A stretch of DNA of 64,000 nucleotides, from positions 2,550-66,549 of the IMG/VR virus record IMGVR_UViG_3300037511_000246, one strand, 5' to 3'. This DNA is from a virus. The notes under the pieces were generated by a model that saw nothing but the letters and a program-made list of their open reading frames with translations, was not told the origin of the DNA and did no database searches. Each line of letters begins with the position of its first letter. Within the stretch, counting starts at the first letter, position 1. Shown here one piece after another: positions 1 to 64,000 of this stretch. Both the position numbers and the translations under genes were made by a program.

Positions 1-920
1 AGAAGGGTATCGATGAGAAGTGGAAGGACCCCAAGCTCTGGCCTCTGGTTACTCCCAACGCCGGCAGGTCCATCGCTATCGAAGACTTGATTATCTCGTA
101 TCGCGATGCAGAGAAGAAGGGCAAGGAAGAGCTCAAGTCTTGGGCCTCACAGCACTTGAACATCCAGATCGGGCTGGCGCTCAAGGCCGACTCATGGGTC
201 GGCGCTACCATATGGGAGAGCGCTGCCTATGCTAACGCTGTGTCGCTCAAGCACATACTCGATTCGTGCGAAGTCGTAGAGTGCGGAATCGACGGTGGTG
301 GTCTCGATGACTTCCTCAGCATCGCGGTTGTCGGTCGCGAGACTGACAGTGGCAAATGGCTCGCATGGACCAAGTCGTGGGTTTCGAAGCTCATACTTGA
401 GCGCCGGAAAGGCGAGGCCCAAACACTTGAGGAGTTTGCCAAGTCCGGAGATCTTGTGCTCGTAGAATCGCTGGGCGAAGACGTCGAAGAGATGCTTACG
501 ATAGTCGAAGCCTGCGAGAAGTCCGGGCTTCTGGACAAGATTGGCCTTGACCCCTATGGCGTCGGCACTATTGTCGACGAACTGCTGGCGATGGGCATAG
601 AGGAGAATCGCATCGTCGGTATCTCACAGGGCTGGCGTCTGGGCGGAGCAATTAAGACTGTGGAGCGCGCCCTGTCGGAGAAGCGCTTCAAGCATGGTGG
701 TCAGCCTATCAATGCATGGGCTGCGGCGAATGCGAAGTCGGAGCCGAAAGGTAACGCGACTTTGATTACGAAATCGGCGTCGGGTGTTGGAAAGATCGAT
801 CCGCTGATGGCTATCTTTGACGCGGTGCATTTGATTGCGTCGAACCCGACGTCGAAAGCCAAGCGATTTCAGATGTTGGTATTTGGCGGTGGAAAGAACG
901 CTAACCGGAAAGTGGCTTAG
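1..920 (+). CDS. terL: terminase large subunit, C-terminal nuclease part (5' end outside window)
   Basis: The frame is open from nt 3 into ORF 87..920. RNase-H-like nuclease motifs 'VECGIDGGGLDDFLSIAVVGRE' and terminal 'KIDPLMAIFDAV' are typical of TerL C-termini. It sits immediately upstream of protease and capsid genes. Confidence 0.75.
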   Translation, partial: KGIDEKWKDPKLWPLVTPNAGRSIAIEDLIISYRDAEKKGKEELKSWASQHLNIQIGLALKADSWVGATIWESAAYANAVSLKHILDSCEVVECGIDGGGLDDFLSIAVVGRETDSGKWLAWTKSWVSKLILERRKGEAQTLEEFAKSGDLVLVESLGEDVEEMLTIVEACEKSGLLDKIGLDPYGVGTIVDELLAMGIEENRIVGISQGWRLGGAIKTVERALSEKRFKHGGQPINAWAAANAKSEPKGNATLITKSASGVGKIDPLMAIFDAVHLIASNPTSKAKRFQMLVFGGGKNANRKVA

Positions 921-928
921 GAGGCAAC

Positions 929-1573
929 GTGTCAGTAGAAGCAGCAGTGTTGAAATCAATTCGTCGCACATACAGTACTCTCGAGTTCAAGGAGTTCGAT
1001 GACTCGAAGCGGGAGTTCGAAGGTATCGCGACGTCGATCTCAGAGGATCGCTACGGCGACATCGTCGAGACGGACGGTGCGCAGTTTGCACTTCCGCTTC
1101 CGTTGCTGTGGCAGCACATCTCGTCGCAGCCGGTCGGTCATGTGACCTCGGCAACGCCGACGAAGAAGAACATCAAGGTGAAGGGCAGCATCGCGAAGAC
1201 AGATGTTCCCGGCAGTCTGAAAGATCGACTGGATGAAGCATGGCAGAGCCTGAAGCTCGGTCTGGTGCGGCATCTGTCGATCGGGTTCCGTCCGTTGAAG
1301 ATGGAGCCCATTCCCGAAAGTGAACAGTATGGCTGGCGCTTCCTGCTTTGGGAGTGGCTGGAGCTGTCGCTGGTGACGATCCCCGCAAATGCGGATGCAT
1401 CCATCACCAATCTCAAACGGTACGATATGGAGTTGCTGCGAGCCGCGTCTGGCAGAAAGCATGCAAACATCCATGGAGTACCGCTCGTCAAGGTTGACGG
1501 TCTCGGCGTTTCGAGAACTTCTGTCAAGCTTGTTACGGGGCAGCGTAGGGCTGTGACTCTGGATACGAAGTAG
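929..1573 (+). CDS. HK97-family prohead protease
   Basis: '...ELSLVTIPANADA...' and overall pattern of S78/HK97 prohead proteases. Position directly before the major capsid gene. RBS 'aggagg' upstream; start appears to be GTG. Confidence 0.75.
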   Translation: MSVEAAVLKSIRRTYSTLEFKEFDDSKREFEGIATSISEDRYGDIVETDGAQFALPLPLLWQHISSQPVGHVTSATPTKKNIKVKGSIAKTDVPGSLKDRLDEAWQSLKLGLVRHLSIGFRPLKMEPIPESEQYGWRFLLWEWLELSLVTIPANADASITNLKRYDMELLRAASGRKHANIHGVPLVKVDGLGVSRTSVKLVTGQRRAVTLDTK

Positions 1574-1605
1574 ATCTCTCACAAACATTCCCTTAGGAGG
1601 GAACG

Positions 1606-2997
1606 ATGAACATTCAGGAAATGCTGCGCAAGTTGGCCGAGACCAAGAAGGCCAAGGTTGCGCGAATCCAGGCACTGCTGAAGGCCATGTCCGATGGCGA
1701 CCGCACCCTGGAACAGGCCGAGCAGGAAGAGTTCGATGGGCTGGACACCGAAGTCAAGCAGATCGATGCCGATGTGGTTCGCCTGAAGCGAGCCGAAGAG
1801 CTCATGGTGGCCGAAGCCACTCCGCCCGTGACGTCGGTGCAGCAGCGCGCGGCGCAGGGCAACGGTGGTCAGCGTGGCCCGACGGTCATCATCGATCGTC
1901 CGGAACACAAGGAAGAGAAGTTCAAGGGTCAGCGGTTCACGCAGCTCTGCATCGCGCAGGCCGCGTCGCACATCAAGAACCATGTGTTCACTCCGGCACA
2001 GTACGCGGAGCATCGCTGGGGCAAGGCTGCCGCTGGCGTGATCATGATCCTCAAGGCTGGCGTCGCCGGTGCGGGCACGCTGTCCGGAGACTGGGGTGCG
2101 GAACTGCTGGAACTGAACAGCCAGTATCGCGGCGACTTCATCGAGTACCTGTATTCGAAGACGGTGTATGACCGTCTGCCGCTGCGCGTCGTTCCGGCGA
2201 ACGTGCTGATCAAGGGTCAGGACGGTGCGGGCACCGGATACTGGGTCGGTGAGAAGAAGGCCATTCCGGCCACTGCGATGGATTTCTCGGACGTGACGCT
2301 GCGTCATCTGAAGGTTGCGGCGCTGGCTGCGATCTCCAATGACCTGATCATGATGAGCGATCCGGCTGCGGAAGTGCTGGTGCGTGATGGTCTGGTGAAC
2401 GCCAGTGCGCAGCGCATCGACACCACGTTCCTGTCGGCGGCGGCGGCTTCGGCCAATGTGTCACCGGCGGGTATCCTCAATGGCGTGTCGGCACTGACCG
2501 CTGGCGGTGAGGATGCGCAGTCGCTCTACGACGACATCGGTCGCCTGTATGCGCCGTTCATCACGGCGAAGAACGCGTCCGGTCTGGCGTGGGTGATGTA
2601 CACGGGTCTGGCCAAGAGCATCTCGCTGATGCGGAATGCGCTGAGCCAGAAGGAGTTCCCGGACATCAACGTGAATGGCGGTACGCTGGAAGGCGACCCG
2701 GTGTTCACGGGCGACAACGTGGCAACGGACGACCTGATCCTGCTGAAGCCGAGCGACATCTATCGCATCGGTGACGGTGGCTTCGAGGTCTCGGTCTCGA
2801 AGGAAGCGACCATCGAGATGGATACCGTGCCCACGGGCGACGGTGACACTCCGGCCGCGCAGTCTGCGAACATGGTCTCCATGTTCCAGAACGAGATGAC
2901 CGCGTTCAAGGTCGTGCGCCACATCAACTTCGCCAAGCGCCGGACGGGCGTGGTGCAGTTCGTGGGCAATGCGACCTACGGTGGTCAGCAGACCTGA
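1606..2997 (+). CDS. major capsid protein, HK97 fold, with N-terminal coiled-coil delta-like region
   Basis: 463 aa. N-terminal charged coiled-coil (scaffolding/delta-like) followed by a capsid-like body. Strong RBS 'aggaggga' 7 nt upstream. Followed by a hairpin terminator. Confidence 0.8.
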   Translation: MNIQEMLRKLAETKKAKVARIQALLKAMSDGDRTLEQAEQEEFDGLDTEVKQIDADVVRLKRAEELMVAEATPPVTSVQQRAAQGNGGQRGPTVIIDRPEHKEEKFKGQRFTQLCIAQAASHIKNHVFTPAQYAEHRWGKAAAGVIMILKAGVAGAGTLSGDWGAELLELNSQYRGDFIEYLYSKTVYDRLPLRVVPANVLIKGQDGAGTGYWVGEKKAIPATAMDFSDVTLRHLKVAALAAISNDLIMMSDPAAEVLVRDGLVNASAQRIDTTFLSAAAASANVSPAGILNGVSALTAGGEDAQSLYDDIGRLYAPFITAKNASGLAWVMYTGLAKSISLMRNALSQKEFPDINVNGGTLEGDPVFTGDNVATDDLILLKPSDIYRIGDGGFEVSVSKEATIEMDTVPTGDGDTPAAQSANMVSMFQNEMTAFKVVRHINFAKRRTGVVQFVGNATYGGQQT

Positions 2998-3018
2998 TCT
3001 AGTGTCGTGATGAAAGGG

Positions 3019-3052
3019 CTGGGCACTCAGAGATGGGTGCCCGGTCTTTCTG
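3019..3052 (+). terminator. hairpin plus T-tract downstream of capsid gene (partial/leaky terminator)
   Basis: ctGGGCACtcagagatggGTGCCCggTCTTTCTg directly after the capsid stop codon. Confidence 0.35.
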
Positions 3053-3065
3053 CAGAGGTGGCGTC

Positions 3066-3362
3066 ATGAAAGAACTCAAGGTGCTTACTCCATTCGTCTA
3101 CGCAGGAAAACTGCGGAAGAAGGGAGAAAGAATCCGTTCCAGCAATCGATTCGCCACCGTCTTAGTTGCGGTTGGCAAGGTGTCAGAAGTGAAACATGAA
3201 GATCCGCCGCGTCCAAAGACGCGCAGCATGGAACCGCAGAAGGCTTCACGATCGAATCGTGTTGGGCCAAAGCGGCAGAACAGACAGCGTCCCTATCTTC
3301 GCTCCGACATGAGAGCAGATGAGGATTACGAACGCTCCGACTTGACGGTAGGTGACAAGTGA
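3066..3362 (+). CDS. hypothetical basic protein
   Basis: ATG at 3066 has RBS 'agaggtgg'. 98 aa, Arg/Lys-rich. No recognisable domain. Confidence 0.4.
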   Translation: MKELKVLTPFVYAGKLRKKGERIRSSNRFATVLVAVGKVSEVKHEDPPRPKTRSMEPQKASRSNRVGPKRQNRQRPYLRSDMRADEDYERSDLTVGDK

Positions 3363-4978
3363 AAAAGAACTTCCTCGTCAAAGCTTTCGAGAAGCGTGTC
3401 ATGGGACCGCTTGCCAAGAAGTTATTGGACTATCGTCCGATAGATGATCGTAGGGGATGGTGGAAAATCCTCGAACAGTATGCCGGTGCGTGGCAACAGG
3501 ATGTGCAGATCAACCTTAGTACGGTTGACGCGTATTGGGCGAACTTTGCATGCGTGACATTGATTGCGAGCGACATCTCGAAGATGCCGATCAATGTGAT
3601 GCAGTTTGATGAGACCCAGAAGATCTGGATCAAGACAAAGAAGAGGCCGGTTCTCAAGAAGCCTAATCACTACCAGACCACGATCGAGTTCATATTCTCG
3701 TGGATTGTCAGTCAGCTTCGGAATGGCAATACCTATGTCTTGAAGGTTCGTGACCCGCAAGGATTCATCACGAAGTTGTATGTTCTTGATCCGTGGAAGG
3801 TATGCCCACTGATCACAAAAGACGGTGCCATCTATTACCGTCTCGAGGTAGACAATCTTTCTGGCCTGGATGGAGAAGCTTCGATCGTGGTTCCGGCATC
3901 GGAAATTATTCACGATCGAATGTACCCACTCTATCATCCGCTGGTAGGTCTGTCACCGCTATTCGCTTGCGCCATTGCATCTATGCAGGGTGCGGCGATC
4001 ATGAGCACGGCGACGGGCTTCTTCAATAATCGTGGCCTGCCAGCCGGCATCTTGACGGCACCCGGCCACATCCCTGACGATACAGCGGCGCGTCTCAAGA
4101 CGTACTTTGACGACAACTTCACCGGGCAGAACGCTGGCAAGGTGGCCGTCCTCGGAGACAACCTGAAGTTCGAATCGCTGGCATCGAAGGCCGCAGATGC
4201 GCAGTTGATCGAGCAGTTGAAGATGACTGGTGAGATCGTGGCTGCCTGCTACCATGTGCCAGGATATAAGATTGGCGTGGGACAGATGCCGACGGTCAAC
4301 AACACTGCCGCTCTTAATCAGCAATACTACGAGCAGTGCTTGCAGTATCTGGTCGAGAAGATGGAATCACGGCTTGATGATGGCCTGGAGCTCATAGAAG
4401 AGCAGTGCTGGTGCGATACGTCTGTGCTGATGCGCATGGATCCGCAGACTCGCGCGACCGTCATTGGTCAGAAGGTGAAAGACGGCGTTATCTCACCGAA
4501 TGAAGCGCGCCGTGAGGATGATTCTCCGCCCGTTACTGGCGGTGATTTGCCCTACATGCAGCAGCAGAATTACTCGCTGGCAGATTTGGAGCGACGTTCT
4601 CAGCGTGATGCTGCCAAGGGTGAAGAAGGAAACGTTCAGGCGCAAGCGATGAACGGCGCTCAGGTGAGTTCGCTGCAGTCCATTATCACCTCTGTTGCCA
4701 ATGGTGAGATGCCGCCAGAGTCCGCGGCAGCAGCCATCTCAGTCGCGTTCCCACTTCTCACTGAAGCGGAGATCAGTGCGATCATCACGCCATTGAAAAC
4801 ATTCAAGCCGACGCCGACGCCTACTGCGCCATCGGCACCAGCTCCTGCAAATGAACCAGAAGATCCAGAGGGCCAAGATGATGGAACAGCAAAGTCGGTG
4901 GGAGAATTGTTTACCGCCAAAGATATTTCAGCCATGCTCGATGAGCAACTGGCGTCACTCGATGCGGAGGTCGCATGA
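3359..4978 (+). CDS. portal protein, HK97 family
   Basis: 539 aa. Portal-like blocks ('...GNTYVLKVRDPQG...', 'HPLVGLSPL', 'VAACYHVPGYKIGVG'). GTG start overlaps the upstream TGA stop (GTGA). Confidence 0.8.
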   Translation: MKKNFLVKAFEKRVMGPLAKKLLDYRPIDDRRGWWKILEQYAGAWQQDVQINLSTVDAYWANFACVTLIASDISKMPINVMQFDETQKIWIKTKKRPVLKKPNHYQTTIEFIFSWIVSQLRNGNTYVLKVRDPQGFITKLYVLDPWKVCPLITKDGAIYYRLEVDNLSGLDGEASIVVPASEIIHDRMYPLYHPLVGLSPLFACAIASMQGAAIMSTATGFFNNRGLPAGILTAPGHIPDDTAARLKTYFDDNFTGQNAGKVAVLGDNLKFESLASKAADAQLIEQLKMTGEIVAACYHVPGYKIGVGQMPTVNNTAALNQQYYEQCLQYLVEKMESRLDDGLELIEEQCWCDTSVLMRMDPQTRATVIGQKVKDGVISPNEARREDDSPPVTGGDLPYMQQQNYSLADLERRSQRDAAKGEEGNVQAQAMNGAQVSSLQSIITSVANGEMPPESAAAAISVAFPLLTEAEISAIITPLKTFKPTPTPTAPSAPAPANEPEDPEGQDDGTAKSVGELFTAKDISAMLDEQLASLDAEVA

Positions 4979-6396
4979 ACGCTAAAGAGTTACGCGCACT
5001 TCTCGAGCTGATCATGGGAGCTGTCGCGAGACAGCTTCATGGCGTGGTAAAGAGTCTCACAGGACGCTTCGATGCGCTCGAGAAGTCGGTCGGAGAAGTG
5101 CGCGAAGAGGCGCGTCAGATCAAAGAGGCGTCATCGACAACTCTCAAGATCTCAGTCGATTCTGCAGAACTACAACCGCTGATCGTAGAACTTAAGGATA
5201 TGGTAGCGGTTGCTGGCACTGAGTGTAAGGCACATCTCAGCGCTACGATCGAGGAGTGGCATGTCCTGGTGCGTAATGAGTTAGCACAGCAGGCAAAGGT
5301 GAATGGAGAGCTGAAGGGAATCCTCGCAGAGCGCACTGAGCAACTGAAGCCTGAAGAGCTGATGAGGATCGCAGTCTTGGCGCTCCGTAACAGCGATGAG
5401 AATAATGTGCGTGTGCTGACCGAGCTGCTGGCGCAGCGCATTACCGCCGCAGTTGACCCTATCAATCAGAAAATCGCCGAAGCTATGCTGGCAATCGATC
5501 AGTCTGAGACGAGACTGCGAGAGCTGATCAATGAGCTACCGCCAATCGATGAGATTGCGAAGGCGGTATTGCCGCTGATTCCAGAGCCGAAGAACGGCAA
5601 GGACGCTGTAGTACCAACAGAAGACGAGCTACGCAAACTCATCTCAACTGTGCTGACATCATCTGGCTTCAATGACAAATGGATGGAAAGCCTCGTAGAG
5701 AAAGCGGTCAACGCGAGAGCCGATATCGTTCTCAATGAGATGGTGGCTCGTAGCAATGAAGCCGTTGTCAATGCGATCGCGAATATCCGGCAGCCGAAAG
5801 ATGGTGTCGATGGTGTCTCACCAACGGAAGAGCAGGTTCGCAGCTACCTCGAGACCATTGTTGGAACGCGTATTCCAACGCTGGAGCAGCTACAGAAGAT
5901 GGCTGCAGAAACTTTCGAATCTCAGATGAACAAGTGGGCTCTTGAGTTCGAACGCCGCGCACAAGATGTTCTACAGCGAGCCATTGATCGTATGCCAGTG
6001 CCAAAAGACGGAAAGCCGGGTCGCGATGCCTTGTCTGTGAAGAACTTCAAAGTAACGCTGTCGGACGATGGTCGTACACTCAGCTTCATACTCGACGATG
6101 GTGAGACACGAGTTGAAGAGTCTGTACCATTTGTCGCATTGAAGTGGCGTGGCTACTTCAAGAGTGGCGAGACTTATTATCCTGGTGATGTTCTTCAGAG
6201 TCGCGGTTCTTCTTTCTTGGCAATCAGGGAGACGAAGGAAGGTCCGACCGAAGCGGCGAACGAAGCTTGGGTGCTCATGGTTAAGGCTGGGCGAGACGGT
6301 AGGAGCGTCAAGGGCGACAAGGGCGACAAAGGAGACAAGGGCGATCCAGGCATTTCCGAGATACCGAACCCACTAAATCCGATGAGAGGTGCATGA
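4975..6396 (+). CDS. head-associated protein with three internal PK(D/N)GxDxV-PTE repeats and a short collagen-like GDK repeat (scaffold/decoration candidate)
   Basis: 473 aa, coiled-coil rich. Three ~25-aa repeats ('PKNGKDAVVPTEDELRKLISTVL', 'PKDGVDGVSPTEEQVRSYLETIV', 'PKDGKPGRDALSVKNFKVTL'). C-terminal 'KGDKGDKGDKGDPG'. Lies between portal and connector. Confidence 0.4.
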   Translation: MNAKELRALLELIMGAVARQLHGVVKSLTGRFDALEKSVGEVREEARQIKEASSTTLKISVDSAELQPLIVELKDMVAVAGTECKAHLSATIEEWHVLVRNELAQQAKVNGELKGILAERTEQLKPEELMRIAVLALRNSDENNVRVLTELLAQRITAAVDPINQKIAEAMLAIDQSETRLRELINELPPIDEIAKAVLPLIPEPKNGKDAVVPTEDELRKLISTVLTSSGFNDKWMESLVEKAVNARADIVLNEMVARSNEAVVNAIANIRQPKDGVDGVSPTEEQVRSYLETIVGTRIPTLEQLQKMAAETFESQMNKWALEFERRAQDVLQRAIDRMPVPKDGKPGRDALSVKNFKVTLSDDGRTLSFILDDGETRVEESVPFVALKWRGYFKSGETYYPGDVLQSRGSSFLAIRETKEGPTEAANEAWVLMVKAGRDGRSVKGDKGDKGDKGDPGISEIPNPLNPMRGA

Positions 6397-6716
6397 TGCC
6401 ACTTGCAATCATCACGCTAGAAGTAGCGAAGCAGCATCTGCGCCCACCGGGCACCATTGACGATGCGCGTATCGAACGCATGATGGATGAGGCCAGCGCG
6501 ATTGTGCTGGACTACATCAAGCTGCCATACGATTCATATCATGATACGAATGGCGAGCTTGTCGAAGAGGATGTGCCGCCTCCAGTGCGTGCTGCGACGT
6601 TACTTGTTCTTGGAGCGTTGTATGACAATGCGGATGGTCAGAACCCGGACAAGCAGCCACTCTCTGATGCAGCGAAAGCGCTTCTTCACACGCGGAGAGT
6701 ACCGACCCTTGCTTAA
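6393..6716 (+). CDS. head-tail connector protein, gp6-like
   Basis: N-terminus 'ITLEVAKQHLR...DDARIERMMDEASAIVLDYI' matches the gp6-like head-tail connector family signature. ATGA overlap with the upstream gene. Confidence 0.7.
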   Translation: MMPLAIITLEVAKQHLRPPGTIDDARIERMMDEASAIVLDYIKLPYDSYHDTNGELVEEDVPPPVRAATLLVLGALYDNADGQNPDKQPLSDAAKALLHTRRVPTLA

Positions 6717-7329
6717 CAAGTCTACGAACCGGATAGCTAAGTGGGCTGGACAGACTGTTGTCTGCGTCGCCTCTGGCCCATCGTTGACTAAAGAAGATGT
6801 GGACTTTGTGAAGGGTAAGGCGAAGGTCATAGTTGTGAACCGTGAGTTTGCGATGGCACCTTGGGCCGATGCTTGCTACGCTGCTGACTACAGATTTTGG
6901 AAGACATACCTGCCGAAGATCAAGGAAGCATCCTTCGCTGGTGAACTTTGGACAATGAGTGTGCAGGCTCGTAAAGAGTTTGGGATCAATTGCATCGGAC
7001 GTTCTAATGCCGATGGCTACTCTATGATCCAGCACAGCATCACCACTGGTGGCAACAGCGGTTATCAAGCTATCCATCTCGCTGCTTACTGGGGAGCATC
7101 TAGGATAGTGCTTCTCGGGTATGACATGCAGCGCACCTTCAATCGGGACCACCATTTTGGAAAGCATGATGGCGGTCTACCGAACGGTAGAGGGTTTCCT
7201 TTCTGGATCAGACGGTTCAAGCCACTGATCAAAGATCTCGAAGTTCTTGGGGTCAAGGTTGTCAATTGCTCGCGCCACACTGCTATCACATGCATACAGC
7301 GCAAGCCTTTAGCGGAGATAGTCTGGTGA
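6667..7329 (+). CDS. DUF115/Maf-like (MptE-like) putative glycosyltransferase
   Basis: 'VVCVASGPSL...KVIVVN...GGNSGYQAIHLAAYWGASRIVLLGYDM' resembles the conserved core of motility-accessory-factor/DUF115 proteins. Start inferred at the first ATG after the connector stop; uncertain. Confidence 0.4.
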   Translation: MQRKRFFTRGEYRPLLNKSTNRIAKWAGQTVVCVASGPSLTKEDVDFVKGKAKVIVVNREFAMAPWADACYAADYRFWKTYLPKIKEASFAGELWTMSVQARKEFGINCIGRSNADGYSMIQHSITTGGNSGYQAIHLAAYWGASRIVLLGYDMQRTFNRDHHFGKHDGGLPNGRGFPFWIRRFKPLIKDLEVLGVKVVNCSRHTAITCIQRKPLAEIVW

Positions 7330-7397
7330 GAATAAACACTAACAGAAGCACCGACGTCGCGCGAATACTTGCAGCGAGATTGTCTGCAGATCGCGAC

Positions 7398-8063
7398 ATG
7401 ATGAATATGAAGCGCTTCAAGAGATATCGCCCAGACTGGGATTGGAAGGGCATCATTGGTAGCGCAGCCTGTATCAAGTGGAGCTTCAGAGATCTGGAAA
7501 ACCTTGATGCAGCGCTTGGGCTCTTCTCTGCTCGTAGGCGCGCAGTGCAGGCTGGTGGAAACATCGGTATCTTTGCCAAGCGTCTCGCAGAAGAGTTCCA
7601 AGAGGTTGTGACCTTCGAGCCGGATGCTGGCCTGTTCAAGGCGATGTCCATCAATGCGCCGGAGCGTAACATCGTTCGCCATCAGATGGCTCTTGGAGAC
7701 ATGTCTTGCGGCGTTTCTCTGAGTGCTGAGCGCAGAGACAGCAGTGGTCGGCCCTCTCATGAAGGGCTGACGCACGTTACCGGCGATGGAAATATTCCAA
7801 TGCGCACGCTGGACTCATTCCAGTATGCGTACTGCTCACTGCTATATCTGGACATCGAAGGTTATGAGCTGAAGGCACTTCGGGGTGCGTCTGAAACCAT
7901 CGATCGATGCCGGCCAGTGGTAGGCTTGGAAGTCAATGGATCTTCAGAGTACTACGGTGATAGCGACGAAGCGCTGAGAACCTTCATGCGAGAGAAGCGC
8001 TACGTTCTGAAGTTCACAAGGAACAGTGATGAGATATATCTTCCAGAGGAGTTCACGCTGTGA
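7398..8063 (+). CDS. FkbM-family methyltransferase
   Basis: 'AVQAGGNIGIFA...VVTFEPDAGLF...LLYLDIEGYELKALRG' is the FkbM methyltransferase pattern. Start at the first ATG after the upstream stop; a GTG at 7326 is possible. Confidence 0.6.
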   Translation: MMNMKRFKRYRPDWDWKGIIGSAACIKWSFRDLENLDAALGLFSARRRAVQAGGNIGIFAKRLAEEFQEVVTFEPDAGLFKAMSINAPERNIVRHQMALGDMSCGVSLSAERRDSSGRPSHEGLTHVTGDGNIPMRTLDSFQYAYCSLLYLDIEGYELKALRGASETIDRCRPVVGLEVNGSSEYYGDSDEALRTFMREKRYVLKFTRNSDEIYLPEEFTL

Positions 8064-8800
8064 AGACCGTAGCGACAAAAGAGCAGTATGAGGCCGCTTG
8101 GAAGACCGAAGTCGCCAACGCATATGCGGCGATTGATGCCTATGAGCGTGTGTGCGGATACGCTGTAGACCTGGATTGGCTCAATGGCATTGCGCGCATT
8201 CTCAATTGCCCTGTCAAAGTGAATCCGCCGAACTGGCAGCATGGGCGCGTGCTCTACGCGGCATTGCGGAAGTTCTTAGAGTCCAATGTTGGATTGGCGA
8301 CTGTCAAGTCACCGCGTGCGATTATTGACATTGGCACAGCCAAAGGGTTCAGCGCGAGTGTGATGGCTCGCGCACTGTATGATCATGGCGTGACATGGAT
8401 GCCGGTCTACACTGTTGATGTCATAGACCCAGATGCGCGGGTTATACGCAATACAGTTGCTGAAGTAGATGGTTTGAAGACACTCTACGAAGTGCTTGAT
8501 CCAACGCTACCTGCTGGCGTGCATGTGCAATGCTATGGTCGTGGGTCGCGCGACGTACTCGAGAGGCTGAAGCATGGTGGATACCGTATCCCATTCGCAT
8601 TCGTAGACGGTAAGCATTCTTTCGATGCCGTCAAGTTTGAAGGTGTTGCAATTGCCATGAGACAGCAGGCTGGCGACATGGTGATCTTCGATGATTGTCA
8701 GTTGCCAGAGGTGCGGCGAGCCGTTGAGATTCTCAACATGTATGAGGTATCGTATCTACAGAATGGCCCGCGCACCTATGCTATTGCGAGGCGTCTGTGA
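8060..8800 (+). CDS. class I SAM-dependent methyltransferase (O-methyltransferase-like)
   Basis: Gly-rich motif I 'IIDIGTAKGFSAS'; acidic 'FVDGKHSFDAV' and 'MVIFDDC' resemble TylF/CmcI-like O-MTases. GTGA start/stop overlap. Confidence 0.55.
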   Translation: MKTVATKEQYEAAWKTEVANAYAAIDAYERVCGYAVDLDWLNGIARILNCPVKVNPPNWQHGRVLYAALRKFLESNVGLATVKSPRAIIDIGTAKGFSASVMARALYDHGVTWMPVYTVDVIDPDARVIRNTVAEVDGLKTLYEVLDPTLPAGVHVQCYGRGSRDVLERLKHGGYRIPFAFVDGKHSFDAVKFEGVAIAMRQQAGDMVIFDDCQLPEVRRAVEILNMYEVSYLQNGPRTYAIARRL

Positions 8801-9456
8801 TTACCGTTGCTTGTGTGTATGTGCAGGGACATGTCGCGTTCACTCGTGAATATGTTCTGCGGCTGCGATCTATGGTCGCGCGGTATCTTTCGAGAGACCA
8901 CAGCTTTGTGTGCCTCACAGACAAGCCGCACCAGTTCAAAGATACGGACATCAAGGCCGTAGAAATCTCGAGACCGATGTATGGGATGTTTGGATGGTGG
9001 AGCAAGCTGCACCTCTTCGATGACTCTATTGCTGAACTGCAGAGCGGGCGCTGCATGTACTTGGACTTGGACACTCTCGTCCTGAAGACGCTCGATGTGG
9101 TAGTAGATTATCCATCACCATTCGCACTGGTGCCAGACGATGCTCCAAACTTCAGGGGCAAGATGGGGCGGCTGACAGTAAAGAAGTTCAATTCATCAGT
9201 GATGGTGTGGAATGGCGGAGAGCAGAACGCGCTCTACAATGATTTCAGGGTCGCTGTCAGTCACAGGTTGTGGGGTGACCAGGATTGGATTGGTGAGAAA
9301 GTTCCAACTGCCGACAGGATGCCTCTAGAATGGTTTCCGCGTGTATCTCAGTGCATCGCCGCTCCACCACCGGCTGCAAGAGTGGTGCTGTGCAAGAAGC
9401 CTAAGAACTATGAAGCGGCGAAAGAAATTCCTTGGGTCAGGGAGGCGTGGCAGTAA
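8797..9456 (+). CDS. nucleotide-sugar transferase-like protein (DxD motif), paralog of 10205..10939
   Basis: 'CLTDKP', 'YLDLDTLVL' (DxD) and 'VMVWNGGEQ...WGDQDWI' are shared with the downstream paralog. GT8-like character. GTGA overlap. Confidence 0.4.
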   Translation: MITVACVYVQGHVAFTREYVLRLRSMVARYLSRDHSFVCLTDKPHQFKDTDIKAVEISRPMYGMFGWWSKLHLFDDSIAELQSGRCMYLDLDTLVLKTLDVVVDYPSPFALVPDDAPNFRGKMGRLTVKKFNSSVMVWNGGEQNALYNDFRVAVSHRLWGDQDWIGEKVPTADRMPLEWFPRVSQCIAAPPPAARVVLCKKPKNYEAAKEIPWVREAWQ

Positions 9457-10208
9457 TGGGCGCACCTGGATTCGACGATGCCCCGCTTTGGACGACAATG
9501 AAAGCGTCGCTGCCTAAGAAGATTACGCTTGTCTATCCATACTATGACAATGCGCTGTTCTTGCACCATCAGTTGGAAGGCTGGCGCGCATTGCCTGACC
9601 ACATCCGAGACTGGCTGCGCATTATCATTGTTGATGATGGTTCTCCAAACATCCAGGCGAGGTCTGTGGTTGGATCGAGCCAGTGGCCTTTCGATGTCTC
9701 AGTGTACCGTATCGAAGTAGATATTCGATGGAACTGGCTGGCGGCAAGGAACATAGGTATGAACCATGCTGAAGAAGGATGGTGCGTGCTTACTGACATG
9801 GACCATGTCATTCCACAAGACACGTTCGACAGACTTCTTTATCGTTGGTACAATGAGAACATCATCTACAGGTTCAGTCGCCGTGAGCACACTGGTCAGT
9901 TGATACATCCGCATCCGAATTCGATGTTCATGACCAAGTCAATGTTCTGGAAGATTGGAGGGTATGATGAGGCATTGTCCGGTCACTATGGTACAGATGG
10001 TGACTGGCGCCGACGGTGCGCCGCTACTGCTTCAGTCAGAACCCTGCCGCACGAGCTCATCCGGCATGAGTATCAGCAGGACAGTTCTACGACATCGTAT
10101 CTGCGAAAGCAGCCGGAAGATGCAGGTAAGAAGGCGATCATTGCAAAGCGTGGGCCATCGTGGAAACCTCGGACACTGAGCTTTCCATATCACAAGGTGG
10201 AACTGTGA
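9456..10208 (+). CDS. family 2 glycosyltransferase
   Basis: 'LRIIIVDDGSP', 'ARNIG' and 'LTDMDHV' are GT2 (GT-A) hallmarks. No TM segment. RBS 'gggagg'. ATG overlaps the upstream TAA. Confidence 0.65.
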   Translation: MGAPGFDDAPLWTTMKASLPKKITLVYPYYDNALFLHHQLEGWRALPDHIRDWLRIIIVDDGSPNIQARSVVGSSQWPFDVSVYRIEVDIRWNWLAARNIGMNHAEEGWCVLTDMDHVIPQDTFDRLLYRWYNENIIYRFSRREHTGQLIHPHPNSMFMTKSMFWKIGGYDEALSGHYGTDGDWRRRCAATASVRTLPHELIRHEYQQDSSTTSYLRKQPEDAGKKAIIAKRGPSWKPRTLSFPYHKVEL

Positions 10209-10939
10209 GCGAAGTGCTTGACATCGTTTGCTGGAAGTGGAAGCCTGACCGGCCATACCGCAGCACCTACAATGGTGAGGCTGTGAACGTGCTTCGCAAT
10301 ATGGTGGCGCGTAACTACAGTGGCCCACACAGATTCTCATGCATCACTGATGATGCCAGTGGAATCGACCAAGCGATACGCGTGATACCTATTCGCGATG
10401 TGCACAAGGACGTGAGCAACCCGTCTAACAAGTCAAACCCTTCTTGCTACCGTCGTCTGTGGGCGTTCAGTGATGAGGCAAGGGCAGTCATTGGAGACCG
10501 CTTTGTATCGCTCGATCTTGACGTTGTCATCACAGGAAATCTGGATACGATGTTCAATCGTACAGAAGACTTTGTGATATGGGGTGGGCAGGCGCTTGGT
10601 CCTGGCAGACTTGGGTCTTATAACTGGTACAACGGCAGTCTGTGGATGCTGCGCGCAGGGACCAGAACCAAAGTATGGACAGAGTTCAATCCAGCTACCT
10701 CACCGCAAAAGGCACACGCGGCCGGATGCCGTGGGTCAGACCAAGGCTGGATCGCTCACTGTCTTGGACCAAAGGAAGCACGCTTCTCAGAAGGAGTTTA
10801 CTCTTTCAGGAATCATGTGATGCCAAACAAGGGTCGTCTGTTCAAAGATTCGAAGATCGTGATATTTCATGGTCGTCACGATCCATGGAACCCGGCTGTA
10901 CAGTTGCAGTATCCGTGGATTAAGGAGCACTACCGATGA
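10205..10939 (+). CDS. nucleotide-sugar transferase-like protein (DxD), paralog of 8797..9456
   Basis: 'CITDDASG', 'FVSLDLDVVI', 'SLWMLRAG...GSDQGWI' parallel the upstream paralog. RBS 'aggtgg'; GTGA overlap. Confidence 0.4.
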   Translation: MSEVLDIVCWKWKPDRPYRSTYNGEAVNVLRNMVARNYSGPHRFSCITDDASGIDQAIRVIPIRDVHKDVSNPSNKSNPSCYRRLWAFSDEARAVIGDRFVSLDLDVVITGNLDTMFNRTEDFVIWGGQALGPGRLGSYNWYNGSLWMLRAGTRTKVWTEFNPATSPQKAHAAGCRGSDQGWIAHCLGPKEARFSEGVYSFRNHVMPNKGRLFKDSKIVIFHGRHDPWNPAVQLQYPWIKEHYR

Positions 10940-11037
10940 ACAAGAAGACACAGCAGCGCAAGCCTTGTCAGGTGTGCATGCGCACCAGAAAGGTTCTGCG
11001 TCGTGTATTCAGAATTCCTGAGAGGGCAAAGAAGTGA
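10936..11037 (+). CDS. possible 33-aa basic CxxC peptide (not in ORF track)
   Basis: ATGA overlap with the upstream stop and GTGA overlap with the downstream start (coupling pattern). 'MNKKTQQRKPCQVCMRTRKVLRRVFRIPERAKK'. Confidence 0.25.
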   Translation: MNKKTQQRKPCQVCMRTRKVLRRVFRIPERAKK

Positions 11038-11408
11038 CTCAAGCAGGGCAGTTCAGACACGTGATTGAGATTCAGGCTCCGTCTGAAGAACAAGATACGT
11101 CTGGGCAAATGGAGACTTCGTTCTCAACCATCTACGAAGATATTCGCGCTGAGATAGTGCCGTTGTCAGGCCGAGAGTACATTGCGGCTCGACAGGTCGT
11201 TGCGGACGTGACAACGCGCATCAACATTCGTAGGTTGCCATTGGTGACTGCGAACTGCCGTATCCTTCGCACAATTGAGGATGACAGTCCGCCGACCGTA
11301 GAAGTCTACGATGTGCTGGCTGTATTGCCAGACCCAGTCAGCGGGTTGCGTTACATGAACTTGATGTGTGTGCAGCGCATCGCAGAGGGGTTCCGCCGTG
11401 GCGAATGA
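11034..11408 (+). CDS. head closure / head-tail adaptor protein (gp7-like, Phage_H_T_join)
   Basis: 124 aa. '...IRAEIVPLSGREYIAARQV...RINIRRLP...CRILR' fits the head-tail joining family. Position after the connector module. Confidence 0.6.
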   Translation: MTQAGQFRHVIEIQAPSEEQDTSGQMETSFSTIYEDIRAEIVPLSGREYIAARQVVADVTTRINIRRLPLVTANCRILRTIEDDSPPTVEVYDVLAVLPDPVSGLRYMNLMCVQRIAEGFRRGE

Positions 11409-11880
11409 ATCAGTCCAAGGTTCTGCTGCTCTTAAGGCCGCTCTCAAAGAGCTTGGCGATTTGAGCAAGCCAGAGTGGAAGTCAGTGCTTCGAGCGGCAG
11501 TGCGCAATCCGATGAATGCAGTGAAGAGACGCGCACAGTCCAACATCACGTCGTTCTCTCCCGGAAAGACGCCAGTGCATAAGACCTATCTTGGCAACTG
11601 GCGTAGTGCTGGCTTCGCTGCTAGAAGCATAGCCATGAAGGTGACGCTGAATCAGAGGACTGGGACAGCCACTGCTATTCTTGGCGTCGTCAAGGAAGCA
11701 TTCTATGCGCTGTCGTTCTTTGAGCTCGGTGTACCGAGTCGTGGAATACCGAGACAGCCGTGGCTCACGCCAGCTCTCGAGGCAAGCAAAGATGATGCGG
11801 TCCGACAGGTAGGAGATGCAATGCGCAAGCGCATCGATTCGATTGCAAAGAAACGCTACCGCGAAAGCATTGGAGGCTGA
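11398..11880 (+). CDS. HK97 gp10-family tail/neck component
   Basis: Sequence character and position. GTG start has RBS 'gagggg' 8 nt upstream. Confidence 0.55.
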   Translation: MANESVQGSAALKAALKELGDLSKPEWKSVLRAAVRNPMNAVKRRAQSNITSFSPGKTPVHKTYLGNWRSAGFAARSIAMKVTLNQRTGTATAILGVVKEAFYALSFFELGVPSRGIPRQPWLTPALEASKDDAVRQVGDAMRKRIDSIAKKRYRESIGG

Positions 11881-11881
11881 G

Positions 11882-12289
11882 ATGCTCGAGAAATCATTAG
11901 TGCCGTTTCTCGCGTCTCACACAGACGTCGTTTCGCTGATCGGTAGCGGCAGCATACTGCGCGTGTATCCGCTGATCATACCGCAGAAGCAACCTGCGAA
12001 AGATCAGATGCCGTGTATCGTCTACACAATTTCAGGAGAGCAGAGGCAAAAGAACTATTGTGGAACATCGCCGCTCGTACAGCTGATGTTCTCGCTCGAC
12101 TACTACGCAACGACAGCACTGAAGGCTCGAGAGCTTGCCAATGCTGTTAGAAACGTGCTGGTCGACTATCGAGGTCCGATGGGTGAGTTTCTGGTGAGCG
12201 ATGTCACGCTGGAGAACAGCATGACTCAGTACGACATGGAGCCGGGGCTCTTGCGTGTGATTGACATGTTTTCGATGTGGTATCAATAA
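11882..12289 (+). CDS. tail terminator / tail completion protein (DUF3168-like)
   Basis: ATG with RBS 'ggagg'. ~135 aa. Located between the gp10-like and major tail genes. Confidence 0.45.
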   Translation: MLEKSLVPFLASHTDVVSLIGSGSILRVYPLIIPQKQPAKDQMPCIVYTISGEQRQKNYCGTSPLVQLMFSLDYYATTALKARELANAVRNVLVDYRGPMGEFLVSDVTLENSMTQYDMEPGLLRVIDMFSMWYQ

Positions 12290-12300
12290 GGAGTACTACG

Positions 12301-12759
12301 ATGACCGACCGTGTTTTACTTGGTAATGACTTCAAGGTTCTGCTGGGCGACGAAAACTCACCGCCGAACTTCACGGACATGTGTGCCGCTGTCGACTTCG
12401 GTTCAGTTGGTGAGGAGAAGCCGCTCGTCGATGTGACCAGCTACTGCGATGATGCGCGTGCGTATCGCAATGGTCTGGCAGACGGTGTGGAAATTCCACT
12501 GCAGATGAACTACGTCAGTGGTGACGTTGCTGCGAAGGCGCTCTACACCGCCTACAAGAACGACGAGATCGTCCTGATCCGCATCCAGAAGAAAGGGCTG
12601 GCGGATGATTCGCCGGATGAAGAGCTCGAGTTCTTCGAGTTCAATGCCACTGTCCGTGCCTGGAACGTGGCCGGTGCCATCGGCGAGCGTGCGACGCTCA
12701 CCTTCACGCTGAAGGTCAGTGGCGAAGTGTTGTGGCAGACACCTGTTGTGGAGGGATGA
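12301..12759 (+). CDS. major tail (tube) protein
   Basis: ~150 aa. 'NFTDMCAAVDFGSVGEEKPLVDVTSY...' resembles small siphovirus tube proteins. RBS 'ggag'. Directly upstream of the chaperone and tape-measure genes. Confidence 0.65.
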   Translation: MTDRVLLGNDFKVLLGDENSPPNFTDMCAAVDFGSVGEEKPLVDVTSYCDDARAYRNGLADGVEIPLQMNYVSGDVAAKALYTAYKNDEIVLIRIQKKGLADDSPDEELEFFEFNATVRAWNVAGAIGERATLTFTLKVSGEVLWQTPVVEG

Positions 12760-12763
12760 TTAA

Positions 12764-13099
12764 GTGAAGCAGCAACTACTCGAAGCGGCTGTTCTCAGGA
12801 CTGACACTGTTCCGATCAATGGTCAGAAGGTGACAGTCCGAGAAGCTAGCACCGAGGCTTTCTCGAGGTACAGCGAACTGTCCAAGACGGACCGCGTCAG
12901 GGCGATGGCTTCATTGATCGCACACTGTGTGGTCGATGAAGCCGGTGTCGAGATGCTCACCGAAGAGGAGGCGATTCCACTGGCGAAGCTGGCGCGTACC
13001 GCTACGCCATTGATGAGCAAGCTCATGACTCTGTCTGGTCTCAAGATGGAGGATGAGAAAGAAGGAGACCAGCCGGAAAAACATCCTAACGCCGGATGA
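12764..13099 (+). CDS. tail assembly chaperone (gpG-like)
   Basis: Small acidic protein immediately before the tape measure. An overlapping downstream ORF in another frame follows. Confidence 0.65.
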   Translation: MKQQLLEAAVLRTDTVPINGQKVTVREASTEAFSRYSELSKTDRVRAMASLIAHCVVDEAGVEMLTEEEAIPLAKLARTATPLMSKLMTLSGLKMEDEKEGDQPEKHPNAG

Positions 13100-13472
13100 G
13101 CTATTCGACCATCGACTCGCTTCATTGCTTGGCTATTCAGACATAGAAGTAATGAAGCGGTCGATGTCCTATAGGTCATATACCGGCTGGAAGAAGTACT
13201 GGAACACTGAACCTTGGGGACCCTACAGAGACAACATGCACATCGGAATTCTTGCAAGAGAGATACGACGCATGGCACCTGGATCAAAGGTTCCAAAGTT
13301 AGAAGTGTTCATGATCAGGCCACCGATAGAGAGAGCACTGGAAATGAGCGGTAAGATTATGGCGTCGCTTGGCACACTTGCATCGCCTGCGACACCAGAA
13401 GCTCGTCGCAAACTTCGCAAGGCTCGTCTAGCCAGAAAGAAGGCACGACGAGTCAAGGGGACTAAGAAATGA
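12764..13472 (+). CDS. tail assembly chaperone frameshift fusion (gpGT-like); shift apparently -2/+1 near GAAAAAC at ~13076-13082
   Basis: The second frame is open from 13029 to 13472, overlapping the G ORF end (13099). Only A-run is 'ccgGAAAAAcat': Lys-tRNA on AAA can re-pair 2 nt upstream and then reads 'NILTPDE...'. A -1 shift hits a stop within 3 codons. Confidence 0.5.
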
Positions 13473-15271
13473 CAGATCTGGCAAAACTCGTCGTCAAGCT
13501 TGAGGCGCAGACTGCGCAGTTCTCGCAGCAGCTTGATATGATGACGAAGAAACTGAACACCTTCGATTCAGTTGCTAAGGGCATTGTCAAGAGCGTCGCT
13601 GGTGCCTTCGCTGGCTTCCAGGTACTGTCGTTTGCCAAGAGCGTCATTGACACAGCAGACCACATCAATGACATGTCGAAGACTCTTGGCGTGGCAGTCG
13701 AGGATTTGTCAAGGCTGCAATATGCAGCTGAGCAGTCAGGGACAGACTTGGATTCTCTTGGCGTAGGTCTGAAGAAACTTGCGAAGGCAGCGTCAGAAGC
13801 GGCTGGCGGCAGTAAGGAACAGAAGGAAGCATTCGATGATATAGGCGTCGCTGTTACAGATGCCAGTGGCAAGCTCAAGCCGATGCAGCAGATTCTGCTT
13901 GAGGTGGCCGAGAAGTTTTCCAACATGGAAGACGGCGCTGAGAAGGCAGCAGAGGCGCAGAAGATCTTTGGTAAAGCTGGCGCTGATCTCATTCCGTTGT
14001 TGAACGAAGGAGCTGCCGGTGTCCAGGCTTTGATGGATCAGGCAGACGCTCTTGGCATAACCTTGTCTACTGAGACTGCACAGGCTGCTGACGAGTTCAA
14101 TGATTCGCTGAATACGATGAAGGCGAACGCCATCGGAACGGCGCGTACCATCGTAGGTGTGCTGCTGCCAGCGTTGACAGCACTGTCCAAGGGTCTGAAC
14201 TCTATAGCGAGCGGCGCGGTATTTGTCTTCCAGACTATCGGTAAGGACATTGGCGCACTATCGGCGTCTGCTGTCACAGCAGTGCAGGGAGACTTCGCCA
14301 AGGCTGGTAAGATTCTGGATATGCGCAATGCTGACTTCGAAGCAGAAGCGCAGAGGTTCGCTGATAAGATCAACGGTATCTGGGAAGGCGTCAATATCTC
14401 TGAGGGTATCGACAAGCAGCTCAACACAGTTCTGTCAGAGGTGAAAGTCACCGCGAAGAAGATCGGCGATACTCTGAACAACAAGTTCAAGTTCGTAGGT
14501 CTTGAAGACATTCACATCAATGCTCAAAAGATCGACGTCTCTCCAATGGAGAACTTCTATAAAGAGCTCGACGATCTTACGCAGACATCGACCGAGAAGC
14601 AACTGGATCAGCTTGCCAAGATTGAGTCGGCGCTCAATGAGCTACAGGCAGCCCATCGTATCACCGCAGAAGAAGCCGCAAAGCGTTGGTCAGAAGCGCT
14701 TGATAGTGTACTTGATGAGGTTAAGGTAACGGCCAAGAAGGTCGGACCTGAGATCATGAAGGAATTCGACAAGGTCAATGAATATCAGCTTGAGCTCGCT
14801 CGCAACACTCAGGACATCATTGCGGACACGTTGGTGAACGGGTTCGATCATGGTGTCAAGGGTATGCTGAAGGCATTCGAAGATATGCTCACCAAGCTCG
14901 CAGCGCAAGCTGTCGCTGCTGATATTGGAAAGTATATATTTGGAAACATCGGTGCTGGCGGAACTGCCCCCGGTGGAAAGCTCGGCGGTCTGTTTGGAAA
15001 AGGCATGGACCTACTGAGCGGTCTGTTCGGCGGAACAAAGGACAGTGGTGGTCGTGGCAGTGCTGGTTCTGCGTACATGATTGGCACTGGCGCGCAGCCT
15101 GAGATGTTCGTTCCAGACTCTGCCGGCACCTTCTATCCGCGTGATCAGTGGTCGGGCGGCAATGGTGGTGTCAATAACTGGTACATACAAGGAACGGTTA
15201 GCGAGCAGACGCGTAGACAGCTAGATCTAGACGCACAACGTCGTCAACGTCAAGCATTGAGGTTCGTCTAA
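13469..15271 (+). CDS. tape measure protein
   Basis: 600 aa, alpha-helical/Ala-rich with a Gly-rich C-terminus. Canonical position after G/GT. Confidence 0.8.
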   Translation: MTDLAKLVVKLEAQTAQFSQQLDMMTKKLNTFDSVAKGIVKSVAGAFAGFQVLSFAKSVIDTADHINDMSKTLGVAVEDLSRLQYAAEQSGTDLDSLGVGLKKLAKAASEAAGGSKEQKEAFDDIGVAVTDASGKLKPMQQILLEVAEKFSNMEDGAEKAAEAQKIFGKAGADLIPLLNEGAAGVQALMDQADALGITLSTETAQAADEFNDSLNTMKANAIGTARTIVGVLLPALTALSKGLNSIASGAVFVFQTIGKDIGALSASAVTAVQGDFAKAGKILDMRNADFEAEAQRFADKINGIWEGVNISEGIDKQLNTVLSEVKVTAKKIGDTLNNKFKFVGLEDIHINAQKIDVSPMENFYKELDDLTQTSTEKQLDQLAKIESALNELQAAHRITAEEAAKRWSEALDSVLDEVKVTAKKVGPEIMKEFDKVNEYQLELARNTQDIIADTLVNGFDHGVKGMLKAFEDMLTKLAAQAVAADIGKYIFGNIGAGGTAPGGKLGGLFGKGMDLLSGLFGGTKDSGGRGSAGSAYMIGTGAQPEMFVPDSAGTFYPRDQWSGGNGGVNNWYIQGTVSEQTRRQLDLDAQRRQRQALRFV

Positions 15272-15867
15272 TGTTTATCGAAGAAAGAATTCTTGAGTGC
15301 GTCACGTTTGGCACAGCGATGGCGCCGACATGGCGGACGCGTAAGATTGCACTGAAGTCTGGCATCATGCGCAGAAATGCCATGCGGTCACGACCGTTGT
15401 ATCGGCTGACGCTCCAGTATAGAAACCTCGACCCAGATCGGCATGCAGAAGTGATCAATGCGTTCAACGCATGCATGGGTGGCGTACATAGCTTCCGTGT
15501 CAAGGATTGGTCAGACTTCACTGCTGATGATGAACTGCTGCCGGTGCTAGGTACTGGTGCGCCACAGTCAGTGCAGCTGATCAAGACCTATGCGTTTGGA
15601 AACGTAGAATTGGCGAGGTCGATCAGGAAGCCAGTAGCATCGACAGTGGTGGTAACAGCGAACGATGTGCCAATCTCAGCCTCGATCAGCACTGTTGGCG
15701 TAGCTACATTCACCGCAGCGTCTTCAGCGATTCTTAGGTGGAGTGGTGAATTCGATGTGCCGATGATGTTCGAGCAAGACGAGCTTCCGTTTACTGGTGA
15801 CGACAAAGGTCGCAATGGTCTGTTTCTGACAGGAGATGTTCCGCTGATCGAGGACATAGACGTATGA
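15271..15867 (+). CDS. distal tail protein (DUF2460 / TIGR02217, GTA g12-like)
   Basis: 198 aa. Character and position immediately after the TMP. Followed by a BR0599-like gene and a peptidase, as in RcGTA-like tails. Confidence 0.6.
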   Translation: MFIEERILECVTFGTAMAPTWRTRKIALKSGIMRRNAMRSRPLYRLTLQYRNLDPDRHAEVINAFNACMGGVHSFRVKDWSDFTADDELLPVLGTGAPQSVQLIKTYAFGNVELARSIRKPVASTVVVTANDVPISASISTVGVATFTAASSAILRWSGEFDVPMMFEQDELPFTGDDKGRNGLFLTGDVPLIEDIDV

Positions 15868-16838
15868 CTGCGATTGGCACAGTTCCAGAAGCGCTGCAAG
15901 ACCACCTTGACACTTCTGCCACTACTACTTGCAGACTGCTGAAGTTCAAGCTGAAGAGTGGCCTAGTGTTTGGGTTGACAACACTAGATGCAGACATTGT
16001 GTATGACGATGCCAGCGGCGATGGCGAGATCACCTACGTTGCAACGAATGGATTTGACCCATCGGCACTCGAAGGAGACATCAACTTCACTGTCGGGAAC
16101 GGCGAAGGCAATGCTCTGTTGAGCAATCCGATTCCTGGTATTACTGAAGAGATGATCCGCGCCGGTGAGATGGATGATGCTACGTGGGTTTGCTACCTTG
16201 TGAACTATAAAGCCATCGGCGACAGTCCTGGCAACGAGCACTTCATACTTGATGCTGGCGACGTCGGTCAGGTGAGAATCAAGTATGGCATGCTGTGGAT
16301 GCCTGAGCTTCTGAGCTATGTGATGCGTCTCAAGCAGCCGATCGGCAGTGTGTGGAGCAGAAAGTGCCGTGCCATATTTGGATCGTCGCCAAGTTCTCAG
16401 ACTGGCTGTGGCATTGACGTCACTTCTTTGTGGGTCGCTGGCTCAGTGTCATCTGTTGGCGGAGAGACAGATCGAACATTCACTGGCAGTGCTGTCGCTA
16501 CGCTACCGGCCACCAATTATCCTGCACGAGTACAGTTCTTGACTGGTGACAATGCTGGCCGAGAGTTCGCAGTCGAAGAAGTCAATGGTCTAGTGGTCGA
16601 CCTGATCGAGACTACGCCATATCCGATAGCTCCTGGCGACACATACCGTATGCGCAAGGATTGCCAGAAGCGGTACGAGGAAGACTGCATTGCGATCTAC
16701 AGCAATGGTCCGAACTTCAAAGGCGAGCCGCATATTCCAGTTGGTGATGGTACGCAGAGCCAGACACCATCTGCACAGTTACCCGGCGGAGGTGTGGTGA
16801 CGCACTTGGCTCGAGAGGTGATCGATGACCTCAGTTAA
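15864..16838 (+). CDS. tail hub protein (DUF2163 / 'BR0599' family, GTA g13-like)
   Basis: 'LDTSATTTCRLLKFKLKSGLVFGLTTLDADIVYDD...Y.A..GF' matches the N-terminal signature of TIGR02218-type proteins. Confidence 0.6.
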   Translation: MTAIGTVPEALQDHLDTSATTTCRLLKFKLKSGLVFGLTTLDADIVYDDASGDGEITYVATNGFDPSALEGDINFTVGNGEGNALLSNPIPGITEEMIRAGEMDDATWVCYLVNYKAIGDSPGNEHFILDAGDVGQVRIKYGMLWMPELLSYVMRLKQPIGSVWSRKCRAIFGSSPSSQTGCGIDVTSLWVAGSVSSVGGETDRTFTGSAVATLPATNYPARVQFLTGDNAGREFAVEEVNGLVVDLIETTPYPIAPGDTYRMRKDCQKRYEEDCIAIYSNGPNFKGEPHIPVGDGTQSQTPSAQLPGGGVVTHLAREVIDDLS

Positions 16839-17259
16839 CTGGCAGGCCGACTTCGTGCGAGAAGCGCGGGGATTGATTGGCGTCAAGTGGCGTCACCGTG
16901 GTCGAAAGCCGTGGGCCGTTGACTGCATCGGTCTCATTGCTCTCGCTGCTGAGCGTAGCCATGTTCCATTTGAAGATGAGCGTGGGTATGGTCGCGAGCC
17001 TTGGGACGATCAGATCAGAAAGGGCTGCCGTAAGCGTTGGGGAATGCCGATCGAACGCAGGGATGCGCGTGCCGCTGACATCGCTGTGGTGCGCTGGTAC
17101 AAGGCTGAACCTTCACACTTGGGGATCATAGCTGATCACCCAGATGGCGGTTTGTCGATCATACACGCGCACCTGATACATGGTGTGATAGAGCAAGGGA
17201 TTGACGACAACATGTTAGAGTGCATTGTTGAAGTCTATAGAATCAAGGTGTCACCATGA
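16825..17259 (+). CDS. NlpC/P60 family cell-wall peptidase (tail-associated)
   Basis: Catalytic 'VDCIGLI' Cys and a downstream His ('IIHAHLIHG'). GTA g14-like position. Confidence 0.7.
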   Translation: MTSVNWQADFVREARGLIGVKWRHRGRKPWAVDCIGLIALAAERSHVPFEDERGYGREPWDDQIRKGCRKRWGMPIERRDARAADIAVVRWYKAEPSHLGIIADHPDGGLSIIHAHLIHGVIEQGIDDNMLECIVEVYRIKVSP

Positions 17260-20200
17260 GTCTACGAACAGTTCTCGGCGGTGTAGGCGCTGCGATCGGG
17301 TTCATCTATGGTGGACCATCTGGAGCGCGATGGGGCTTCATGATCGGTTCTACGATCGGAAGTCTCGTAGACCCACAGACCATCCAAGGTCCGAAGATTG
17401 GTGAGATCGCGAACCAGACTGCTCAGGAAGGCGGTCCAAGACCGATTGTGTATGTTCGCAGTCCACCGATGCCGGGTAATGTGATCGATCAGAGTAACCC
17501 GCGCATCGTCAAGAAAAAGAGCGGCGGTAAGGGCGGACCGAAGGTTGTGTCGGAGCAAGTGTTCCGTACCTATGCCATCGGCGTCTGCGAAGGTCCGATC
17601 TCAGGGTTCAGAAGGGTCTGGCGCAACAATGTTCTTGTATACGACGTATCAGAGAACTCTGCGATTAGCGCTGAGGATAACGCGGCCTTCCTAACTAAGG
17701 GACGGTTCTTCCTAGGAACGTTTGATCAGGATGCTAGCCCTGATCTTGAGGCTATCCATGGGGTAGGCACAACGCCATCGTATCGTGGCACTGCATACAT
17801 GGTCATGGCAGACGAGGATCTTACGGATCTTCGTGGTGCTATTCCTCAGTGGATATTCGAAGTAGCGTCAGGGTGCGCCCTAGAGCGTGTGATATTTGAT
17901 GAGAGCGGTGTGTGGAATCGCCCTGACGGTGTTACAAACATCAACCTATTCTTAGTAGGTCCGGGCGGTGAAGGCCGAGGTAACTTCGGAACTGCTACTG
18001 CTGCTGCCGGTGCGCCCGGTGGTGGCGGCGAAGTATTCTATGAGACCAATGTCGATGTCTCTTCTCAGACACAGTGGCGATTGCTCGTTGACAGAGCAGA
18101 TCTAGCGACGCCGGGTGGTGACCCACATGCTCGTACACAGTTTGGACATGGCGACCCAAGTAACTCTACCTTCGTCGAACTTTCATTTGTCCGTGACGGA
18201 AGAACGATAACTTGCGGCGCTAATCAGGGCGGTAGTGGTTATCCTAGCCTCGATCCAAATAACTCTGGCGCTAGTGGTGGTGGTGGCAGCAGGTCCGTGT
18301 TCATATCAACGACTAATCCTCCTGAGTCTAATCGCTATGTTTCTCACAGTGATATTCTACCTCCTGGAGGCGGTGATCCGGGCGGTGCTGGTGGTGAGAG
18401 CCAGTTAGTCACGTTCATCAATCCCAAGATAGGTGATGGAGAGACTGACTTCGCTGGTGTCGCTGGTGGTGGCGGTGGCGCTGGCGGAGCTGGTGCGCCT
18501 GCTACTTCAGGCGGTGCTGGCGCTGGTGGTCCGGGTCTCTACTATGGAAACATCGTTGGTGATGATCTAGGCGACAATGGATGGTTCGGTGGTGGTGGTG
18601 GTGGTGCTGCTGGAGCGAGCCTTTGGGATGAAGATAGTGGCCCACAGATTGCGCAGGGTGCTCCCGGTGGTCTTGGAGGTGGCGGCAATGGCTACGGCTA
18701 CAACTTCGCACAAGTCGCACCATACGGTGGAACTCCAGGACTTGCTGGAAGCGGTGGCGGCGGTGGTGGCGCTGGTGCTGCATTTGAAACGTTCTTCGTT
18801 CCTGGTGGCGCTGGTATCGGCGTAATCCTTTACTGCCCAAGCGGAGCCAACAATCTTTCACTTAAGGACATCGTAACGCAAATCTGTGAGCGAGCTGGAA
18901 TGCCGTCAACGTTAATTGATGTCTCGCTACTGCCAGACGTCAATATCGAAGGTCTGGCAGTAACGAATCAGTATACGGCTGGTGAGATTCTCAGATCACT
19001 TGGGCAAGCTTACCTGTTCGATCCATCACCTCGCGATGGCAAGGTCTGGTTCATACCGAGAGGTGGCAACCATGTTGCTACGGTGGCAGATGCAGACCTT
19101 GTCGATGAAGACGATACACCAGAAGATGATCGTCGAGATGATTCGATCAGCGTGCCAAGAGTGCTGCATCTCAACTATTGGGACGTAGATGGTGGTCTTG
19201 CCACTAGCAAGCAGAGCAGTGAGCGTAGCGGTGATCGTCGAAGTGTAGGTGAGACGTCTATTCAGACACCAGTGTTGATGACTGCAACTCAGGCTGCACA
19301 GAACGTCGTTATCAATCACAAGGTGTTGGCGGAGAATCAGCGCGGTGCTGTCAACCTGACTCTTCCAGACAAGTGGATTGGGCTTAGACTGGCGCATCCA
19401 ATCATCGCTGAGATTGGTGGCGTCAATCATCGTGTGATGATTCAGAAGATGTCGGTGCTTGACGGGTACCAGAAGTATGAGGCTACCTACGATCGGCAGA
19501 GCGCCTACACTTCAAACGTCGAGGGCATCCCCGCTGTTCCACAGACGCCTCCTCCGACTTCCAATGTTGGACCGACGTTAATAATTCCTCTGGACATCCA
19601 GCTCCTTAAAGATAGCGATGACAACGAAGGTCTCATCTACTATGTAGCAGTCGCAGGTATAAGCCCAGCTTGGAGCGGCGCACTAGTAGAGCTCAGTTAT
19701 GATGGTGGCGCGAATTATGTGGATAGTCGAGAAGCCCTTGCATCGTCTATCATCGGTAACTTAGTTGATGATCTGCCGTCTCATCCCAGAGAATATCCAG
19801 ACACTGTACACTCGTTCCGAGTTAGCATCAATCCACCAGATTCTGAGCTTGAAGATGTCGGGCTGTCTGGAATGCAGAACAGGCTTAATCTGGCAGCCGT
19901 AGGCAGCTTAGCTCTTGGATGGGAGCTTATCAATTTCGGTGCGTGTGAGGAAACTACCGCTGATCAATGGGAGCTCAGTAACCTGCTGCGAGGTAGGAAA
20001 GACACGACGCCAAGACTGCACAATGCTGGTGAGAGCTTTGTAATGCTTGATCACAATGTGCTGGGGCTAGTAGTGTCGTCTGTTACAGACATAGGTCGCA
20101 CACTGACTCTGAGAGCTACAAGTCTGGGTGCGCCAGTAGAAACCGGCACAGTGGTCAGCATGACTTATGCAGGCCAGTCTCAGATAGAGCGACACATTGG

Positions 20201-21407
20201 ATACTTGGATGTTCGAATCGACGGTTCCAATGCAATCGTTTCGTGGCAGGGTGTGGCTCGATTGGGTGGCGGATCACTTGTAGCACATGGCGCGCAGTTC
20301 ATAGGGTATCGCGTGACATTCTATGATAACGTGAATGACCCTATCGTTGTCGATACGCTCTCGCAGAGCATCACCCAGGATATCTCCTCACTTGAAGATG
20401 ACTTCATCATCAAAGTGGTTCAAAGAAACAATCTGACTGGTGAGGGTCCGCCTACCTTCTGGCCAGACGGTGCTGACGTAGTGATACCGCCTACAGAAGA
20501 TACTGTACCACCTTATCTGTTTGAGATTGGTCAAGATATGGAATTTGATATGGGTGGAATAATGGTACAGCGCATGATCTTTAATGACGCGGTGCCACCA
20601 TATCGAATTGATATTCGTAGAATTGTGACTGCTGGACTAGACTACTCTACGCACTATTTCCCGTTAGATGCTGATTCCATAGATGATAGAACTTTCGTCT
20701 ATGCATTGGCAGATCAAGTGTGGGGCCTGACAAGACATCCAACAGACCCAGAGCGTCTCTACTGGTCAGATGGTAATACGGCGTACTATGCCAATGTGCG
20801 CGAGCATATGGGTGGCGGCAGTCCGGTCATCACATCTTTGTCCCCATTATTGGCAGGGCTCATGTTCAATGAAGATGGAACTGAACTCTATGCAGCTAAG
20901 ATCGATTTGCCATCTAGTTGCGAAATAAGAGTGTTAGATCCCGATACGATGAATCCAATTCGAGACCTGAGTATTGGCAGTAGCTGCCCGTTCAAGTTCA
21001 TACAAGGAACTGATGCTAGCGCGCCAAATAGCTTGTGGCTGTGCGACATCATCAATGGAACGCACAACGGACAGCTGTTCCGAGTTGACCGTACCACTGG
21101 CGTCATCGATAAGACGATTGAGTGTCGTCGGTACCCGATGGGTGGCCTTATTGTTGGTGACTTCATCTATGTATACTGCAAGAACAGTGATGTCGGCCAT
21201 GACCCACCTGCCGGATTCGGCATGTTCAAATATCAGATATCGACAGAGTCTGAAGTTGCGAATTTCATCAATGCAGATGACGGCGATCCATACATTGGGC
21301 AAGAGTCTAACGCTGTTGTCGTCGATGCACCATATATCTCAGTCGGCTGGGGCATTGGCCATAAAGTGTTCGATACCACAGTAGACGCATACCTTGACGC
21401 GCCGTAG
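17256..21407 (+). CDS. host-specificity / central tail fibre protein (gpJ / GTA g15-like) with internal ~300-aa Gly-rich low-complexity tract
   Basis: 1383 aa. N-terminus 'GGPSGARWGFMIGSTIGSLVDPQTIQGPKIGE...' resembles J-like proteins. Residues ~230-520 are (GGxG)n low complexity. Confidence 0.7.
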   Translation: MSLRTVLGGVGAAIGFIYGGPSGARWGFMIGSTIGSLVDPQTIQGPKIGEIANQTAQEGGPRPIVYVRSPPMPGNVIDQSNPRIVKKKSGGKGGPKVVSEQVFRTYAIGVCEGPISGFRRVWRNNVLVYDVSENSAISAEDNAAFLTKGRFFLGTFDQDASPDLEAIHGVGTTPSYRGTAYMVMADEDLTDLRGAIPQWIFEVASGCALERVIFDESGVWNRPDGVTNINLFLVGPGGEGRGNFGTATAAAGAPGGGGEVFYETNVDVSSQTQWRLLVDRADLATPGGDPHARTQFGHGDPSNSTFVELSFVRDGRTITCGANQGGSGYPSLDPNNSGASGGGGSRSVFISTTNPPESNRYVSHSDILPPGGGDPGGAGGESQLVTFINPKIGDGETDFAGVAGGGGGAGGAGAPATSGGAGAGGPGLYYGNIVGDDLGDNGWFGGGGGGAAGASLWDEDSGPQIAQGAPGGLGGGGNGYGYNFAQVAPYGGTPGLAGSGGGGGGAGAAFETFFVPGGAGIGVILYCPSGANNLSLKDIVTQICERAGMPSTLIDVSLLPDVNIEGLAVTNQYTAGEILRSLGQAYLFDPSPRDGKVWFIPRGGNHVATVADADLVDEDDTPEDDRRDDSISVPRVLHLNYWDVDGGLATSKQSSERSGDRRSVGETSIQTPVLMTATQAAQNVVINHKVLAENQRGAVNLTLPDKWIGLRLAHPIIAEIGGVNHRVMIQKMSVLDGYQKYEATYDRQSAYTSNVEGIPAVPQTPPPTSNVGPTLIIPLDIQLLKDSDDNEGLIYYVAVAGISPAWSGALVELSYDGGANYVDSREALASSIIGNLVDDLPSHPREYPDTVHSFRVSINPPDSELEDVGLSGMQNRLNLAAVGSLALGWELINFGACEETTADQWELSNLLRGRKDTTPRLHNAGESFVMLDHNVLGLVVSSVTDIGRTLTLRATSLGAPVETGTVVSMTYAGQSQIERHIGYLDVRIDGSNAIVSWQGVARLGGGSLVAHGAQFIGYRVTFYDNVNDPIVVDTLSQSITQDISSLEDDFIIKVVQRNNLTGEGPPTFWPDGADVVIPPTEDTVPPYLFEIGQDMEFDMGGIMVQRMIFNDAVPPYRIDIRRIVTAGLDYSTHYFPLDADSIDDRTFVYALADQVWGLTRHPTDPERLYWSDGNTAYYANVREHMGGGSPVITSLSPLLAGLMFNEDGTELYAAKIDLPSSCEIRVLDPDTMNPIRDLSIGSSCPFKFIQGTDASAPNSLWLCDIINGTHNGQLFRVDRTTGVIDKTIECRRYPMGGLIVGDFIYVYCKNSDVGHDPPAGFGMFKYQISTESEVANFINADDGDPYIGQESNAVVVDAPYISVGWGIGHKVFDTTVDAYLDAP
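17950..18830 (+). repeat. Gly-codon (GGY) rich low-complexity coding tract inside the tail fibre gene
   Basis: Runs of ggtggtggcggtggcgctggc. Generates spurious antisense His-rich ORFs. Confidence 0.6.
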
Positions 21408-21422
21408 CGCGGGAGATTCACG

Positions 21423-22232
21423 ATGAGCAATAGCCCGAACAAACAAATACCTTATGTTCCAGAAGGAACGCTGGACCCTGCTGCTGGTCTCAACGACGCA
21501 ATCGATGTCCTAGACGCTATCGATAGCGTTGTCGGTGTTCTCAGCATAGGGCTGACTGAGCCTCCAACTGCTAGCGATGGTGACCTCTACATCGTAGGCG
21601 AAGACGCCACTGGTGACTGGACCGGACTTGACAATCGTCTGGTTCGATATGTGGCAGATGGCGACTTCTGGCGAAGCTTCTTGCCAGGAGCTCAAGTAAC
21701 GCTGGTATACAATCGCGAAGACGGCTTACTCTATCGTTTCGACGAAGTCAATTCGCCAAGTGGATGGATCATCGCAGCTGGTATCGGAGATGCGCCGAGC
21801 GATGGTACGCGATACGCGCGCAAGGATGCTGGTTGGGAATCCTTTGCGTTTCCGGTACGAGCAGAACGTGTGACATGGATTAGTCCGATTGACGGCGTAG
21901 CCTTGGATGACAGCGTAAACTATGTAGACTTGGTCATTCCATACGATGGCACGATTATCGGAATGCGCGTTACTTCGAAGGATGGCCCTGGAACCGCTGT
22001 CATCGATATCCAGAAGAAGGCATTCGGTAGCTGGCCTCCTGATGGAACCAATTCCATTTTGGATACTAGCAAGATCACCATCACCGCGGCTGACACATTC
22101 TCGACAGACACGCCTCTTAGCGATGGCTTTGAAGATATCGATGTGGAGGCTAACGATGTTCTACGATTTGTTCTCGATTCCACGGACACCTTCACTGGGC
22201 TGTTCGTGACCCTCCTGATTCAACCTCTGTAA
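21423..22232 (+). CDS. DUF2793-like tail-associated protein
   Basis: 'IPYVPEG...DGDLYIVG...GDWTG...W' resembles DUF2793 proteins that accompany GTA-like tail clusters. RBS 'gggag'. Confidence 0.5.
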   Translation: MSNSPNKQIPYVPEGTLDPAAGLNDAIDVLDAIDSVVGVLSIGLTEPPTASDGDLYIVGEDATGDWTGLDNRLVRYVADGDFWRSFLPGAQVTLVYNREDGLLYRFDEVNSPSGWIIAAGIGDAPSDGTRYARKDAGWESFAFPVRAERVTWISPIDGVALDDSVNYVDLVIPYDGTIIGMRVTSKDGPGTAVIDIQKKAFGSWPPDGTNSILDTSKITITAADTFSTDTPLSDGFEDIDVEANDVLRFVLDSTDTFTGLFVTLLIQPL

Positions 22233-22240
22233 GGTGTAAC

Positions 22241-23137
22241 ATGACAACAGCAGCATGGTCTTCACGTGTCCGTCACGATTCTGACGCGATGTACTGGGAA
22301 TGGAGAGATGAGTTTATCACAAAGCTTGGCCTTCTTGTTGCCGGCGGTGCGTTAGCAGCAGATGAGACCAACATCACTCCGGGTGCCGGTGCGCGCGCAA
22401 GTACAAATGCCGAGCAGGGATACGCAGTCTATCATTTGGATGATTCCTTGCATGGTACTGCACCGGTCTATATTCGGTTCGGATTTGGAACGGCATCGAA
22501 CGCATCGTGCCCGCGTATCCGCGTTACTGTCGGTACGAGCACGAATGGAAGTGGCGTGCTTGGCGGAACAGCGCTTACGGCGTCGCTGGTGTGCAATTAT
22601 GAAGGTGCAGGTGTGCAGTCGAGCGACACAGCGCGCCAGAGCTACATGTCTGGGACAGACGGATTCTTTGGATTTTCATGGAAGATTGGGTACTCTACAA
22701 CGCCAGAAGCCTTCTTTGGTGTCACACGTACTTGTGACGCTGATGGCGTTATGGACGCGCGAGGCGCACTATGCATGTATTTCGGTAGTGGAAACACTAC
22801 GAAAGGCATGCAGGCACTGCGCTTTGCGGCAACGGCTGCGGCATACACGGCCTCAACTTCTAGCGTGGATCTCAGCTTCTTTCCACAGAAGGAGAACGGT
22901 CTTATTGGTTCAGATATTCGGCTCGGTGTAGGCTGGAGCATTATTCCTGAACCAACGCCGATAACCGGCTTCTGTACGACGCGTCTTACAGACTTCGCAC
23001 CTGGAGCGACATTCACCGCAGCACTAGTCGGTAGTACACCAAGAACGTATATAGCACTGACGAGTTCAGCGGTGACACCAGTGGCAAGTACATCGCAGAA
23101 TGGCGGTGCGAATTATTTGGGAATGCTTTGGGAGTAG
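22241..23137 (+). CDS. hypothetical structural protein (Gly/Ser/Thr-rich, beta-rich; fibre or RBP candidate)
   Basis: 298 aa in tail-distal position. No domain recognised. Confidence 0.35.
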   Translation: MTTAAWSSRVRHDSDAMYWEWRDEFITKLGLLVAGGALAADETNITPGAGARASTNAEQGYAVYHLDDSLHGTAPVYIRFGFGTASNASCPRIRVTVGTSTNGSGVLGGTALTASLVCNYEGAGVQSSDTARQSYMSGTDGFFGFSWKIGYSTTPEAFFGVTRTCDADGVMDARGALCMYFGSGNTTKGMQALRFAATAAAYTASTSSVDLSFFPQKENGLIGSDIRLGVGWSIIPEPTPITGFCTTRLTDFAPGATFTAALVGSTPRTYIALTSSAVTPVASTSQNGGANYLGMLWE

Positions 23138-23140
23138 ATT

Positions 23141-23347
23141 ATGGCATTCGTCATTTGTCCATACATAAACTACAGTGATTCGCCACCACCGAATCCTATC
23201 GGACCGGTACTGCAGATGTCTGGGATCATAGGTGTGGCGCAAGAAACGGTTGTCGGGCCAGCATACCGAGCTGGAAACTCGTATGTTCCAGTTGTACCAG
23301 CCGGAGCAGCAGGTGTTGATGTAGCGCCGGTTGGATATGCGGGTTAA
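23141..23347 (+). CDS. hypothetical small protein (Pro/Val/Gly-rich)
   Basis: 68-aa ORF packed tightly between neighbours. Confidence 0.3.
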   Translation: MAFVICPYINYSDSPPPNPIGPVLQMSGIIGVAQETVVGPAYRAGNSYVPVVPAGAAGVDVAPVGYAG

Positions 23348-23361
23348 CTAGGAGATACCAG

Positions 23362-23793
23362 ATGAACGTGTGGGAAATTGCGTTGAAGTTAGTTTTCGGG
23401 CTGGTGCCACCGAGCGTCTGGAGACTGTTCAAGGGGAGCAGATTGGCAGCTAAGTATCAGCATGCTGAACGGCGTAGTATCGATCGAGACGTCTTCATTT
23501 GGGAGGTATTTGTGTCTATCACATCAATGGGATTAGTGGGCGTCGCAGTGCTTACATTCATCGGCAATGGGTTCGCATTGGCGAAAGATCAGCGAAGCAC
23601 TGAGAAGCAAGTTATTGCGACTCGACTCGAACAGCTTGAGTGGCGCATGTTTGATCTACGGGTCAAACAGTGTGAAGCGATCAAACGTGGCGAGAGCCCG
23701 CAAGTGTACACGGTTCAACTCGCAGAACAGATGAAGACTTACCGCGCCATAGCAGGCAGAGACCCTGATCTGCCTCGGTGTGAGCAAGTATGA
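23362..23793 (+). CDS. membrane protein (holin candidate)
   Basis: Two hydrophobic segments ('ALKLVFGLVPPSVW', 'VFVSITSMGLVGVAVLTFIGNGFALA'). Followed by a peptidase-like gene. Confidence 0.3.
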   Translation: MNVWEIALKLVFGLVPPSVWRLFKGSRLAAKYQHAERRSIDRDVFIWEVFVSITSMGLVGVAVLTFIGNGFALAKDQRSTEKQVIATRLEQLEWRMFDLRVKQCEAIKRGESPQVYTVQLAEQMKTYRAIAGRDPDLPRCEQV

Positions 23794-24218
23794 GCGAGTC
23801 ATTAGGCCAGAAGCAGGAACGCTTCGCACTGGCATTTGCTAACTGGATTGTCGCTGTTGCGGCGCTCGGTTACAGCATTCGCCTTGGCGAAGTACTCCGC
23901 AGTGATGAGCAGGCTGAGATCAATGCCATCGGCAACGACGGTCGCAAGAAACTGTCTGCAGAACTGATGGTGCATTGGCCAGAGCTCGCAAAGCGCATTG
24001 CCAACAATGCAGGTTCTGGGATCAGGAACAGCCTGCATGAGATCAAGCTTGCTGCAGATGTGAACCTCTTCTATCAGGGTCAGTGGATCAGTGATGGCAA
24101 CAGCGAGCACTGGAAGAAGTGTGGCGAACTGTGGGAATCGATGGGCACTGACCATCGTTGGGGCGGACGCTTCGGTGATGGCAACCATGTCAGCATCGAG
24201 CATGAGGGACGCAAGTGA
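23790..24218 (+). CDS. M15-like (VanY/L-Ala-D-Glu peptidase-like) endolysin candidate with N-terminal signal-anchor
   Basis: 'NSLHEIKLAADV' fits SxHxxxxAxD (H-x6-D zinc ligands). 'WGGRFGDGNHVSIEH' resembles the C-terminal D..H.E motif. Hydrophobic 'FALAFANWIVAVAALGY' at the N-terminus. Confidence 0.45.
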   Translation: MSESLGQKQERFALAFANWIVAVAALGYSIRLGEVLRSDEQAEINAIGNDGRKKLSAELMVHWPELAKRIANNAGSGIRNSLHEIKLAADVNLFYQGQWISDGNSEHWKKCGELWESMGTDHRWGGRFGDGNHVSIEHEGRK

Positions 24219-24823
24219 AAGATTCCTTCTATGGCCCGATCCGCAGCTTTGAGTGGGATTTGTGGAAGCTATGGCTGCGCAAGGGATCGAGCATTCTCGA
24301 GCTCGGCAATAAGAAGAACATCCTTGGCGTATACAAGATCTTCCTTGAGAGCAAGGGATACCAGCATGTGAGCATCGATATCAATGGTCAGGATGGCGCA
24401 CTGCCGTTTGACTTGCGAGAGCCGGTGCCGCCATTGCTCGAGAAGCTGAGATTGCCACGTCAGTATGATCTGCTGACGAACTCTGGGGTCATTGAACATG
24501 TCGATGTCAATCAGGAAGCGGCATGGCGCAACGCCTTTGATCTTGTCAAAGTCGGCGGTGTGCAGATCCACATTACTCCGGCTGCCGGGCACTGGTTGAA
24601 TCATGGACTCTATCATCCAACGATTGAGTTCTTTGAGACGATGGCTATTGCGAATGACATGGTGGTGCATACACTCGAGAAGTACAGTTGGACGAAAGGC
24701 AAGGTCTTGATAAGGGCTGTCTTGCAGAAAACACGAGACATGGATTTCCAGTATCCTGGAGATCACTTGCTTGATGATACGCCGCGTCGGCATGCTATTG
24801 CACGCGGCAAGCCTTTGAGTTGA
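24215..24823 (+). CDS. putative SAM-dependent methyltransferase-like protein
   Basis: Weak class-I MTase motifs 'ILELGNKKN', 'YDLLTNSGVIEHV', 'LVKVGGVQI'. Confidence 0.3.
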   Translation: MKDSFYGPIRSFEWDLWKLWLRKGSSILELGNKKNILGVYKIFLESKGYQHVSIDINGQDGALPFDLREPVPPLLEKLRLPRQYDLLTNSGVIEHVDVNQEAAWRNAFDLVKVGGVQIHITPAAGHWLNHGLYHPTIEFFETMAIANDMVVHTLEKYSWTKGKVLIRAVLQKTRDMDFQYPGDHLLDDTPRRHAIARGKPLS

Positions 24824-24848
24824 TCGTAGTTACAAGAGGAGAGCTGAG

Positions 24849-25244
24849 ATGAGAAAGATGCTGATGGTTGGAACAATCGCCGCGATGCTTGCGGCAGGTG
24901 CAGCGCTCGCTGCTACTTTGAATATCTCATGGCAGAACGCCACACAGAATACGGATGGTTCCGCCATTCCAGCTTCTGGGGCCGGAAGCCTCGTATCCAC
25001 GACGGTGGAGTATGGTCCATGCAACGCTGCGAAAGATGCGCTCGCATCTATCACTGGCACCATCACGACGCCATATCCTGGAACGGCACCGGCCACGAAG
25101 CCGGATGTTCCGCCCGGTACATGGTGCGGTCGTGCATGGCATACGAACACATACGGGGTCACCAGTGATCCAACGGCAGTGGCCTCAGCGGTGAAGGATC
25201 CGCCGAAGCCGAACAAGCCGGCAAATTTTTCGTTCGGATTGTAA
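24849..25244 (+). CDS. secreted protein (signal peptide)
   Basis: N-terminal 'MRKMLMVGTIAAMLAAGAALAATL' signal peptide. RBS 'aggagag'. Confidence 0.4.
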   Translation: MRKMLMVGTIAAMLAAGAALAATLNISWQNATQNTDGSAIPASGAGSLVSTTVEYGPCNAAKDALASITGTITTPYPGTAPATKPDVPPGTWCGRAWHTNTYGVTSDPTAVASAVKDPPKPNKPANFSFGL

Positions 25245-25300
25245 GGGCTCTGCTGGGCTTACTATCCAAGATATTCTAACTGGCAGAAGAGAGGTTTAAG

Positions 25301-26002
25301 ATGGACAAGATCGGTATGCTCGATTCAGCCGTCATCAGAGCATTGCTGCTCGCGGTGGCTGGTCTGGTAGGTTTGATACTTTCGTTCTTCGGTGTGACTC
25401 AGGAGATGTTTGACGCGCAATCGTCAAGGGTGATCGATGCTGTGCTGCTGGTTATCACGACCGGCTCTGCCTTCTATGCCATGTGGTCTCGAGCGCGACA
25501 TGCGACGCCGCCCATTACCGATGCTGCGGTAAAGGCTACGGAGCAGCGTGTTGCACAAGAGACCGCTGACAAGCAAGGCGGAAGAGCCAGTGTGTCGCTT
25601 CTCAGTCTCATTGCTGGCATCGGTGTGATGTCAGTAGTGCTGATGGCAAGTGGATGCGCTTCACTCAACCCGGTGAGAGCCGCGCAGAGCTCAGAGCAAA
25701 AGGCATACGCGCTCTATGGAGAGTTCGTAGTGTTCGAAGAGCAGGCTGCGGTCTTATACCAGAGCTCGACGGCATCGGCGAAAGTGAAGACTGCATTACG
25801 CGCAGCAGATGCAGTGGCGAAGCCGCTGGCTGACAAACTGCTGGACGCCGCACAGTCAGTGCTTGCCATCAAATTGGAACTGGATGCCGGCACTACTACG
25901 AAGGACAAGCTGCTGATCGCACTACAGAATCTCGATCGGTACATTACCGAAGCCGGTCCGAAGATCAAAGCGCTCGGTAGCGCATTCAAGGAGGCAACAT
26001 GA
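25301..26002 (+). CDS. membrane protein (spanin-like or holin-associated candidate)
   Basis: Three hydrophobic segments. Contains 'LMASGCASL' (lipobox-like). C-terminal half is Ala-rich and helical. Confidence 0.35.
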   Translation: MDKIGMLDSAVIRALLLAVAGLVGLILSFFGVTQEMFDAQSSRVIDAVLLVITTGSAFYAMWSRARHATPPITDAAVKATEQRVAQETADKQGGRASVSLLSLIAGIGVMSVVLMASGCASLNPVRAAQSSEQKAYALYGEFVVFEEQAAVLYQSSTASAKVKTALRAADAVAKPLADKLLDAAQSVLAIKLELDAGTTTKDKLLIALQNLDRYITEAGPKIKALGSAFKEAT

Positions 26003-26355
26003 GCTTGCAATCGACGTTCTCAACTATCTCAGCTCTGCTGAGTGGACTGAGCCTTGCTGCGCGCAATCCGGTGTTCTCCGGTGCTGGTGTGGCAATCTCA
26101 GCGGTACTGGATCTGGCATCGTCTCTGGTGGCGCGTGGTGAAGCCGGAGCTGCAGAGCTCGAGAAGCTGACCGAAGAAATCAAAGCGATGGTGGCCGAAG
26201 GTCGACAGCCGACGGCTGCAGAATGGAAGTCGCTGCGGTCTCGATCAGATGCAGCACATGCCATTCTTCAAGGGACACCGGCATCAGCGCCGGAACCCGA
26301 GAAGCCGGTGGACAGTGGTGGCAGTGGTGATGGAAGCGGCGGTCAGCAGACGTAA
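25999..26355 (+). CDS. hypothetical protein (N-terminal hydrophobic helix, Gly/Ser-rich C-terminus)
   Basis: ATGA-coupled to the upstream gene. Last gene of the plus-strand operon. Confidence 0.35.
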   Translation: MSLQSTFSTISALLSGLSLAARNPVFSGAGVAISAVLDLASSLVARGEAGAAELEKLTEEIKAMVAEGRQPTAAEWKSLRSRSDAAHAILQGTPASAPEPEKPVDSGGSGDGSGGQQT

Positions 26356-26373
26356 GATCTGAGACGTTCAAAA

Positions 26374-26413
26374 GGCCCGTCACCTTGAGTGGTGACGGGC
26401 CTTGTTCTTTATT
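26374..26413. terminator. bidirectional rho-independent terminator between convergent operons
   Basis: GGCCCGTCACC-ttgagt-GGTGACGGGCC followed by ttgttctttatt; an A-run precedes it for the opposite strand. Confidence 0.7.
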
Positions 26414-26663
26414 AGACTAGGTTCTGCAGCGAGCACATCTCGGTGTCGTAACCGAAGAGCTCCATTAGACGCATGGCGCTCAATGACATGGCGCGCAGTT
26501 CTTTGCGCAGCTTGTCAACGTCTCGATCGGAGTCGAGTATCTCCTCGTCGTCCAATTGAGATATGGCGTCTTCAAGTGTGGATAGTTGCGCATGCACAAA
26601 GCCACGTTCATACTCGCCAAGTTTCGCCGGCTTGGGTTTCTTGCTTGTCTTCTTGCTAGCCAT
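26412..26663 (-). CDS. hypothetical acidic protein
   Basis: Start at the internal ATG with RBS 'ggagacggagaac'. 83 aa. Confidence 0.4.
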   Translation of the reverse strand: MASKKTSKKPKPAKLGEYERGFVHAQLSTLEDAISQLDDEEILDSDRDVDKLRKELRAMSLSAMRLMELFGYDTEMCSLQNLV

Positions 26664-26694
26664 GTTCTCCGTCTCCTGTAGATAGAACGGGAGC

Positions 26695-26723
26695 ACGGTA
26701 GCGCGCAATGCGCAGCGTTGCAA
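26695..26723 (-). promoter_or_regulatory. sigma70-like promoter (TTGCAA-N17-TACCGT) containing palindrome CGCAATGCG in the spacer
   Basis: On the minus strand: TTGCAAcgctgcgcattgcgcgcTACCGT, ~30 nt upstream of the 26663 start. Same architecture as the promoter at 55938..55967. Confidence 0.4.
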
Positions 26724-26765
26724 CGGTAATGCCCGGTGCCTAGGGCCGGCTTTGCGCCCTAGCAC

Positions 26766-26940
26766 ATGTGCGCCCGGTAGGGCAACTATTCACTGCCTAT
26801 GCCGCCTCTTTATAGCGGCGCGGCCCGGTAGCGCGGGCCTAGGCTGGCCCGGTGCCGTGGCCGGCTGGCAGGCCCGCGCCGTGGGCAGCCTAGGGCCTTG
26901 CCGCCCCATGCCCACACTGCCACGGCGCACCCGGCCAGCC
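26766..26940. repeat. GC-rich (~75%) intergenic island with degenerate GGCCCGGT / CCTAGGGC / GGCCGGCTGG repeats
   Basis: Motifs recur every ~25-50 nt. Shares the 15-mer ggcccgcgccgtggg with the second island at ~55897. Confidence 0.5.
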
Positions 26941-27666
26941 CTAGGGCGCGGCAGGCTGGCCGGCTGGCGCTGGCCCGGTGCTGGCGCTGGCCGGCTGTAC
27001 GGGCCGCAGCGTAACCGGGTCCACGGGTATCAGCGGCTCGTCCGCGCCACGGTACAGCATAGCCGGCTTGATGGCTCTGTCGCAGTTCGGGAGGTGTGCG
27101 CCGTTTGCGCCACCACACAGATTGCATGTGATCAGCACAGCCTGAGATGAACGCTCTGCTGGATGCGCATTCGAATCTGTCGCCAGTGGATTCGGTGGAT
27201 CGCCATTGTCCCATTCAACCTCACGAACTTGTCTGTCCAGTTCTGCTGAGAGCACAGCCGGCATCGTTGACGCACGTACCTGGGTCAAGTAAGAATCGAG
27301 TTCAGACAGTGCCATCTCGATATCGGCCTTTGTGCGCCACCAGATGACCAGCTTGGTGATGGTGCCTTGGAAGTAGTCGAGTTTGAACGTCTCAATAATG
27401 GTGTACAGACCAACACCAGACGACAGCCGTGCTTCGTTTGGACGACCATGCGCTTCAATGACTTCGAGATACTTCTCGAGGTAGTGTCTTGACTTCTCGA
27501 GGTCTTGCAACCCATTCTTGTTCCGCCACCTGAACAGGTACTTGGTAATATTACCTTGGAAGTAGTCGAGCGCCAGGATGGCAACCATGTCCCAGTGTTG
27601 CAGATCTGGTTTGCCGTGTGCCTTGTAGTGGTCGCCACCGACTTGTGTTGAGTTCGCGTTGGACAT
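26941..27666 (-). CDS. tandem DUF3310-domain protein with C-terminal Cys cluster and Pro/Ala-rich tail
   Basis: Two repeats of 'LDYFQGnITKyl..W' ('VAILALDYFQGNITKYLFRW', 'FKLDYFQGTITKLVIWW'). 'CNLCGG...LPNC'. RBS 'aggaggaaagtga'. Confidence 0.55.
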   Translation of the reverse strand: MSNANSTQVGGDHYKAHGKPDLQHWDMVAILALDYFQGNITKYLFRWRNKNGLQDLEKSRHYLEKYLEVIEAHGRPNEARLSSGVGLYTIIETFKLDYFQGTITKLVIWWRTKADIEMALSELDSYLTQVRASTMPAVLSAELDRQVREVEWDNGDPPNPLATDSNAHPAERSSQAVLITCNLCGGANGAHLPNCDRAIKPAMLYRGADEPLIPVDPVTLRPVQPASASTGPAPAGQPAAP

Positions 27667-27933
27667 TCACTTTCCTCCTGAGCATGTGTTGTAGAGTATG
27701 GCAAGTATGATCATAGTGATGATCCAGATAACGATGCGCCACGGAATGAATCGTTTCGGTTCTGCTGGCGGTTGCTCGATAACATTCGGAGCCGCCATCT
27801 GCTCGAGATCCTCGAGGGTGAAGTTGACCACTGCACGACAGTCAGCGCACATCGACTGGCGCTGTGCCAGTGTGCTGATGTCGACCCATGTACCAGTGCA
27901 TCCAGGCTTCGTATGGAACGTGTCACCAGTCAT
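27667..27933 (-). CDS. small membrane protein with CxxC
   Basis: 88 aa. 'CADCRAV' and a C-terminal TM 'IVIWIITMIILAILY'. Confidence 0.35.
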   Translation of the reverse strand: MTGDTFHTKPGCTGTWVDISTLAQRQSMCADCRAVVNFTLEDLEQMAAPNVIEQPPAEPKRFIPWRIVIWIITMIILAILYNTCSGGK

Positions 27934-28460
27934 CGCCGCACCAGCCCTCGCGCTATCTCGTAGCGCTTTATGACGAGAGCCATGATCTCATGCTCTACAG
28001 GCTTGCCATCATCCAACAGACGGTCTGAGCCGATCGCATCGAGTATGCGGCCAACCATAGGTAAGGCACTGTGGTTGCCACGCGACACTTCTTCAAGGGC
28101 AAAGAAGGCCAGCTCCACTCTGTCGGCCAGCTTCAGCAGGCGCTTCTCATCGTCTGTTAGCTCGACATCTAAGCAATACGTGGCTTCTATCTGAGCCTCG
28201 GCTTCTTTGTACGCCCTGCGCAGATCAGGAAAGTCACGAAGCGTTGGCGATGGAGTGTCACCTACCTTCGCCTCCGCGACATCGTGGTAGAGGCCAGCCT
28301 TCAACAAGTTGGCGCTGCACTTGCCGTCTGTCAGTTCGATGAGAAGCAGACATACACCGAAGCTGTGAGCACCGACACTTTGTAGTTCTACAGTGGGCAT
28401 AGTGTGGAAGCGGATGATACGCTGTGCTGATCGCCCAAGTTCCAATCGAAGGATATTCAC
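27930..28460 (-). CDS. HD-domain phosphohydrolase (YfbR-like 5'-deoxynucleotidase)
   Basis: 'RFHT...QSVGAHS' and 'LLKAGLYHDVAEAKVGDTPSP' (HD motif). GTG start overlaps the upstream stop; the ORF track extends to 28517. Confidence 0.65.
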   Translation of the reverse strand: MNILRLELGRSAQRIIRFHTMPTVELQSVGAHSFGVCLLLIELTDGKCSANLLKAGLYHDVAEAKVGDTPSPTLRDFPDLRRAYKEAEAQIEATYCLDVELTDDEKRLLKLADRVELAFFALEEVSRGNHSALPMVGRILDAIGSDRLLDDGKPVEHEIMALVIKRYEIARGLVRR

Positions 28461-29527
28461 TCTGATCTCCCAGCACGACGCGCTATCCACTGCATAGCTG
28501 CCAAGCGCCAGTCGCACTCCACCATGTTCTCAGACAAGTGATCGATGGCAGCCTGTGCTCTCATCACTTTCGTATTGCGATCTGTTTCAGAATGGTAGAT
28601 AACCCATGCTTCTCGCATAGGGACAGCCACTTTCTTGAAGAATGGTACTTTTGGAGACGCACCATTGCAGAAGTCTTCGCACTCTTGCAACCATATCTTC
28701 CAGTCCAGATGGTTGAAGCCACTCATCAATGGAAACGGTTGCATGCCTGTCTGGTAGTAGTCCTTGTCCCAGTCCGGACTGTTGATGATCTTTCTCCATG
28801 TCTCCTGCGCTTGGTCTGTGTAGACATGGAAGCTGTCACTGATCTGACGGTATACACCTACCGGCACATCGATTGCAGAAGCTATGAACTCTTGCAGCAC
28901 AGAGAACTGAACGACGTTGGCCCCATACGCACCCCATAGAGCATCGTTCGAACGGCAGCATACCGTCATGTTGAGATGGCCGTCACGAATCTTGAACATG
29001 ACCATATCATTGCACGGCATGTCTTTGGTCTTGGCACCGAGATCGACTGCCGGGTCCCAGATACTGAGAACGACTTGCCGTGTGCTGTGGTCTTGCGACA
29101 GCAGTTCGATCGCGACCCTAACCTGATCGATGGCATCAACTTCACCAACGGTAGCGTCTGGGATAAAGTGGTTGCGTAGTCGAAATCCGTAGGGCGCATG
29201 GAAGGTTGAGCCATTGTCCGAATAGTTCCGCATTTGCTTGTTGTATGCCGCAAGGAATTCGACGTCAGCACGGCCAGCCAGAATCCATAGCGCTTCCATC
29301 AGGTGGAAGAACGGATTGGCGTCACGATGAGGAGACCAGAGCACTCGTTCTGTCGGCTCGCTGTACTCCGTTGTCACAACACCTCGGTACTCCATTGTCT
29401 GCATACCGCGTGGACTGATATCGCGCCAGAAGTAGTCGCGACGAGGATCCTTCATCGACATGCGCAACTTTGAGAGCGCTTGATTCACATTGCGAACCCT
29501 GATAATGGTAGCTTCTTCGAATCTCAT
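28457..29527 (-). CDS. thymidylate synthase-family enzyme (ThyA homolog; candidate dUMP hydroxymethylase or thymidylate synthase)
   Basis: 'DMPCNDMVMFKI' (catalytic Cys) and 'CRSNDALWGAYGANVVQFSVL' align with ThyA '[20 protein letters not shown]', giving Asn at the uracil-specificity position. 356 aa with an N-terminal extension. RBS 'aaggag'. Confidence 0.65.
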   Translation of the reverse strand: MRFEEATIIRVRNVNQALSKLRMSMKDPRRDYFWRDISPRGMQTMEYRGVVTTEYSEPTERVLWSPHRDANPFFHLMEALWILAGRADVEFLAAYNKQMRNYSDNGSTFHAPYGFRLRNHFIPDATVGEVDAIDQVRVAIELLSQDHSTRQVVLSIWDPAVDLGAKTKDMPCNDMVMFKIRDGHLNMTVCCRSNDALWGAYGANVVQFSVLQEFIASAIDVPVGVYRQISDSFHVYTDQAQETWRKIINSPDWDKDYYQTGMQPFPLMSGFNHLDWKIWLQECEDFCNGASPKVPFFKKVAVPMREAWVIYHSETDRNTKVMRAQAAIDHLSENMVECDWRLAAMQWIARRAGRSE

Positions 29528-30228
29528 ATGTGCGCTCCTTTGTTTGAATTGGCGAGGTCATCTGCGAGTGATTGCGGCGTGCCCCACTCATGGAGCATGT
29601 CGCGGTTGATTTTGACAGCGAGCTTAGTGCCGTGCAGATGTTCGAAGACACCTGACAAGTAGAACTCCCCATTGGCTGCTGGCGCTGCGCGTATATTGGC
29701 GGTGACAAGATCTTTGGCGCTTCGAAAGTAGAATGCTCCGGCTAGTGCATACGGACTGATGGGATTCTTCTCCGCACCCTTTGAGAAATAAGGATACCCA
29801 TCGACAAACCCGTATCTGTCATGGTCGGCTTCGAAGACCAGTGCTGCGGCTGACGCGTGTGCGCGCCGTGCTCTGATTACCATGTACATTGGGGCATATC
29901 CGTCGAAGGCATTGTCACTATTGACTACAAGAAGCTCATCTTCTGGGCTTACTGCGTTAGCCATCATAGCTACGGTACAGGCTTGTCCAGTGCTGTCTAC
30001 AATAGGCGTCACGGTATACAGTGGTAGCGCTTCTTCGAAGCGTTCTCGATCATCAAACTTGACACCGACTGTAGTATGTAACGCTACGCCTACGGACGCT
30101 ACGATATGCTCGATCATAGTGGCTCGCTTGCCACGCCATTCAATCTGCATGAGACCTTTTGGAGTTGTGTATCCGGCGTCTTTGAAGCGCTGGCTCTCAC
30201 CAGCAGCAGGGATCAACAGGTGCAGCAT
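29524..30228 (-). CDS. sugar-phosphate nucleotidyltransferase
   Basis: N-terminus 'MLHLLIPAAGESQRF' is the NTP-transferase signature (MurU/GlmU/RmlA-like). ATGA-coupled. The track ORF begins 3 codons earlier at a GTG. Confidence 0.6.
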   Translation of the reverse strand: MLHLLIPAAGESQRFKDAGYTTPKGLMQIEWRGKRATMIEHIVASVGVALHTTVGVKFDDRERFEEALPLYTVTPIVDSTGQACTVAMMANAVSPEDELLVVNSDNAFDGYAPMYMVIRARRAHASAAALVFEADHDRYGFVDGYPYFSKGAEKNPISPYALAGAFYFRSAKDLVTANIRAAPAANGEFYLSGVFEHLHGTKLAVKINRDMLHEWGTPQSLADDLANSNKGAHI

Positions 30229-30686
30229 ATTGTCCACTCCGTACTTGCGCGCATGAGAACAGCGGCGGCAGCGTTGTCCTCAAACATTATGCCTGGAACA
30301 TTGCTCTCATTCATTGTACGAATCTTGGCTTCCAACGTCAGTGAGCAAAGCCATTCTACTTGTGCAATGATTGGAAAATGGTAAGCGAGTATTTGCAGAG
30401 CATTGTAAGAAGCGCCGGTAAAGATTCTTGGCGCACGACCACCAATAGCCAGCGCTGTGAACAGCGACATCAGCGGCAGCGGGCGTACTTCTTTCGCATG
30501 CTCCATATAGTATTGCTGCTTCAAACTGTGAACGCGCTGAGCTTCTATCGCGTCACCTTTGAACCACTCTGCGAATGTTTTGCCAAAGAAGTCCTCCGGA
30601 GGAGGGTGGCCGGCATGTGTGTAGGCATCGCGAATCACCTTGCGCGTGTCTACCAATGTGCCATCTAAATCGAAAGCGTATTGCAT
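30213..30686 (-). CDS. HAD-superfamily phosphatase
   Basis: Motif I 'FDLDGTLVDT'. RBS 'acggag'. 157 aa. Confidence 0.65.
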   Translation of the reverse strand: MQYAFDLDGTLVDTRKVIRDAYTHAGHPPPEDFFGKTFAEWFKGDAIEAQRVHSLKQQYYMEHAKEVRPLPLMSLFTALAIGGRAPRIFTGASYNALQILAYHFPIIAQVEWLCSLTLEAKIRTMNESNVPGIMFEDNAAAAVLMRASTEWTICCTC

Positions 30687-31435
30687 ATGTACTCCGTCGT
30701 CACTCGGTCTCTGCAGAAGGCGTCATGGATAGCGGCTACGCGCCCTTCAGCCCAGAGTCGCTGTGGTGCGCGCTCTTCAGTGTCTGCATACGGTATGATG
30801 CGCATGCAATGGACCATGCACCAGAACCATGCGCGCCGCACTGTCATGGGGTCCATGCCAATGGTAAGGCTATGAGCACACACCTTGCCGTCGTACGACC
30901 AGCCGGCAATGGACTTCTCCCAGCCGACTGCAGACTGCAACAGCTTGCCCATGTCCACCGTCCAGTGCGATGGTATGTATGGCGACCGCAACGGGTCTAT
31001 CAACACGAAGTCATAGCCTCTAATCATAGTATTGGAAAGCGTCGGGTCGCCGTGGATAACTTGCCAGTTAGCCTGATCCAGCCACATACTGCACAGCATC
31101 GGTTCGATGTCGATACTCGTCACGTCATGGAAGCGCTGTGCCAGCAGATACTCCCAGTTGCGCGGTTGTCCGCTTGTGTCTTGTATCGGCCATACATGCC
31201 GCGCCAATAACTGCCGCACATACTTCATGGTCCGATAGGCTGTGTCTATGTGCAGTGGTCTCAGCTCTTCAAGCCGCTCCATACGATACGAGTCACCGAA
31301 CTTCTCGAGTACCTTTGGACACACCTTGTTGAGTGGGTAGGTCTCACAGAGCTTACCTTGCTCGAATACTCCCTCACCTGTCTTGATGACCGATGCCTCT
31401 TCAATCTGAATAGTCGCACGACTGAACCCCTTCAC
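30665..31435 (-). CDS. APH/choline-kinase-fold kinase (anomeric sugar kinase-like)
   Basis: 'QVIHGDPTLSNTMI' (HGDxxxxN catalytic loop) and 'FVLIDP' (Mg-binding D). GTG start with RBS 'aagggag'. Confidence 0.55.
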   Translation of the reverse strand: MKGFSRATIQIEEASVIKTGEGVFEQGKLCETYPLNKVCPKVLEKFGDSYRMERLEELRPLHIDTAYRTMKYVRQLLARHVWPIQDTSGQPRNWEYLLAQRFHDVTSIDIEPMLCSMWLDQANWQVIHGDPTLSNTMIRGYDFVLIDPLRSPYIPSHWTVDMGKLLQSAVGWEKSIAGWSYDGKVCAHSLTIGMDPMTVRRAWFWCMVHCMRIIPYADTEERAPQRLWAEGRVAAIHDAFCRDRVTTEYICNTLSI

Positions 31436-32274
31436 TTCTGACTCCCTTGATATGCCTTCTTCCAGTAACAGATCACCTCTTTGCGAGGTGTGCTGAGTTT
31501 GTAATCCTTCTCCACGACCTTTACCAGTCCTGGATGCAGCTTCGCCAGCTTCTCGGCATCCTTATTCGATGCCTCCATTGTGCGTTCTAGCTTGGCACCA
31601 CCGGGACCAGCACCATAGGACTGATCCACGCAGAACTCTGCCAGCACGCGGTTCTGGTAGCCGGCACTAAGTAGCTGCAGACAATAGTCCATGTCCTCAC
31701 GATGCTCGATGCGTCCCAGTTCGCAGTGCTTCAGCAAGACATCAGTATTGTAGCCAAGCGCATAGATCATCCGGCTGTTAGGCTCCCACCGCAGGAAGGC
31801 TTTCTCATCAGCCTTGCCGATGTTCGTACCTTCGCCGCGTTCCTTTGCCATGCGGTTGCGCTGCATGGATTCGAGATTGTTGTTGCCCTGCCTTGCCGAG
31901 ACACCGACATGGGCAAACTTGCCGAGCTTGCGTTCCAGAAGCTGGAGCATCAGATCGACATCGTCCTCATCACACTGCTTGAGGAAGGTCGGTGTCTTGT
32001 TGTAGTCGCGGCGACAGAAGCGCAGGTCATCATCGAACATTACAATCCGCTCGCCAGCGAACTCCTTGATGATCCATGCGCGCTTCTGAGCAATGCTCTT
32101 GATACGGTCTGGTACGACCATGACCTCGATGTCAGTCTTCTTGGTTTTCTTCTGAAGACCGGGCGCGTCTTCGTCATCGCACACCAGCACAGTCCTGTCG
32201 TGCCACGACTCTGGAATGCATCGCAGCGTGAACTGTCGGTCGTTGCGACGATAGGTCGGTATGATGATTTTCAT
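31432..32274 (-). CDS. GT-A fold glycosyltransferase (paralog 2)
   Basis: Start at 'MKIIIPTYRRN...', one nt overlapped with the upstream TAA. DxD 'MFDDDLRF'. The track ORF extends upstream to 32502 but without this N-terminal signature. Confidence 0.55.
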   Translation of the reverse strand: MKIIIPTYRRNDRQFTLRCIPESWHDRTVLVCDDEDAPGLQKKTKKTDIEVMVVPDRIKSIAQKRAWIIKEFAGERIVMFDDDLRFCRRDYNKTPTFLKQCDEDDVDLMLQLLERKLGKFAHVGVSARQGNNNLESMQRNRMAKERGEGTNIGKADEKAFLRWEPNSRMIYALGYNTDVLLKHCELGRIEHREDMDYCLQLLSAGYQNRVLAEFCVDQSYGAGPGGAKLERTMEASNKDAEKLAKLHPGLVKVVEKDYKLSTPRKEVICYWKKAYQGSQK

Positions 32275-33059
32275 TATAAGATCCCCGTAGCTTGGGCATT
32301 CACCAGCCTTGCGTTGTCCAATGCGTTGCGCCATTTGAACGTGGCGCCGATGCCGGAAATGGAGTGCTTCGTTTCGCGCAGCGTCACATACTGCGGCCAT
32401 GCCTTTGCGAGCCGCTTGAACGCGGCGCGCTCCACTGCCACGGTCCTGAACTTCTTCAGACCACCGACCGCGTAGTATTTGGCATCCTTGCTGTACTCGC
32501 ACAGCACGCCAGCCGGCAATCCAATGGACAGCAGTTGCAGATGCATATCATGCTCTTGGTTCAAAGGCATCCTAAAGTTCGGCACCGGCACCTTCAGCTT
32601 TCTGGCTCTGGCTTTGATCATCTTGATGTTGTAGCCGAGAACCTGATTGTAGCGCCCATCAACCTTCACGCCACGAGGCTGGTGCTGTGACATGAACTTG
32701 TCGATGAGACCAGCGTGTGCATAGGCGCTCAGAACATGGTTCATGGTGACCAGCATACGCATGACTTCTTTCGAAGAGCTCTTCTTGAACGATCCATCAC
32801 GCTTGCGATCGAAGAACGTGAGATCATCATCGAGCATCACCATGCGGCCAGCACGGCACTTCTCGAAGAGCTTGGCGCGTTTCTCGCATAGAGTCTTGGC
32901 CTGTATGACTATGACACGACTACCCCACTCAGCGCGGTAGTCTGGCAGTGTTGGATCATTAGCAGCGACGACGATCTTGAAGTTGACACCTGCCGCAACC
33001 AGAAGCTCGGCTGTCTTCTGATTGTGCGGGCGACCACGACTTGGGATGTAGATCTTCAT
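32274..33059 (-). CDS. GT-A fold glycosyltransferase (paralog 1)
   Basis: 'MKIYIPSRGRP' and 'MVMLDDDLTFF' parallel paralog 2. ATGA-coupled; RBS 'gaggatgaaga'. Confidence 0.55.
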   Translation of the reverse strand: MKIYIPSRGRPHNQKTAELLVAAGVNFKIVVAANDPTLPDYRAEWGSRVIVIQAKTLCEKRAKLFEKCRAGRMVMLDDDLTFFDRKRDGSFKKSSSKEVMRMLVTMNHVLSAYAHAGLIDKFMSQHQPRGVKVDGRYNQVLGYNIKMIKARARKLKVPVPNFRMPLNQEHDMHLQLLSIGLPAGVLCEYSKDAKYYAVGGLKKFRTVAVERAAFKRLAKAWPQYVTLRETKHSISGIGATFKWRNALDNARLVNAQATGIL

Positions 33060-33439
33060 TCTTCATCCTCGTCTTCATCGTCGTTATCATCGCGCGCATA
33101 GCGCCGACTATCCAGCTTGCCAGCAGCCGGAAGGCCGAGCAACTCGCGCTCACGCTTCGACAGTTTCGAGAGCGCTTTGTTGGCGTCTTCAGTCTCAGCA
33201 CGGCGCGCATCTTCAGCGGCCTTGCGCTTGGCATCGCGCTTCTTGTGGCGCTCCCACCATGCTTCGAACTGTTTGCGCGTGATGCCTGCCTCTTTCCAGT
33301 TGATCTTGGCAACCACATTAGGCAGACGGCCTAATGCTTCGAGTGCAGTCATGAGAGCACATGCGATGGCCGGAGCCATGCGGTCGTCGCGCTCTTCTTG
33401 ACTTGGCGGGTAAGGTACGCCACCATCAGTACATGGCAT
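33056..33439 (-). CDS. hypothetical protein with acidic C-terminus
   Basis: RBS 'taggag'. 127 aa. Confidence 0.4.
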   Translation of the reverse strand: MPCTDGGVPYPPSQEERDDRMAPAIACALMTALEALGRLPNVVAKINWKEAGITRKQFEAWWERHKKRDAKRKAAEDARRAETEDANKALSKLSKRERELLGLPAAGKLDSRRYARDDNDDEDEDEE

Positions 33440-33449
33440 TGTGAATCTC

Positions 33450-33638
33450 CTACCTTGTTCTTACGACGCTCAGAATGACAGAGGTGCCTTTGGTGAACTC
33501 CGCCAGCATCTTCGGCATGTCTTCTTCAGTGTCAACAGTGAAGTTGATGGTCTCCATGTTGCCATCATGAATGTGCGTAAGCGCATAGCGCAACGCTGTG
33601 CCGTTGTCAGTCTTTTTCTTGCCGATCTTGATTTCCAT
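33450..33638 (-). CDS. hypothetical small protein
   Basis: RBS 'caggagacg'. 62 aa. Confidence 0.35.
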   Translation of the reverse strand: MEIKIGKKKTDNGTALRYALTHIHDGNMETINFTVDTEEDMPKMLAEFTKGTSVILSVVRTR

Positions 33639-33656
33639 TACTGTCGTCTCCTGTCG

Positions 33657-33911
33657 TTATTGAGTCGTCTGTGGCACTGCTCGATGTTCACGTAGCGTGC
33701 CAACCCTGCCACGCTGACTAACAGCGTAAGCGTTCAATTCTCGCCAGAACTTTAGTTTGCGTTCCACCTCGTTCTCCGGCACACCACTATGAAGTACCGA
33801 CCAAGCAGTCCATACGACTTCTGAAGAGAAGTGGCATCCGTTGTAGCATCGTCTTTGCGGGTCTGTGTTGACCTCTATCTGCAACCTTGTCTCTATGGTG
33901 AACTTAGCCAT
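33657..33911 (-). CDS. hypothetical small protein
   Basis: ATGA-coupled to the upstream gene. 84 aa. Confidence 0.35.
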   Translation of the reverse strand: MAKFTIETRLQIEVNTDPQRRCYNGCHFSSEVVWTAWSVLHSGVPENEVERKLKFWRELNAYAVSQRGRVGTLREHRAVPQTTQ

Positions 33912-34894
33912 CACTCATCGTCCTTGTAGTGGGTTACGTGACGGTCGATTGGAGGCCTGTACCTGCTGCGCGGCTTGCCCTCGCCATTCTTAACGCGCAT
34001 GTACTTGTCGAACTCGCAAAGCGAATGTTCGATCTCACGCATCTCGAACGGCACTCCTTCCTTGGTCATATCGAGATGCTTCTGCAAATCCTTTGGCACC
34101 ATCGTGAGAAGCTCACGCATGGCACTGTTCCAGTCGATTGGCTTGCCACCCTTCTTTTCAGCACTGCCATACAACAGCCGACGGATGCCGCGCTTTGCGC
34201 CCGGACCTGGATTGGCCCAAGCCAGTACGTCGCGCGCATTGTTCAGCACCTTGGTGAACCGCAGGTCGCACGCGATCTCGTAGGCCACAAAGCTACCGAC
34301 AGTCGGAATGCACTGCAGGATCTCGACAGCCTTCTCCATCGACTTCTTGCGCTTGATCTTGTTGGCTAACCTGATCTTGCGCTTGTAGGCATAGTCCACA
34401 GCCTCGCAGATAACCTGGATCTTCGACTCTGTGCGATTGCCATTCGACACGATGTATGCGCCGGTAAAGATCTGCTCATGATCTTCGTCGCGACGCTGCT
34501 CGAGAATCTTGATGGCCTTCTTGAGGTTCCAGTCCTTGCGACCGGTGATGCCATAGAACAATGCGTCGTAGGTTTCCGGCAGGTTGAACAGCCGGAACAT
34601 GATGCAGTGAAAAAGGATATCGCTGTTCTTCAGCTTCTTGCCACGGTTCAGCAAGTGGACATAGCGATCTTGCCATGCCAGCGACACTCGATCAAGCTGC
34701 CGGTACACGTTGGTGAACTTGTACTCGGTGAGGATCTTGTCCTTGGTCCAAGGGTGCGGTTCTTTCTCCTTGAACCGCTTCAGGTATATTGCATGGCGCT
34801 CTCGCATCCAATACCAGAACATCTTCAGCTGAGAAGCGCGGAACTTGAACTTCGGTTTCTTTGTCTTAGCCATTGGATGCACCATCGTCATCAA
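33911..34894 (-). CDS. hypothetical basic protein (327 aa), possible DNA-modification accessory enzyme
   Basis: Long ORF immediately upstream of the glycosylation cluster. No P-loop. Conserved-looking blocks 'FTNVYRQLDRVS', 'VGSFVAYEIACDLRFT'. Start codon ambiguous (34873-34894). Confidence 0.4.
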   Translation of the reverse strand: MMTMVHPMAKTKKPKFKFRASQLKMFWYWMRERHAIYLKRFKEKEPHPWTKDKILTEYKFTNVYRQLDRVSLAWQDRYVHLLNRGKKLKNSDILFHCIMFRLFNLPETYDALFYGITGRKDWNLKKAIKILEQRRDEDHEQIFTGAYIVSNGNRTESKIQVICEAVDYAYKRKIRLANKIKRKKSMEKAVEILQCIPTVGSFVAYEIACDLRFTKVLNNARDVLAWANPGPGAKRGIRRLLYGSAEKKGGKPIDWNSAMRELLTMVPKDLQKHLDMTKEGVPFEMREIEHSLCEFDKYMRVKNGEGKPRSRYRPPIDRHVTHYKDDE

Positions 34895-35057
34895 CTTCTA
34901 TGACTGTGATCCCCTTCCTGTCGCAGCGAGTCTTGAACTCCTCAAAGGCATTGCGCGTATCCAAGTTGATCACCTGCATGGCAACAGCACAGCCGTTATT
35001 ACCGAACTGTCCGCCAGTGCCACGCTCTGTCGCCACCACTAATGCTCTTACCATCAT
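34866..35057 (-). CDS. hypothetical small protein
   Basis: Very good RBS 'gggaggtc' before ATGATG. 63 aa. Confidence 0.4.
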   Translation of the reverse strand: MMVRALVVATERGTGGQFGNNGCAVAMQVINLDTRNAFEEFKTRCDRKGITVIEVDDDGASNG

Positions 35058-35127
35058 GACCTCCCGTTAAAGTAGAAGGCCGCATTGCTGCGGCCCTCTA
35101 TCCTGCACCATTGGTACAGTGCCCCGA

Positions 35128-36516
35128 TCAGTACTTCAGGAAGCCGTACTTCGCCAGGAACGGTACGAACTTCTTGACATCCTTGGCCGAGATGTCCTCG
35201 TCCGCGGCCTTCTTGACCAGCGCCTTCAGCGTGATCGTCTTGGCAGCACGCACCAGTTCCAGCAGCTTGGTCTTGCTGCCCTTCTTCGGACGCTTCTTCA
35301 CGAAGCTGATCTTGGTGCTGTCTTCCAGCTTGCCCAGCTTCTCCTTCTTCGCCGGCTTGTCCTTGACCTTCTTGTCGGCCTTCTTGGCCTTGCCCTTTTT
35401 GCCTTTCTTCACTTCGTCATCCTCCTCATCGTCGGTGTCTTCATCTTCGTCATCTTCGTCATCTTCGTCATCGCCCTTGGCTTTCTTGGCCTTGCCCTTC
35501 TTGCCCTTGGCGAAACCCTTGGACTTGGACTTCTTGCCTTTCGGCTTCTCGTCCTCGTCGTCCTCGTCGTCCTCGTCGTCCTCGTCATCCTCCGAGTCTT
35601 CATCGTCCTCGTCGTCTTCCGAGTCCTCGTCGTCGTCCTCGTCATCCTCGTCGTCATCCTTGGCCTTGGACTTCTTGCCGGACTTGGCCTTGGGCTTGGA
35701 CTTCTTGCCTTTCGGCTTCTCGTCCTCTTCATCGTCCTCCGAGTCTTCGTCCTCGTCGTCATCCTCGGAGTCTTCGCCCTCATCGTCCTCGTCATCGGAC
35801 TCGTCGTCCTCATCCTCATCCTTGTCGCCGGCAGCCTCTGCCGCAAGTGCGAGACGCTTCTCTTCCAGGTCTTCATCGGTCATGAACCGCATTTTCTTGT
35901 CCTCCTTAGATGGACGCTTGCGTGATTCGACGGGCCAATCATCAAGCACAGTGCGGTCCGTCAGCCGCAAGGTGCCCTTCTTCTCGACGGCCTTCAATGC
36001 CAGAAGCATCACGTGCCGTGCGAAATGGAAAGCTTCGGTCCATGACTTTGACGACAGCCCTAGCGGGCCTTCATCAGCTGTCAGACCTTTGTATGCCAGC
36101 GCTCCGAGTTCGTTCCATGAGCAGGTGCTCAGTATGGATACGATCTCGAACATGAACTGAGGCTCTGCCTGCTGCTTTGGCAGATACTCGCGATACTGTG
36201 GCGGCTTCTTTTCCTTGAGCTTACACAGATCGACGAAGGCATCGAATAGATTGTTCGTGAAGACATGCACCTGCTCTTCCTTGAAGAGTGCCTGCCGCAG
36301 GTCTTCACCGCGCAGACTGGTCGCCAGCTTGCGCCGCGACTTCTTGCTGGCCTTGGCTTCGTCGCGCATGCGCTTAGACCGCTTGCCTGCCCTGCGGTAC
36401 TTCTTGAGGTCCTCGTCAGTCGACGGCACAAACCCACTCTTATCCTTCTTTGGCGGGTCTGGATCGAACGGAGGATCCTCCGACTTCTTCTTACGCCGCT
36501 TTTTTCCGAAAGCCAT
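35128..36516 (-). CDS. large protein with ~200-aa N-terminal domain and ~230-aa tail of alternating poly-Asp/Glu and poly-Lys blocks
   Basis: 462 aa. RBS 'ggagaag'. Blocks such as 'DDEDDEDDDEDSEDDEDDEDSEDD' alternate with 'KPKGKKSKSKGFAKGKKGKAKKAKG'. Confidence 0.6.
   Translation of the reverse strand: MAFGKKRRKKKSEDPPFDPDPPKKDKSGFVPSTDEDLKKYRRAGKRSKRMRDEAKASKKSRRKLATSLRGEDLRQALFKEEQVHVFTNNLFDAFVDLCKLKEKKPPQYREYLPKQQAEPQFMFEIVSILSTCSWNELGALAYKGLTADEGPLGLSSKSWTEAFHFARHVMLLALKAVEKKGTLRLTDRTVLDDWPVESRKRPSKEDKKMRFMTDEDLEEKRLALAAEAAGDKDEDEDDESDDEDDEGEDSEDDDEDEDSEDDEEDEKPKGKKSKPKAKSGKKSKAKDDDEDDEDDDEDSEDDEDDEDSEDDEDDEDDEDDEDEKPKGKKSKSKGFAKGKKGKAKKAKGDDEDDEDDEDEDTDDEEDDEVKKGKKGKAKKADKKVKDKPAKKEKLGKLEDSTKISFVKKRPKKGSKTKLLELVRAAKTITLKALVKKAADEDISAKDVKKFVPFLAKYGFLKY
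35400..35830. repeat. GAN/GAY trinucleotide-like coding repeat (acidic tract)
   Basis: tcgtcctcgtcgtcctcgtcatcctc... Produces spurious mirror ORFs on the plus strand. Confidence 0.6.
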
Positions 36517-37987
36517 ATTGCTTCTCCATTGCTTTGAGGATGCTCTGTTGTGTCTTGTCTTTGCTGCGAATGGCGAATCTCATCGTCTCATCCACAGTGT
36601 TGCGCACCAGAATACGATACAGCAGCACGCGTCGGCGCTGGCCCTGTCGCCACACTCTCTGATAGAACTGCTCGTAGTTCTCAAGGTTCCATGTCATCGC
36701 ATAGTAGATAACGATGCCGCCCTTGCCTTGCAGGTTCAGTCCGTGTGCGATGGACTCTGGGTTGCCGAACACCACTGGATGCTCGCCACGTTCCCACTCG
36801 TCGATGATCTTATTGACTACACTGTCCTTTGTGCCACCGTCGATCAGCGGTGCGTTGATGAAGTTGTTGGGCGCGTCATGCTTCTTGAAGTAGTTCTGTA
36901 TGCGCTTGTAGTCGTGCTTGAACTCCACCGCTACCAGCGCAGGCTCACCATTCAGCTCTTCGAGCAAGTCCAGCAGGTTCTCTTCCTTCTCGTTGTGGAT
37001 GGTCAAGAACTTTCTGTTCTTCTTGTTGCGAACCTTCTCTTTGTCAACCTTCTCATTCGACAGGTAACGGCCACGCTCGTCAATGAAGATGCCACCATTG
37101 GCAATCTGTCGCAGCTTACCACTGGCGACCGCAGCGTTGGCCGCGACGATCTCATTGCTCTGCCAGTTGACGATGAACTCCTTCTCGAGTTCGTCGTACA
37201 TGGCGCGAGCCTTCTTCGGCAGCTCAACCCATCTGTTGATGACCTTGAGTGGTGGCAGGTCTAATTGATCGTGCCCGTAGCGTATGATCAGTGGTGCTAT
37301 GGCCTTGAAGATTCGCTTCTCAGCACCGTCTTGTGGAACCCACTCATAGCCCTTGTACCCTGCGGGCATGAAGAACCGATTGCGGTACTGTGTGATGAAC
37401 TTGCCGAGCGACGCGCCAAGATCCAGGATGTACACCTGACTGAACAGGTTCATCAGACCACGGGGCGCAGGTGATCCAGTGCCAATGTACCGACGTATGA
37501 ACAGCGGCAGTATCTTCTTCAGAGCGCGGAAACGCTTGGTGACAGAGTTGCGCAGCCTTGACGATTCGTCGATCGCCAGCATGATCTTGCCCTTGCTCTT
37601 CAGCAGTCGCTTCTGCTTGGCAAGCCACGGCAGTCCTTCGAAGTTCATCAGATACAGTTCGGCGTCCTCTTCGAGCGCCGCTTTCCGGTTACCATGTACT
37701 ATGCTGATACGGATGTCTTCGAGACCCTTCCATTTCTTGACTTCTCGAGGCCAGACGTTCTGTACGATCTTCTTTTTCGATATGACGAACAGGCAGTCTA
37801 CAAGACCAGCGGCCCGCAAGATCTTGAAGATCCATAGCCAGATAACGGTCTTGCCTAGACCCGGTGCCAAGAATAAGCCAGCCTCTGGTCTAGTGACTCC
37901 GAACTCGATTGCTGTCTTTTGGTAGGGCTTTGGTTTGAATAATTTTCTCGCAGATTGCAATCGCTTTCTTCGCCGTGTAGACCACAT
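36491..37987 (-). CDS. SNF2-family (DEAD/DEAH-like) helicase
   Basis: 'LAPGLGKT' Walker A, 'LAIDESSRLRN' DExx box, helicase C 'HGLNLQ...QRVWRQGQ'. Start taken at 'MWSTRRRKRL'; the track ORF extends to 38149. Confidence 0.7.
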   Translation of the reverse strand: MWSTRRRKRLQSARKLFKPKPYQKTAIEFGVTRPEAGLFLAPGLGKTVIWLWIFKILRAAGLVDCLFVISKKKIVQNVWPREVKKWKGLEDIRISIVHGNRKAALEEDAELYLMNFEGLPWLAKQKRLLKSKGKIMLAIDESSRLRNSVTKRFRALKKILPLFIRRYIGTGSPAPRGLMNLFSQVYILDLGASLGKFITQYRNRFFMPAGYKGYEWVPQDGAEKRIFKAIAPLIIRYGHDQLDLPPLKVINRWVELPKKARAMYDELEKEFIVNWQSNEIVAANAAVASGKLRQIANGGIFIDERGRYLSNEKVDKEKVRNKKNRKFLTIHNEKEENLLDLLEELNGEPALVAVEFKHDYKRIQNYFKKHDAPNNFINAPLIDGGTKDSVVNKIIDEWERGEHPVVFGNPESIAHGLNLQGKGGIVIYYAMTWNLENYEQFYQRVWRQGQRRRVLLYRILVRNTVDETMRFAIRSKDKTQQSILKAMEKQYGFRKKAA

Positions 37988-38237
37988 AAGTTGGAATCCC
38001 CATTGCCTTGAAACGTCGGCGGTAATACTGTTGGATCTTCGTAGGTTCCTTACCGTCGCGCTTGAACTCGAATGCGACTGGTATCGCAAACGGCTTCGAT
38101 GGCAACAGCACCAGCTTGTCGCTACGTCCCACCTTACCATAGCGCCCAAACATTGTCAACTTGATAACCTCCGCATCCCAGCGTCTCTCGGCTTCGTCCT
38201 TGAACTTGCGTTCTTCTACTGCCTCGTCCTTACTCAC
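37890..38237 (-). CDS. VRR-NUC domain nuclease
   Basis: 'GKVGRSDKLVLLP...AFEFKRDGKEPTKIQQYYRRRFKAMGIPTYVV' has VRR-NUC character. Typical partner of phage SNF2 helicases. Confidence 0.55.
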   Translation of the reverse strand: MSKDEAVEERKFKDEAERRWDAEVIKLTMFGRYGKVGRSDKLVLLPSKPFAIPVAFEFKRDGKEPTKIQQYYRRRFKAMGIPTYVVYTAKKAIAICEKIIQTKALPKDSNRVRSH

Positions 38238-38599
38238 AACCGTCTACCCTTTGGCTTGCGTGTCGTGCCATCAACATAGCGATGGTACGGCACAGCCCTA
38301 TCCTTCGGCGGCTCTATCATTGTTCTCATGCGCTTGATAACTGGCGGTGCCTCATATCTGATGGGACAGTACGGACCACACTTCTGAAGCACCCCGTCAA
38401 CAAAGATGTTGTTCAGCACGATCGGCGTATGGCCCTTCAGCTTCATCTTACTGATGGGTACGACCTTCGACGTACCCTTGCCAGCCACCATGCAACTAGT
38501 GTAGATCATTGGATGAGCTTCAGCGTCGGTACTTCTTTGGCCGGCACACAAACAGCGGCAGCTACCTTGTAATAACCACGCGTCATCTTCTCTTCCCAC
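38234..38599 (-). CDS. hypothetical protein (start uncertain)
   Basis: ORF only; no RBS found at the candidate ATGs. Confidence 0.25.
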   Translation of the reverse strand: MGREDDAWLLQGSCRCLCAGQRSTDAEAHPMIYTSCMVAGKGTSKVVPISKMKLKGHTPIVLNNIFVDGVLQKCGPYCPIRYEAPPVIKRMRTMIEPPKDRAVPYHRYVDGTTRKPKGRRL

Positions 38600-38724
38600 T
38601 GTTTGGCAGCACGCTCACAGTCAGCCTGAGACGTGATATTCGGAACCGTTGATACAATCGCTGGCGGTTCGGCGTTGATCACCAGCGTCAATATGAGAAT
38701 CCACATTGTTGATCTCCCATTCAT
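38506..38724 (-). CDS. small secreted protein
   Basis: N-terminal 'MWILILTLVINA' signal-like segment. Confidence 0.3.
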   Translation of the reverse strand: MNGRSTMWILILTLVINAEPPAIVSTVPNITSQADCERAAKQWEEKMTRGYYKVAAAVCVPAKEVPTLKLIQ

Positions 38725-38821
38725 GGTTTGGACATTTGATTACATGTATGCCTTCAACGTAGCCACAGCCGCAAGGCTTGCTGTCGTGCATGACTACGTC
38801 TAGAAGAACTAGAGTCATGGG

Positions 38822-39514
38822 TCACTCCATGAAGTCTTCGCATGGACCACCCTTGTCTGCACGCAGAAAGCAGAACCTGCAATTGTCACGAGACGGTGAC
38901 TTCGGCCACTTCTTGCGCGGACTGAGAATCTCTCTGCCACGTTCGGTCCACATCTTCTTGGCGTACTTGAGATATGTCAGATCAAATGTGTGCTGCATGA
39001 CATACCCTTGATCGCCATACCAGAACTCTGCCTGCACAGCATCGGCCTTTGGAAACAGCTCCAGCCCGATACACCCGTACAGCTCGCCTTGCTCGAGATG
39101 GCTTGGATACTCCCTGCCAGTCTTGTAGTCCTGGATGAAGAGCATGTTGTCCGTGACGCGCGATGGCCCTACAGCAGCATCCATCTTCATCACGACCCAT
39201 GATTGCCACTTGACAGGCTTCCACTTCTCATCGACTCCCCAGAACTGCTCGACGATTGGGTTGGCACGTTTGAGCTCTGCGTACTCCTTCTTCAGCAGGT
39301 TGAACGAGTCTGGCAGTTGCTTGATGTTGCCCTTGAGATACTGCTCTGCGATCTTGTGCTGCGCAATGCCGCGCTCCATCTGCGGGCCGGGCTCTTCCTT
39401 CATGCCAAGGATGCGGATGTGGTAATACTTGAACATGCACTTGAACATGCCCCAAGCGGAGTAGGACCATCCAGTCGGGAACTTCTCGACCTTCGGAATC
39501 TTCAGTCTCTTCAT
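38822..39514 (-). CDS. PD-(D/E)xK nuclease, RecB/Cas4-like with C-terminal Fe-S cysteines
   Basis: 'IQDYKTG' (RecB motif III) and C-terminal 'CRFCFLRADKGGPC' with an N-terminal Cys. Confidence 0.65.
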   Translation of the reverse strand: MKRLKIPKVEKFPTGWSYSAWGMFKCMFKYYHIRILGMKEEPGPQMERGIAQHKIAEQYLKGNIKQLPDSFNLLKKEYAELKRANPIVEQFWGVDEKWKPVKWQSWVVMKMDAAVGPSRVTDNMLFIQDYKTGREYPSHLEQGELYGCIGLELFPKADAVQAEFWYGDQGYVMQHTFDLTYLKYAKKMWTERGREILSPRKKWPKSPSRDNCRFCFLRADKGGPCEDFME

Positions 39515-39873
39515 GCTATGCGCACCATTGATATATCGATGTGAGTTGGGCCTCTTGGCATATAGGCATTCGAGTTACCTATGGACGTTAGATGCTCATA
39601 CTCTATGCGATTCTGCATCGCAGTGAGAATGTACGTGCCAAAGATAACGCCGTCTTGCATGAGAAGAACCTCAGTGTTACCAAAGTAGGCATCATTGAGA
39701 TCAATAATATTGATGCGCCGTGCCTGCGGCATCTTGCCGTATACAATCACGCGCTCCCCGGGCTTCGGTTCCGGCGCTGGCAATGCCAGCTCTGCGGCGA
39801 GCGCCGACGGGAGTACTACTCCAGCCGGCACTGCCACGGCACCGATAAGAAATCCGCGCCGTGAGACGTTCAT
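39511..39873 (-). CDS. Tat-signal secreted protein
   Basis: 'MNVSRRGFLIGAVAVPAGVVLPSALAA' is a twin-arginine signal peptide. Confidence 0.45.
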   Translation of the reverse strand: MNVSRRGFLIGAVAVPAGVVLPSALAAELALPAPEPKPGERVIVYGKMPQARRINIIDLNDAYFGNTEVLLMQDGVIFGTYILTAMQNRIEYEHLTSIGNSNAYMPRGPTHIDISMVRIA

Positions 39874-40169
39874 CGCTGGAAGCTGCCGTCTTCACGATCT
39901 GGGCCACCAGTCGTGCGACGCCGCGCTTCTGGTGTGATCGCCGGTGCTGGCGTCGGATGCAGGATCACCGGAGTGAGAACTCCCTTCGTCACCACTTCGA
40001 CTTGACCGATGTCGTAGTGCTGCGTCTCCTGCGGCTTGCCGTCCTTCAGCTCCTGCGGTTGCAGTCCGACACGAATGCAACCATTGAGCCACGTTGACAT
40101 CACTGTCACGACACCAGAGAATCCTGTGATCTTGCACTTGCCGAGATCACCGAGTTGAACCATTTCCAT
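39870..40169 (-). CDS. hypothetical protein
   Basis: ORF coupled to its neighbours. 99 aa. Confidence 0.3.
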   Translation of the reverse strand: MEMVQLGDLGKCKITGFSGVVTVMSTWLNGCIRVGLQPQELKDGKPQETQHYDIGQVEVVTKGVLTPVILHPTPAPAITPEARRRTTGGPDREDGSFQR

Positions 40170-40180
40170 TTGACTTCTCC

Positions 40181-41101
40181 TTACTTACGTTCTTGTGGCA
40201 GATCAACCATCACGCCGTTTGGCAGCATCGGCAGATAGGTTGACACTTGCACGCCATTCCAACGTTCGGCGCGCGTGAGCTCGATCTTCAGCTGGCGAAG
40301 CTTGACTTCGGTTTCCATGCTCTGATTGATCAGCTTGTTGTAGTCCGTCTCACCCTGACCTTCAGCACGGCGCGCATCAGCGCGCAGTATCGCTGCCTGC
40401 TTCTCGCCTTCTGCCTGCGCGATCAATGCTCTGGCACCGGCTTCAGCCTTGATGGACTGTGCTCGCGATTCTTGCTCGATACGATCAGCTTCAGCTTTGG
40501 CCTGCGCAACACGCTGTTGAGTGTTCATCGTGCTCTTGATCTGAGCATCGAAGTCATCTGACCAATCCCAATTCGTAAGACTGATCTGCGTGATCTTCAC
40601 AGGATACAGCTTGGCTTGTTCCGAAGCCGTTGTTCTTGCATCGAGAGCGATCTTGCCGGCACTGCCAGCCAGTTCAAAGATCGTATACTTTCCGATCTCA
40701 GCTTTGATGGCGCTGTAGATAGTGTCATTGACAATACCTTCGAGCTTGCTGCGATTGGTGTACACCTTCACCAGTTCCATGACACGAGACGTATCGTATG
40801 CCCATGTGACTGTGGCACTGACGCCGATCGACTGATTGTCTTTCGATATCGCGCCATCAGACTTCTCAGTGATCACCACTTGCTGCTTGAACGGATCAGC
40901 GCTGACAGTTTCGAAGTGTGAGAACAGCGGTATCTTCATCTGCACGCCGGGACCATACGTCTGATCAGACGCTGTTCCCATCGTCACCTTCACTGCGCGT
41001 TCAGATGGCGATATCACTTCGAAGGAACCGAATATGATGATAAGCAGTATGAGCGCTGCGACACCACCAACGGCCAGTTTGAAAGTCTTCAACGGATTCA
41101 T
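40181..41101 (-). CDS. SPFH/band-7 (prohibitin/HflKC-like) membrane protein
   Basis: N-terminal TM, SPFH core and a C-terminal Ala/Glu coiled coil ('AQAKAEADRIEQESRAQ'). Confidence 0.65.
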   Translation of the reverse strand: MNPLKTFKLAVGGVAALILLIIIFGSFEVISPSERAVKVTMGTASDQTYGPGVQMKIPLFSHFETVSADPFKQQVVITEKSDGAISKDNQSIGVSATVTWAYDTSRVMELVKVYTNRSKLEGIVNDTIYSAIKAEIGKYTIFELAGSAGKIALDARTTASEQAKLYPVKITQISLTNWDWSDDFDAQIKSTMNTQQRVAQAKAEADRIEQESRAQSIKAEAGARALIAQAEGEKQAAILRADARRAEGQGETDYNKLINQSMETEVKLRQLKIELTRAERWNGVQVSTYLPMLPNGVMVDLPQERK

Positions 41102-41137
41102 GTCTAACTCCTCACTCTTGTTGATTGAACTACGAAC

Positions 41138-41791
41138 TCAATAATAGACATGCCGCAGAATGCTGCTGGCATGCCTCGCCTGATGCACTGCGTCTGCCAG
41201 TGCATTGTGCTTCTCTCCCTCAAAGTTTTCAGGGCGGATGTTCTTGAAGATGTTCTTCAGCGTTCGATAGCAGCGAGTGTTGTACCACTGCCACGGCTGC
41301 TCGATCTTGCAGCGCTTGTACGCATTGGACAATATGACTGGGTCAAAGTCACCACCATTACCCCACAGCCACACTTCCACATCGCTGCGGTCGCCCTTGA
41401 GAGAGTATACTTTCATCTCTTCAGCGACCCAGTGATGGAAGTTGTGCAGCGTCACTTCCAGATTGATGTGCTTGTCATTCTTGAGAGCATTGCGCGCTTC
41501 GAGCGTCTGGTTCTCCCACCACTTGACGGTTTCCGGATCTACGTCGCTGCCGGGCTGATCAGGGCCGTCACATGACTCATAGAACTGCGAGCCGACGCCA
41601 TTGACGTCGAAGAAGCATGCGCCGATCGAACGTATGTAGGCATTCGGCGCCAGTGAACACGTCTCGAGGTCTACCATCAGATGCAGTCGCGTCTTCTGCT
41701 TTTCCGGTGGCGCTCCAATACCGCGTCGCCACAGAAAGTAGACCACCAGCACTATGATCACAGCTATTGTCATGTAGACCTGAAAACGCAT
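41138..41791 (-). CDS. DEDDh 3'-5' exonuclease with N-terminal TM helix
   Basis: 'LMVDLETCSL' (Exo I DxE) and 'HNALADAVHQARH' (Exo III). Confidence 0.6.
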   Translation of the reverse strand: MRFQVYMTIAVIIVLVVYFLWRRGIGAPPEKQKTRLHLMVDLETCSLAPNAYIRSIGACFFDVNGVGSQFYESCDGPDQPGSDVDPETVKWWENQTLEARNALKNDKHINLEVTLHNFHHWVAEEMKVYSLKGDRSDVEVWLWGNGGDFDPVILSNAYKRCKIEQPWQWYNTRCYRTLKNIFKNIRPENFEGEKHNALADAVHQARHASSILRHVYY

Positions 41792-41792
41792 G

Positions 41793-42050
41793 TCACTTCT
41801 CCCTCTTCTTGATTGGACACCACTCTGGTGTCGCGGTTAGTCCTGATCCAAATCCAATGTATCTTGGCATCGTACGATTGACGGCTTCAATGTGCCGTTC
41901 AACTGATGGATGCTTGCAGTACCAGTTGTCCGTCGTGCCACCGGGCCGTGCTCTGATTGATCGTGAGCGCATCGTGGTCTGCAGATGTATGCAGCCATTG
42001 CAAACTTCATTCCGCACCGTCACGACTCTAAGGGTCGGGCCTTCTTTCAT
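41793..42050 (-). CDS. hypothetical Cys/His-containing small protein
   Basis: RBS 'aggagg'. 85 aa. Confidence 0.35.
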   Translation of the reverse strand: MKEGPTLRVVTVRNEVCNGCIHLQTTMRSRSIRARPGGTTDNWYCKHPSVERHIEAVNRTMPRYIGFGSGLTATPEWCPIKKREK

Positions 42051-42349
42051 GGCTTCTTGAACCTCCTGACGACTTCTATTACCTTGCGCACATCGACTTC
42101 TATTGCACCGGCTTCTACGGCCAGTTTGCGCTTTGCCTTGCAGATATCGTAGTGCGGATAGCGTGCCTTGCTTTGGAACCACTTGCGGTTGACACCTATG
42201 GTATCAGCCATCGCATGCAGCTCTTCCAGTGTGTCGGCTACCATGTGGCACATGTGCATGCGACCGAACCTGTAGATCGGCTCGTCGACGTAGACGCTCA
42301 CTTCTTGGGTGCCTCGTACATCGAGCCGCTGGATTGGCAATGTATCCAA
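42047..42349 (-). CDS. DUF4031-family protein
   Basis: 'VYVDEP...CHMVADTLEELHAMADTIGVNRKWFQ...PHYDICKAKRKLAVEAGA' matches DUF4031. Confidence 0.55.
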   Translation of the reverse strand: MDTLPIQRLDVRGTQEVSVYVDEPIYRFGRMHMCHMVADTLEELHAMADTIGVNRKWFQSKARYPHYDICKAKRKLAVEAGAIEVDVRKVIEVVRRFKKP

Positions 42350-42753
42350 TTCTTGTAGCCATCACGGAAGCTGTGATTGGCGAGTGTGCCATCTGGCTTG
42401 ACGCCAGCACGGCTTCTGCACTTTGGGCACAAGACCACAGACATCTTGCTCGGCGTGACCACAAGCTTTCCGGCTTCCAAGTTGACCGTCGACTTGACGC
42501 CATGCTTGCGCTCCATAAGAGCGATGTAGTTGAACAGGTGCGTTATCGGCATGTCCTTGTCCAACGGATATTCAACTGGTGCGTACTTCTTCACGATCTT
42601 TGGTATCTTCAATGGCGGGTCTTGGCATAGATGCACCACTCCCTTGTCATCTACCAGACGTCGCGCCTTCACATTGTCAGCGAGCAATACGTTTGCCCAC
42701 GTCAACCCAGTCTTGACGCTGCAATACTTGCATCCCTCTGTCTTCGCTTTCAT
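42298..42753 (-). CDS. zinc-finger protein (multiple CxxC pairs)
   Basis: Strong RBS 'aaggagg'. 'CKYC...C', 'CPKC...HC'. Confidence 0.4.
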   Translation of the reverse strand: MKAKTEGCKYCSVKTGLTWANVLLADNVKARRLVDDKGVVHLCQDPPLKIPKIVKKYAPVEYPLDKDMPITHLFNYIALMERKHGVKSTVNLEAGKLVVTPSKMSVVLCPKCRSRAGVKPDGTLANHSFRDGYKNWIHCQSSGSMYEAPKK

Positions 42754-44657
42754 GCTGCCTCCTTGAACTCTGAATAGTCTACAGCACGCGCCCATGATCT
42801 GGTTGCATACTTGGCTTCCGCCATCATCGGCACGTTGAACTCCATGTCGCACATGGCTTCGATGATGCGCTTGCCATAGATATTGACCTTGCGCACTCGT
42901 GGCACCATGCAGACGAGTTCGTCATGCACCTGCACTGCGATGCGCGCTTCTGGCACGCGCTCCTTCACTTGGATCATACCTTGCTTGGTGACGTCTGCGG
43001 CAGATGGTTGGATCTGGTAGTTCAACATCTTGTAGTCGAACGACATCCAGCGACCATACTTCTTGACGAACTTCGGCTCTTCACAGAAGTACTCACGGCC
43101 ACCCCATGTGCGCAGAGGTTCATCACGACGAGCCAGACGCTTGAGCTGCTTCATCAGCTTACTGATCCCAGGTACTGCCTCGAGAATGCCATCGCGCACT
43201 TGCTTGGCAGTGTCCTTGTCCGCATCCATCTGCACAGCCAGCTTGTCCACGCCCATGCCGTAGATGATACCGAACACTGTGGTCTTGATGGCCTTGCGAG
43301 GAAACTCGATGCCTGTGATATCCTTCACAAGCTGCTGGCAGAACGTATGTACGTCCAGCATCGGGTTCTCAATGTAGGCGCGCATGAGAACGTCTTTCTC
43401 GAAATGCGCCAGCAGCCGCAGCTCTTGCTGATTGTAGTCGACGCAGATCATCACACAGTTGTCGTCTGGTATTATATAGTCGCGCAGACCTATGAACGGG
43501 TAGTCGTACTCGTCCTTGAGAAGCTTCTGCATCAGCAGCAGAACATCTTTGTTCTTCGACTCTTCGACATTAGCGCTGATGTTCTGCATGTTCGGATCGC
43601 TGCTGCTATAGCGACCAGAGCGTGCGCCACCGCCACCTTCGTCATAGCCGCGCACCTGATTGAACTTAGGCAACAGTCTGTCACCAGTGAGAATGCACTG
43701 GTCCATCCACGGATGCATGAACGACGAGATAGTCTTGTTGGCAACAGAGTGGATAGCCAGCAGGTTCAGCAGCTCTTTGTCGTTGCAGCCTTCTTGCAGC
43801 AGTGCGATCTTCGTGCTGACCTTGCCAGTAGGCGTGCGGCTGATCTTGTCAAGCTTGTGCGCTTTGATCATCGCATCGGCAAGCTGTACACCTGAGTTGA
43901 GGTTGAAGCCCTTCGGGTTCTCAGGTGACTTCATGTTCTTCGGATCGAGACGCAGCTTCTTGGCTATGCGCCGCAGTACGTCACGATCCATCTGCTCGAA
44001 GACTGCAGTGCCCTTCTTCAGACGTTTGACGTCGATGCGAACACCACTGCGCTCCATCTCGAGCGTGATGGGCACGCACTTGAGCTCTCGCTCGTACGCT
44101 TCTCGCATGCCTCGCCTGTCGACTTCCGGCATCATCTTCTTGTCGAGGCGATAGGTGCGACTCACGTCACCGATGGCATACTTGCCAACTAGACCACCGG
44201 GAGCCTGATCAATGTACTCGCCCCATGACGACGGCTTCTTGCGCGCCGCAGGTATATGGTCGATGATCCATTCACGCAATCTGTCCTGCTCATCTGGAGC
44301 CATGTCTAGATGGTCAGCAGCCAGACCCTTCAAGTCCAGCTCTTGTGCGTGTGGGTCCAGCAAGAATGCTTGGAACAGCGTATCGTCGAAACGCTTGGGC
44401 GGTTTGATGTTGAGATGGCACTCGCCAACGTCCATGTCAAATGCGCCGTGATGAAAGAGTACGCGGTCAGCTTTGTAGGCATCCTTGATCTTGGAGCGTG
44501 CTGTACCTATGTCGGTATTGTTGCCTTCAGGGTGGCCCCATGCGAGATACTCTTTCTCGCCGTTCGGCCATCGAATGGCGGCACCGACTGGCTTCGGTGG
44601 ATACTGCGGCCGGCTTCTTATAGCGCCGGTTTCAAAGTCGACCGTTGACGTTTCCAC
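42750..44657 (-). CDS. family A DNA polymerase with 3'-5' exonuclease domain
   Basis: 'VDFETGA' Exo I, motif A 'DYNQQELRLLAH', motif B 'RKAIKTTVFGIIYGMG', motif C 'VHDELV'. Confidence 0.85.
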   Translation of the reverse strand: METSTVDFETGAIRSRPQYPPKPVGAAIRWPNGEKEYLAWGHPEGNNTDIGTARSKIKDAYKADRVLFHHGAFDMDVGECHLNIKPPKRFDDTLFQAFLLDPHAQELDLKGLAADHLDMAPDEQDRLREWIIDHIPAARKKPSSWGEYIDQAPGGLVGKYAIGDVSRTYRLDKKMMPEVDRRGMREAYERELKCVPITLEMERSGVRIDVKRLKKGTAVFEQMDRDVLRRIAKKLRLDPKNMKSPENPKGFNLNSGVQLADAMIKAHKLDKISRTPTGKVSTKIALLQEGCNDKELLNLLAIHSVANKTISSFMHPWMDQCILTGDRLLPKFNQVRGYDEGGGGARSGRYSSSDPNMQNISANVEESKNKDVLLLMQKLLKDEYDYPFIGLRDYIIPDDNCVMICVDYNQQELRLLAHFEKDVLMRAYIENPMLDVHTFCQQLVKDITGIEFPRKAIKTTVFGIIYGMGVDKLAVQMDADKDTAKQVRDGILEAVPGISKLMKQLKRLARRDEPLRTWGGREYFCEEPKFVKKYGRWMSFDYKMLNYQIQPSAADVTKQGMIQVKERVPEARIAVQVHDELVCMVPRVRKVNIYGKRIIEAMCDMEFNVPMMAEAKYATRSWARAVDYSEFKEAA

Positions 44658-44866
44658 TAACCTCTCCTAGACTGCTCGTCTTTAATGCACTGACACAAGA
44701 ACTCAAGGCACTGTGTCTGTGCAGCCAGAAGCCTGTTCTGTTGCTTGACCAGATTACGAATCTCGAGATGCACAGTACGCATCTCAAAGCCTAGGCTGCA
44801 TACAGCGCACCGCGAACGACGGCTGTTAGGTGGCAGATCAGCGTTGCAGTCTGTACAGTTGCTCAT
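44657..44866 (-). CDS. small zinc-ribbon protein
   Basis: 'CTDCNADL...CAVC'. 69 aa. Confidence 0.35.
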   Translation of the reverse strand: MSNCTDCNADLPPNSRRSRCAVCSLGFEMRTVHLEIRNLVKQQNRLLAAQTQCLEFLCQCIKDEQSRRG

Positions 44867-45231
44867 GGGTTCACCATATAGTCTCGACGGTAGTGAGACG
44901 TCTCACGTGGTAGCTCCTTGCCTTCTTCAAAGCGGTTTCCAAACTGTCGCCAGAACTCGACGGATCTGTCGTCGGAGAACACTGCGATCTCTTCGTATCT
45001 CGATCCATTGAGAGCGTCGTAGTCGAAGAAGCGCTTCAGTTCGATGGCGATGTTCGAGTAGGCTGACGGACCTTCGTACAGAGCATCGAACTTGGCATAC
45101 GGCTCTTCCAACATCGGAATCGACAATCGCTGCGGCTCAGGTCTGTACTTGTCCGGCAGGTCAAGCACGCCCAGCACTATCTTCGGTGTGCAGCAGCACC
45201 GCACATTGAACTTCATCGCAGTGGCTTCCAT
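44863..45231 (-). CDS. hypothetical protein
   Basis: ORF in an operon-coupled context. Confidence 0.35.
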   Translation of the reverse strand: MEATAMKFNVRCCCTPKIVLGVLDLPDKYRPEPQRLSIPMLEEPYAKFDALYEGPSAYSNIAIELKRFFDYDALNGSRYEEIAVFSDDRSVEFWRQFGNRFEEGKELPRETSHYRRDYMVNP

Positions 45232-45434
45232 TTGCGCTGATCAAGCGGCAGCTTCTCCATCTCCTTGAATAGCCCTTCTATGGTTTCAGACTCAGCGTAG
45301 ATGATGGTGGCAACAGGTGCGTCCATCCATGCGTAAAGAACAAACTTACCACTGTCAACACTAATGCTCGGTCCACCGTCTGATGAACCAAGCATCACCT
45401 TGACCATAGCCTCTTCTTCAGACTTGATCTTCAC
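45213..45434 (-). CDS. hypothetical small protein
   Basis: 73-aa ORF; its start overlaps the upstream gene's stop. Confidence 0.3.
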   Translation of the reverse strand: MKIKSEEEAMVKVMLGSSDGGPSISVDSGKFVLYAWMDAPVATIIYAESETIEGLFKEMEKLPLDQRKWKPLR

Positions 45435-45739
45435 CGCTTTCTCCTTCTCTCCTCGTCACGTTGAGACAGCAGCATCAGCAGCTCGTTCAGATCGTCACGA
45501 ATTGAGATGAATGCAAGGTGCTCCTTAGTAGGAGATGCTAGTATCAGCACATCGTTCGTCCATGAATGAGAGCCACCGTGTTGCTCTTCAGATTCGTACA
45601 GCTTTCCGTCCTTCAGAAAGACGTCTTTTGGGATGCCGAGACGATCGGCGATGTCAGCCATCAGTGCGTCATACGCTTCTCGAGGCGCAATCTCCACGTC
45701 AACAAACCGTGACGTCCGTTCGGTCGCCCTGACTTTCAT
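45431..45739 (-). CDS. hypothetical protein
   Basis: 102-aa ORF; its start overlaps the stop of the upstream gene 45736..46041. Confidence 0.35.
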   Translation of the reverse strand: MKVRATERTSRFVDVEIAPREAYDALMADIADRLGIPKDVFLKDGKLYESEEQHGGSHSWTNDVLILASPTKEHLAFISIRDDLNELLMLLSQRDEERRRKR

Positions 45740-46041
45740 GACAGGTAACTGCTGAGCTCATCAGCAGCCTCCTTGCGCATCGTCTTGATCTTCGTCAGAT
45801 CTGCATCGGTGCTCTTCTTGAACGCCTGGATCTTGCGGTTCACGATGCGGCGATGCAGAAGCTCGATCAGATTGTTGCGTCTGTCGCTCTTCGGCCTTGA
45901 CACTTCCAACACCAGTGCCGCACGAAGCTCATCTTCGTTCATGTGCGGCATTGCCTGCATCAGCGTACGGAAATCCGTCATCACAACTTCCGGCGCGTAG
46001 CTGGCGCGAACCGTCTTCGGTCGCTTCAACTTCTTAGCCAT
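45736..46041 (-). CDS. hypothetical basic protein
   Basis: Start at 'MAKKLKRPK' with RBS 'ggagga'. Confidence 0.4.
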   Translation of the reverse strand: MAKKLKRPKTVRASYAPEVVMTDFRTLMQAMPHMNEDELRAALVLEVSRPKSDRRNNLIELLHRRIVNRKIQAFKKSTDADLTKIKTMRKEAADELSSYLS

Positions 46042-46104
46042 GTTTCCTCCAGTCAAAGGGCGCGGCCTTCAAGCCGCGCCCTTAAGTCAACAGTCGACGA
46101 TCGA

Positions 46105-47358
46105 CTACTTCTTGCCGAAGCGTGAGCCCTTCTTGGACTTCACTTTGCCCTTGCCAGACTTCTTGGAAGGCTTCTCGTCTTCCTCGTCATCTTCATCGTC
46201 TTCGTCATCGTCTTCATCATCGTCGTCATCGTCGTCATCGTCGTCAGCAGCTTTTCGAGAACGCTTGCCTTTGCCGCCAGTGTCTTTCTTACCGCCGCGT
46301 CGCTTGGAAGACTTGCGATCATCTTCGTCATCGTCTTCCTCGTCTTCGTCATCATCCTCGTCGTCTTCGTCATCATCCTCGTCGTCTTCTTCATCGTCCT
46401 CATCGTCTTCTTCGTCGCGCTTGGACTTGCGCTTTTTGCCCTTGCCGCGCTTGGGCTTTTCGTCCTCGTCTTCTTCGTCTTCATCCTCGTCATCCTCCTC
46501 GTCGTCGTCATCATCCTCGTCGTCCTCATCGTCGTCATCACGACGCTTGGACTTCTTGCTGGCCTTGGACTTCTTGTCCTTCTTGCCTTTCTTGCGCGGC
46601 TTGTCGTCATCCTCGTCATCGTCCTCGTCGTCCTCGTCGTCCTCACTGTCATCAGTGCCGTCGAACGGGGTCAGCAGCTGATCGCGAATCTCCTGCTGCT
46701 TGGACTCGATGGCGCGCAGAACTTCCTTGTCCTTGATCTTCTTGTCGATGTCGAAGAGCACGACCGGGTAGTCCTCGTCTTCATCGAACGACAGTTCGAC
46801 AATGACTTCGAAGAACTCCTTGTTGAGGTTCGTGTCGCAGTCCTTGACGAAGGCTGACCAGTGCCGCAGGCTCTTCGGCGGCAGTTCGATGAACGCAATG
46901 TCTGCGTTCTCAACGTCGTCGAGATCATCCGCACTGATGACCGCAAGCCTCCGGCGGTTCTGACACTTGCCAGCAGTGCGTCCGCCCTGATAGGCCATCG
47001 GGCAGTCATCGCACGACTTGGCCTGCGGTGACTTGACGTTGTCGTGCGGTACGAGTTCGTCCTTCTCCATGTCGATGGCGAAGCACTTCGGGATGTTGCC
47101 ACCATCCTTGCTGTAGCCCTTGGCGTAGTAGGTGTTGAGATAGCAGAAATCCACCACCACGACCTTCAGCGTGCGTCCGAGGTTCTCCTGATCCAATGTG
47201 AACCGTCGGCTCTGCAAGCTGATCCTGTTCTCCAGACCGCCACCGCCGGCGGGACCCTTCTCGCGCGCATTGGCACTGCGTTTGGCCTTCTTGCCCATGT
47301 CCTTCTCCCAGTCCTTGTCTTTCGACTTGGACTTCTTCGATGTCTTCTTCATCATCAT
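46105..47358 (-). CDS. large protein with Cys-containing N-terminal domain and ~200-aa alternating poly-acidic/poly-basic tail (ssDNA-binding-like?)
   Basis: 417 aa. N-terminal ~200 aa contain 'CDDCPMAYQGGRTAGKC'. The tail has 'DDSEDDEDDEDDDEDDD' blocks interleaved with 'KPRKKGKKDKKSKASKKSKRR'. Confidence 0.55.
   Translation of the reverse strand: MMMKKTSKKSKSKDKDWEKDMGKKAKRSANAREKGPAGGGGLENRISLQSRRFTLDQENLGRTLKVVVVDFCYLNTYYAKGYSKDGGNIPKCFAIDMEKDELVPHDNVKSPQAKSCDDCPMAYQGGRTAGKCQNRRRLAVISADDLDDVENADIAFIELPPKSLRHWSAFVKDCDTNLNKEFFEVIVELSFDEDEDYPVVLFDIDKKIKDKEVLRAIESKQQEIRDQLLTPFDGTDDSEDDEDDEDDDEDDDKPRKKGKKDKKSKASKKSKRRDDDDEDDEDDDDDEEDDEDEDEEDEDEKPKRGKGKKRKSKRDEEDDEDDEEDDEDDDEDDEDDDEDEEDDDEDDRKSSKRRGGKKDTGGKGKRSRKAADDDDDDDDDDEDDDEDDEDDEEDEKPSKKSGKGKVKSKKGSRFGKK
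46180..46640. repeat. GAN/GAY trinucleotide-like coding repeat (acidic tract)
   Basis: Long runs of tcgtcatc/ctcgtcgtc within 46105..47358. Confidence 0.6.
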
Positions 47359-47777
47359 CCTCTCTTGCGGATTGAAACGCTCACCTTCTCGAACTTGCCG
47401 ATGCCCGGTACGGCCTCACCTTCCTCCAGTCGGGCAATGAGAGCACGTGAAGCGACGCGATTCTGGTAGAGGTCGAACGCATCATTCTTCTTCACATACT
47501 TCTGGAACTTGACGGGGTTCTTGATGTTGTAGATCGTGCGACGCTGGATGCCCGCCTGACTCTTCACACCTGCGGCCTTCTCGAGGTCGCTGTCTTCCAT
47601 CTTCACCCGCAGCTTGTACTCCAGCACGGCACGCTTCTTCTTAAGCTTGCCGAGTGCAGATTCTGCGGAATGAATCTTCTGATCGAAGGCATAGAGCCCG
47701 TCGATCAAAGAGCCAAGCTTCTTGCTCGGCTTCAGCGGCTTCTCCTTCTTGCCGCGCTTCTTAGTGGCAGTGCGCAT
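47355..47777 (-). CDS. hypothetical basic coiled-coil protein
   Basis: RBS 'gaggag'. 140 aa. Confidence 0.4.
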   Translation of the reverse strand: MRTATKKRGKKEKPLKPSKKLGSLIDGLYAFDQKIHSAESALGKLKKKRAVLEYKLRVKMEDSDLEKAAGVKSQAGIQRRTIYNIKNPVKFQKYVKKNDAFDLYQNRVASRALIARLEEGEAVPGIGKFEKVSVSIRKRG

Positions 47778-48321
47778 GACTTGGTTTCTCCTCTGCCTGT
47801 TTGCCAGTGAGACGGACTTCATTGGCTTCGGCTATGTGCTTGCGCACTTCACTTTCCAGCTTTCCATGGAAGTCGAGCATGGACAGCTTCGTATCCTGCA
47901 ACAGCTCCACCGTGTGCAGCAGTAGGGCACTTGACACTTCGTACAACGCTTCCATGTTCTGGTGTGATGGCAGCGGCTCCGATTCGGCTACAGCCTTGCC
48001 GATCTCATATGCCGAGTGGATGCACTTGCCTGTCGCGCTCAAGTGCAAGTTGATGATCCAGGCCAGGACATTGAAGACTGCCGTGTAATCGTCACGGCCA
48101 GTTGGAACCATTCTGTGCGCCGCATGGCCGCATGGATTGGTCTTCAAGCATTCGAAGACCTCGTCCATCACATTGGACGATGTTTCGATTACCGACTTGA
48201 CGTACTTGTCGATGTGCTCTTGCATTGCCTTCTGACGCAGAGACTCCTTCTCATCGATGGCACCGCCTCCGAGTATTTGGACAAGCTGTGCCAATGCGGC
48301 TAGACCGTCGCGCCCTTTCAT
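47761..48321 (-). CDS. hypothetical protein
   Basis: 186-aa ORF. Confidence 0.35.
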   Translation of the reverse strand: MKGRDGLAALAQLVQILGGGAIDEKESLRQKAMQEHIDKYVKSVIETSSNVMDEVFECLKTNPCGHAAHRMVPTGRDDYTAVFNVLAWIINLHLSATGKCIHSAYEIGKAVAESEPLPSHQNMEALYEVSSALLLHTVELLQDTKLSMLDFHGKLESEVRKHIAEANEVRLTGKQAEEKPSHAHCH

Positions 48322-49214
48322 ACTTGCTCCTTGTCTGGTCGTAGTTTGATGAACCGTGGATGCCGCAGTGACCCGTGGACTGTCGGCTTCTGAAACTCGA
48401 TCTCAGCAATGGGTCTGGCCTTGCTGAACGTGTGCCGCATGTTGAACAGGGTATCGCGCACATCGTCCGACATGCCTGACACGCTCACACGCTTGAGAAC
48501 CTTCTTACCCTTGATTGTCACCTTGCGCTCGACATAGACAGCACCGAGCGTACCTTCGTACTTGCCCTTGCCCGGTTTCCATCCAACGATGGGCAGGTCT
48601 TCGGTGTCCGACTCTTTGAGCTTCAGCCATGCTTTATGGCGTTTGGCAATCCAAGGGACTGCCATGTTCTTCAGCATCGCGCCCTCGTACTCGCCCTTCA
48701 AGAATTCGCGATAGGCAATCTTGACGTCTCGATCGGAGGCGACGCTCACAGATGGCACGATGCTGATGCCACGTAAATTCAACCGAGCAACAGCACGGCT
48801 GAGATTGTCGTGGCGTATGCGTTGCGCCACTGCATCCTCACCTGCGATGAAGTGCTTGATGGGCATGGCGAAGAACACATGGTAGACGGCGGCTTCTTCG
48901 GTGTGGTTCTTTCGATGGATCGCACCACCTATGTCATTGAACGTAGTGCTGCACATCTCACCGTCGATCATGACGCCGCCACGGTACTCATCGCTCTGGT
49001 TGAGCAACCGCACGCGCAGTTTGGATATCTGATCCACCAGATGACTGAACATGTCCAGCTCCCTGCCGTTGCGAGAGTAGAACTTGTAGTCACCGTCTCG
49101 AGCCAGACAGATCACGCGCACGCCATCCATCTTTGGCTCGACCTGATAGTGGCTCCAGTCTTCGATCTTACCCGGTCGATAGACATGGGCCTTCATCACT
49201 TCAAAAGCTCTCAT
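48318..49214 (-). CDS. ATP-dependent DNA ligase
   Basis: 'VEPKMDGVRV' (KxDG adenylation motif). 298 aa, with a downstream OB region. Confidence 0.8.
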   Translation of the reverse strand: MRAFEVMKAHVYRPGKIEDWSHYQVEPKMDGVRVICLARDGDYKFYSRNGRELDMFSHLVDQISKLRVRLLNQSDEYRGGVMIDGEMCSTTFNDIGGAIHRKNHTEEAAVYHVFFAMPIKHFIAGEDAVAQRIRHDNLSRAVARLNLRGISIVPSVSVASDRDVKIAYREFLKGEYEGAMLKNMAVPWIAKRHKAWLKLKESDTEDLPIVGWKPGKGKYEGTLGAVYVERKVTIKGKKVLKRVSVSGMSDDVRDTLFNMRHTFSKARPIAEIEFQKPTVHGSLRHPRFIKLRPDKEQV

Positions 49215-49537
49215 CGCTTTCTCCTCCCTGTCATGGCACTGCCGACGACAGCAAATTGTCCTTCGATTGGTGGCAGGCTTGCGTTACGGAGTTTCCGACC
49301 TTGGGCCACTATGGCGCGCATCTCCTTCGCCAGCACATCATCAGTGATTCGAGGCTGGTCGATCTTGATGTCCACTTCTAGGTCTTTGATCGACAGATCA
49401 TAGCTCCAGCCCTTTGGAAGCTTTTCAAAGTCTCGCTTGGTACGACCGCGACCAAAGAACATGCCCATGATCTCTTCATCCATGTGCATTCGCCAGCGCT
49501 TCAGAAACTCCTCGTGCAGAAAGTACTCTCGACTCAC
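49211..49537 (-). CDS. hypothetical protein
   Basis: 108-aa ORF. Confidence 0.35.
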   Translation of the reverse strand: MSREYFLHEEFLKRWRMHMDEEIMGMFFGRGRTKRDFEKLPKGWSYDLSIKDLEVDIKIDQPRITDDVLAKEMRAIVAQGRKLRNASLPPIEGQFAVVGSAMTGRRKR

Positions 49538-50082
49538 GACGCTACCTGCCCTTGACGCTCCATGTCCAACACCGATGGATCATACCAGAATGGCGGCTTG
49601 GACGGGTAGGTCCACTGCATCATGTTGCGCTTTGCCATGCGCATGTAGCGACGATAGGCCGTAACCGCATCTTCGCCACGGTCTCGCACTGGTACGCACT
49701 GAACGAATGGTGTCAGCTCGCCCATCGGTATCAGCTTCGGCTGCTTCTTCAGCAGATCGACAAAGCATTCCATTGGATGGATGCGCTTCATGCGTATCTC
49801 GTATTCCAGACACAGCGAACTGAACAGCTTGGCTGTCCACTGATAGTTCTGACTGCTGGCGCGGACCCACTTGGCACAGTCGTGGTTGATGTCGGATGCG
49901 CGTGCCATCGGCGGCATGAAGATGCGCGCCGCTACAGTTACGTTCGCTACAGCGTTGCCATCACACATCACGTGCGCTGCAAACAGCATGCAACATGCAT
50001 CACGTATGGCAGCAGGCACATGTCTGTCACTGTGATAGCGCGCAGCCCAAGCCGGGTCTCGATCGAGAATGTAGATGTTCAT
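49534..50082 (-). CDS. hypothetical protein
   Basis: 182 aa. 'MNIYILDRDPAWAARYHSDRHV'. No confident family. Confidence 0.35.
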   Translation of the reverse strand: MNIYILDRDPAWAARYHSDRHVPAAIRDACCMLFAAHVMCDGNAVANVTVAARIFMPPMARASDINHDCAKWVRASSQNYQWTAKLFSSLCLEYEIRMKRIHPMECFVDLLKKQPKLIPMGELTPFVQCVPVRDRGEDAVTAYRRYMRMAKRNMMQWTYPSKPPFWYDPSVLDMERQGQVAS

Positions 50083-50522
50083 GCTGACACACCTTCTGTT
50101 GGGTAATCGTTAAGAACGTCTTCACCGCGTGGCAGCCTGCCAGTGACCGTGCCAGTCTTAGGGCTATTGGACCTGTTCCGCTTCTTACTGTCGAAGCGTC
50201 CAGTCTTAGCAGCCGTCGACTCTTCGGGCGGACGGTTCCAGTACAGATGCTCCGGCACGAAGCTCGGCTTGAGCACGGCACATCCAGCATAGACGGGGAT
50301 CAGCTTGTGACCGATGACCTCGAAGACATAGACACGCTCGAGATCATTGCAGTCTGACTGCATACGGTCAGCAAGTGTAACCTGTCGCAGCAGATCGGTG
50401 CCATCGCCCCAGACAGTCGACTTGGGTACGCGCACATAGTCGAGGCGACGACCGACGCGTTTGCCTGTCTCGTCGTACTGCATCTCGAACGTGGCCTTGA
50501 CGGTAAAGATAACGTACTTCAT
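50079..50522 (-). CDS. hypothetical protein
   Basis: Start at 'MKYVIFTVKATFE' with RBS 'aggagaagg'. Confidence 0.4.
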   Translation of the reverse strand: MKYVIFTVKATFEMQYDETGKRVGRRLDYVRVPKSTVWGDGTDLLRQVTLADRMQSDCNDLERVYVFEVIGHKLIPVYAGCAVLKPSFVPEHLYWNRPPEESTAAKTGRFDSKKRNRSNSPKTGTVTGRLPRGEDVLNDYPTEGVSA

Positions 50523-50733
50523 TTCCTTCTCCTGCTGGCGCGGCTGTGATGCTCGAAGATGTCCGAGCCAGCTTGTGATGCGTCTTCCGCCTGATGTTCC
50601 GCCGACGTCGACAGCACTATGTTCTGTGACGTCAGTCTGGTCCGAGAGTCGAAGACAGTTTCGACCTCCACCTTGCACCCGAGATGGGTATGCATCTCAC
50701 GATGTTTGGTGACGATCAGTGTCTCACTCGTAT

Positions 50734-51636
50734 TCATGCTGCCTCCTTCTCAAGTGATTGGAACGCACGGGTATACTCTGCGATCGCCTGCCGCTTGCTG
50801 TAGCACTCGCCGATGCGCAGCACTGTCTCTCCGCCCTTCTGGCGGTCCAGCAGTGTCTTGGGCAGCCCATAGTTCAAGGTATACCCATACCCTGACGATG
50901 GTGTCCATGGGCCAGCATGGAACCCTATGAAGCCCATGCTGCGGAAGTAGCCGACACTAAGCATGGCTGCCATGCGGTCTGGCACCAGAGGCTCATTGGT
51001 CTTCTTGACGCACCATCCCTGCCACAACTTGCGCGGACCATGGCGAAACACGTTAGCGCCCGATGTGGTGATCCATACCTCCATGGTGCGGCCTGCCCGC
51101 GCCATGCCATCGACCAGCAGCATGCACAAGGCCGTTCGCCACATCGCCTCTGCATGGCTTACTGTGCAGTTTGACGCTATGTCGAAGGCAAGTGTTACGC
51201 GCTTCTGATTGACCTGCTGCCGTTCCACATGCACTGGCCGTTCCCATGCAGTGTCGAGATCGCCGTTCCATACACGGCCCATGTCCAGCGTGTCGCCGTG
51301 GTCGTCGCGATGCCGCTTACGCTTGCGCAGCGTTGTCTTAGTGGGGAACACCGGCACCTCCAGCCCAAGCTGTGCCGCCATCGCTTCAGCCAGCTCACGC
51401 AACTCAGGCCAGCCATTCTGAATGCGGCTCATGATGCCTTCATACCATCCAGAGCATCCATACCAGTAGTCACTGGAGCCGTAGCCTTGGCGTTGCTTGT
51501 AATGGTTGCCAGCCAGCACAATCATGCTGTCCAGCTTGTGGCGTGTCTGGATGTCGGCAATGTCCGAGACAGCCTCTTCATGAGAGCTCCACTCAAAGCT
51601 GACACCACCATCGTGCGTAGTGATAGTTCCGTTCAT
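50734..51636 (-). CDS. hypothetical protein, partner of the AAA+ ATPase (CobT-like position, no clear vWA MIDAS)
   Basis: RBS 'caggagc'. ATGA-coupled downstream of the AAA+ gene. Confidence 0.4.
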   Translation of the reverse strand: MNGTITTHDGGVSFEWSSHEEAVSDIADIQTRHKLDSMIVLAGNHYKQRQGYGSSDYWYGCSGWYEGIMSRIQNGWPELRELAEAMAAQLGLEVPVFPTKTTLRKRKRHRDDHGDTLDMGRVWNGDLDTAWERPVHVERQQVNQKRVTLAFDIASNCTVSHAEAMWRTALCMLLVDGMARAGRTMEVWITTSGANVFRHGPRKLWQGWCVKKTNEPLVPDRMAAMLSVGYFRSMGFIGFHAGPWTPSSGYGYTLNYGLPKTLLDRQKGGETVLRIGECYSKRQAIAEYTRAFQSLEKEAA

Positions 51637-52823
51637 GACAGTGCTCCTGCGACCAGCGCCAGTTCGGCGTCGGTCCAACCATTGAAGTAGGCATTGGTCC
51701 AGTCATCTTTCTTCCACTCGTACATCTCAGTCATACGAGCAAGATCCTTGATGACGCGTGTCGACATGACGCGACGCAGTTTGTTGCGTCGTATCTCGGC
51801 ACGTACCTTCCATGCCCAATTGCACAGCTCTTCACCGCCGAGGGACAGCTCTACTTCCTTGCTGTAGTCCATCGTTATCATGCCGACCTTGAACCGGTCT
51901 AGCGTAGCGGCGTCGAGCTGATTGCGTCCCACGTACATGGCGTCAGCGCCACTGCCATATGTGTTAGCAGCAGCAACGAGAACGAAGTCCTCATGCTTCT
52001 TGACGACAGGCTTCAACCAGCGCTGTTCAACAGTGTAGCTGTTGTTCGCAATGGCCTTGTTGATGTACGTGAAGAGGTTGGGATCACCGGCATCGATCTC
52101 ATCCAGCAGCATGATGCCGCCCTTCTCGTAGCGCGTCATGAATGGTGACGGCACATGGTCGAACGCACCATTGCGGCCAATGGGCAGCAACCGACCATTG
52201 AACACGCTCTCAGACATGCCTTCACTGCAAGACTGATCGCTGACATCGAGGTCCAGCGCTTCGCCGAGCTTCTCGCACAGATACGTCTTGCCGCAGCCGG
52301 CAGGGCCGACGAGCATGACAGGCACACGGGCCGATGCAAGCTCTACCATGCGCTTGAACTCCGGCGGCAGTACGCCTTTCACCTTGCGCACCTTGCCACG
52401 GTCCTTGATGACGAACGGCGCGGTCTTCTCTGCGACTTCTTGCAGCACCTTGCGCGCAGACTTGCGCATGTCGTCTTCCATGCCGCGCAGCCTCTTGTCT
52501 ACTGCGCCGTTAGCCTGCATCTCAACGTCGCCGAGAGTTGCCTGCACTACGCTCGTAGCCATCTCGAGGAAGCGCTTCTCACCATCGTTGGCAGGCTTGG
52601 CACTACCCGGTGACTGGCGCAACACAATAACAGCGTAGCCTTCCTGCGCATGGGCAGGGTTACGCTCAACCTCCTCCTTGAGCATTGCGTAGCGCTCGGG
52701 CATCGTCTTGCATGAACGCGCACGGGCCAGACAGCCCATCCAGTCAGCAAGCGTCCAGACCTGAGAGCCGCGCAAGGATGAGAAATCTAAATCCTTGATA
52801 CTAGCGGGATACTTCTTCGCCAT
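51633..52823 (-). CDS. AAA+ ATPase (MoxR/CobS-like, AAA_5)
   Basis: 'VPVMLVGPAGCGKTYLCEKLGEAL' Walker A and 'IMLLDEID' Walker B. Preceded by the conserved 25-nt leader. Confidence 0.7.
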   Translation of the reverse strand: MAKKYPASIKDLDFSSLRGSQVWTLADWMGCLARARSCKTMPERYAMLKEEVERNPAHAQEGYAVIVLRQSPGSAKPANDGEKRFLEMATSVVQATLGDVEMQANGAVDKRLRGMEDDMRKSARKVLQEVAEKTAPFVIKDRGKVRKVKGVLPPEFKRMVELASARVPVMLVGPAGCGKTYLCEKLGEALDLDVSDQSCSEGMSESVFNGRLLPIGRNGAFDHVPSPFMTRYEKGGIMLLDEIDAGDPNLFTYINKAIANNSYTVEQRWLKPVVKKHEDFVLVAAANTYGSGADAMYVGRNQLDAATLDRFKVGMITMDYSKEVELSLGGEELCNWAWKVRAEIRRNKLRRVMSTRVIKDLARMTEMYEWKKDDWTNAYFNGWTDAELALVAGALS

Positions 52824-52848
52824 GATCGTCTCCTTTGAGAGGTGATGG
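52824..52848 (-). promoter_or_regulatory. conserved 25-nt 5' leader / RBS element (copy 1 of 3)
   Basis: On the minus strand: CCATCACCTCTCAAAGGAGACGATC then ATG. Near-identical copies at 54568..54592 and 55376..55400. Confidence 0.5.
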
Positions 52849-52859
52849 CAGTTGTTGAA

Positions 52860-53051
52860 CTAGAACCAGACTTCTTCGAACTCGACCAGCTTGAGCTGTC
52901 CGTTGGTTTCCTGATCAACGCGGCATCTCGAGTAGCCGAGGCCGTTTGTCCACAGCACTTCGAAGATCTCACCGACCTCCATCTTGTGTGCTGTCTTCGG
53001 AGCAGCCTTCTTCGGAAGGGCAGCGAACTTGCCAAAGTCTCGCATCAGCAT
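52860..53051 (-). CDS. hypothetical small protein
   Basis: 63-aa ORF. Confidence 0.3.
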   Translation of the reverse strand: MLMRDFGKFAALPKKAAPKTAHKMEVGEIFEVLWTNGLGYSRCRVDQETNGQLKLVEFEEVWF

Positions 53052-53461
53052 GTTGCTGCTCCTCTTGACTGCGCCGCTTCACAGAACGCACACCACAGAT
53101 CACCATCGAAGAAGTTGTTCAGCACCTCTTCAACGGCCAGTATCTGCTGCTCTGTGAAGCCAAGTGCAGCCAGCACCCATTCAGCGCTCTCGTTCACTGG
53201 CTCGACCACATGTGTCCAGCACAGTTCATCCATCGTAGCGCCAACACCATGGAAGGCTTCGCGATGCTCCGACTTCAACCTGTTCCACACATCAGCAAGT
53301 GTGGCGTCCTTGACACTGGCAAGAACTGGCTCTGCCACTGCAAAGCGCTCGTTCCAGTTCTCTGGCACCTCTGCATCGATGTCCATCTTCGATGGTTGCA
53401 TCTCCATCAGCAGTGCCTGAAACGCTCTGATCACAGTTGGGTAGGACTTAAGCGTTGCCAT
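53045..53461 (-). CDS. hypothetical protein
   Basis: Start at 'MATLKSY' with RBS 'gaggag'. Confidence 0.35.
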   Translation of the reverse strand: MATLKSYPTVIRAFQALLMEMQPSKMDIDAEVPENWNERFAVAEPVLASVKDATLADVWNRLKSEHREAFHGVGATMDELCWTHVVEPVNESAEWVLAALGFTEQQILAVEEVLNNFFDGDLWCAFCEAAQSRGAATC

Positions 53462-53672
53462 CGACATACTCCTCACTGTTCTTCGGATAGACCCAAGCGC
53501 CTTCTTCAGGATCCCACCTACCACCGCGCTCTTTGCGATAGATGTACTCGCCAAGCTCATCAGCCTCAGCATCGAGCTCTGCTGCCTTGTTGACGTCGCC
53601 CTTGGCGCGGGCCTCAGCTTCTTGATCCAAGAGCTGCTGGTGCTGCTCGCGCAGATTGGTGAGAATCGTCAT
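53448..53672 (-). CDS. hypothetical acidic coiled-coil protein
   Basis: ATGA-coupled. 75 aa. Confidence 0.35.
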   Translation of the reverse strand: MTILTNLREQHQQLLDQEAEARAKGDVNKAAELDAEADELGEYIYRKERGGRWDPEEGAWVYPKNSEEYVDGNA

Positions 53673-54049
53673 ATGATTGCTCCAAGGCTTAAATGATGGT
53701 CGATGACCGCGCCACACTTGCACATGGTGAACGTCTCACCTGGATAGCCAGCGACGTCATGTGTGCCGCCACATGCACGATGCATGCGGTAGCGGGCAGC
53801 GTCGCGCTTACGCAGGAAACGCAAGCACTGGTCGGGCGTATAGCCGGTCAGCTTGGCAAACAACGTATCCGGTTCCTCATCTACTAGGATAACGTCATTT
53901 GATCCACGCCACTTGACCTCCAACCATTCGCCTAAGCCATCATGTAGCTTGATCTGCAGCAAGCCATTGGACACGATGATCTCATTGAACGCATACGGGT
54001 CATGGCATGGGCCTTCTACGCCTTCTCGAGCCTGTAGCACAGTGTTCAT
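53669..54049 (-). CDS. hypothetical Cys/His-rich protein
   Basis: 'HRACGGTHD...CKCG'. Confidence 0.35.
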   Translation of the reverse strand: MNTVLQAREGVEGPCHDPYAFNEIIVSNGLLQIKLHDGLGEWLEVKWRGSNDVILVDEEPDTLFAKLTGYTPDQCLRFLRKRDAARYRMHRACGGTHDVAGYPGETFTMCKCGAVIDHHLSLGAII

Positions 54050-54116
54050 GATCGCACCTTGCGCACAAGCAGGATCACGGCCTCGATGAGAACCACTGCA
54101 ATGAGTATCTGCATGC

Positions 54117-54290
54117 TCATGATTCCACCTCCGGTATCTGAGACTTGGCTTCCTTCAACAGAGCGTGATACATGGTATTGAGCTCTGCCATGTTCGCGTC
54201 TGTTATGCCCTCGCGCTTGAGCTTGTGGGTGAACCGCGATGCCAAGCGCTGCATCGGTGTAACCTTTGTTAAGTCGATGACATTATCCAT
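54117..54290 (-). CDS. hypothetical small protein
   Basis: Start at 'MDNVIDL' with RBS 'aggaga'. The track ORF extends to 54449. Confidence 0.3.
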   Translation of the reverse strand: MDNVIDLTKVTPMQRLASRFTHKLKREGITDANMAELNTMYHALLKEAKSQIPEVES

Positions 54291-54567
54291 TGTCATTCTC
54301 CTGCAGAACTTCCTGAGCCTCGTCCATGATGCCTTCGATCTGATCGTTCTCATCCAGTTCATCCATCGGAACTTCACGCTGCTCTGCGACAAGCTTCGTG
54401 ATGTCGAAGCAGGTTTGGATGAGAGCCTTGGCTGCGCGAAGTTCGTCATCGCTTAGAGGTGTTTGACCTTCGTCGCCGCCACCTTCGAAGATCTCCTCCA
54501 AGGTGCGCTGGCAATCTGCCAAGTCTGAAAGCGTGTTCTGGAATTTGCAATAATTCATGTTACCCAT
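54283..54567 (-). CDS. hypothetical acidic protein
   Basis: Preceded by the conserved 25-nt leader with RBS 'taggagacg'. Confidence 0.45.
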   Translation of the reverse strand: MGNMNYCKFQNTLSDLADCQRTLEEIFEGGGDEGQTPLSDDELRAAKALIQTCFDITKLVAEQREVPMDELDENDQIEGIMDEAQEVLQENDNG

Positions 54568-54592
54568 GATCGTCTCCTATGAGAGGTGATGG
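54568..54592 (-). promoter_or_regulatory. conserved 25-nt 5' leader / RBS element (copy 2 of 3)
   Basis: CCATCACCTCTCATAGGAGACGATC then ATG (minus strand). Confidence 0.5.
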
Positions 54593-54988
54593 TTATTGAA
54601 CAGTTGAACTTTGAATGCGCGCAGACCAGCGCGCGATGTCTGCCTTGCGCCATGTGCGGGCTGCTGGATGCGGCAGCCTGTACACCTTGCAAGCCTTGCC
54701 TACCATGCCGCGCTTGAACGTGGCCTGTGCTACCGCGCCACAGACCAGCACAACGCTAGGCGCAAGGGCGGCAAGGTTCTGCTGTAGCCATGTGGCGTTA
54801 GGCTTACCCTTACCGCTTGCTGCATACACAATGTCTGCGCATGCATTGGTAACGAGAAACTGATTGTGCCCTATCAGCTTGATCAGACGGTTGCCACTGT
54901 GGTTACGAGGGTTGATCCGGAACCACCTAGATGGTCTGTCTCCAGGATAACCCCATTGCACTGCAAGAACTACAACTATGCGGCGCAT
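54593..54988 (-). CDS. uracil-DNA glycosylase superfamily protein (family 4/5-like)
   Basis: 'WGYPGD' (motif A-like), 'FLVTNACADIVY', 'VVLVCGAVAQ', 'RLPHPAAR' (HPS-like C-terminal motif). Confidence 0.45.
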   Translation of the reverse strand: MRRIVVVLAVQWGYPGDRPSRWFRINPRNHSGNRLIKLIGHNQFLVTNACADIVYAASGKGKPNATWLQQNLAALAPSVVLVCGAVAQATFKRGMVGKACKVYRLPHPAARTWRKADIARWSARIQSSTVQ

Positions 54989-55122
54989 AGTACACGCGCC
55001 TGATCTGCAGTGCGCTCGAGAAGCTGCACAACGTCTTCGCGCCCTTCTGCCCGCGCCATATTGAATGCGCGTGTCAGACCAAACGTGCGCACCAGATAAC
55101 CAGCGTAAGATGCAGTGTTCAT
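54976..55122 (-). CDS. possible small protein
   Basis: Internal ATG right after the upstream stop; no RBS. Confidence 0.15.
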   Translation of the reverse strand: MNTASYAGYLVRTFGLTRAFNMARAEGREDVVQLLERTADQARVLCAA

Positions 55123-55123
55123 A

Positions 55124-55375
55124 TTAGCGCGCCCAGTTGATAATGGCGTTAGTACCCTTCTCGTCTCCACCTGAGATGTGGGCGCGAGTTCCCTGTTCAG
55201 CAAACTGAACTTCTACAATGCTCTTGGCAACCCACACTTCCCTGAATGAGACGTTCTCATCGGAGCATGTGGCAGTCAGAATGTTGCCAATGTAGAACAC
55301 TTTCCATCCGAGCGCTAGAAAACCGCGCCTCTTCAATTCTGTGCGCAGAAACTTCGACATTGAGTTCTTATCCAT
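55124..55375 (-). CDS. hypothetical protein
   Basis: Preceded by the conserved 25-nt leader (copy 3). 83 aa. Confidence 0.45.
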   Translation of the reverse strand: MDKNSMSKFLRTELKRRGFLALGWKVFYIGNILTATCSDENVSFREVWVAKSIVEVQFAEQGTRAHISGGDEKGTNAIINWAR

Positions 55376-55400
55376 GATCGTCTCCTATGAGAGGTGATGG
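55376..55400 (-). promoter_or_regulatory. conserved 25-nt 5' leader / RBS element (copy 3 of 3)
   Basis: CCATCACCTCTCATAGGAGACGATC then ATG (minus strand). Confidence 0.5.
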
Positions 55401-55937
55401 TTGTGGAGTCAGGTGCTCCGCGTAACAGCACGCATGCTGCTATGCGGAACACCCGACAGACTTTGCTATTGTCTATCGGGCATTACCGTTGCTTTGTACC
55501 CGGTTGACGCGACGTAGCCGTGCCGTCGAAAGATGCGCTGCTGCGATGAGAGGCCGTCTTGCCAGCTTGGCCGATATGGCGAAGAGCTGATTTGCTAGAC
55601 AGCACACTGGCATCAATCCGCCGTGCTACATGTCGTCTCGTTGATTTCTGCCGGCCTGCGTCCCGGCTGATGCGTTGCTTGCCGCACCACGTACTAACAA
55701 GTTCATACCTTGTTAGTGCTGCCACCGCTTGCGCCGCTTGGAGCGGCCCGGCTCTGTGCGCCGGAGTACCATGCTAGGGTTAGGGTTCAGGAGGCTGGCT
55801 TGCGCCGTGGCCGTTTCAAGAGCGCGGCGCATAACGCCTGACCGCTCGCCTGTACCGCCCTTCGGCTAGCCCTTGCGCATTAGGCTGGTACGTTTGGGCC
55901 TGCGGCCCGCGCCGTGGGTTAGCTAAACCCACACCTT

Positions 55938-55967
55938 ATTATAGGTCCGCAATGCGGGCCGTTGCAA
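55938..55967 (-). promoter_or_regulatory. strong sigma70-like promoter TTGCAA-N18-TATAAT, with CGCAATGCG palindrome in the spacer
   Basis: Minus strand: ccgTTGCAAcggcccgcattgcggaccTATAATaagg. Points toward the ~550-nt ORF-less region and gene 55124..55375. A second, weaker TTGCAACGGCCCACATTGCG copy lies at ~56011-56031. Confidence 0.5.
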
Positions 55968-56119
55968 CGGTACTGCCGCACAGTTTTTCGCAATATAAGG
56001 CATTGCAAAACAATCACTTAGCGCAATGTGGGCCGTTGCAAGGCCCTGCCGGCAGGGCCTAGGCCGTACCGGCCGAGAACCATGCCCTACGGGCCATGCA
56101 CAGATGCGTAGATGCCTAG

Positions 56120-56965
56120 TTAGCTGTCCGCCTTCAGCCGCGACTTGTTCGCCTCTACAAGCGCTTCTATCAGCGCTGGACGCATGCCAGTCGATGCGCA
56201 CACTGCCAGCAATGCTTCAGTATCCTTTGGCAAACACTTGCCATCGAATCCAGGCTTGTGTGCAAACGCTGCAGAGTGAGAGCGCCCATTGCGTGGATCA
56301 TCCAGCCAGCCTTCACGAACTGTGTGATAGCTGGCGCCGAAGTGATTGCAGATGTCGCGCATCTCATTGGCGAACGTCACCTTCAACGCAAAGAACGTGT
56401 TCTCGAAATACTTGACGAGCTCTGCGTCGGTCGACGTCATCTTGCGAAACTTGGTTGATGGCCCTACTATCGGCATCATCATGTCGATGATGTAGTCTGC
56501 AGAGCCTGCACCCTCGGCCATCGGCGACGAGCCGAGAATCACAAAGCCATGTGATATGGGATCATTCGGATTCGGAAACTCTGGTGGTGTCCAGTATCCA
56601 CCTTCGCCGATGTACTCCGGTGAGAACACCAGTGAGCGATTGAACAGCTTCGACAGTCGTGCTGTCGTGCCCGGCTCGATGGTGGACTTGATCATCACTA
56701 GTGAGATGTCGCGCGGCAGCTTCTCGATCTCCTGTTCCACGATGCTTGTGTCGCACCTGCCGTTCGGCAGCATCGGCGTCGGCACGCAGATGATGGCAAG
56801 ATTGCACAGTTTCATGATGTCGCGCTCAACCTGACGTCCCTTGTATGGATCTTGTATGAACGTCTTATACTTGCGATCGAAGAGGCTGGCATAAGCCTGC
56901 CCGACGTAACCGTGGCCTACGACCAGAACCTTGCCGCTCACTTCGCACCTCCACGCTTCGGGCAT
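56120..56965 (-). CDS. UDP-glucose/GDP-mannose 6-dehydrogenase family protein lacking the C-terminal UDP-binding domain
   Basis: N-terminal 'VLVVGHGYVGQ' Rossmann motif and catalytic 'GKCLPKD'. Only 281 aa; ends ~35 aa after the catalytic Cys, followed by ~750 nt without ORFs. Confidence 0.55.
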   Translation of the reverse strand: MPEAWRCEVSGKVLVVGHGYVGQAYASLFDRKYKTFIQDPYKGRQVERDIMKLCNLAIICVPTPMLPNGRCDTSIVEQEIEKLPRDISLVMIKSTIEPGTTARLSKLFNRSLVFSPEYIGEGGYWTPPEFPNPNDPISHGFVILGSSPMAEGAGSADYIIDMMMPIVGPSTKFRKMTSTDAELVKYFENTFFALKVTFANEMRDICNHFGASYHTVREGWLDDPRNGRSHSAAFAHKPGFDGKCLPKDTEALLAVCASTGMRPALIEALVEANKSRLKADS

Positions 56966-57510
56966 GCGCGGTCACGCACGGATTCTGTCATGAGACTGTT
57001 CGCAACAGTGTCGCCGCAATGAACGCAGACGAAGCTGTTGCCATCGTCATCTTCAAGCCAGTCGCACTTCAGCACTGGAGGATCCTTGGCGTCCTTTGGA
57101 TCTGGTGGCAACAGATGCCGGATTCCGGCCTTGACCTTGTCCTTCTGCTTGGACCTGATCTTCCGTGTGTTGTGTACACAGTAGGCCAGCCCCATCTGCA
57201 TCGCATGCTCCATGCTGATGTTGTGAGCTGAACACAGGCCGGCGACGGAGATCATCACGCCTCCGACTTCCTGTGGTACCTCACCAACCGGACGGCCATA
57301 GGTATACTTGACGGCCTTGGCGATTTCCGCTTCTGTGATTCCAGTAGCCTGACAGAGCTCAAGAGTCTCCTCAAGCAGTGCCAATGAGCGTGTCTTGTGA
57401 TCTTCTGCAATCTCCTGTCCGAAGCACTGCTTCATCCAGGCCATCGTCTGTATCTGAAAGTCTCTGATCTTCACTGTACACTCCCTATCGGTTGAGAACG
57501 AATTTGCCAT
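56938..57510 (-). CDS. MazG-like nucleotide pyrophosphohydrolase with C-terminal Cys cluster
   Basis: 'LALLEETLELCQATGITEAE' (EExxE-type all-alpha NTP-PPase motif). C-terminal 'CDWLEDDDGNSFVCVHCGDT'. Confidence 0.45.
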   Translation of the reverse strand: MANSFSTDRECTVKIRDFQIQTMAWMKQCFGQEIAEDHKTRSLALLEETLELCQATGITEAEIAKAVKYTYGRPVGEVPQEVGGVMISVAGLCSAHNISMEHAMQMGLAYCVHNTRKIRSKQKDKVKAGIRHLLPPDPKDAKDPPVLKCDWLEDDDGNSFVCVHCGDTVANSLMTESVRDRACPKRGGAK

Positions 57511-58105
57511 TCACCAGGAAGCCATGCCACTTCGGCGTCTGTATTGATCCAGCGCCAGCGCCGCATGTCTTGCCATTCTTATCGACTGTCAGCATCGGCG
57601 GTTCGCCATGCCGTATCCAGCACTTGTGTTCTGTGTCTTTCTTCATATCGCAATTGCTAGCGCGAGAGTCGATGCACCATTCATGTCCATCAGGGCACAC
57701 TACCATGATGCTTCGGCCATCAGCGCCGACATACTGAGTATCGTGCAGCCACCATGCGTCGTACATCATCCCAGGCACATTGTCGCGCAGCAGATACTCA
57801 CGACCTTTCTTATCCACATAGATCTGATCAACGAACTCCTGCCATGCATCTGAGTCTTGAAAGGCATACCCGCATGCACAGCGCGTCGGCCATCGCGGAT
57901 CTGTCTTTGGATAGCGCTCGAAGACTTCCGGACCACCTTGCGATATGTATGTGCCGGCGGTATGCGGTCGGCGCTCAACTTCCTCGCTGTGTGCATTGTG
58001 GTATCCGCCCACAGAACAGCGAGACTCATCAAAGCCGACGTAACGCCGCAGCCTCACCTTCAGTGTTCCAGACGGCTCGATCCAGAAGCACTTCACATTA
58101 TCCAT
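57485..58105 (-). CDS. hypothetical Cys/His/Trp-rich protein
   Basis: 206 aa. 'CPDGHEWC...CWIRHG...TCGAGAGS...WHGFLVNG'. Confidence 0.35.
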   Translation of the reverse strand: MDNVKCFWIEPSGTLKVRLRRYVGFDESRCSVGGYHNAHSEEVERRPHTAGTYISQGGPEVFERYPKTDPRWPTRCACGYAFQDSDAWQEFVDQIYVDKKGREYLLRDNVPGMMYDAWWLHDTQYVGADGRSIMVVCPDGHEWCIDSRASNCDMKKDTEHKCWIRHGEPPMLTVDKNGKTCGAGAGSIQTPKWHGFLVNGKFVLNR

Positions 58106-58367
58106 TGGAGTCTCTCATCTGCATGTAGTCAATGAAGTTGATGACTGCTGCGTCTTCTTCACGGCTCGAGAGTTGTAGTGTCTCGCTTTTGTCATACGTG
58201 GCGTCTGCCCGCATGTTGATGAAGCCTGCGCTTACCGGCTTGGCTCCACGCACTAGCCTGCAGATCGCCTTGCTCACGTCTTCATGTACGAGCGAATTCG
58301 GAAAGATCACTGGCAGCATCTGAACCATGCCATCATCCATCGACACTTCAATGAAGACGTACTTCAT
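58098..58367 (-). CDS. hypothetical protein
   Basis: 89-aa ORF. Confidence 0.3.
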   Translation of the reverse strand: MKYVFIEVSMDDGMVQMLPVIFPNSLVHEDVSKAICRLVRGAKPVSAGFINMRADATYDKSETLQLSSREEDAAVINFIDYMQMRDSNG

Positions 58368-58433
58368 GGCTTCTGCTTCCAGAACATTCCCAGCAGATAC
58401 GCTATGAAGAACATCAAGTTGCCTACCATCATC
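58365..58433 (-). CDS. possible 22-aa hydrophobic peptide (not in ORF track)
   Basis: 'MMVGNLMFFIAYLLGMFWKQKP'. Its stop overlaps the downstream ATG (ATGA). Confidence 0.2.
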
Positions 58434-58457
58434 AATCCGAAGACTACCTTGTCTTTG

Positions 58458-58742
58458 TCAAGCTGCACGATTGTCCTCCTTAGCCAGTTCGATCTCACCA
58501 TACAAGATGGAGGCTACTGCCCTCACCTCTTTGCGGTTCAGTTCCAGCTTCTTAGCAATGTTGTCCATGTGCGTACATGTCGTCTTCTCTGAGACATCGA
58601 GTAGCTGCGACACTTCCCTGCATCCCATGCCATGTGCCAGCAACCTCATCACTTGAAGTTCTCGAGGCGACAGCAGATGCTCAACACAGATCTTTCCGTC
58701 TTGCGTTGCCTTGCTGGTAATCACGATCACTTCCCTGCCCAT
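58458..58742 (-). CDS. LuxR/GerE-family HTH transcriptional regulator
   Basis: 'LSPRELQVMRLLAHGMGCREVSQLLDVSEKTTCTHMDNIAKKL' is the canonical GerE HTH. Confidence 0.75.
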   Translation of the reverse strand: MGREVIVITSKATQDGKICVEHLLSPRELQVMRLLAHGMGCREVSQLLDVSEKTTCTHMDNIAKKLELNRKEVRAVASILYGEIELAKEDNRAA

Positions 58743-58743
58743 G

Positions 58744-58956
58744 CTACCTCCCTAGCGTAATCGCAGCTCTTACAGCCGCCATAACTGTTCTGTTCGGTTG
58801 TGGATTCTGCGCAGAGTGCGCTTCAAGAGCACGAACGTCGCGCGCATATTGCGCAGCCTCACGCATCGAGCGCTCCACTTGCGTCTCAGTCAGCATCGTA
58901 ACGCCATGTCTGTCATAGACAGCATAGCCCTTGCCTGTCTTCTTAACTTTTGTCAC
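58744..58956 (-). CDS. hypothetical small protein
   Basis: 70-aa ORF. Confidence 0.3.
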   Translation of the reverse strand: MTKVKKTGKGYAVYDRHGVTMLTETQVERSMREAAQYARDVRALEAHSAQNPQPNRTVMAAVRAAITLGR

Positions 58957-59192
58957 TTGACGGACCTCAACACTGGCGCTTCAGGCACCTTGTCCGATGG
59001 CACGCATCCCACAGACTCTATCCCGCCACCATACCAGCGCCGCGTCCTCACTTCCATGCCAGCGACAGTGCAGGCCTCTGCTACGATGACGAGTTGTTCA
59101 TTGGTGACTGTCGGTGATCGACCACATCCAACGATCAGCAATGCTAGTACAATGGCGATCATTGTCTTGATCAGTAGTGTGTAGTTTCTCAT
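58953..59192 (-). CDS. lipoprotein
   Basis: Signal plus lipobox 'ALLIVGCG'. Confidence 0.45.
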   Translation of the reverse strand: MRNYTLLIKTMIAIVLALLIVGCGRSPTVTNEQLVIVAEACTVAGMEVRTRRWYGGGIESVGCVPSDKVPEAPVLRSVK

Positions 59193-59386
59193 TAGAAGTC
59201 CCTATCCTCTTCGATTTCTGGTTCTTTGGCTGTCACATCAAATCGTGGGCCATACCACGGTCCCATCGGAGTACATGTGCATCGAGCGCCACATGATACG
59301 AAGCAGAACTTGTGCCGTACCCATCGTCCATCAGGACCATAGTGACCATCGCGATGCCATTCTGCGATTGTCATGCCGATACCCAT
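59192..59386 (-). CDS. small Cys-rich protein
   Basis: 'CFVSCGARCTC'. Confidence 0.3.
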   Translation of the reverse strand: MGIGMTIAEWHRDGHYGPDGRWVRHKFCFVSCGARCTCTPMGPWYGPRFDVTAKEPEIEEDRDF

Positions 59387-59571
59387 GTGTCTAACAGTAG
59401 CGCAGAATTATCCCTTAGAGCCTTCGCATAGTCATTGATAGCATTCAGTTCATCAATAGTGAACTGTCCATCTGCAATGACTGTCACACTTCCATCAGGG
59501 CACCGTGTGAAGTATACAGTCTCGGACCTGTTCACTTCTGCAATTATCTTCGCCGCGTCTTCGAATGTCAT
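59371..59571 (-). CDS. hypothetical small protein
   Basis: 66-aa ORF. Confidence 0.3.
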   Translation of the reverse strand: MTFEDAAKIIAEVNRSETVYFTRCPDGSVTVIADGQFTIDELNAINDYAKALRDNSALLLDTWVSA

Positions 59572-59762
59572 TTTTTCTTAGCCCTGCTTCTAATGTCAGC
59601 AAGCGCGAACACTGCGAGAATGCCAGCAAAGAATCCCCAAGTGCGCGGCCATGTCCAGTACAGATAGAGCGACACTGCGCACAGCCCTGCCGCTAGCATG
59701 CAGAACAACACCAGCGACAACGCCTCATGCATTATCTTCCTTGAGTTCATGTTAGTCTTCAT
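59568..59762 (-). CDS. small membrane protein
   Basis: Start taken at an internal Met ('MKTNMNSRK...'). C-terminal TM 'LSLVLFCMLAAGLCAVSLYLYW'. Confidence 0.3.
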   Translation of the reverse strand: MKTNMNSRKIMHEALSLVLFCMLAAGLCAVSLYLYWTWPRTWGFFAGILAVFALADIRSRAKKK

Positions 59763-59919
59763 TGTCTGAATCGTCCTTGTCTTCCTTGTCTTCAACGAGA
59801 CTGTCATCCAGCAGGATAGACCCTGTGCCTTCACAGTGTGGGCACGGCTTTCCAGGATCGTCTGGATCGTCACATGTGCCGCAGCACAGATCACACTGTT
59901 CAATGACGCTAGTTACCAC
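59752..59919 (-). CDS. possible 55-aa zinc-ribbon protein (not in ORF track)
   Basis: Strong RBS 'taggagg' 6 nt before GTG. 'CDLCCGTCDD...CPHCEG' and an acidic tail. Confidence 0.3.
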   Translation of the reverse strand: MVTSVIEQCDLCCGTCDDPDDPGKPCPHCEGTGSILLDDSLVEDKEDKDDSDNED

Positions 59920-59974
59920 GACTGCCTCCTATGAAGACGCTCAGTGTTATCCAAGCGTCTTCACGTTGCCTGTA

Positions 59975-60202
59975 TCATCCGAACGAGAATTCGAGGATCT
60001 CGATCGTCTTCAGAACCTCGATGCCATCGATGTCCGCGACTTCGAGGACACGGTAGCCAGCATTTCCAAAGAGATTGCTCACGTTCTCCTTGGTGATGTG
60101 TACCCTGTCCACGTTGATGTTCGCGATGATCTTGTTGTCAGCAGTCTCAAGCGTACCGATGACGTCATCCGGATTGTGCTTTAAAAGCAATGGAACTCTC
60201 AT
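59975..60202 (-). CDS. hypothetical small protein
   Basis: RBS 'gaggag'. 75 aa. Confidence 0.4.
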   Translation of the reverse strand: MRVPLLLKHNPDDVIGTLETADNKIIANINVDRVHITKENVSNLFGNAGYRVLEVADIDGIEVLKTIEILEFSFG

Positions 60203-60450
60203 CTTCGTTTTCTCCTCTTGGCTTCGACCTTATCCATCTTCTGCAATACGATCTGCACGCTGCCATTGGGAAATGATCCTGTAGCAACGCGCTTCGTGTT
60301 CTTGTGGACGACCACATATCTTGCGATGCGTCGACCGTTCCTGTTCAACAGTATGGTCTCGATCTTCATGGCGCTGCATTCGGACATGTTAGAGAATGTA
60401 CGACGCCGCGACAGACGCATGAAGGATGAAAGCCGTGTATCCACGACCAT
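60199..60450 (-). CDS. hypothetical basic protein (start uncertain)
   Basis: ORF only. Confidence 0.25.
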   Translation of the reverse strand: MVVDTRLSSFMRLSRRRTFSNMSECSAMKIETILLNRNGRRIARYVVVHKNTKRVATGSFPNGSVQIVLQKMDKVEAKRRKRR

Positions 60451-60953
60451 GACTTCTCATCAAAGTACGCTGGATCAGGATCACGCTGTCCGCGCTGATG
60501 CATCTGCCAGCGATTCTGTGGTGGGCGCGGAGGACGCTGTCGTTCAATGTTCATGGCATGTTCTCGCAATCGCGGCCGGTGTAAGTAGCGCATCGCATGC
60601 CCTTGCGACTGATAGAAGAACTGAACCCACAGTCTGCGCCACACCAAGAACAGCGGCTATGGCTCCAACGTAGAACGCGTCGACAGTTACCCAACACCCA
60701 TGCAGCAACATCTGCAACTCGGCCCTTGATCTTCCAGCGAATACGTTCTTGTATGATGATGCGACGTCGTGCCATTCTCATCGGTAGTCTCTCCATTCTA
60801 TTTCTATCGGATCAACGACAGTGCCGCCAGTAGTGTCGCCATTCCAGCGTCCCATTCGGATCAGACCATTGCCAGCCTCTGTCACGTATCCAAAGTGATA
60901 TCCGCCGATCCCTTTGAACCGCCACCACACCATCGATCCACTGGAAGGACGGT

Positions 60954-61547
60954 TCATAGCGCGCCCACTGCCAGCTTCTCGCGCAGACCCATCCAAAGTC
61001 TGCCTAGCATGTTCTGGCCCTTCTTATCTGGTCCCCATCCCCAGAAACTGTCGCGCCATGAATTCTCGATGAGAGTGCGCATCCCTGTCTCGAGCAACTT
61101 GCGCCGCACATACTCATGCTGATGAATCTTCAGCACAAGAATCCGCATCATCACGTCCACCTTCTCGTTGTTCCAGTTCGGACGCTGTAGTTCCTTGCGC
61201 CCTTGCGCAAAGGTATAAGCGTCATGCGCGGAACGAGCCATGCGCACAACGCTCTGCGCGCCAGCTCCACCACATACGTCAAAGCGGCTCCAGTGGTAGG
61301 CATGCTCCACAGTGGGAAAGACGATACCCTTGTAGTCCACGGCGAATGCAGAGAAGTTCGACAGGACGTAGAACTCCTGCTCATAGAAGAACACCTGATT
61401 CTCCGTATCCAGTCCATGATGCTTCTCCTGCTCTGTGCGCAGGTTCCATCCAGCCTCGAAAGCCATGCGCCATGCATCAGGTGCATTGCCGCCATCCTGA
61501 TTCCACTTCCGATATGCCTCTTCGACAGCAGTAGTGCTCACGTTCAA
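60954..61547 (-). CDS. NADAR (YbiA/DUF1768) domain protein
   Basis: 'FYVLSNFSAFAVDYKGIVFPTVEHAYHWSRF' and 'ENSWRDSFWGWG...NMLGRLWMGLR' match NADAR. Confidence 0.65.
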   Translation of the reverse strand: MNVSTTAVEEAYRKWNQDGGNAPDAWRMAFEAGWNLRTEQEKHHGLDTENQVFFYEQEFYVLSNFSAFAVDYKGIVFPTVEHAYHWSRFDVCGGAGAQSVVRMARSAHDAYTFAQGRKELQRPNWNNEKVDVMMRILVLKIHQHEYVRRKLLETGMRTLIENSWRDSFWGWGPDKKGQNMLGRLWMGLREKLAVGAL

Positions 61548-61807
61548 TCCTCCCCATTAGCGATCCGCGCCAGTATGTCACCATGACATGCTTTTGGAGC
61601 GCACCAGCAACCGAGTATCTTGCCCTTCAATTCCTTCTTAGCCCGTTTGATGAGCTCCGGCTGTTTCTTCAGCCACTTCTCATACTTCCTGATCGTCTGT
61701 TTGCGATTGCCATCACGATAGATGACAAACGGATTTCCCCAAGGACCTGGACGACCGATATAGACATCGTGCTTCTCACGCTTGCAGTGGACAACACGCT
61801 TGTTCAT
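61544..61807 (-). CDS. DUF4326 domain protein
   Basis: 'YIGRPGPWGNPF...KILGCWCAPKACHGDIL' is the DUF4326 signature. Confidence 0.6.
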   Translation of the reverse strand: MNKRVVHCKREKHDVYIGRPGPWGNPFVIYRDGNRKQTIRKYEKWLKKQPELIKRAKKELKGKILGCWCAPKACHGDILARIANGED

Positions 61808-63915
61808 GTCCGAACCTTCCCGCCGAACTTCTTCGCATGCGTTGTGTAGTGCTCAGCCCATTCACGATTCTTCTTGCTGTCCCATTTGTCCTTGTTGAAC
61901 AGGCAGTACAGCCACATCGCCTTCGAGGTAGCGCTCACGCGCACCTGTCGGCGCTCTATGTTCGCGTCGTTCAACATCCTTCCCAGACGCTGTATGGTGA
62001 CGTTGAAGCGATACTTGGGGTACAGCCGCTCGAACAGCCGCAGCAGGTCCTCGGCGCGATAGAGATGCAGGTCTGGCAAATGGCCGTCCACCATCATCAA
62101 CATCTCCGCGTCTGTCCGCACTCTATCAACAAACTCGCCAAGCTGATCCTTGCCAAGCCCGACCAGTCCGGCCTTCCACTCCGTCTTCATGACGTCTGCC
62201 TTCGGATTGAAGTCTCCCACGTCTACCTCGTTCAACAGGTAGTGCAGTATGTGTGCAGGGCCATCACCTCGCCGCACGTACTCGTCCAGTTCGTCGTACA
62301 CTGTCTGGTCGAGCTTCTCGGTCGGCGCCTCAATCACGAAGATGCGACGGTCGTTCTTGTCGATGATCAGAGCGTCGCTGTGGTTCGACGTGAAGTAGTA
62401 GTTGCAGTGGTCAACGTAGTCGACCTCTGGCTGAAATTTCTCGTTCACTGACACGGTATCGCGCGTTATCATGTCGTTGACCGCGCCCATCAGTGCCTTG
62501 CGATCGGCGAAGTCAGACAGGTAGATCTCGTTCGTCACCACCATCTGGCTGCGACCCGCATAGGTGTTGTACACGCCATTCAAAGAAGCGTTCTTTAGAC
62601 GCTTGAAATTCTCTTTCCCGTATATGTACTCCATCACTGGATCCACCGCAAAGGTCTTACCTATGCCTTGCTTGGCACCATAGACGAATACTGCCTGAAA
62701 GAGCTTCGCTCCCGGATGCTGTACAGGGTACGCCAGCCATTTGAGAAACCACTCGACGTACTCCGGCTTCCGGAAGATGTAGTGAACGAGATCGAGCCAC
62801 ATGGCAGGCTTCTGCTTCTTGGGTCGCACCACTGTCGGCTTCCACAGGTTCATGTCGTTGTCTTCCGTCATCTCCGGCGCACCCGGCTCATATATCACGC
62901 TCTTGACGGAACGCCTATGCTGCGACTTTCCCCATAAGTCGATTACCAGCGCTGTCTGCTTCGGGCCGATCATCTCCTCGCCCTCATTCATGAACGTCTC
63001 GCGTGCATGATAGAAGCTGCGAAAGAACTTCCGCGCCTTGATATCGAAGAACCGCATCTCGTCTTCTACATAGCAGATCTTGTCGTTGAGAGCATTGATG
63101 CGACTATTGGCCCTGTACTCCTGTCGCGGCAAGTCTGCAAACGCTTCCGCGCCGTGCTCTATCAGGTAATCATCAAGGCCCGTCTTGGGGCCTGCGGTCT
63201 CCGCGTCGAGCATCACGAAGCTGATGGACTTGGGCGAGTACTCTTTTGTGAGTGTGAGCGCCAGCCCTGTAAGAGCGTCGCGCACTTCGGACTTGAGCAT
63301 GACGTCTGCGTCATAGCAGATCTCCACTTCCCTGTCCGCCCATTTGAATTGAGTGAGCTCTGGGATGAGATCCCAAAGCCTCTTCTGCGACTTGTATCCG
63401 TACACGCCACCGAGCGCTATGCATGGAATGCCGAGCTTGCATGCCAGCGCCGCCTTCTTCTCGCCCTCAGTGATGAGGATCTTCTGCTCGATGTCTCCCG
63501 CCACCTTCTTCCAGTTCAGGTAGGGAGCAAGGTACACATGTGGACTTGAGTTTGAGGGCTGTGAATAACGGAAGCTTCCGCCCTTCTTGGTAAAGCCTCC
63601 CTTCTTCGATTCCAGAAAGCGTACTCTGGAATACGAGATCTTCTTCCCTGAGAAGTCAAAGTACGGAATCCGATAACTGGATCGTGGTTCACCAACATAG
63701 GAATCCGTCTCGTCGCGCGAGAGTACTTCCAGTTGGAGTTTCCTGAAATCCTTCTCGGTCAAAGAACTCCGCTTTAGATCCTCCAATGCTGCTTCTAGCA
63801 GTTCATCACGGTCTACACTGTTGGTATCCCTACCTTTTGTCTTTCCACCCTTGCGCTTCTCAGACTTCCGGATTCCGTGTTCCGGCTTCTTTGCTTTCTT
63901 TTTTCCAAACGACAC
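61804..63915 (-). CDS. primase-helicase (Toprim primase domain + D5/P4-like SF3 helicase P-loop)
   Basis: 'ILITEGEKKAALACKLGIPCIALGGVYGY' (Toprim) and 'VYGAKQGIGKT' Walker A with a downstream D5-like region. 703 aa. Confidence 0.75.
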   Translation of the reverse strand: MSFGKKKAKKPEHGIRKSEKRKGGKTKGRDTNSVDRDELLEAALEDLKRSSLTEKDFRKLQLEVLSRDETDSYVGEPRSSYRIPYFDFSGKKISYSRVRFLESKKGGFTKKGGSFRYSQPSNSSPHVYLAPYLNWKKVAGDIEQKILITEGEKKAALACKLGIPCIALGGVYGYKSQKRLWDLIPELTQFKWADREVEICYDADVMLKSEVRDALTGLALTLTKEYSPKSISFVMLDAETAGPKTGLDDYLIEHGAEAFADLPRQEYRANSRINALNDKICYVEDEMRFFDIKARKFFRSFYHARETFMNEGEEMIGPKQTALVIDLWGKSQHRRSVKSVIYEPGAPEMTEDNDMNLWKPTVVRPKKQKPAMWLDLVHYIFRKPEYVEWFLKWLAYPVQHPGAKLFQAVFVYGAKQGIGKTFAVDPVMEYIYGKENFKRLKNASLNGVYNTYAGRSQMVVTNEIYLSDFADRKALMGAVNDMITRDTVSVNEKFQPEVDYVDHCNYYFTSNHSDALIIDKNDRRIFVIEAPTEKLDQTVYDELDEYVRRGDGPAHILHYLLNEVDVGDFNPKADVMKTEWKAGLVGLGKDQLGEFVDRVRTDAEMLMMVDGHLPDLHLYRAEDLLRLFERLYPKYRFNVTIQRLGRMLNDANIERRQVRVSATSKAMWLYCLFNKDKWDSKKNREWAEHYTTHAKKFGGKVRT

Positions 63916-64000
63916 AACATAGCCTCCATCGATGAGCAGTCAGGGTCACGAAGGTGTGTGGCCCGTGGTCTGTCAGCGCTGCGCATGTGGAGGATTACAG

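What the first reader, a model, noticed from the sequence alone, without database searches (positions are those of the whole stretch)
35128..36516. Large protein with extreme alternating poly-acidic / poly-lysine tail (copy 1)
This 462-aa protein has a ~230-aa C-terminal region made of 15-30-residue pure D/E(S) blocks alternating with K/G/A-rich basic blocks, ending in a short ordered C-terminal peptide. At the DNA level this is a long GAN/GAY triplet repeat. This architecture resembles eukaryotic nucleolin or nucleoplasmin-type histone chaperones far more than known phage proteins. Candidate roles are DNA mimicry or anti-restriction (an Ocr-like charge pattern), nucleoid remodelling, or a packaged internal protein. 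The triplet repeats are also candidates for length variation.
Basis: seen in the sequence. Interest (0 to 1): 0.65.

Follow-up and report, generated by a model that had tools for sequence, protein, structure and literature searches.

The report
Helicase-coupled phage protein with charge-block tail
A real phage gene, always fused in expression to an SNF2-type helicase gene, encodes a new kind of protein whose long tail of alternating acidic and lysine-rich blocks is the same kind of tail that many uncultured phages attach to their single-stranded-DNA-binding proteins, so it most likely works as an electrostatic scaffold in phage DNA replication, not as a histone chaperone or an anti-restriction decoy.

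Summary
Window 35128-36516 (- strand) is a 462-aa ORF. Residues 231-395 form four D/E(S/T) blocks (14, 19, 37 and 20 aa) alternating with K/G/A/S/P blocks, followed by an ordered ~65-aa C-terminus. Charge segregation is z = 12.9 against shuffles.

It is a conserved gene. A small, metagenome-only family (~33 cluster representatives among 1.84 billion) shares three parts:
- a confidently modelled helical N-domain with no Pfam, PHROG, PDB or BFVD match;
- a disordered charge-block tail of 33-218 aa;
- a winged-helix-like basic C-domain, which also exists as small stand-alone proteins.

In 9 of 9 genomic contexts the gene directly follows an SNF2-family helicase. In 8 of 9 its start codon lies inside the helicase's last codons. 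It sits in the PolA replication module, upstream of thymidine-hypermodification genes.

"Copy 2" (46105-47358) is not a copy: its N-domain is unrelated, and only the tail type is shared. The same tail grammar ([D/E]n-K-P-basic) occurs in more than 120 viral contigs, mostly on SSBs of at least three families.

Best reading (confidence 0.4): a replication-module adaptor that uses an SSB-type polyampholyte tail. The nucleoplasmin, Ocr and internal-protein readings are not supported. One lineage lost the tail. This is a new protein family and a variant of a known theme.

The parts
35128..36516 (-). p1: complete 462-aa ORF (the stop codon is 35128-35130)
   Evidence: ORF list. Syntenic homologs of 465 aa (59% identity) and 399/363 aa (33% identity) occur in IMG/VR contigs. 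There are 33 genuine family representatives.
36491..36516 (-). 26-nt overlap of the p1 start with the last codons of the SNF2 helicase. The helicase codons ..AME..YGF.. supply GGAG 8-9 nt upstream of T-ATG-G.
   Evidence: Sequence and frames. The same arrangement occurs in L001, L005, L007 and L008. L012, L013 and L014 have overlaps of 14-41 nt.
35887..36435 (-). N-terminal domain, aa 28-210. It comprises the F-V-P-S-T..E-L-K motif, a long basic helix (aa 34-64), a helical bundle (aa 70-175), a beta-hairpin (aa 176-185) and L-D-D-W-P-V.
   Evidence: AlphaFold with a 26-sequence alignment gives mean pLDDT 84.6. Invariant or near-invariant residues are hydrophobic, aromatic or basic, with no catalytic-looking set. 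There is no Pfam, PHROG, NCBIfam, PDB or BFVD match.
35332..35826 (-). Charge-block tail, aa 231-395. It is a disordered polyampholyte with 88 D/E, 39 K/R and net charge -49.
   Evidence: Charge segregation is conserved in 22 of 23 full-length relatives, with z of 7-15.
35719..35820 (-). Acidic blocks 1a and 1b (aa 233-246 and 248-266)
35659..35718 (-). Basic block 1 (aa 267-286: KPKGKKSKPKAKSGKKSKAK). The acid-to-base junction reads EDEKPKGKKSK.
35548..35658 (-). Acidic block 2 (aa 287-323, 37 aa)
35473..35547 (-). Basic block 2 (aa 324-348). It has the same EDEKPKGKKSK junction 57 aa after the first, indicating a duplicated unit.
35413..35472 (-). Acidic block 3 (aa 349-368)
35332..35412 (-). 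Basic block 3 (aa 369-395; K/A/P-rich, H1-tail-like). It leads into the C-domain.
   Evidence: It is equivalent to the basic N-tails of the stand-alone homologs.
35131..35331 (-). C-terminal domain, aa 396-462. It is basic (net +12) and winged-helix-like.
   Evidence: AlphaFold pLDDT is 76-86 with an H-b-H-H-b layout. It is conserved in 26 relatives. It occurs as stand-alone 79-113-aa proteins. Only sub-threshold HTH/wHTH matches were found.
36491..38149 (-). SNF2-family ATPase ('helicase'), translationally coupled upstream partner gene. Its probable true start is near 37987.
   Evidence: Pfam SNF2-rel_dom, Helicase_C and ResIII; phrog_62 at 1e-118. It lies upstream of p1 in 9 of 9 contexts.
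33911..34894 (-). PF18723 (HMUDK_hel / aGPT-Pplase1-type) thymidine-hypermodification gene, the downstream neighbour
   Evidence: Pfam E = 3.8e-60. The homolog of M6 gp55.
46105..47358 (-). p2: a second, unrelated 417-aa protein with the same tail type (aa 234-417). It is a probable SSB-like replication protein.
   Evidence: All three acid-to-base junctions read D(D/E)KP.

Best explanation
p1 is a clade-specific accessory protein of the phage DNA-replication module. It most likely acts as an adaptor or scaffold that works with the SNF2-family ATPase.

**What is shown**
- It is a conserved three-part protein.
- The first part is a folded, non-enzymatic-looking helical N-domain of unrecognised fold.
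- The second part is a disordered tail of segregated acidic and lysine-rich blocks.
- The third part is a small basic winged-helix-like C-domain, which also exists as an independent small protein attached to a lysine/alanine/proline tail.
- Its translation start is built into the end of the SNF2 helicase gene.
- Its tail follows the same grammar as the tails of many phage single-stranded-DNA-binding proteins, and of a second replication-module protein (p2) in the same genome. That grammar is an acidic run, then (K/R)-P, then a basic run, repeated.

**What is inferred**
- The N-domain docks on the SNF2 ATPase, because the two are made in coupled amounts.
- The basic block plus C-domain holds on to DNA.
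- The tail does what acidic SSB tails are known to do. It makes multivalent, salt-sensitive electrostatic contacts with the DNA-binding surfaces of replisome and recombination proteins.
- The interleaved lysine blocks contact DNA or the acidic blocks of neighbouring molecules.
- The net effect would be to concentrate or tether the SNF2 translocase, and possibly the downstream base-modifying enzymes, at replicating, SSB-coated phage DNA. This may happen through co-assembly of proteins that carry the same kind of tail.
For: **The gene is real and conserved.**
- The ORF is listed.
- Syntenic homologs keep all three parts.
- Exhaustive HMMER finds 35 representatives, 33 of them genuine.

**The tail.**
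- It is disordered and strongly charge-segregated.
- That pattern is conserved in 22 of 23 relatives even though the tail sequences themselves do not align.

**The N-domain.**
- It is a confident model with pLDDT 84.6.
- Only hydrophobic, aromatic or basic residues are invariant.
- It has no known relative.

**Coupling to the helicase.**
- In 9 of 9 contexts the gene directly follows the SNF2 helicase.
- In 8 of 9 the genes overlap by 14-41 nt.
- In the five overlaps inspected at sequence level, the start codon and Shine-Dalgarno lie inside conserved helicase codons.

**Genomic context.**
- The window carries primase-helicase, ligase, PolA, PD-(D/E)XK and Rv2179c-like exonucleases and SNF2.
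- PolA + RecB-like + SNF2-like is a common phage replication arrangement (PMC6302109).

**The tail is an SSB-type tail.**
- The pattern [D/E]5-K-P-x-K-K matches more than 120 IMG/VR contigs.
- All 80 loci held have the motif in frame in an ORF, and 44 of 80 have at least 3 acidic blocks.
- None is a p1 or p2 homolog.
- Five of six representatives tested, from the five largest clusters (35 of 80 ORFs), are SSBs: phrog_1192 / Pfam gp32, phrog_15004 at 1e-93, and phrog_7778 / DUF669.

**The second tailed protein, p2.**
- Its N-domain is unrelated to p1's.
- It has the same junction at 3 of 3 transitions.
- Its AXL3 homolog lacks a tail, while its L002 homolog has one.

**The C-domain.**
- It is an autonomous module found with basic tails.
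- Its weak hits are consistently HTH/wHTH families.

**Established knowledge.**
- Acidic C-tails of E. coli SSB recruit partner proteins, and SSB phase-separates through its disordered linker (PMC7584906, PMC7145534).
- The equivalent roles of the T4 gp32 and T7 gp2.5 tails come from my own knowledge.
Against: - No interaction was tested. Gene overlap shows co-expression, not binding.
- The winged-helix assignment rests on secondary structure and sub-threshold profile hits (best E about 1e-3 to 0.05). DNA binding is an inference.
- One lineage (P0033; three sequences, at least 4 contigs) keeps the N-domain, C-domain and synteny with only a 33-aa, non-segregated linker. The tail is therefore not required for the core function.
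- Classical SSB tails are purely acidic and end in a conserved tip. p1's tail is interleaved with basic blocks and ends in a folded domain.
- p2 is not shown to be an SSB. Profile-profile probability against the SSB clusters is below 1%, and its PHROG families have unknown function.
- The family occurs only in genomes that also carry the PF18723 / TAGT / TS-like hypermodification cluster downstream. A role in DNA modification, not replication, cannot be separated out.
Confidence: 0.4

Rival explanations
1. Host-directed DNA mimic, by analogy with SPO1 Gp44 or T7 Ocr. The basic C-domain anchors p1 on DNA. The acidic blocks imitate nucleic acid and sequester host DNA-binding proteins such as RNA polymerase, nucleoid-associated proteins, or restriction/BREX enzymes.
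For: - The architecture parallels SPO1 Gp44, which has a folded DNA-binding motif plus a 67-aa, 57% D/E disordered 'DNA mimic' region and binds RNAP (PMC8208478).
- The tail is 53% D/E with net charge -49.
- The C-domain is winged-helix-like.
Against: - There is no homology to Gp44, Ocr or ArdA. PDB profile searches do not retrieve 6L6V, and Pfam finds none.
- Gp44's acidic region has no basic residues, whereas p1's is interleaved with lysine blocks that would partly neutralise a mimic.
- The gene sits deep in the replication module and is translationally coupled to a helicase. It is not among the host-takeover or early genes.
- The phage already protects its DNA through hypermodification genes.
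- The same tail is mostly carried by SSBs.
Confidence: 0.15
2. A chromatin-like role. p1 would be an H1-like DNA-coating or compacting protein (lysine blocks plus winged helix) with built-in acidic counter-ions. Alternatively it would be an acidic 'chaperone' that accepts basic DNA-bound proteins stripped off by the SNF2 translocase, as a remodeller-plus-chaperone pair analogous to ATRX-DAXX.
For: - Coupling to an SNF2-family ATPase is invariant.
- The last ~95 aa equal a stand-alone 'basic K/A/P tail + domain' protein. That is the domain order of linker histones, reversed.
- There is a weak, recurrent Pfam hit to the Daxx N-terminal helical bundle in 5 of 26 members, best E = 0.006.
Against: - There is no linker-histone, nucleoplasmin or NAP domain in Pfam.
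- SNF2 genes of this PHROG family are common in phage replication modules without any p1-like partner, for example AXL3.
- No basic client protein has been identified.
Confidence: 0.15
3. The tail is a functionally loose spacer or solubility 'bristle' between two working domains. It would be free to expand by unit duplication, with charge pattern kept only to avoid aggregation or collapse.
For: - Tail length ranges from 33 to 218 aa and the sequences do not align.
- There are recent internal duplications, including a 30-aa exact repeat in P0011 and an 11-aa junction repeat in p1.
- One lineage has lost the tail while keeping everything else.
Against: - A neutral spacer would not keep extreme charge segregation (z of 7-15) in 22 of 23 lineages that have diverged to 25-30% identity in the N-domain.
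- It would not share a junction grammar with unrelated carriers.
- It would not recur specifically on replication proteins.
Confidence: 0.15
4. A DNA-hypermodification accessory. p1 would bind newly replicated 5-hmdU-containing DNA and recruit or organise the PF18723, glycosyltransferase and other base-modifying enzymes encoded just downstream.
For: - In 8 of 8 contexts that extend downstream of p1, a PF18723 gene and TAGT glycosyltransferases follow it. The ninth context, L014, ends at the contig edge just after p1.
- Phages with the same helicase family but no hypermodification cluster (AXL3) lack p1.
Against: - Well-studied phages with PF18723 and 5-HMUDK clusters (M6, PhiJL001) have no p1-like gene.
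- In vitro reconstitution of those pathways needed no such factor (PMC8989533).
- PF18723 is separated from p1 by 3-4 small genes in two contexts, whereas the helicase overlap is retained.
Confidence: 0.1
5. Packaged internal or ejected virion protein.
For: Only the general precedent that some phages package highly charged internal proteins (my own knowledge).
Against: - The gene is in the replication/modification arm on the - strand. The structural genes, including the 1383-aa tape-measure-sized ORF, are on the + strand at 1-26 kb.
- It is translationally coupled to a helicase.
- There is no PHROG structural hit.
Confidence: 0.03

Closest known systems
Acidic C-terminal tails of phage and bacterial SSBs (T4 gp32, T7 gp2.5, E. 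coli SSB). This includes the uncultured-phage SSBs found here with long charge-block tails (gp32-like / phrog_1192, phrog_15004, DUF669-like / phrog_7778).
   Same: - It is a disordered, strongly acidic C-terminal extension on a replication-module protein.
- In the IMG/VR SSBs the grammar is identical: acidic run, then (K/R)-P, then lysine run, repeated 2-10 times.
- SSB tails are known to mediate partner recruitment and condensation (PMC7584906, PMC7145534).
   Different: - p1 has no OB-fold or gp32 domain. Its N-domain is predicted to be helical and matches no SSB profile.
- The tail is internal and is followed by a folded basic domain instead of an acidic/aromatic tip.
- The classical gp32, gp2.5 and EcSSB tails are short and lack lysine blocks.
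SPO1 Gp44 (DNA-binding motif + disordered acidic DNA-mimic region; inhibits host RNAP)
   Same: - It is a phage protein that combines a small DNA-binding-type fold with a long D/E-rich disordered region.
- SPO1 also has 5-hmU DNA (PMC8208478; the SPO1 base comes from my own knowledge).
   Different: - There is no sequence relationship.
- Gp44's acidic region is 67 aa with no basic residues. p1's is 165 aa with interleaved lysine blocks.
- Gp44 is a host-takeover gene, whereas p1 is coupled to a replication helicase.
Eukaryotic acidic-tract nuclear proteins (nucleolin, nucleoplasmin/NPM1, UBF, HMGB1 tail, DAXX poly-D/E)
   Same: - They have runs of 15-40 D/E, often with Ser in CK2-like context, alternating with basic stretches.
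- The tracts are disordered.
- They have DNA-protein or chromatin-associated functions, and DAXX partners an SNF2 ATPase (ATRX). This is from my own knowledge.
   Different: - None of their defining folded domains is present.
- Bacteria have no histones.
- The resemblance is compositional only.
Linker histone H1 and bacterial H1-like lysine/alanine/proline-rich DNA-binding proteins
   Same: p1's last ~95 aa and the stand-alone homologs P0042-P0052 combine a K/A/P-rich tail with a small winged-helix-like domain.
   Different: - There is no Pfam Linker_histone match.
- The tail is N-terminal to the domain.
- DNA binding is untested.
T7 Ocr / ArdA DNA-mimic anti-restriction proteins
   Same: Very high negative charge density.
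   Different: - Ocr and ArdA are folded dimers whose surface carboxylates copy the B-DNA geometry (PMC2806950, PMC3439906, abstracts).
- p1's tract is disordered and half-neutralised by lysine blocks.
- p1 is not in an early or anti-defence position.
- There is no profile match.

Membership tests
Nucleoplasmin / nucleolin-type histone chaperones | Defining folded domain: the nucleoplasmin core beta-sandwich pentamer, or nucleolin RRMs plus a GAR region | tested here: not met
Nucleoplasmin / nucleolin-type histone chaperones | Long acidic tracts alternating with basic stretches | tested here: met
   Four D/E blocks of 14-37 aa alternate with K-rich blocks, and segregation is z = 12.9.
DAXX (ATRX-partner chaperone) | Daxx helical bundle or histone-binding domain | tested here: not met
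Ocr / ArdA DNA mimics | Folded protein whose surface carboxylates mimic the B-DNA backbone; Ocr or ArdA sequence family | tested here: not met
   The acidic tract has no predicted secondary structure and low pLDDT. There are no Pfam or PADLOC matches.
Ocr / ArdA DNA mimics | Anti-restriction activity | not testable with these tools
   This needs plating assays of unmodified phage on type I R-M or BREX hosts expressing p1.
Phage/bacterial SSB with acidic tail | ssDNA-binding core (OB fold / gp32 / gp2.5 / DUF669) | tested here: not met
   The p1 N-domain is predicted to be helical with one hairpin. There is no Pfam or PHROG SSB hit. hhalign against five tailed-SSB clusters gives probability <= 0.3%.
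Phage/bacterial SSB with acidic tail | Disordered acidic C-terminal extension used for partner binding | tested here: inconclusive
   The tail type and junction grammar are shared with SSBs of at least 3 families. In p1 the tail is internal and lacks an acidic tip. Partner binding was not tested.
SPO1 Gp44-like DNA-anchored mimic | Sequence or structural homology to Gp44 (PDB 6L6V N-domain) | tested here: not met
   Profile searches of the N- and C-domains against all PDB sequences at E <= 10 do not retrieve 6L6V.
SPO1 Gp44-like DNA-anchored mimic | DNA-binding fold plus a purely acidic disordered region that binds RNAP | tested here: inconclusive
   p1 has an HTH/wHTH-like domain and an acidic IDR, but the IDR contains 24% K/R. 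RNAP binding is not testable here.
Winged-helix / HTH DNA-binding domains (C-terminal domain) | H1-S1-H2-H3-S2 topology and a significant match to an HTH/wHTH family | tested here: inconclusive
   The topology is predicted at pLDDT 76-86. All recurring profile hits are HTH/wHTH families but fall below their cut-offs: HTH_IclR 8.6e-4, MCM C-terminal WH 0.05-0.17, MecI 0.2-0.3, plus PheRS_DBD3, TrmB, HTH_20 and MarR.
Linker histone H1 | GH1/GH5 winged-helix globular domain (Pfam Linker_histone) | tested here: not met
   There is no Linker_histone hit in 26 + 25 domain sequences at E <= 1.

The most novel reading that the evidence does not exclude
Blocky acidic/lysine tails could be a shared 'address code' in a whole set of uncultured phages. 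On this reading, proteins that carry them co-condense electrostatically with DNA into a membrane-less replication and base-modification factory inside the bacterial cell. The carriers seen so far are SSBs of several families and, here, p2 and the SNF2-partner p1. This would be a bacterial-virus counterpart of charge-block partitioning in nucleoli and transcriptional condensates. In it, p1 is the adaptor that brings an SNF2 translocase into the compartment.
Probability: 0.15. Interest if true: 0.8.

Novelty: new variant of a known kind. Interest (0 to 1): 0.5.

Why it matters
- **The N-domain is unexplored.** The p1 family has no counterpart in Pfam, PHROGs, NCBIfam, the PDB or BFVD, yet it models confidently. 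It is a new fold-level target.
- **It is tied to SNF2 ATPases, whose role in phages is poorly understood.** SNF2-like genes are among the commonest neighbours of phage PolA (PMC6302109), but what they do there is unclear. A conserved, translationally coupled partner gives a direct experimental handle, through pull-downs and co-structures.
- **The tail is exceptional for a phage.** A survey of 102 phage proteomes found no low-complexity region longer than 115 aa (PMC6821194). Here the region is about 165 aa.
- **The same tail grammar recurs on unrelated replication proteins across many viral contigs.** This points to a general and so far undescribed electrostatic module in phage replication. 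It is testable with simple charge-scramble controls.
- **If condensate formation were shown,** it would extend charge-pattern-driven compartmentalisation to small tailed phages.

Tried and rejected
1. **Near-identical or distant GenBank phages.** megablast of 30-42 kb and tblastn of the p1 N-domain found nothing.
2. **Word-seeded search of 5.8 billion proteins with the single N-domain.** Nothing was found. The exhaustive HMMER search was needed.
4. **Fold searches.**
   - BFVD gave a best E of 0.9.
   - Foldseek on the poor full-length model was uninformative.
   - afdb50 was unavailable.
5. **'p1 and p2 are copies'.** Rejected. The N-domains are unrelated, and the tail DNA matches only compositionally.
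6. **'Pure triplet repeat prone to slippage'.** Rejected, because synonymous codons are mixed and perfect runs are short.
7. **DNA-level reading** (homopurine tract, triplex, or R-loop origin). Rejected. The longest purine run is 13 nt, third codon positions follow the genome's GC3 bias, and protein-level features are conserved.
8. **The + strand poly-Ser ORFs** (35111-36160 and 35119-35925). These are mirror images of the GAN tract, not genes.
9. **p1 N-domain as a diverged version of the proteins that follow the helicase in AXL3.** hhalign probability is below 1%.
10. **Prophage or host assignment.** No relative was found in 185,579 species' genomes.
11. **p2 as a detectable SSB.** hhalign against the tailed-SSB clusters was negative, and PDB and NCBIfam gave nothing.
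12. **Defence or anti-defence libraries.** PADLOC hits only the SNF2 domain of the helicase.
13. **Thymidine-hypermodification papers.** They do not mention any such protein.
Full report
**1. The observation**

Window 35128-36516 on the - strand is an ATG-initiated ORF of 462 aa.
- It contains 88 K, 76 D and 56 E. It is 52% charged, with net charge -23.
- Residues 233-246, 248-266, 287-323 and 349-368 are D/E blocks that contain only occasional S or T.
- Residues 267-286, 324-348 and 369-395 are K/G/A/S/P blocks.
- The charge layout is +16 (aa 1-70), -2 (aa 71-230), -49 (aa 231-395) and +12 (aa 396-462).
- Blockiness exceeds 200 shuffles of the same residues by 12.9 SD.
- AlphaFold gives no structure for the tract and a confident small C-terminal domain at aa 410-462, pLDDT 76-86.

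The DNA is GAN-rich but uses all four D/E codons.
- The longest perfect repeats are 4 x 9 nt.
- Purine runs are at most 13 nt.
- It is therefore a cryptic repeat, not a slippery one.
- The poly-Ser ORFs on the opposite strand are mirror artefacts.

**2. It is a conserved gene family**

GenBank phages, Pfam, PHROGs, NCBIfam and PADLOC give nothing for p1. An exhaustive HMMER search with the N-terminal 232 aa finds 35 representatives among 1.84 billion.
- 33 of them are genuine.
- All those looked up come from metagenome assemblies, and none carries a name or a Pfam domain.
- No relative was found in one genome from each of 185,579 prokaryotic species.

All full-length members share the same plan:
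- an M-G-F-x-K N-terminus;
- an F-V-P-S/T-T-x-E-E-L-K motif;
- a helical domain ending in L-D-D/E-W-P-V..R-K-R-x-S-K-E-D;
- a charge-block tail;
- a ~60-aa domain with consensus ..KVK.R..GG.K.KLL.LIPKKGI.LK.L...AKE.GI...KVK.W.....K.GY.K.

The tail region is 33-218 aa long and does not align between distant members. Its charge segregation is nevertheless kept in 22 of 23 (z of 7-15).

The exception, P0033 (317 aa), is real.
- It has three distinct sequences on at least 4 contigs.
- It keeps the same synteny.
- It nests beside long-tailed relatives, so secondary loss is the simplest reading.

Several tails show recent duplication of whole acid-plus-base units. Examples are a 30-aa exact repeat in P0011, and EDEKPKGKKSK occurring twice, 57 aa apart, in p1.

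**3. The folded parts**

*N-domain.*
- With a 26-sequence alignment it models at mean pLDDT 84.6.
- The model has a long basic helix, a helical bundle and one beta-hairpin.
- Its invariant and near-invariant residues are Y108, F121, W134, L191, W194, F29, T33, K99, P106, A162 and R201. They look structural or binding-related, not catalytic.
- A weak recurrent Pfam hit to the Daxx N-terminal bundle was therefore dropped.

*C-domain.*
- It gives only sub-threshold hits, but these are consistently HTH or winged-helix families.
- Its profile retrieves small stand-alone proteins of 79-113 aa. These consist of a K/A/P/T-rich basic tail followed by the same domain, in phage-like contexts.
- p1's last ~95 aa therefore equal one autonomous 'basic tail + domain' module. 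DNA binding is a reasonable but untested inference.

**4. Genomic context**

The - strand arm of the window carries, in order:
1. a primase-helicase (DUF3854 / DUF5906);
2. a NADAR protein;
3. a UDP-glucose-dehydrogenase-like protein;
4. an AAA_5 ATPase;
5. a DNA ligase;
6. p2;
7. PolA;
8. an Rv2179c-like exonuclease;
9. a Band-7 protein;
10. a PD-(D/E)XK nuclease;
11. an SNF2-family ATPase;
12. p1;
13. a PF18723 gene (the M6 gp55 type);
14. two TAGT glycosyltransferases;
15. a nucleotidyl-transferase;
16. a thymidylate-synthase-like gene;
17. a YfbR-like gene.

This is a PolA replication module followed by a thymidine-hypermodification cluster.

In nine independent contexts p1 immediately follows the SNF2 gene. 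The nine are the window, L001/L015, L002, L005/L006, L007, L008, L012, L013 and L014.
- In eight of them the genes overlap by 14-41 nt.
- In the five overlaps inspected at sequence level, the helicase's conserved final codons (..A-M-E-x-x-Y-G-F/I-R) contain both a GGAG 8-9 nt upstream and the ATG of p1.
- This dual coding also explains the conserved M-G-F start.

PF18723 is always downstream where the contig extends that far, but in two contexts it is separated from p1 by 3-4 small genes.

Related phages separate the two associations only in part.
- Stenotrophomonas phage AXL3 has a collinear replication module and a 41%-identical helicase. It has neither p1 nor a hypermodification cluster.
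- M6 and PhiJL001 have the PF18723 cluster but no p1 and no adjacent helicase.
- The tightest and only invariant link is therefore to the SNF2 gene. The link to hypermodification cannot be excluded.

**5. The tail type is shared, and it is an SSB-type tail**

*The second tailed protein, p2 (46105-47358, 417 aa).*
- Its N-domain is unrelated to p1's.
- It belongs to PHROG families of unknown function.
- Its homolog in AXL3 has no such tail, but its homolog in L002 does.
- The p1 and p2 tails are not copies of each other.
- They do share a grammar. The acid-to-base transition reads (D/E)(D/E)(K/R)-P in 3 of 3 p2 junctions, 2 of 3 p1 junctions, and most relatives.

*Survey of IMG/VR with the back-translated pattern [D/E]5-K-P-x-K-K.*
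- By my own estimate, about one or fewer would be expected for ~1e11 bases of uniform composition. The tool does not state the size of the collection.
- In all 80 loci held, the motif is in frame in an ORF, and 44 of them have at least 3 acidic blocks.
- None is a p1 or p2 homolog.

*Who carries the tails.* Clustering gives groups of 16, 7, 4, 4 and 4 ORFs, plus smaller groups and singletons. Five of the six representatives tested from those groups are ssDNA-binding proteins of at least three families:
- phrog_1192 / Pfam gp32;
- phrog_15004, at E = 1e-93;
- phrog_7778 / DUF669.

Long charge-block tails are thus a recurrent appendage of phage SSBs, an exaggerated form of the classical acidic SSB tail.

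*p2 in this light.* p2 sits where an SSB would be expected, and no other SSB was recognised in the ORFs scanned. It is probably the SSB of this phage. That is not shown: profile-profile comparison with the SSB clusters was negative.

**6. Mechanism**

What is shown:
- co-expression with an SNF2 ATPase;
- a position in the replication module;
- a binding-type N-domain;
- an SSB-type polyampholyte tail;
- an autonomous basic winged-helix-like end module.

What is inferred (confidence 0.4): p1 is an adaptor.
- The N-domain holds the SNF2 ATPase.
- The end module holds DNA.
- The tail makes the multivalent, salt-sensitive contacts that acidic SSB tails make with the DNA-binding surfaces of replisome and recombination proteins. 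This role is established for E. coli SSB (PMC7145534, PMC7584906). For T4 gp32 and T7 gp2.5 it rests on my own knowledge.
- The lysine blocks add DNA contacts or inter-tail contacts.
- Two tail-bearing proteins in one phage suggest co-assembly.

Rivals:
- a Gp44/Ocr-like decoy for host proteins (0.15; PMC8208478);
- an H1-like or chaperone-like 'chromatin' role with the SNF2 remodeller (0.15);
- a largely inert spacer (0.15; supported by the P0033 loss, opposed by the conserved pattern);
- a hypermodification accessory (0.10);
- a packaged protein (0.03).

**7. Comparison and novelty**

p1 is not a member of any known family. Every membership test on a folded domain failed or was inconclusive. 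What it resembles functionally is the disordered tail of SSBs and, more loosely, SPO1 Gp44 and eukaryotic acidic-tract proteins.

The new elements are:
- the protein family and its N-domain fold;
- the conserved translational coupling to a phage SNF2 ATPase;
- the placement of an SSB-type charge-block tail, about 165 aa long, on a non-SSB. This exceeds the longest low-complexity region (115 aa) found in a survey of 102 phage proteomes (PMC6821194).

I rate it a new variant of a known kind, with interest 0.5. It is a solid, testable oddity with a moderate-confidence mechanism, not a categorical surprise.

Noticed in passing
window 46105-47358 (-): p2 is a 417-aa protein with an even more extreme charge-block tail: aa 234-417, net charge -55, segregation z = 16.4. 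Its N-domain is unrelated to p1's (phrog_27714/23155, unknown function). Homologs in AXL3, KPP25, Xp15 and Rhizobium phages are 'hypothetical'. The AXL3 homolog has no tail and the L002 homolog has one. The C-terminal tip GSRFGK(K) is conserved. It is possibly this phage's SSB.
   Followed up: partly
L021-L100 (IMG/VR contigs), e.g. L095 3370-4593, L026 2519-3760, L022 3033-4283, L087 7247-8593, L045 5057-5962: Long alternating acidic/lysine tails with a (D/E)n-K/E-P-basic junction are common on uncultured-phage SSBs of at least three families. Some are near-perfect tandem units, for example about 7 copies of DDDEDDEPPKKKKVPV in L095 and 6 copies of DDDDEDEKPKKK in L026. Some end in SSB-like aromatic/acidic tips (..FDEDDDNW, ..NAWDDE, an internal DDIPF). 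I found no description of this in the papers searched.
   Followed up: partly
P0042-P0052; loci L016-L020: These are small stand-alone proteins of 79-113 aa. Each is a Lys/Ala/Pro/Thr-rich basic N-tail followed by the p1 C-terminal domain (consensus YKVKKQF.GGVR..F.KAIP..GATL..IAKKAGV...KA.GYA.WLAANGYLTRV), which gives an H1-like layout. They sit among dense small ORFs. In L020 the gene precedes an AAA_5 ATPase like the one at window 51633-52823.
   Followed up: partly
window 27930-34894 (-), plus 56120-56965: The thymidine-hypermodification cluster is unusual. It combines a TS-like dUMP hydroxymethylase candidate (28457-29527), a YfbR-like HD nucleotidase, a PF18723 gene (33911-34894), two TET-associated-type glycosyltransferases without any TET (32274-33059, 31432-32502), a MobA-like nucleotidyl-transferase (29524-30237), a HAD-like protein and a UDP-glucose-dehydrogenase-like gene. 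Relatives add a radical-SAM/SPASM enzyme. This suggests a sugar-bearing 5-hmdU derivative, reminiscent of base J. Base J synthesis in trypanosomes also involves an SNF2-domain protein (my own knowledge).
   Followed up: no
window 36491-36535 (-), and the same place in L001, L005, L007, L008: The helicase's conserved C-terminal codons (A-M-E-x-x-Y-G-F/I-R) double as the Shine-Dalgarno (GGAG) and start codon (T-ATG-G) of p1. This dual coding explains the conserved M-G-F N-terminus of the family.
   Followed up: yes
window 35111-36160 (+), 35119-35925 (+), 46040-46681 (+): Long poly-Ser or Leu/Val-rich ORFs lie on the opposite strand of both tails. They are mirror images of the GAN/AAG codon tracts and would be false gene calls.
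   Followed up: yes
window aa 233-368 of p1; also P0001, P0005, P0007: Ser or Thr recurs inside the acidic blocks in a casein-kinase-2-like context (..DSEDD.., ..ESDDE.., ..DTDDE..). No protein kinase was identified in the window.
   Followed up: no
window 40181-41101 (-); L005 2273-3708; L012 998-1219; L013 7474-7815: A Band-7/SPFH protein lies inside the replication module of the window. CsrA-family genes occur in several related contigs. Both are unusual cargo for a phage replication arm.
   Followed up: no
window 37890-38237 (-): A 115-aa ORF overlaps the annotated 5' end of the helicase ORF. By eye it has a VRR-NUC-like motif (..FEFKRDGKEPTKIQ..), but it has no Pfam or NCBIfam hit. The helicase probably starts at M55, near 37987, as in L001.
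   Followed up: partly
window 50734-52823 (-), 60954-61547 (-): An AAA_5 (MoxR-like) ATPase sits next to a DUF7192 protein, and there is a NADAR-domain protein. Their function in this phage is unknown.
   Followed up: no

Follow-up and report, generated by a model that had tools for sequence, protein, structure and literature searches.

Organization of the locus

The window, that is the whole 64,000-nucleotide stretch of viral DNA analysed here (IMGVR_UViG_3300037511_000246:2550-66549), is a tailed-phage genome, to which none of the deposited phages was close at the DNA level. Genes for the terminase, major head, portal, tape measure and tail proteins occupy 0 to 26 kb on the plus strand, while the minus strand carries a replication and nucleotide-metabolism module. 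Along with exonucleases, a thymidylate-synthase-like gene and glucosyltransferase-like genes, this module includes the following genes:

61804..63915, minus strand: primase
48318..49214, minus strand: ATP-dependent ligase
47355..47822, minus strand: conserved upstream partner gene of 155 aa, PHROG 13900
42750..44657, minus strand: family A polymerase (PolA)
36491..38149, minus strand: SNF2 helicase

The gene described below lies between the ATP-dependent ligase and DNA polymerase A. The initial annotation had placed it among replication genes, and with the ligase, polymerase, SNF2 helicase and primase all identified, these surroundings are now well established. Its features, with positions in the window, are as follows:

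46105..47358, minus strand: whole gene, from the ORF listing and translation; 417-aa SSB-like protein with a predicted zinc/OB-fold core and a block-polyampholyte tail
47230..47358, minus strand: N-terminal basic segment and conserved helix (residues 1-43; helix 12-32 in the AF2 model)
46654..47229, minus strand: predicted OB-fold core (residues 44-235)
46963..47085, minus strand: putative Cys4 zinc site (C92, C116-x2-C119, C132) between OB strands, in invariant columns
46174..46653, minus strand: block-polyampholyte region (residues 236-395), four D/E tracts alternating with K/R blocks
46108..46173, minus strand: basic C-terminal tip (residues 396-417, ...KVKSKKGSRFGKK), ending KGSRFGKK
46105-46107, minus strand: stop codon
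46056..46083, minus strand: 12-bp GC-rich hairpin right behind the stop codon, terminator-like or mRNA-stabilising

The ORF starts with ATG and its translation (...VVVVDFCYL...CDDCPMAYQGGRTAGKC...) agreed exactly with the 417-aa protein of the initial annotation, which had given no strand; the gene is on the minus strand. Direct inspection of the sequence showed that its start overlaps the stop codon of the upstream 155-aa gene in an ATGA, and a Shine-Dalgarno-like AGAGAGG is located ahead of the start. The 66-nt spacer that follows the gene and contains the hairpin had a predicted RNA folding energy of -33.7 kcal/mol (z = -5.4). As a strict intrinsic terminator the hairpin was rejected, as it failed the consensus and its U-tract is short. 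A protein identical to the SSB-like protein, P0163, is encoded on a 66.5-kb contig of a JGI metagenome.

Sequence family of the core

An N-terminal domain of ~200 aa had been proposed for this protein. Such a domain is present, but it is larger than proposed, with the ordered part extending over ~235 aa. This core (residues 1-235) matched PHROG 27714, a family of unknown function, with E = 1e-22 over residues 44-229, and this was its only match. Searches of the SSB-like protein against Pfam, including the bacterial SSB domain, and NCBIfam gave no match, PDB sequence searches with the family (phmmer/hmmsearch) returned nothing, and neither the protein nor 149 relatives matched the Pfam gp32 family. 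One family member had a marginal match to Pam3_Gp34 in Pfam (E = 0.009), which was discarded, as none of 10 further members that were scanned showed it. With HMMER, an exhaustive search by profile gave 5,226 representative clusters (E <= 1e-3), most of them with 240-290 aa, and no source had a name for any of them.

The members of PHROG 27714 from cultured phages are KPP25 gp70, phiR18, AXL3 gp43 and PW916, which were found in phages of Pseudomonas (KPP25 and phiR18), Stenotrophomonas (AXL3) and Pseudoxanthomonas (PW916). They share 24-30% identity with the SSB-like protein, are annotated as hypothetical proteins, and form the true sequence family of the core, with the same gene neighbourhood. 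Unlike the SSB-like protein, however, they measure only 292-300 aa, lack D/E tracts and have tails that are short and basic. In the KPP25 and AXL3 loci, the PHROG-13900 gene is directly upstream and a DNA polymerase gene is nearby, and AXL3 also has the ligase. The synteny of the SSB-like gene was repeated in KPP25, AXL3 and five metagenomic relatives, and the PHROG 13900 gene was directly upstream of the SSB-like homologue in six metagenomic loci (L002, L003, L007, L008, L010 and L011) as well as in KPP25, the arrangement being the same in all loci that were inspected.

Predicted fold and putative zinc site

The only invariant columns in the alignment of 149 sequences were those of C92, C116, C119 and C132, a pattern implying that these four cysteines form a putative structural zinc site inside the core. 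With the tail left out, an AlphaFold model based on this alignment reached a pLDDT of 89.3 and a pTM of 0.81, and replaced an unusable earlier model from a five-sequence alignment (pLDDT 56). In the model, an N-terminal helix (residues 12-32) is followed by a beta-barrel domain with helices. The helix carries the motif W17-x3-L/M21-x3-A25 and is followed by a Gly-rich linker, and the family consensus at this helix reads 'W...LA..A......E....G'.

The best structural match of the core was 9teh_I, an integrase cofactor, and further structural matches comprised ~50 OB-fold ssDNA binders (Stn1/Ten1, Teb1, RPA, CTC1, SSBs, Pot1, MCM-N and MCM10). A Foldseek search of the core model against the PDB gave nothing significant; the same search against BFVD retrieved 43 proteins of phages (E < 1e-3), almost all of them named 'Uncharacterized', and one distant structural relative in this database is named 'SsDNA binding domain protein'. 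The initial annotation had suggested an SSB-like function, and at the level of the fold the predicted OB domain supports this suggestion; a clear non-DNA-binding fold was not what the model showed.

The integrase cofactor belongs with TG1 gp25, phiC31 gp3 and phiBT1 gp3, phage SSBs that moonlight as recombination directionality factors of serine integrases (PMC11795197). The core fold of the SSB-like protein, as modelled, is common to these proteins (PDB 9teh chain I). When the SSB-like family profile was aligned by hhalign with phiC31 gp3, however, the probability was 0.7%, and with a 7-member profile of the gp3 family it was 0.1%. Judging from the model, the relation of the core to the gp3/TG1 gp25 family is thus structural only. 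The cysteine patterns also differ, being C...CxxC...C in the SSB-like protein and HHC...CGC in the phiC31 gp3/TG1 gp25 family. In addition, tails in the gp3 family are short, with an acidic tip where one is present (...DEPPF), whereas the SSB-like protein has a 182-aa block polyampholyte and a basic tip.

The alternating-charge tail

A tail of ~200 aa with alternating D/E and K/R blocks had been reported for this protein. We confirmed the alternation and found the tail to be somewhat shorter, with 182 aa (residues 236-417) made up of pure D/E blocks of 17, 27, 33 and 24 residues that alternate with K/R/G/S blocks of 21, 14, 24 and 22 residues, and with a recurring junction motif, (D/E)-E-K-P-K/S. 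The tracts contain 102 acidic residues, with D (70) outnumbering E (32), and the block region of ~160 residues has a net charge of about -55. For the tail, the FCR was 0.82, the NCPR was -0.30 and kappa was ~0.71 (z = 16 versus shuffles), where z is from our own kappa-type statistic with 2,000 shuffles and differs from the NARDINI z-scores of PMC11938373. Charge-sign changes numbered 11, compared with 64 expected and a minimum of 45 in 2,000 shuffles. The acid blocks showed DNA periodicities of 9, 21 and 30 nt, suggesting that they probably grew by codon-repeat slippage.

Tails with at least two long acid blocks were present in 17 of 174 family members, all metagenomic. In each of these 17 homologues, the reading frame is kept through tails of variable length, acidic and basic segments alternate, with 3 to ~11 repeats, and the protein ends in (K/R)n-G-S-R-F-x-(K/R). 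The remaining family members have basic tails of ~25-35 aa, often ending ...K/R-F. Across the whole family, the net charge over the last 12 residues was at least +3 in 157/174 members, and 119/174 had an aromatic residue within the last eight. Since basic, aromatic C-termini are found in most of the family, we take the basic tip to be the ancestral, family-wide element, and the block polyampholyte to be an insertion, specific to one clade, between core and tip. Most family members work without a block tail, which means that the core does not depend on it for its function. The claim that the tail exceeds normal SSB tails in length and regularity holds even within its own family, in which proteins of 240-290 aa are typical.

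Comparison with the homologue P0001 showed that non-acid tail positions were 62% identical and the core 61%, with block order and lengths alike, and more remote relatives differed by insertion/deletion of whole blocks. In the relatives the tail is thus neither unconserved nor untranslated, since both its architecture and its frame are retained, and these sequence comparisons indicate that it is under evolutionary constraint.

A second block-charged protein

The initial annotation had pointed to a second protein with a similar tail, encoded elsewhere in the minus-strand module:

35128..36516, minus strand: protein B, 462 aa, with an orphan N-domain, a D/E-tract/K-block linker (~231-398) and a conserved C-terminal domain of ~60 aa

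The two proteins were indeed alike in style (kappa ~0.64 and z = 13.7 for the charged region of protein B) and unrelated in their N-terminal domains; what had been called a tail in protein B, however, is an internal linker before its C-terminal domain. The gene for protein B adjoins that for the SNF2 helicase or overlaps it. Homologues follow the SNF2 helicase gene directly in two loci, L008 and L010. Their identity over the two ordered domains is 42%, and both have a linker made of D/E tracts and K-blocks. These homologues came to light solely through local tblastn within loci retrieved on account of the SSB-like gene. On the P0162 contig, SNF2 is followed by a 433-aa protein that matches 'TFIIF_alpha' weakly and is probably the counterpart of protein B. 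No homologues were obtained by tblastn against phages, by a word-indexed protein search or by scans of IMG/VR and JGI metagenomes. Protein B had no match in Pfam, PHROG or NCBIfam, and its C-terminal domain had none in the PDB or Pfam; our impression is that this domain is winged-helix-like and putatively DNA-binding. A match of the N-domain to Daxx (17.6 bits, cutoff 27.6) was taken as chance.

No other ORF of the window had two or more acid blocks. The presence of the tail style in two proteins of one genome, which had been read as a sign of a dedicated function, is more than a peculiarity of this phage, as the pairing recurs in the related phages represented by L008 and L010; these cases, however, come from a single clade and probably reflect one evolutionary event. 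A shared repeat family of the two tails, which had been suggested as something to look for, gained no support. Tail-to-tail blastn matches of 75-80% identity occurred in many registers and reflect GAY/GAR/AAG composition alone, and a shared repeat cassette was rejected, the DNA similarity being only that of low-complexity sequence.

Comparison with known SSBs and charged proteins

The model places the core with T4/RB69 gp32 (PDB 8gme and 2atq), which likewise has an OB-fold ssDNA-binding core. The gp32 C-terminal domain, however, has ~50 residues and is uniformly acidic, whereas the SSB-like tail, at 182 residues, is interspersed with basic blocks and ends in basic residues. The layout of E. 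coli-type SSB (PMC7293020), with an OB core, a long disordered linker and a short conserved terminal peptide, is closer to that of the SSB-like protein, and both have a Phe near the end of the terminal peptide. Nevertheless, the E. coli linker is rich in Gly, Gln and Pro and carries hardly any charge, while the SSB-like linker is 82% charged, and the E. coli tip is acidic (DDDIPF), while the SSB-like tip is basic (KGSRFGKK).

In its charge pattern, the phage pair resembles the nucleolar proteins UBF, nucleolin, NPM1 and NUCKS (King et al. 2024, PMC11938373), in which D/E tracts and lysine blocks are likewise tethered to nucleic-acid-binding domains, and in both cases the grammar is common to several proteins, of one compartment in the nucleolar set and of one phage in the pair. 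In the human proteins, tracts and K-blocks are usually on separate partners or occur with E-rich regions, whereas in the phage both alternate in one chain. The nucleolar grammar is eukaryotic, and any likeness to the phage tail is of convergent origin. DNA mimics of the Ocr, ArdA and gp5.9 type differ in presenting carboxylates on a folded scaffold in a DNA-like geometry, and the K-blocks of the phage tail argue against such a mimic. Taken together, the modelled fold makes the core an apparent unannotated member of a zinc/OB-fold class of phage SSBs, and the new element is the long tail of alternating charge with a basic tip, a style in common with the helicase-coupled protein B.

Proposed function

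Among the ~60 window ORFs that were scanned against PHROGs or Pfam, none matched a canonical SSB family, and a KPP25-type phage described in a genome paper of 2026 is likewise listed without an SSB (PMC13340246). Large serine integrases, the cognate partners of the TG1 gp25/gp3 family, were not found among window ORFs of at least 396 aa on the coding strands other than ORF 17256..21407 (1383 aa, the tail part of the structural module); the ORFs covered were assigned otherwise or encode one of the two charged proteins. Both searches cover the window, and ~2.5 kb of the contig lies outside it. With no other SSB found, and given the predicted fold, the putative zinc site and the gene position, the SSB-like protein is quite probably the best SSB candidate of this phage. 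The fuller statement, that the gene encodes an SSB whose tail has the roles proposed below, is one that we favour only slightly over its denial.

In the proposed mechanism, the core would coat ssDNA in its OB cleft at the phage replication fork and on recombination intermediates, with the zinc having a structural role. The basic N-terminal segment and helix probably provide contacts from one protomer to another or to the polymerase, by analogy with the N-terminal domain of gp32, for which cooperative or polymerase contacts are known, and with the N-terminal peptide of TG1 gp25. For the latter, such contacts have been proposed (PMC11795197). The basic, Phe-containing tip may act as a peptide that docks onto a partner or onto DNA. 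To our knowledge, every characterised SSB tip is acidic, and as tails in the present family are usually short and basic, the paradigm established for SSB tails is not directly transferable.

For gp32, T7 gp2.5 and E. coli SSB, cis competition between the acidic tail and DNA for basic surfaces is well established. The acidic tracts of the SSB-like protein may similarly fold in cis onto the basic DNA-binding cleft, the N-terminus and the tip and compete with DNA, which would sharpen the selectivity for ssDNA and regulate loading. In trans, they may pair with the K-blocks of another molecule, resulting in multivalent, salt-sensitive self-association that concentrates the SSB, and the common sequence grammar may also concentrate protein B at replicating DNA. 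In nucleolar nucleic-acid-binding proteins, complex coacervation is driven by D/E tracts together with K-blocks (PMC11938373), and in E. coli SSB the disordered linker promotes cooperativity and phase separation (bioRxiv 10.1101/2022.01.17.476650). Based on these analogies, we put forward autoregulation together with multivalent co-assembly as the tail mechanism only tentatively, with the chances somewhat against it.

Alternative explanations

At the level of the gene, the low-complexity GAY/GAR/AAG DNA gives long ORFs in several frames, and the ORF or its tail might thus be an annotation artefact that is not expressed as read. Only the SSB-like frame, however, runs from a conserved folded domain to a conserved C-terminal tip, as it does in 17 homologues, and the ATGA overlap, the upstream Shine-Dalgarno-like sequence and the strong hairpin behind the stop codon also speak for a real gene, making an artefact highly improbable. 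At the level of the tail, a neutral or tolerated low-complexity expansion may be considered, in which slippage inflated a spacer that is at most an entropic linker. The tandem DNA periodicities of the acid blocks, the gain or loss of whole blocks among relatives, with block numbers from 3 to ~11, the lack of a block tail in ~90% of family members and the purely compositional DNA similarity of the two tails are in favour of this explanation. Nevertheless, alternation is strict in 17/17 long-tailed clusters that are all <50% identical to each other, the non-acid positions are conserved like the core relative to P0001, with equal block order and lengths, and the same grammar occurs in an unrelated second protein of the same genomes. 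Furthermore, slippage alone would be expected to produce homopolymeric acid runs rather than interleaved K-blocks with a recurring E-K-P-K junction. A tolerated spacer is therefore unlikely in our judgement.

About equally unlikely is a core that is an accessory adaptor and not a general SSB, such as an RDF-type cofactor or a structure-specific or DNA-end binder. Such an adaptor would act with the product of the upstream PHROG 13900/DUF7307/Gp157-like gene in recombination or replication initiation. This would fit the best structural match, 9teh_I, which is a known integrase cofactor, the tightly coupled pair of genes, which is conserved universally and supplies a coiled-coil partner, and the tip, which is basic rather than acidic and hence atypical of SSBs. 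Yet the RDF proteins are themselves SSBs that were recruited as cofactors (PMC11795197), the large window ORFs scanned include no integrase, the family is present in lytic phages such as KPP25, and the window has no other SSB candidate. The acidic tracts might also mimic nucleic acid as a decoy for host proteins, for example nucleoid proteins, nucleases or defence sensors, while the OB core would do no more than bring the decoy to phage DNA. DNA mimics of phages are as a rule strongly acidic, the tracts, of 17-33 residues, comprise 102 acidic residues, and the phage apparently invests in DNA hypermodification, suggesting pressure from host defence. Known DNA mimics, however, are compact and folded, with a fixed charge geometry, and do not consist of long tracts broken up by cationic blocks; a decoy would lose part of its charge to the K-blocks, and no sequence search tied the protein to a known inhibitor family. 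The occurrence of the same grammar in the helicase-coupled protein B, with its putative DNA-binding end domain, also fits co-assembly better, and the decoy is, if anything, a shade less likely than the adaptor.

Implications

The zinc/OB-fold SSB assignment, if correct, would give an SSB to many phages in which the annotated replication module is without one. Examples are the KPP25-like Pseudomonas phages, which are under study for use in phage therapy, and Stenotrophomonas phages of the AXL3 type. The assignment would also link these phages structurally to the SSBs co-opted by serine integrases as directionality factors. In charge, the basic, Phe-containing tip is the opposite of all known SSB tips, suggesting a different partner-recognition code; if this is true, an SSB family would be using the charge-inverted tip for partner docking. 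In addition, the tail represents an unusually clean natural block polyampholyte on a nucleic-acid-binding domain, in a bacterial-virus system that is tractable for the question of whether a grammar of charge blocks drives autoregulation and the formation of condensates in replication.

A more far-reaching idea, which we consider improbable, is that this clade of tailed phages of ordinary size evolved a 'nucleolar' grammar independently, on exactly two replication proteins, the SSB and the helicase-coupled, DNA-binding protein B, which co-condense on phage DNA. The condensate would be a membrane-less replication compartment, possibly excluding host nucleases, and co-condensation, if true, would represent a condensate-based counterpart of the jumbo-phage nucleus.

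The upstream gene

Homologues of the 155-aa upstream gene product matched the Pfam family DUF7307 'Pam3 gp33-like' in 4/7 cases and Sipho_Gp157 in 1/7. The label 'minor head protein' attached to this gene has no conserved-domain support in the genome paper on the KPP25-type phage (PMC13340246), and the position of the gene in the replication module, together with the homologues that match DUF7307 and Sipho_Gp157, makes this label doubtful.

Gene upstream of the SSB-like gene and the 3' hairpin

In KPP25-type phages, the conserved upstream partner gene of the putative zinc/OB-fold (SSB-like) gene is annotated as 'minor head protein'. In every relative it is part of the replication module. Pfam matches among its homologues were to DUF7307 (Pam3 gp33-like) and Sipho_Gp157; the structural label is probably wrong. 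The following features flank the SSB-like gene:

47355-47822, minus strand: upstream partner gene (counterparts at L001 5276-5680 and L002 5268-5780, two loci from relatives)
46056-46083, minus strand: 12-bp GC-rich hairpin, AAGGGCGCGGCU-UGAA-GGCCGCGCCCUU, in the 48-nt spacer 3' of the SSB-like gene

The hairpin had a z of -5.4 relative to shuffles and was not called by the strict terminator scan because its U-tract is short.

Protein B and proteins with acidic tips

As listed, the ORF of protein B, the second block-charged protein (35128-36516), and the SNF2 helicase gene (36491-38149), both on the minus strand, share 26 nt at the end of the latter, suggesting translational coupling. The true start of protein B is uncertain, since alignment with its homologue in L008 begins only at about residue 27. 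Its last 60 amino acids (KISFVKKRP...FLAKYGFLKY) are lysine-rich and conserved, and had no match in the databases. Beyond the two block-charged proteins, only one ORF in the window carries a D/E run of at least six residues, that at 33056-33439 (minus strand), which encodes a 127-aa protein of PHROG 34941 (unknown function) with a short acidic tip at its C-terminus, ...RDDNDDEDEDEE. In the phiC31 gp3 family of recombination directionality factors (L012 289-1038; L016 253-1002), some members terminate in acidic tips with a final Phe (...DEPPF, ...EDEPAF) that resemble the E. coli SSB-Ct motif, and many members from Arthrobacter, Curtobacterium and Microbacterium phages lack the zinc-ligand cysteines.

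Other gene modules

The region at 26941-33439 (minus strand) looks like a DNA hypermodification module, with the following genes:

26941-27666, minus strand: nucleotide-kinase-like
27930-28517, minus strand: dNTP/dNMP phosphohydrolase-like
28457-29527, minus strand: thymidylate-synthase-like, 356 aa (PHROG 5131, E = 4e-106)
31432-32502, minus strand: first match to 'beta-glucosyl-HMC-alpha-glucosyltransferase'
32274-33059, minus strand: second match to the same

The thymidylate-synthase-like protein is long for ThyA and for this reason is possibly a pyrimidine hydroxymethylase. A UDP-glucose-dehydrogenase-like gene (56120-56965) lies outside this module.

An AAA-ATPase gene and its partner (50734-51678 and 51633-52823, minus strand) have counterparts at L003 949-3050 and L008 5416-7525. 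The former has AAA/AAA_5 matches and is MoxR/CobS-like, its PHROG being labelled 'porphyrin biosynthesis', while the latter is DUF7192 in relatives; related phages show this gene order too, upstream of their replication genes.

In the distant relative L011, the family A DNA polymerase (11065-13899) has 944 aa, compared with about 630 aa elsewhere, and its insertion (start ...DYCLSPDTEF, end ...VTGNCAQELR) bears intein-like hallmarks. Within the head/packaging part of the structural module, sialyltransferase-like (PHROG 4603) and methyltransferase-like (PHROG 8156) genes were observed at 6487-8063 (plus strand).

Follow-up and report, generated by a model that had tools for sequence, protein, structure and literature searches.

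In the immunity regions of phages lambda (OR1-OR3/PR), P22 and 434, a pseudo-symmetric operator of approx. 17-19 bp lies over the -35 hexamer and spacer of a sigma-70-type promoter, and more operator copies in tandem upstream allow cooperative binding of a dimeric regulator. The locus described here, which lies in a 64,000-nt stretch of DNA from an uncultured virus (hereafter "the window"), shows the same arrangement, but differs in that no cI/Cro-type or other regulator gene adjoins the array, the sites are spaced at 33 and 41-42 bp (as compared to ~23 bp), the transcript is predicted to be a large structured RNA, and a further solitary site is located ~29 kb away. In contrast to lambda, P22 and 434, no lysogeny module was found in the regions of this phage examined. 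A second comparison is provided by P4, where the alpha protein binds iterons in ori and in crr. As in P4, an SF3-type primase-helicase is among the phage proteins, with repeated sites beside its gene and a further locus elsewhere that carries the site as well; unlike the 8-bp type I iterons of P4, however, the sites are 19-bp dyads and the proximal site is built into a promoter. P4 alpha, also an SF3 primase-helicase, carries a C-terminal winged-helix DNA-binding domain (PMC2777425), whereas no winged-helix domain was detected in the phage primase, which represents a candidate binder only.

With regard to the predicted transcript, the closest described RNAs are GOLLD, ROOL and OLE (Rfam; PMC12286853), with which it shares a size class of ~500-800 nt, many helices, GNRA-type loops and recognition by covariation; like GOLLD and ROOL it is phage-borne, and its function is likewise not known. 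Unlike these RNAs, it has no sequence or structure match to them or to any Rfam 15 family, is located away from tRNA islands (the window is without tRNAs) in the replication module of GC-rich phages, and has four clear members so far and no terminator found. ColE1 RNA II, a structured replication primer of ~550 nt, is also comparable, as the phage RNA would likewise be a highly folded RNA of about 500 nt, made by host RNA polymerase from a sigma-70 promoter in a replication region, and one of the phage genes specifies a DNA polymerase of family A (Pol I-like). However, no sign of an R-loop, of processing by RNase H or of an antisense RNA I was seen, and the phage has its own primase; the resemblance to RNA II appears to be one of size and setting only.

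We propose, with a probability of roughly 55%, that the locus comprises one host sigma-70-type promoter, gated by a dimeric DNA-binding protein and launching a new large phage RNA. The promoter and the array of sites consist of the following features:

56042..56119, minus strand: GC-rich, hairpin-forming spacer from the stop of a UDP-glucose-dehydrogenase-like gene (56120) to the first dyad
56060-56041, minus strand: 20-nt perfect palindrome AGGCCCTGCCGGCAGGGCCT within this spacer
56022..56040, minus strand: distal dyad TGCAACG-GCCCA-CATTGCG, putative auxiliary site; best -10 candidate 3/6, without A2
56009..56021, minus strand: inter-dyad block CTAAGTGATTGTT
55989..56007, minus strand: middle dyad TGCAATG-CCTTA-TATTGCG, putative auxiliary site
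55938..55972, minus strand: predicted core promoter, with TACCG at 55972-55968, -35 TTGCAA at 55967-55962, an 18-bp spacer and -10 TATAAT at 55943-55938
55966-55948, minus strand: proximal dyad TGCAACG-GCCCG-CATTGCG, centred near -26, inside the core promoter

The first-pass annotation of this DNA had described tandem TTGCAA-type promoters associated with GC-rich islands and had suggested a genome-wide search for the motif. Searching the window with the 20-nt pattern TTGCAACG-N5-CATTGCG (up to 2 mismatches) yielded 4 matches, all on the minus strand, as compared to 0.20 expected, and 4 matches were reached in 0 of 100 shuffles; the repeated TTGCAA motif is non-random and does recur elsewhere in the window. 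The proximal copy reads as had been described, i.e., TTGCAA, 18 nt and TATAAT on the minus strand at 55938-55967 (promoter scan score 10/12), and the second copy, which had been placed ~70 nt upstream, is the distal copy TTGCAACGGCCCACATTGCG at 56041-56022 (minus strand), 74 nt upstream of the proximal copy, start to start. While the repetition is real, a degenerate middle copy, TTGCAATGCCTTATATTGCG at 56008-55989 (minus strand), had been missed, and the tandem copies near 56 kb number three. The reported sequence TTGCAA-N17-TACCGT was also found at 26723-26695 (minus strand), 5' of the ORF at 26412-26663, and the two strong copies (55977-55948 and 26733-26704) show 87% identity over 30 nt, upstream GGCAnTACCG included. 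A GC content of 0.70 at 26801-27200 and of 0.61 at 55601-56000, as compared to ~0.54 elsewhere, agrees with the two islands reported. The 9-nt palindrome CGCAATGCG, on the other hand, which had been said to occur in all copies and to represent the operator, was found in two of the four, with exactly 2 occurrences in the window (26704-26712 and 55948-55956) against 1.6 by chance, i.e., no enrichment; it comprises only the right arm of the dyad and its flank, and reads CACATTGCG in the distal and TATATTGCG in the middle copy.

The unit that is conserved is the dyad TGCAAYG-N5-CRTTGCA (19 bp; 7-5-7), the left arm of which overlaps the -35 hexamer. The array is syntenic in eight other related uncultured-phage genomes (L003, L029, L031, L041, L037, L039, L035 and L063), where it lies between the primase-helicase gene and the AAA_5/DUF7192 genes, and it was not found elsewhere in the loci of these relatives. 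Both arms of the dyad change jointly, to TGCAACA/TGTTGCA in L029 and TGCAATG/CATTGCA in L031 (7/7 in each), and in L035 (TGCACCG/CAGTGCA) the same switch from GCAA to GCAC is found in both arms, while, according to a table of counts, the arms stay fixed and the N5 separating them varies freely; the proximal dyad of L063 is interrupted between its arms by 5 inserted nt. The two-fold symmetry of the dyad has thus been maintained by evolution, as is typical of an operator, and the joint changes seen in L029, L031 and L035 support that part of the first-pass annotation which placed a dimeric regulator at a symmetric element in the spacer, although not with the 9-nt palindrome as its operator. From the distal dyad it is 33 bp downstream to the middle dyad, and from there another 41 bp to the proximal one; spacings of 33 and 41-42 bp are kept in L003, L031, L029 and L041. 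The distal dyad is kept in L003 and L031 (as CTGCAA...) and is degenerate in L029; the inter-dyad block is conserved, reads (G)TAAGTGnTTGTT in the relatives and is more diverged in L029, L035 and L063. The GC-rich spacer upstream of the array shows poor conservation in L003, and no T-tract terminator was called in it on the minus strand. Neither L029 nor L031 keeps the 12-nt palindrome CCGTTGCAACGG, which is therefore regarded as incidental.

Comparison of the syntenic site in the eight relatives, seven of which were tabulated, showed that the -35, the -10 and their spacing are kept at the proximal copy, which had previously been taken for a promoter. The core promoter is identical in L003, and its -35 and -10 are kept in L029, L031, L041, L037, L039 and L035; the TACCG at 55972-55968 is also conserved, and the promoter of L063 is aberrant. 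The -35 hexamer TTGCAA (4/6 to TTGACA, with TTG kept) is invariant in six genomes and reads TTGCAC in L039 and L035. The -10 is TATAAT in the window, L003, L029, L041 and L039, CATAAT in L037, TAGAAT in L035 and CAATAT in L031, and scores 5-6/6 in six of the seven tabulated genomes (3/6 in L031, with A2 and T6 kept), while the spacer ranges from 16 to 19 bp (18 bp in five genomes, 19 in L029, 17 in L031 and 16 in L035). Both a -35 and a -10 of sigma-70 type are present at the proximal copy, and we consider this copy a credible sigma-70-type promoter. This call is based on conservation and not on the scan, because sigma-70-like consensus matches were not enriched in the genome (7 as compared to ~11 expected). 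The distal and middle copies, by contrast, never have a -10 above 3/6, these -10 candidates are not conserved, and several copies start with CTGCAA, which weakens the -35 and leaves the dyad intact; tandem promoters, as had been claimed, are thus not supported.

The promoter heads a gene-free stretch of 480-750 nt. The first-pass annotation had overlooked the predicted product of this promoter, which appears to be a non-coding RNA of ~520 nt rather than a protein gene:

55415..55932, minus strand: predicted structured non-coding RNA, probably starting near 55932, 6 nt past the -10
55932-55914, minus strand: predicted 5' hairpin
to 55758, minus strand: predicted 5' multi-helix domain
55748-55650, minus strand: predicted central hairpins
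55637-55506, minus strand: predicted large 3' domain
55504-55485, minus strand: predicted helix 22
55481-55451, minus strand: predicted helix 23
55450-55415, minus strand: predicted helix 24
55376..55414, minus strand: unstructured tail with a repeated ribosome-binding cassette, CCATCACCTCTCATAGGAGACGATC, which belongs to repeat family D10 and precedes the ATG at 55375

RNAalifold analysis of four homologues (the clade of the window) predicted 141 pairs, 51 of them with double-sided changes; 94.6% of the alignment cells were paired, as compared to 33-43% when the alignment was slid, and the observed values were reached in 0 of 500 shuffles. The structure was derived from these same four sequences. 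The single-sequence minimum free energy was also low (z = -4.0), the sense strand was favored, indel runs were multiples of 3 in only 4 of 36 cases, and no ORF was common to the homologues. Covariation, strand asymmetry and the lack of a shared frame point to a structured non-coding RNA, which would represent a previously uncatalogued family found in a small lineage of uncultured phages. Rfam 15 gave no match in the window at the gathering threshold, and nothing relevant was found at E <= 5 for the locus or at E <= 0.5 for five relatives, GOLLD, ROOL, OLE, tmRNA, RNase P and introns included. A tRNA or tmRNA identity was rejected, as ARAGORN found neither and the only candidate was a sub-threshold tRNA-like minihelix in L035. 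A covariance model of the 5' domain matched only its four training members, so that homology of the RNA to the corresponding stretch in a second subgroup (L037, L039, L041 and L063) is unproven; a global consensus fold for this subgroup is unsupported because its covariation term is positive. Scans of metagenomes and IMG/VR with the conserved RNA blocks returned the L029 contig or nothing, i.e., no new members. No intrinsic terminator was found on the minus strand from 55932 to 55376, and the RNA may be either a leader or released by processing.

The fourth copy of the motif lies at the junction of two gene arms, beside a GC-rich island:

26736..26940, minus strand: GC-rich island (~70% GC) between the gene at 26941-27666 and the solitary dyad
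26695..26735, minus strand: solitary dyad element, with CGGGCATTACCG followed by TTGCAA at 26723-26718
26722-26704, minus strand: solitary dyad TGCAACG-CTGCG-CATTGCG
26700-26695, minus strand: weak -10-like TACCGT with a 17-bp spacer (7/12), uncalled by the promoter scan
26412..26663, minus strand: 83-aa ORF downstream of the solitary dyad, without a family match
26372..26403, no strand assigned: bidirectional intrinsic terminator with a 13-bp stem, where the two gene arms converge

The 83-aa ORF has no homologue in the fetched loci of the relatives. In the counterpart of this locus in the L029 phage (L057), the dyad is kept, but no -10 is present, and what comes immediately after is an intrinsic terminator and not a gene, which argues against the earlier view of the 26.7-kb copy as a conserved promoter. 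A compositionally similar island is found 5' of the second dyad of the L029 phage and is alignable only at the dyad. The possibility that the 26.7-kb island is a decayed copy of the RNA was rejected; short GC-rich words were its sole support, and both nhmmer and the covariance model were negative.

According to the proposed mechanism, host RNA polymerase would use the single promoter TTGCAA, 18 bp, TATAAT, and a putative dimeric protein most likely binds the 19-bp dyad enclosing the -35 hexamer and spacer. As the dyad spans roughly -35 to -17, the bound protein would compete with RNA polymerase and would hence most likely be a repressor or timing switch; repression is the direction of regulation that we infer. 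The two upstream dyads, at successive distances of 41-42 and 33 bp (~4 and 3 helical turns), are probably auxiliary sites that allow cooperative binding. Firing of the promoter would initiate transcription near 55932 and produce first the highly base-paired non-coding RNA; since no terminator was found, transcription probably runs on into the downstream replication-gene operon, which encodes an AAA_5 ATPase, DUF7192, a ligase and a DNA polymerase. The 26.7-kb copy would be a solitary instance of the same protein site, the weak -10 before a small ORF being a feature that happens to occur in this phage. The second locus of the L029 phage, a dyad without a promoter, fits a generic protein site, but nothing there is obvious for a transcription factor to control.

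We weighed this reading against other explanations of the same features. LuxR-type dimers bind dyads of ~20 bp, TTGCAA is present in every copy in the window, and the 94-aa phage protein at 58458-58742 is a genuine GerE/LuxR-type helix-turn-helix protein; all this would fit a tandem of two or three sigma-70 promoters that each carry a CGCAATGCG operator recognised by that protein, and a second regulated promoter at 26.7 kb, as had originally been envisaged. We nevertheless regard this arrangement as quite unlikely, as the -10 is conserved at the proximal copy only, the 9-nt palindrome is limited to half of the copies, and the L057 counterpart is not a promoter. Moreover, besides the window, only L003 was found by tblastn to have the GerE gene; L029 and L031 (early regions fully covered) as well as L037 and L041 lack it, and all four keep the dyad, which also speaks against the phage LuxR-type protein as the binder. 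No recognisable DNA-binding domain was found in the ~20 small early proteins other than the GerE protein, and a host protein is a possible binder of the dyad. Similarly, a MerR-type activator, which would sit between the -35 and -10 and untwist an over-long spacer, would fit a dyad that is set within the spacer and reaches over the -35; in most genomes the spacer is longer than the optimum of 17 bp. The defining feature of MerR-type promoters is an unusually long spacer with the operator inside (PMC3431237), but the 16-19 bp found across the homologues compare with 19-20 bp needed, a perfect TATAAT at 18 bp would be expected to fire unaided, none of the proteins scanned belongs to the MerR family, and the upstream auxiliary dyads would have no role; activation of this type thus appears decidedly improbable. 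A sigma-54 (RpoN) promoter, with GGCA-N6-TTGCA as its -24/-12 element and the upstream copies as enhancer sites, was rejected as having next to no likelihood. The two strong window copies do have GG and GC at GG-N10-GC spacing, but the -24 GG is confined to the window and lost in every relative, L003, L029 and L031 among them, where GCTAG, GCCAG or CCGCT occurs with the bases on either side conserved; with 3 mismatches allowed, matches to the consensus (145) are near the background of 122, and a Sigma54_activat domain was not found.

The main rival, which we consider unlikely, treats the dyads as iterons of a replication origin, to which the phage primase-helicase or another initiator would bind, and the array as the origin itself; the solitary dyad would then be a second cis-acting site (cf. 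ori and crr of P4), and the promoter and RNA would serve origin activation or priming. Consistent with this, the DUF3854/DUF5906 primase-helicase, encoded in the window at 61804-63915, and the AAA_5/DUF7192 pair are the only proteins that always adjoin the array, and the primase gene abuts it in L037 and L041; two or three sites share one orientation at roughly helical spacing, a short (~45 nt) locally AT-rich stretch occurs within GC-rich DNA, and each genome has two loci, the second without promoter features in the L029 phage. In addition, the phage primase has a conserved C-terminus of 130 residues, with a pattern resembling a helix-helix-beta-hairpin. However, no DNA-binding domain was found in the primase by Pfam or NCBIfam, a C-terminal winged helix was not recovered by protein search or PDB profile search, and the AlphaFold model has a pLDDT of 37. 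GC skew tracks gene orientation without an origin signal, and activating an origin by transcription would need far less structure than a covarying RNA of 24 helices. The proximal dyad, furthermore, lies exactly over the -35 and spacer of the conserved promoter in all genomes, as an operator would. This coincidence with the promoter hexamers in every genome also weighs against repeats that act at the RNA level, where each copy would form a hairpin with a 7-bp stem and a 5-nt loop in read-through transcripts of the upstream operon and serve as a processing, stability or termination signal. With G.U pairs allowed, most copies can pair at 6-7 of their 7 arm positions, and for three (the middle copies of the window and of L029, and L057) 7/7 is reached only as RNA; but the copies are not followed by U-tracts, and the GCAA/TTGC arms are nearly invariant and not merely complementary, which points to sequence-specific recognition. 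We consider a signal of this kind very unlikely.

DNA searches of deposited phages and plasmids gave no match, and no cultured relative was found at the protein level, where PolA reached at best 37% identity to any deposited phage and AAA_5 41%. An 18-mer scan of genome contigs yielded 16 matches in unrelated phyla, approx. the number expected by chance, and nhmmer confirmed that there was no homology; the match in L006 is likewise due to chance, as are the IMG/VR motif matches in L056, L059, L060, L061 (inside a 470-aa ORF) and L062. Relatives of the UDPG-dehydrogenase-like gene (L001, L002, L005 and L023-L028; 50-61% identity) have neither the island nor the motif. The RNA keeps a fixed place in the replication module across phages whose neighboring proteins share 64-66% identity. 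By itself, a promoter with an operator is ordinary biology, but the locus offers a practical way into gene timing in a lineage of uncultured phages that has no characterised relatives. The more valuable result is the predicted product, as few large structured RNAs without a known function have been described (GOLLD, ROOL and OLE are well known, two of them phage-borne) and this one combines 24 predicted helices and covariation with the lack of an Rfam family. As a new class of RNA it would lend itself to direct testing, having a defined promoter, a candidate operator for a protein and, elsewhere in the genome, a candidate pairing target of 16 nt.

This candidate target is suggested by one segment of the RNA:

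55477..55492, minus strand: 16-nt RNA segment GCAACGGUAAUGCCCG, perfectly complementary to minus-strand 26735-26720

The complementary stretch at 26735-26720 is located immediately upstream of the solitary dyad and overlaps it. It is conceivable, although unlikely, that the RNA acts in trans through this pairing, as a guide or antisense RNA and hence a physical or functional link from the promoter of the replication module to the convergence point of the genome, where control of read-through, termination or replication would be examples. In the L029 phage, pairing of the homologous segments is kept at 16 of 16 positions, with one A.U pair changed to G.C on both sides and one G.U pair.

The window represents most of the genome of an uncultured tailed phage, with two convergent gene arms meeting at about 26.4 kb; the minus arm carries genes for a DUF3854/DUF5906 primase-helicase, a family A DNA polymerase, an SNF2 helicase, an AAA_5 ATPase and DUF7192. 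DNA-level similarity to deposited phages or plasmids was not found, and among cultured phages protein identity peaked at 37% (PolA) and 41% (AAA_5). A tandem motif array lies directly past the stop codon (56120) of a UDP-glucose-dehydrogenase-like (UDPGDH-like) gene, and no convincing gene start follows before 55375; the approx. 745 nt between these positions hold only arginine-rich, non-conserved ORFs. Syntenic loci of related uncultured phages (L numbers) were located via the neighbouring proteins:

Syntenic loci
L004: identical to the window
L003: UDPGDH 66%, AAA_5 91%
L031 and L029: AAA_5 66% and 64%, respectively
L041, L037, L039 and L035 (IMG/VR): AAA_5 56-62%
L063-L065: NCBI metagenome assembly

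At the equivalent position, flanked by the primase-helicase gene (immediately adjacent or separated by variable small genes) and the AAA_5/DUF7192 genes, every syntenic locus found leaves 480-770 nt free of genes, and each syntenic relative carries the same promoter array at the head of this gap. Relatives of the UDPGDH-like gene outside the lineage have neither gap nor motif. Directly after the primase gene, adjacent DUF4326 and NADAR genes were observed (60954-61807, minus strand), NADAR being kept in L003, L029 and L031.

The first-pass annotation had read TTGCAA-N18-TATAAT at 55967-55938 on the minus strand, and the sequence bears this out. A pattern scan of the window for TTGCAACG-N5-CATTGCG (20 nt) found three exact copies and a middle copy with two mismatches, overlooked previously; the minus strand carries all four (4 vs. 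0.20 expected; 4 was reached in no shuffle), confirming that the repeated motif is real.

Motif copies and elements in the window, all on the minus strand
56041-56022: distal copy, exact
56008-55989: middle copy, two mismatches
55967-55948: proximal copy, exact
55967-55962: TTGCAA, -35 of the proximal copy, read from the sequence
55943-55938: TATAAT, -10 of the proximal copy, 18-nt spacer after TTGCAA
26723-26704: solitary copy, exact
26722-26704: solitary dyad, after a 70%-GC island

The two strongest copies show 87% identity over 30 nt, upstream GGCAnTACCG included, and the array and the 26.7 kb locus are both GC-rich islands. The 9-nt palindrome CGCAATGCG, previously placed in every copy, occurred only twice when the proposed motif search was run within the window (1.6 expected), and is thus neither in all copies nor significant by itself. 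The motif is real and functional-looking; its anatomy, as first described, requires revision.

Alignment of all copies yielded a 19-bp two-fold-symmetric element with a 7-5-7 layout, TGCAAYG-N5-CRTTGCA (the dyad), the left arm of which is the -35 hexamer minus its first T. Among 17 sites, the GCAA/TTGC cores are near-invariant, the central N5 is freely variable and the arms change together, as in three proximal copies:

Proximal dyads with co-changing arms
L029: TGCAACA-ACCCC-TGTTGCA, arms 7/7
L031: TGCAATG-AGGGG-CATTGCA, arms 7/7
L035: TGCACCG-CAAAG-CAGTGCA, GCAA to GCAC in both arms

The distances from one copy start to the next (33 bp and 41-42 bp) are likewise conserved, and a scan at ≥12 of 14 specified positions recovered the known sites and essentially nothing more in 10-20 kb of each relative. 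This conservation pattern points to a sequence-specific dimeric DNA-binding protein, of which it is the signature; the symmetric operator proposed earlier for a dimeric regulator is retained, as the 19-bp dyad and not as the 9-nt CGCAATGCG. With an 18-bp spacer, the proximal dyad spans about -35 to -17, a repressor-like position. L004 extends about 1 kb beyond the window end (64000) and includes, upstream of the primase gene, a divergent intergenic region of 707 nt (436-1143), presumably an early control region, in which no dyad was found. Subgroup-2 phages (L037, L039, L041, L063) carry one to three TGCTCA-N5-TGAGCA palindromes directly upstream of the dyad array (L041 3690-3745; L037 4567-4590; L039 1092-1185), which may represent a second operator type; the window has none.

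All copies were compared by their -35, their arm symmetry and the best -10 at a spacing of 16-19 bp.

Promoter elements of the proximal copies
Window, L003 and L041: TTGCAA-N18-TATAAT
L029: TTGCAA-N19-TATAAT
L037: TTGCAA-N18-CATAAT
L039: TTGCAC-N18-TATAAT
L031: TTGCAA-N17-CAATAT
L035: TTGCAC-N16-TAGAAT

The idea of tandem promoters did not survive this comparison, as a conserved -10 is present at the proximal copy only; distal and middle copies match a -10 at no more than 3/6 positions, with non-conserved candidate hexamers, and several begin with CTGCAA, which damages the -35 and leaves the dyad intact. The promoter assignment rests on conservation, since a sigma-70-like consensus scan of the window gave 7 hits vs. 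about 11 expected; consensus scanning by itself is non-discriminating in this genome. The array thus appears to consist of a single conserved sigma-70-type promoter within a 19-bp dyad, the predicted operator, with two phased auxiliary dyads.

While a promoter with an operator is of a familiar kind, the notable find is the RNA under its control: the promoter is predicted to drive a new, large structured phage RNA (~520 nt, about 55932-55415, minus strand). Downstream of the -10, DNA similarity between the window and L003 is far above that of the flanking proteins, and the differences follow an RNA-helix pattern in which loops vary and stems stay. RNAalifold predicted 141 pairs in 24 helices for the window, L003, L029 and L031, including 51 pairs with double-sided compensatory changes (vs. 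19 in shuffled alignments and 5-11 with partners slid); paired cells reached 94.6% (vs. 82.8% and 33-43%, respectively), the structure having been derived from these same four sequences. None of 500 shuffles attained any of the observed measures. The first hairpin, located at the inferred start, keeps a constant UAGCU loop while its stem covaries (stems UGGGUU/AACCCA, CCCGCC/GCGGG and UCGGGG/CCCUGA). The single-sequence fold of the window's RNA gave z = -4.0, and the consensus fold, with 50 G.U cells, was better on the sense strand (-152.7 vs. -138.7 kcal/mol). Only 4/36 indel runs were multiples of three, and the four homologues have no stop-free frame in common. Rfam 15 gave no matches at the gathering threshold or at permissive E-values for the window and six relatives, and ARAGORN gave none. 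No minus-strand terminator was found after the RNA; co-transcription with the downstream operon is therefore probable, the RNA then being a leader or a processed product.

The clear homologues of the RNA are those of the window, L003, L029 and L031. In subgroup-2 phages, GC-rich non-coding DNA of equal length occupies the region and some of its hairpins covary; its homology to the RNA body is conjectural, because a 5'-domain covariance model recovered only the four homologues and subgroup 2 yielded no supported global consensus fold. L035 has the start of helix 24 in common with the RNA; within its equivalent of this helix, a tRNA-like acceptor/T-arm minihelix (CCGGGTTCGACTCCCGG) is inserted (3267-3367), with only sub-threshold Rfam matches (mascRNA and tRNA-Sec, E 0.13-1.4) and a negative ARAGORN result. 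Outside the locus studied, L039 shows a sub-threshold Hammerhead type II ribozyme match (3072-3130; 29 bits vs. a gathering score of 37, E 0.09).

The phage LuxR-type protein suggested as binder is a genuine GerE/LuxR HTH protein; its gene was found in the window and L003 only, which argues against this candidate: L029 and L031, whose early regions are covered in full, lack it, as do L037 and L041, in which primase gene and array are directly adjacent. No DNA-binding domain was found in about 20 other small early proteins; binding may be due to a host factor or to a phage protein that escaped recognition. At the dyad promoter, a MerR-type mechanism (compare PMC3431237) is unlikely because spacer length ranges from 16 to 19 bp across homologues. 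A sigma-54 promoter, considered for the GG-N10-GC in the window's two strong copies, was refuted because GG is lost in all relatives.

The recurrence at 26.7 kb, initially read as a further promoter, holds as a dyad; an 83-aa ORF (no homologues found) follows its weak -10-like TACCGT. In its L029-phage counterpart (L057, recovered by an IMG/VR motif scan), a GC-rich island (about 300 nt) precedes TTACCG-TTGCAATG-CTTAT-TGTTGCG, likewise at the convergence of the arms, and an intrinsic terminator comes directly afterwards, with no -10 and no gene. The two islands align over the dyad element only. What the second locus conserves is therefore a DNA site and not a promoter. Such conservation fits a generic protein-binding site, and it is also the strongest point in favour of the rival reading, judged rather improbable, of the dyads as replication-origin iterons, as in P4 ori/crr (PMC2777425). 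A DNA-binding domain was looked for in the primase-helicase and could not be demonstrated. Exactly at the convergence of the window's arms is a strong bidirectional intrinsic terminator with a 13-bp stem (26372-26403).

RNA positions 55492-55477 are a perfect 16-nt complement of minus-strand 26735-26720, directly upstream of and overlapping the solitary dyad; the window's entire minus strand has no other Watson-Crick complement of the RNA of 14 nt or longer. The homologous segments of the L029 phage (L029 about 9154-9169, L057 about 935-920) pair at 16/16 positions, with one G.U and one A.U to G.C double change. TACCGTTGC, common to all proximal sites, accounts for nine of the 16 nt, and seven are specific to the second locus. 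The complementarity could reflect RNA pairing in trans, or two mutually inverted occurrences of a 16-bp protein site; in the predicted fold of the RNA, this segment takes part in internal base pairs. Three collinear short blocks (15/15, 19/23 and 9/9 nt) were also observed between the second GC-rich island (26885-26820) and the RNA 5' half (55918-55743); the island could be a decayed partial copy of the RNA gene, but nhmmer and the covariance model gave no hit there.

Two long minus-strand ORFs (35128-36516 and 46105-47358), in which Asp/Glu-rich 9-nt-periodic repeats alternate with Lys-rich stretches, supply the largest repeat families in the window. A ~40-nt cassette (AACCATCACCTCTCATAGGAGACGATCATG) is present at three minus-strand gene starts (55407-55368, 54599-54560 and 52855-52816); pairing of its CCUCU with the Shine-Dalgarno sequence AGGAG is conceivable, and similar CCATCA...AGGAGAC...ATG blocks are present in L003 and L029.
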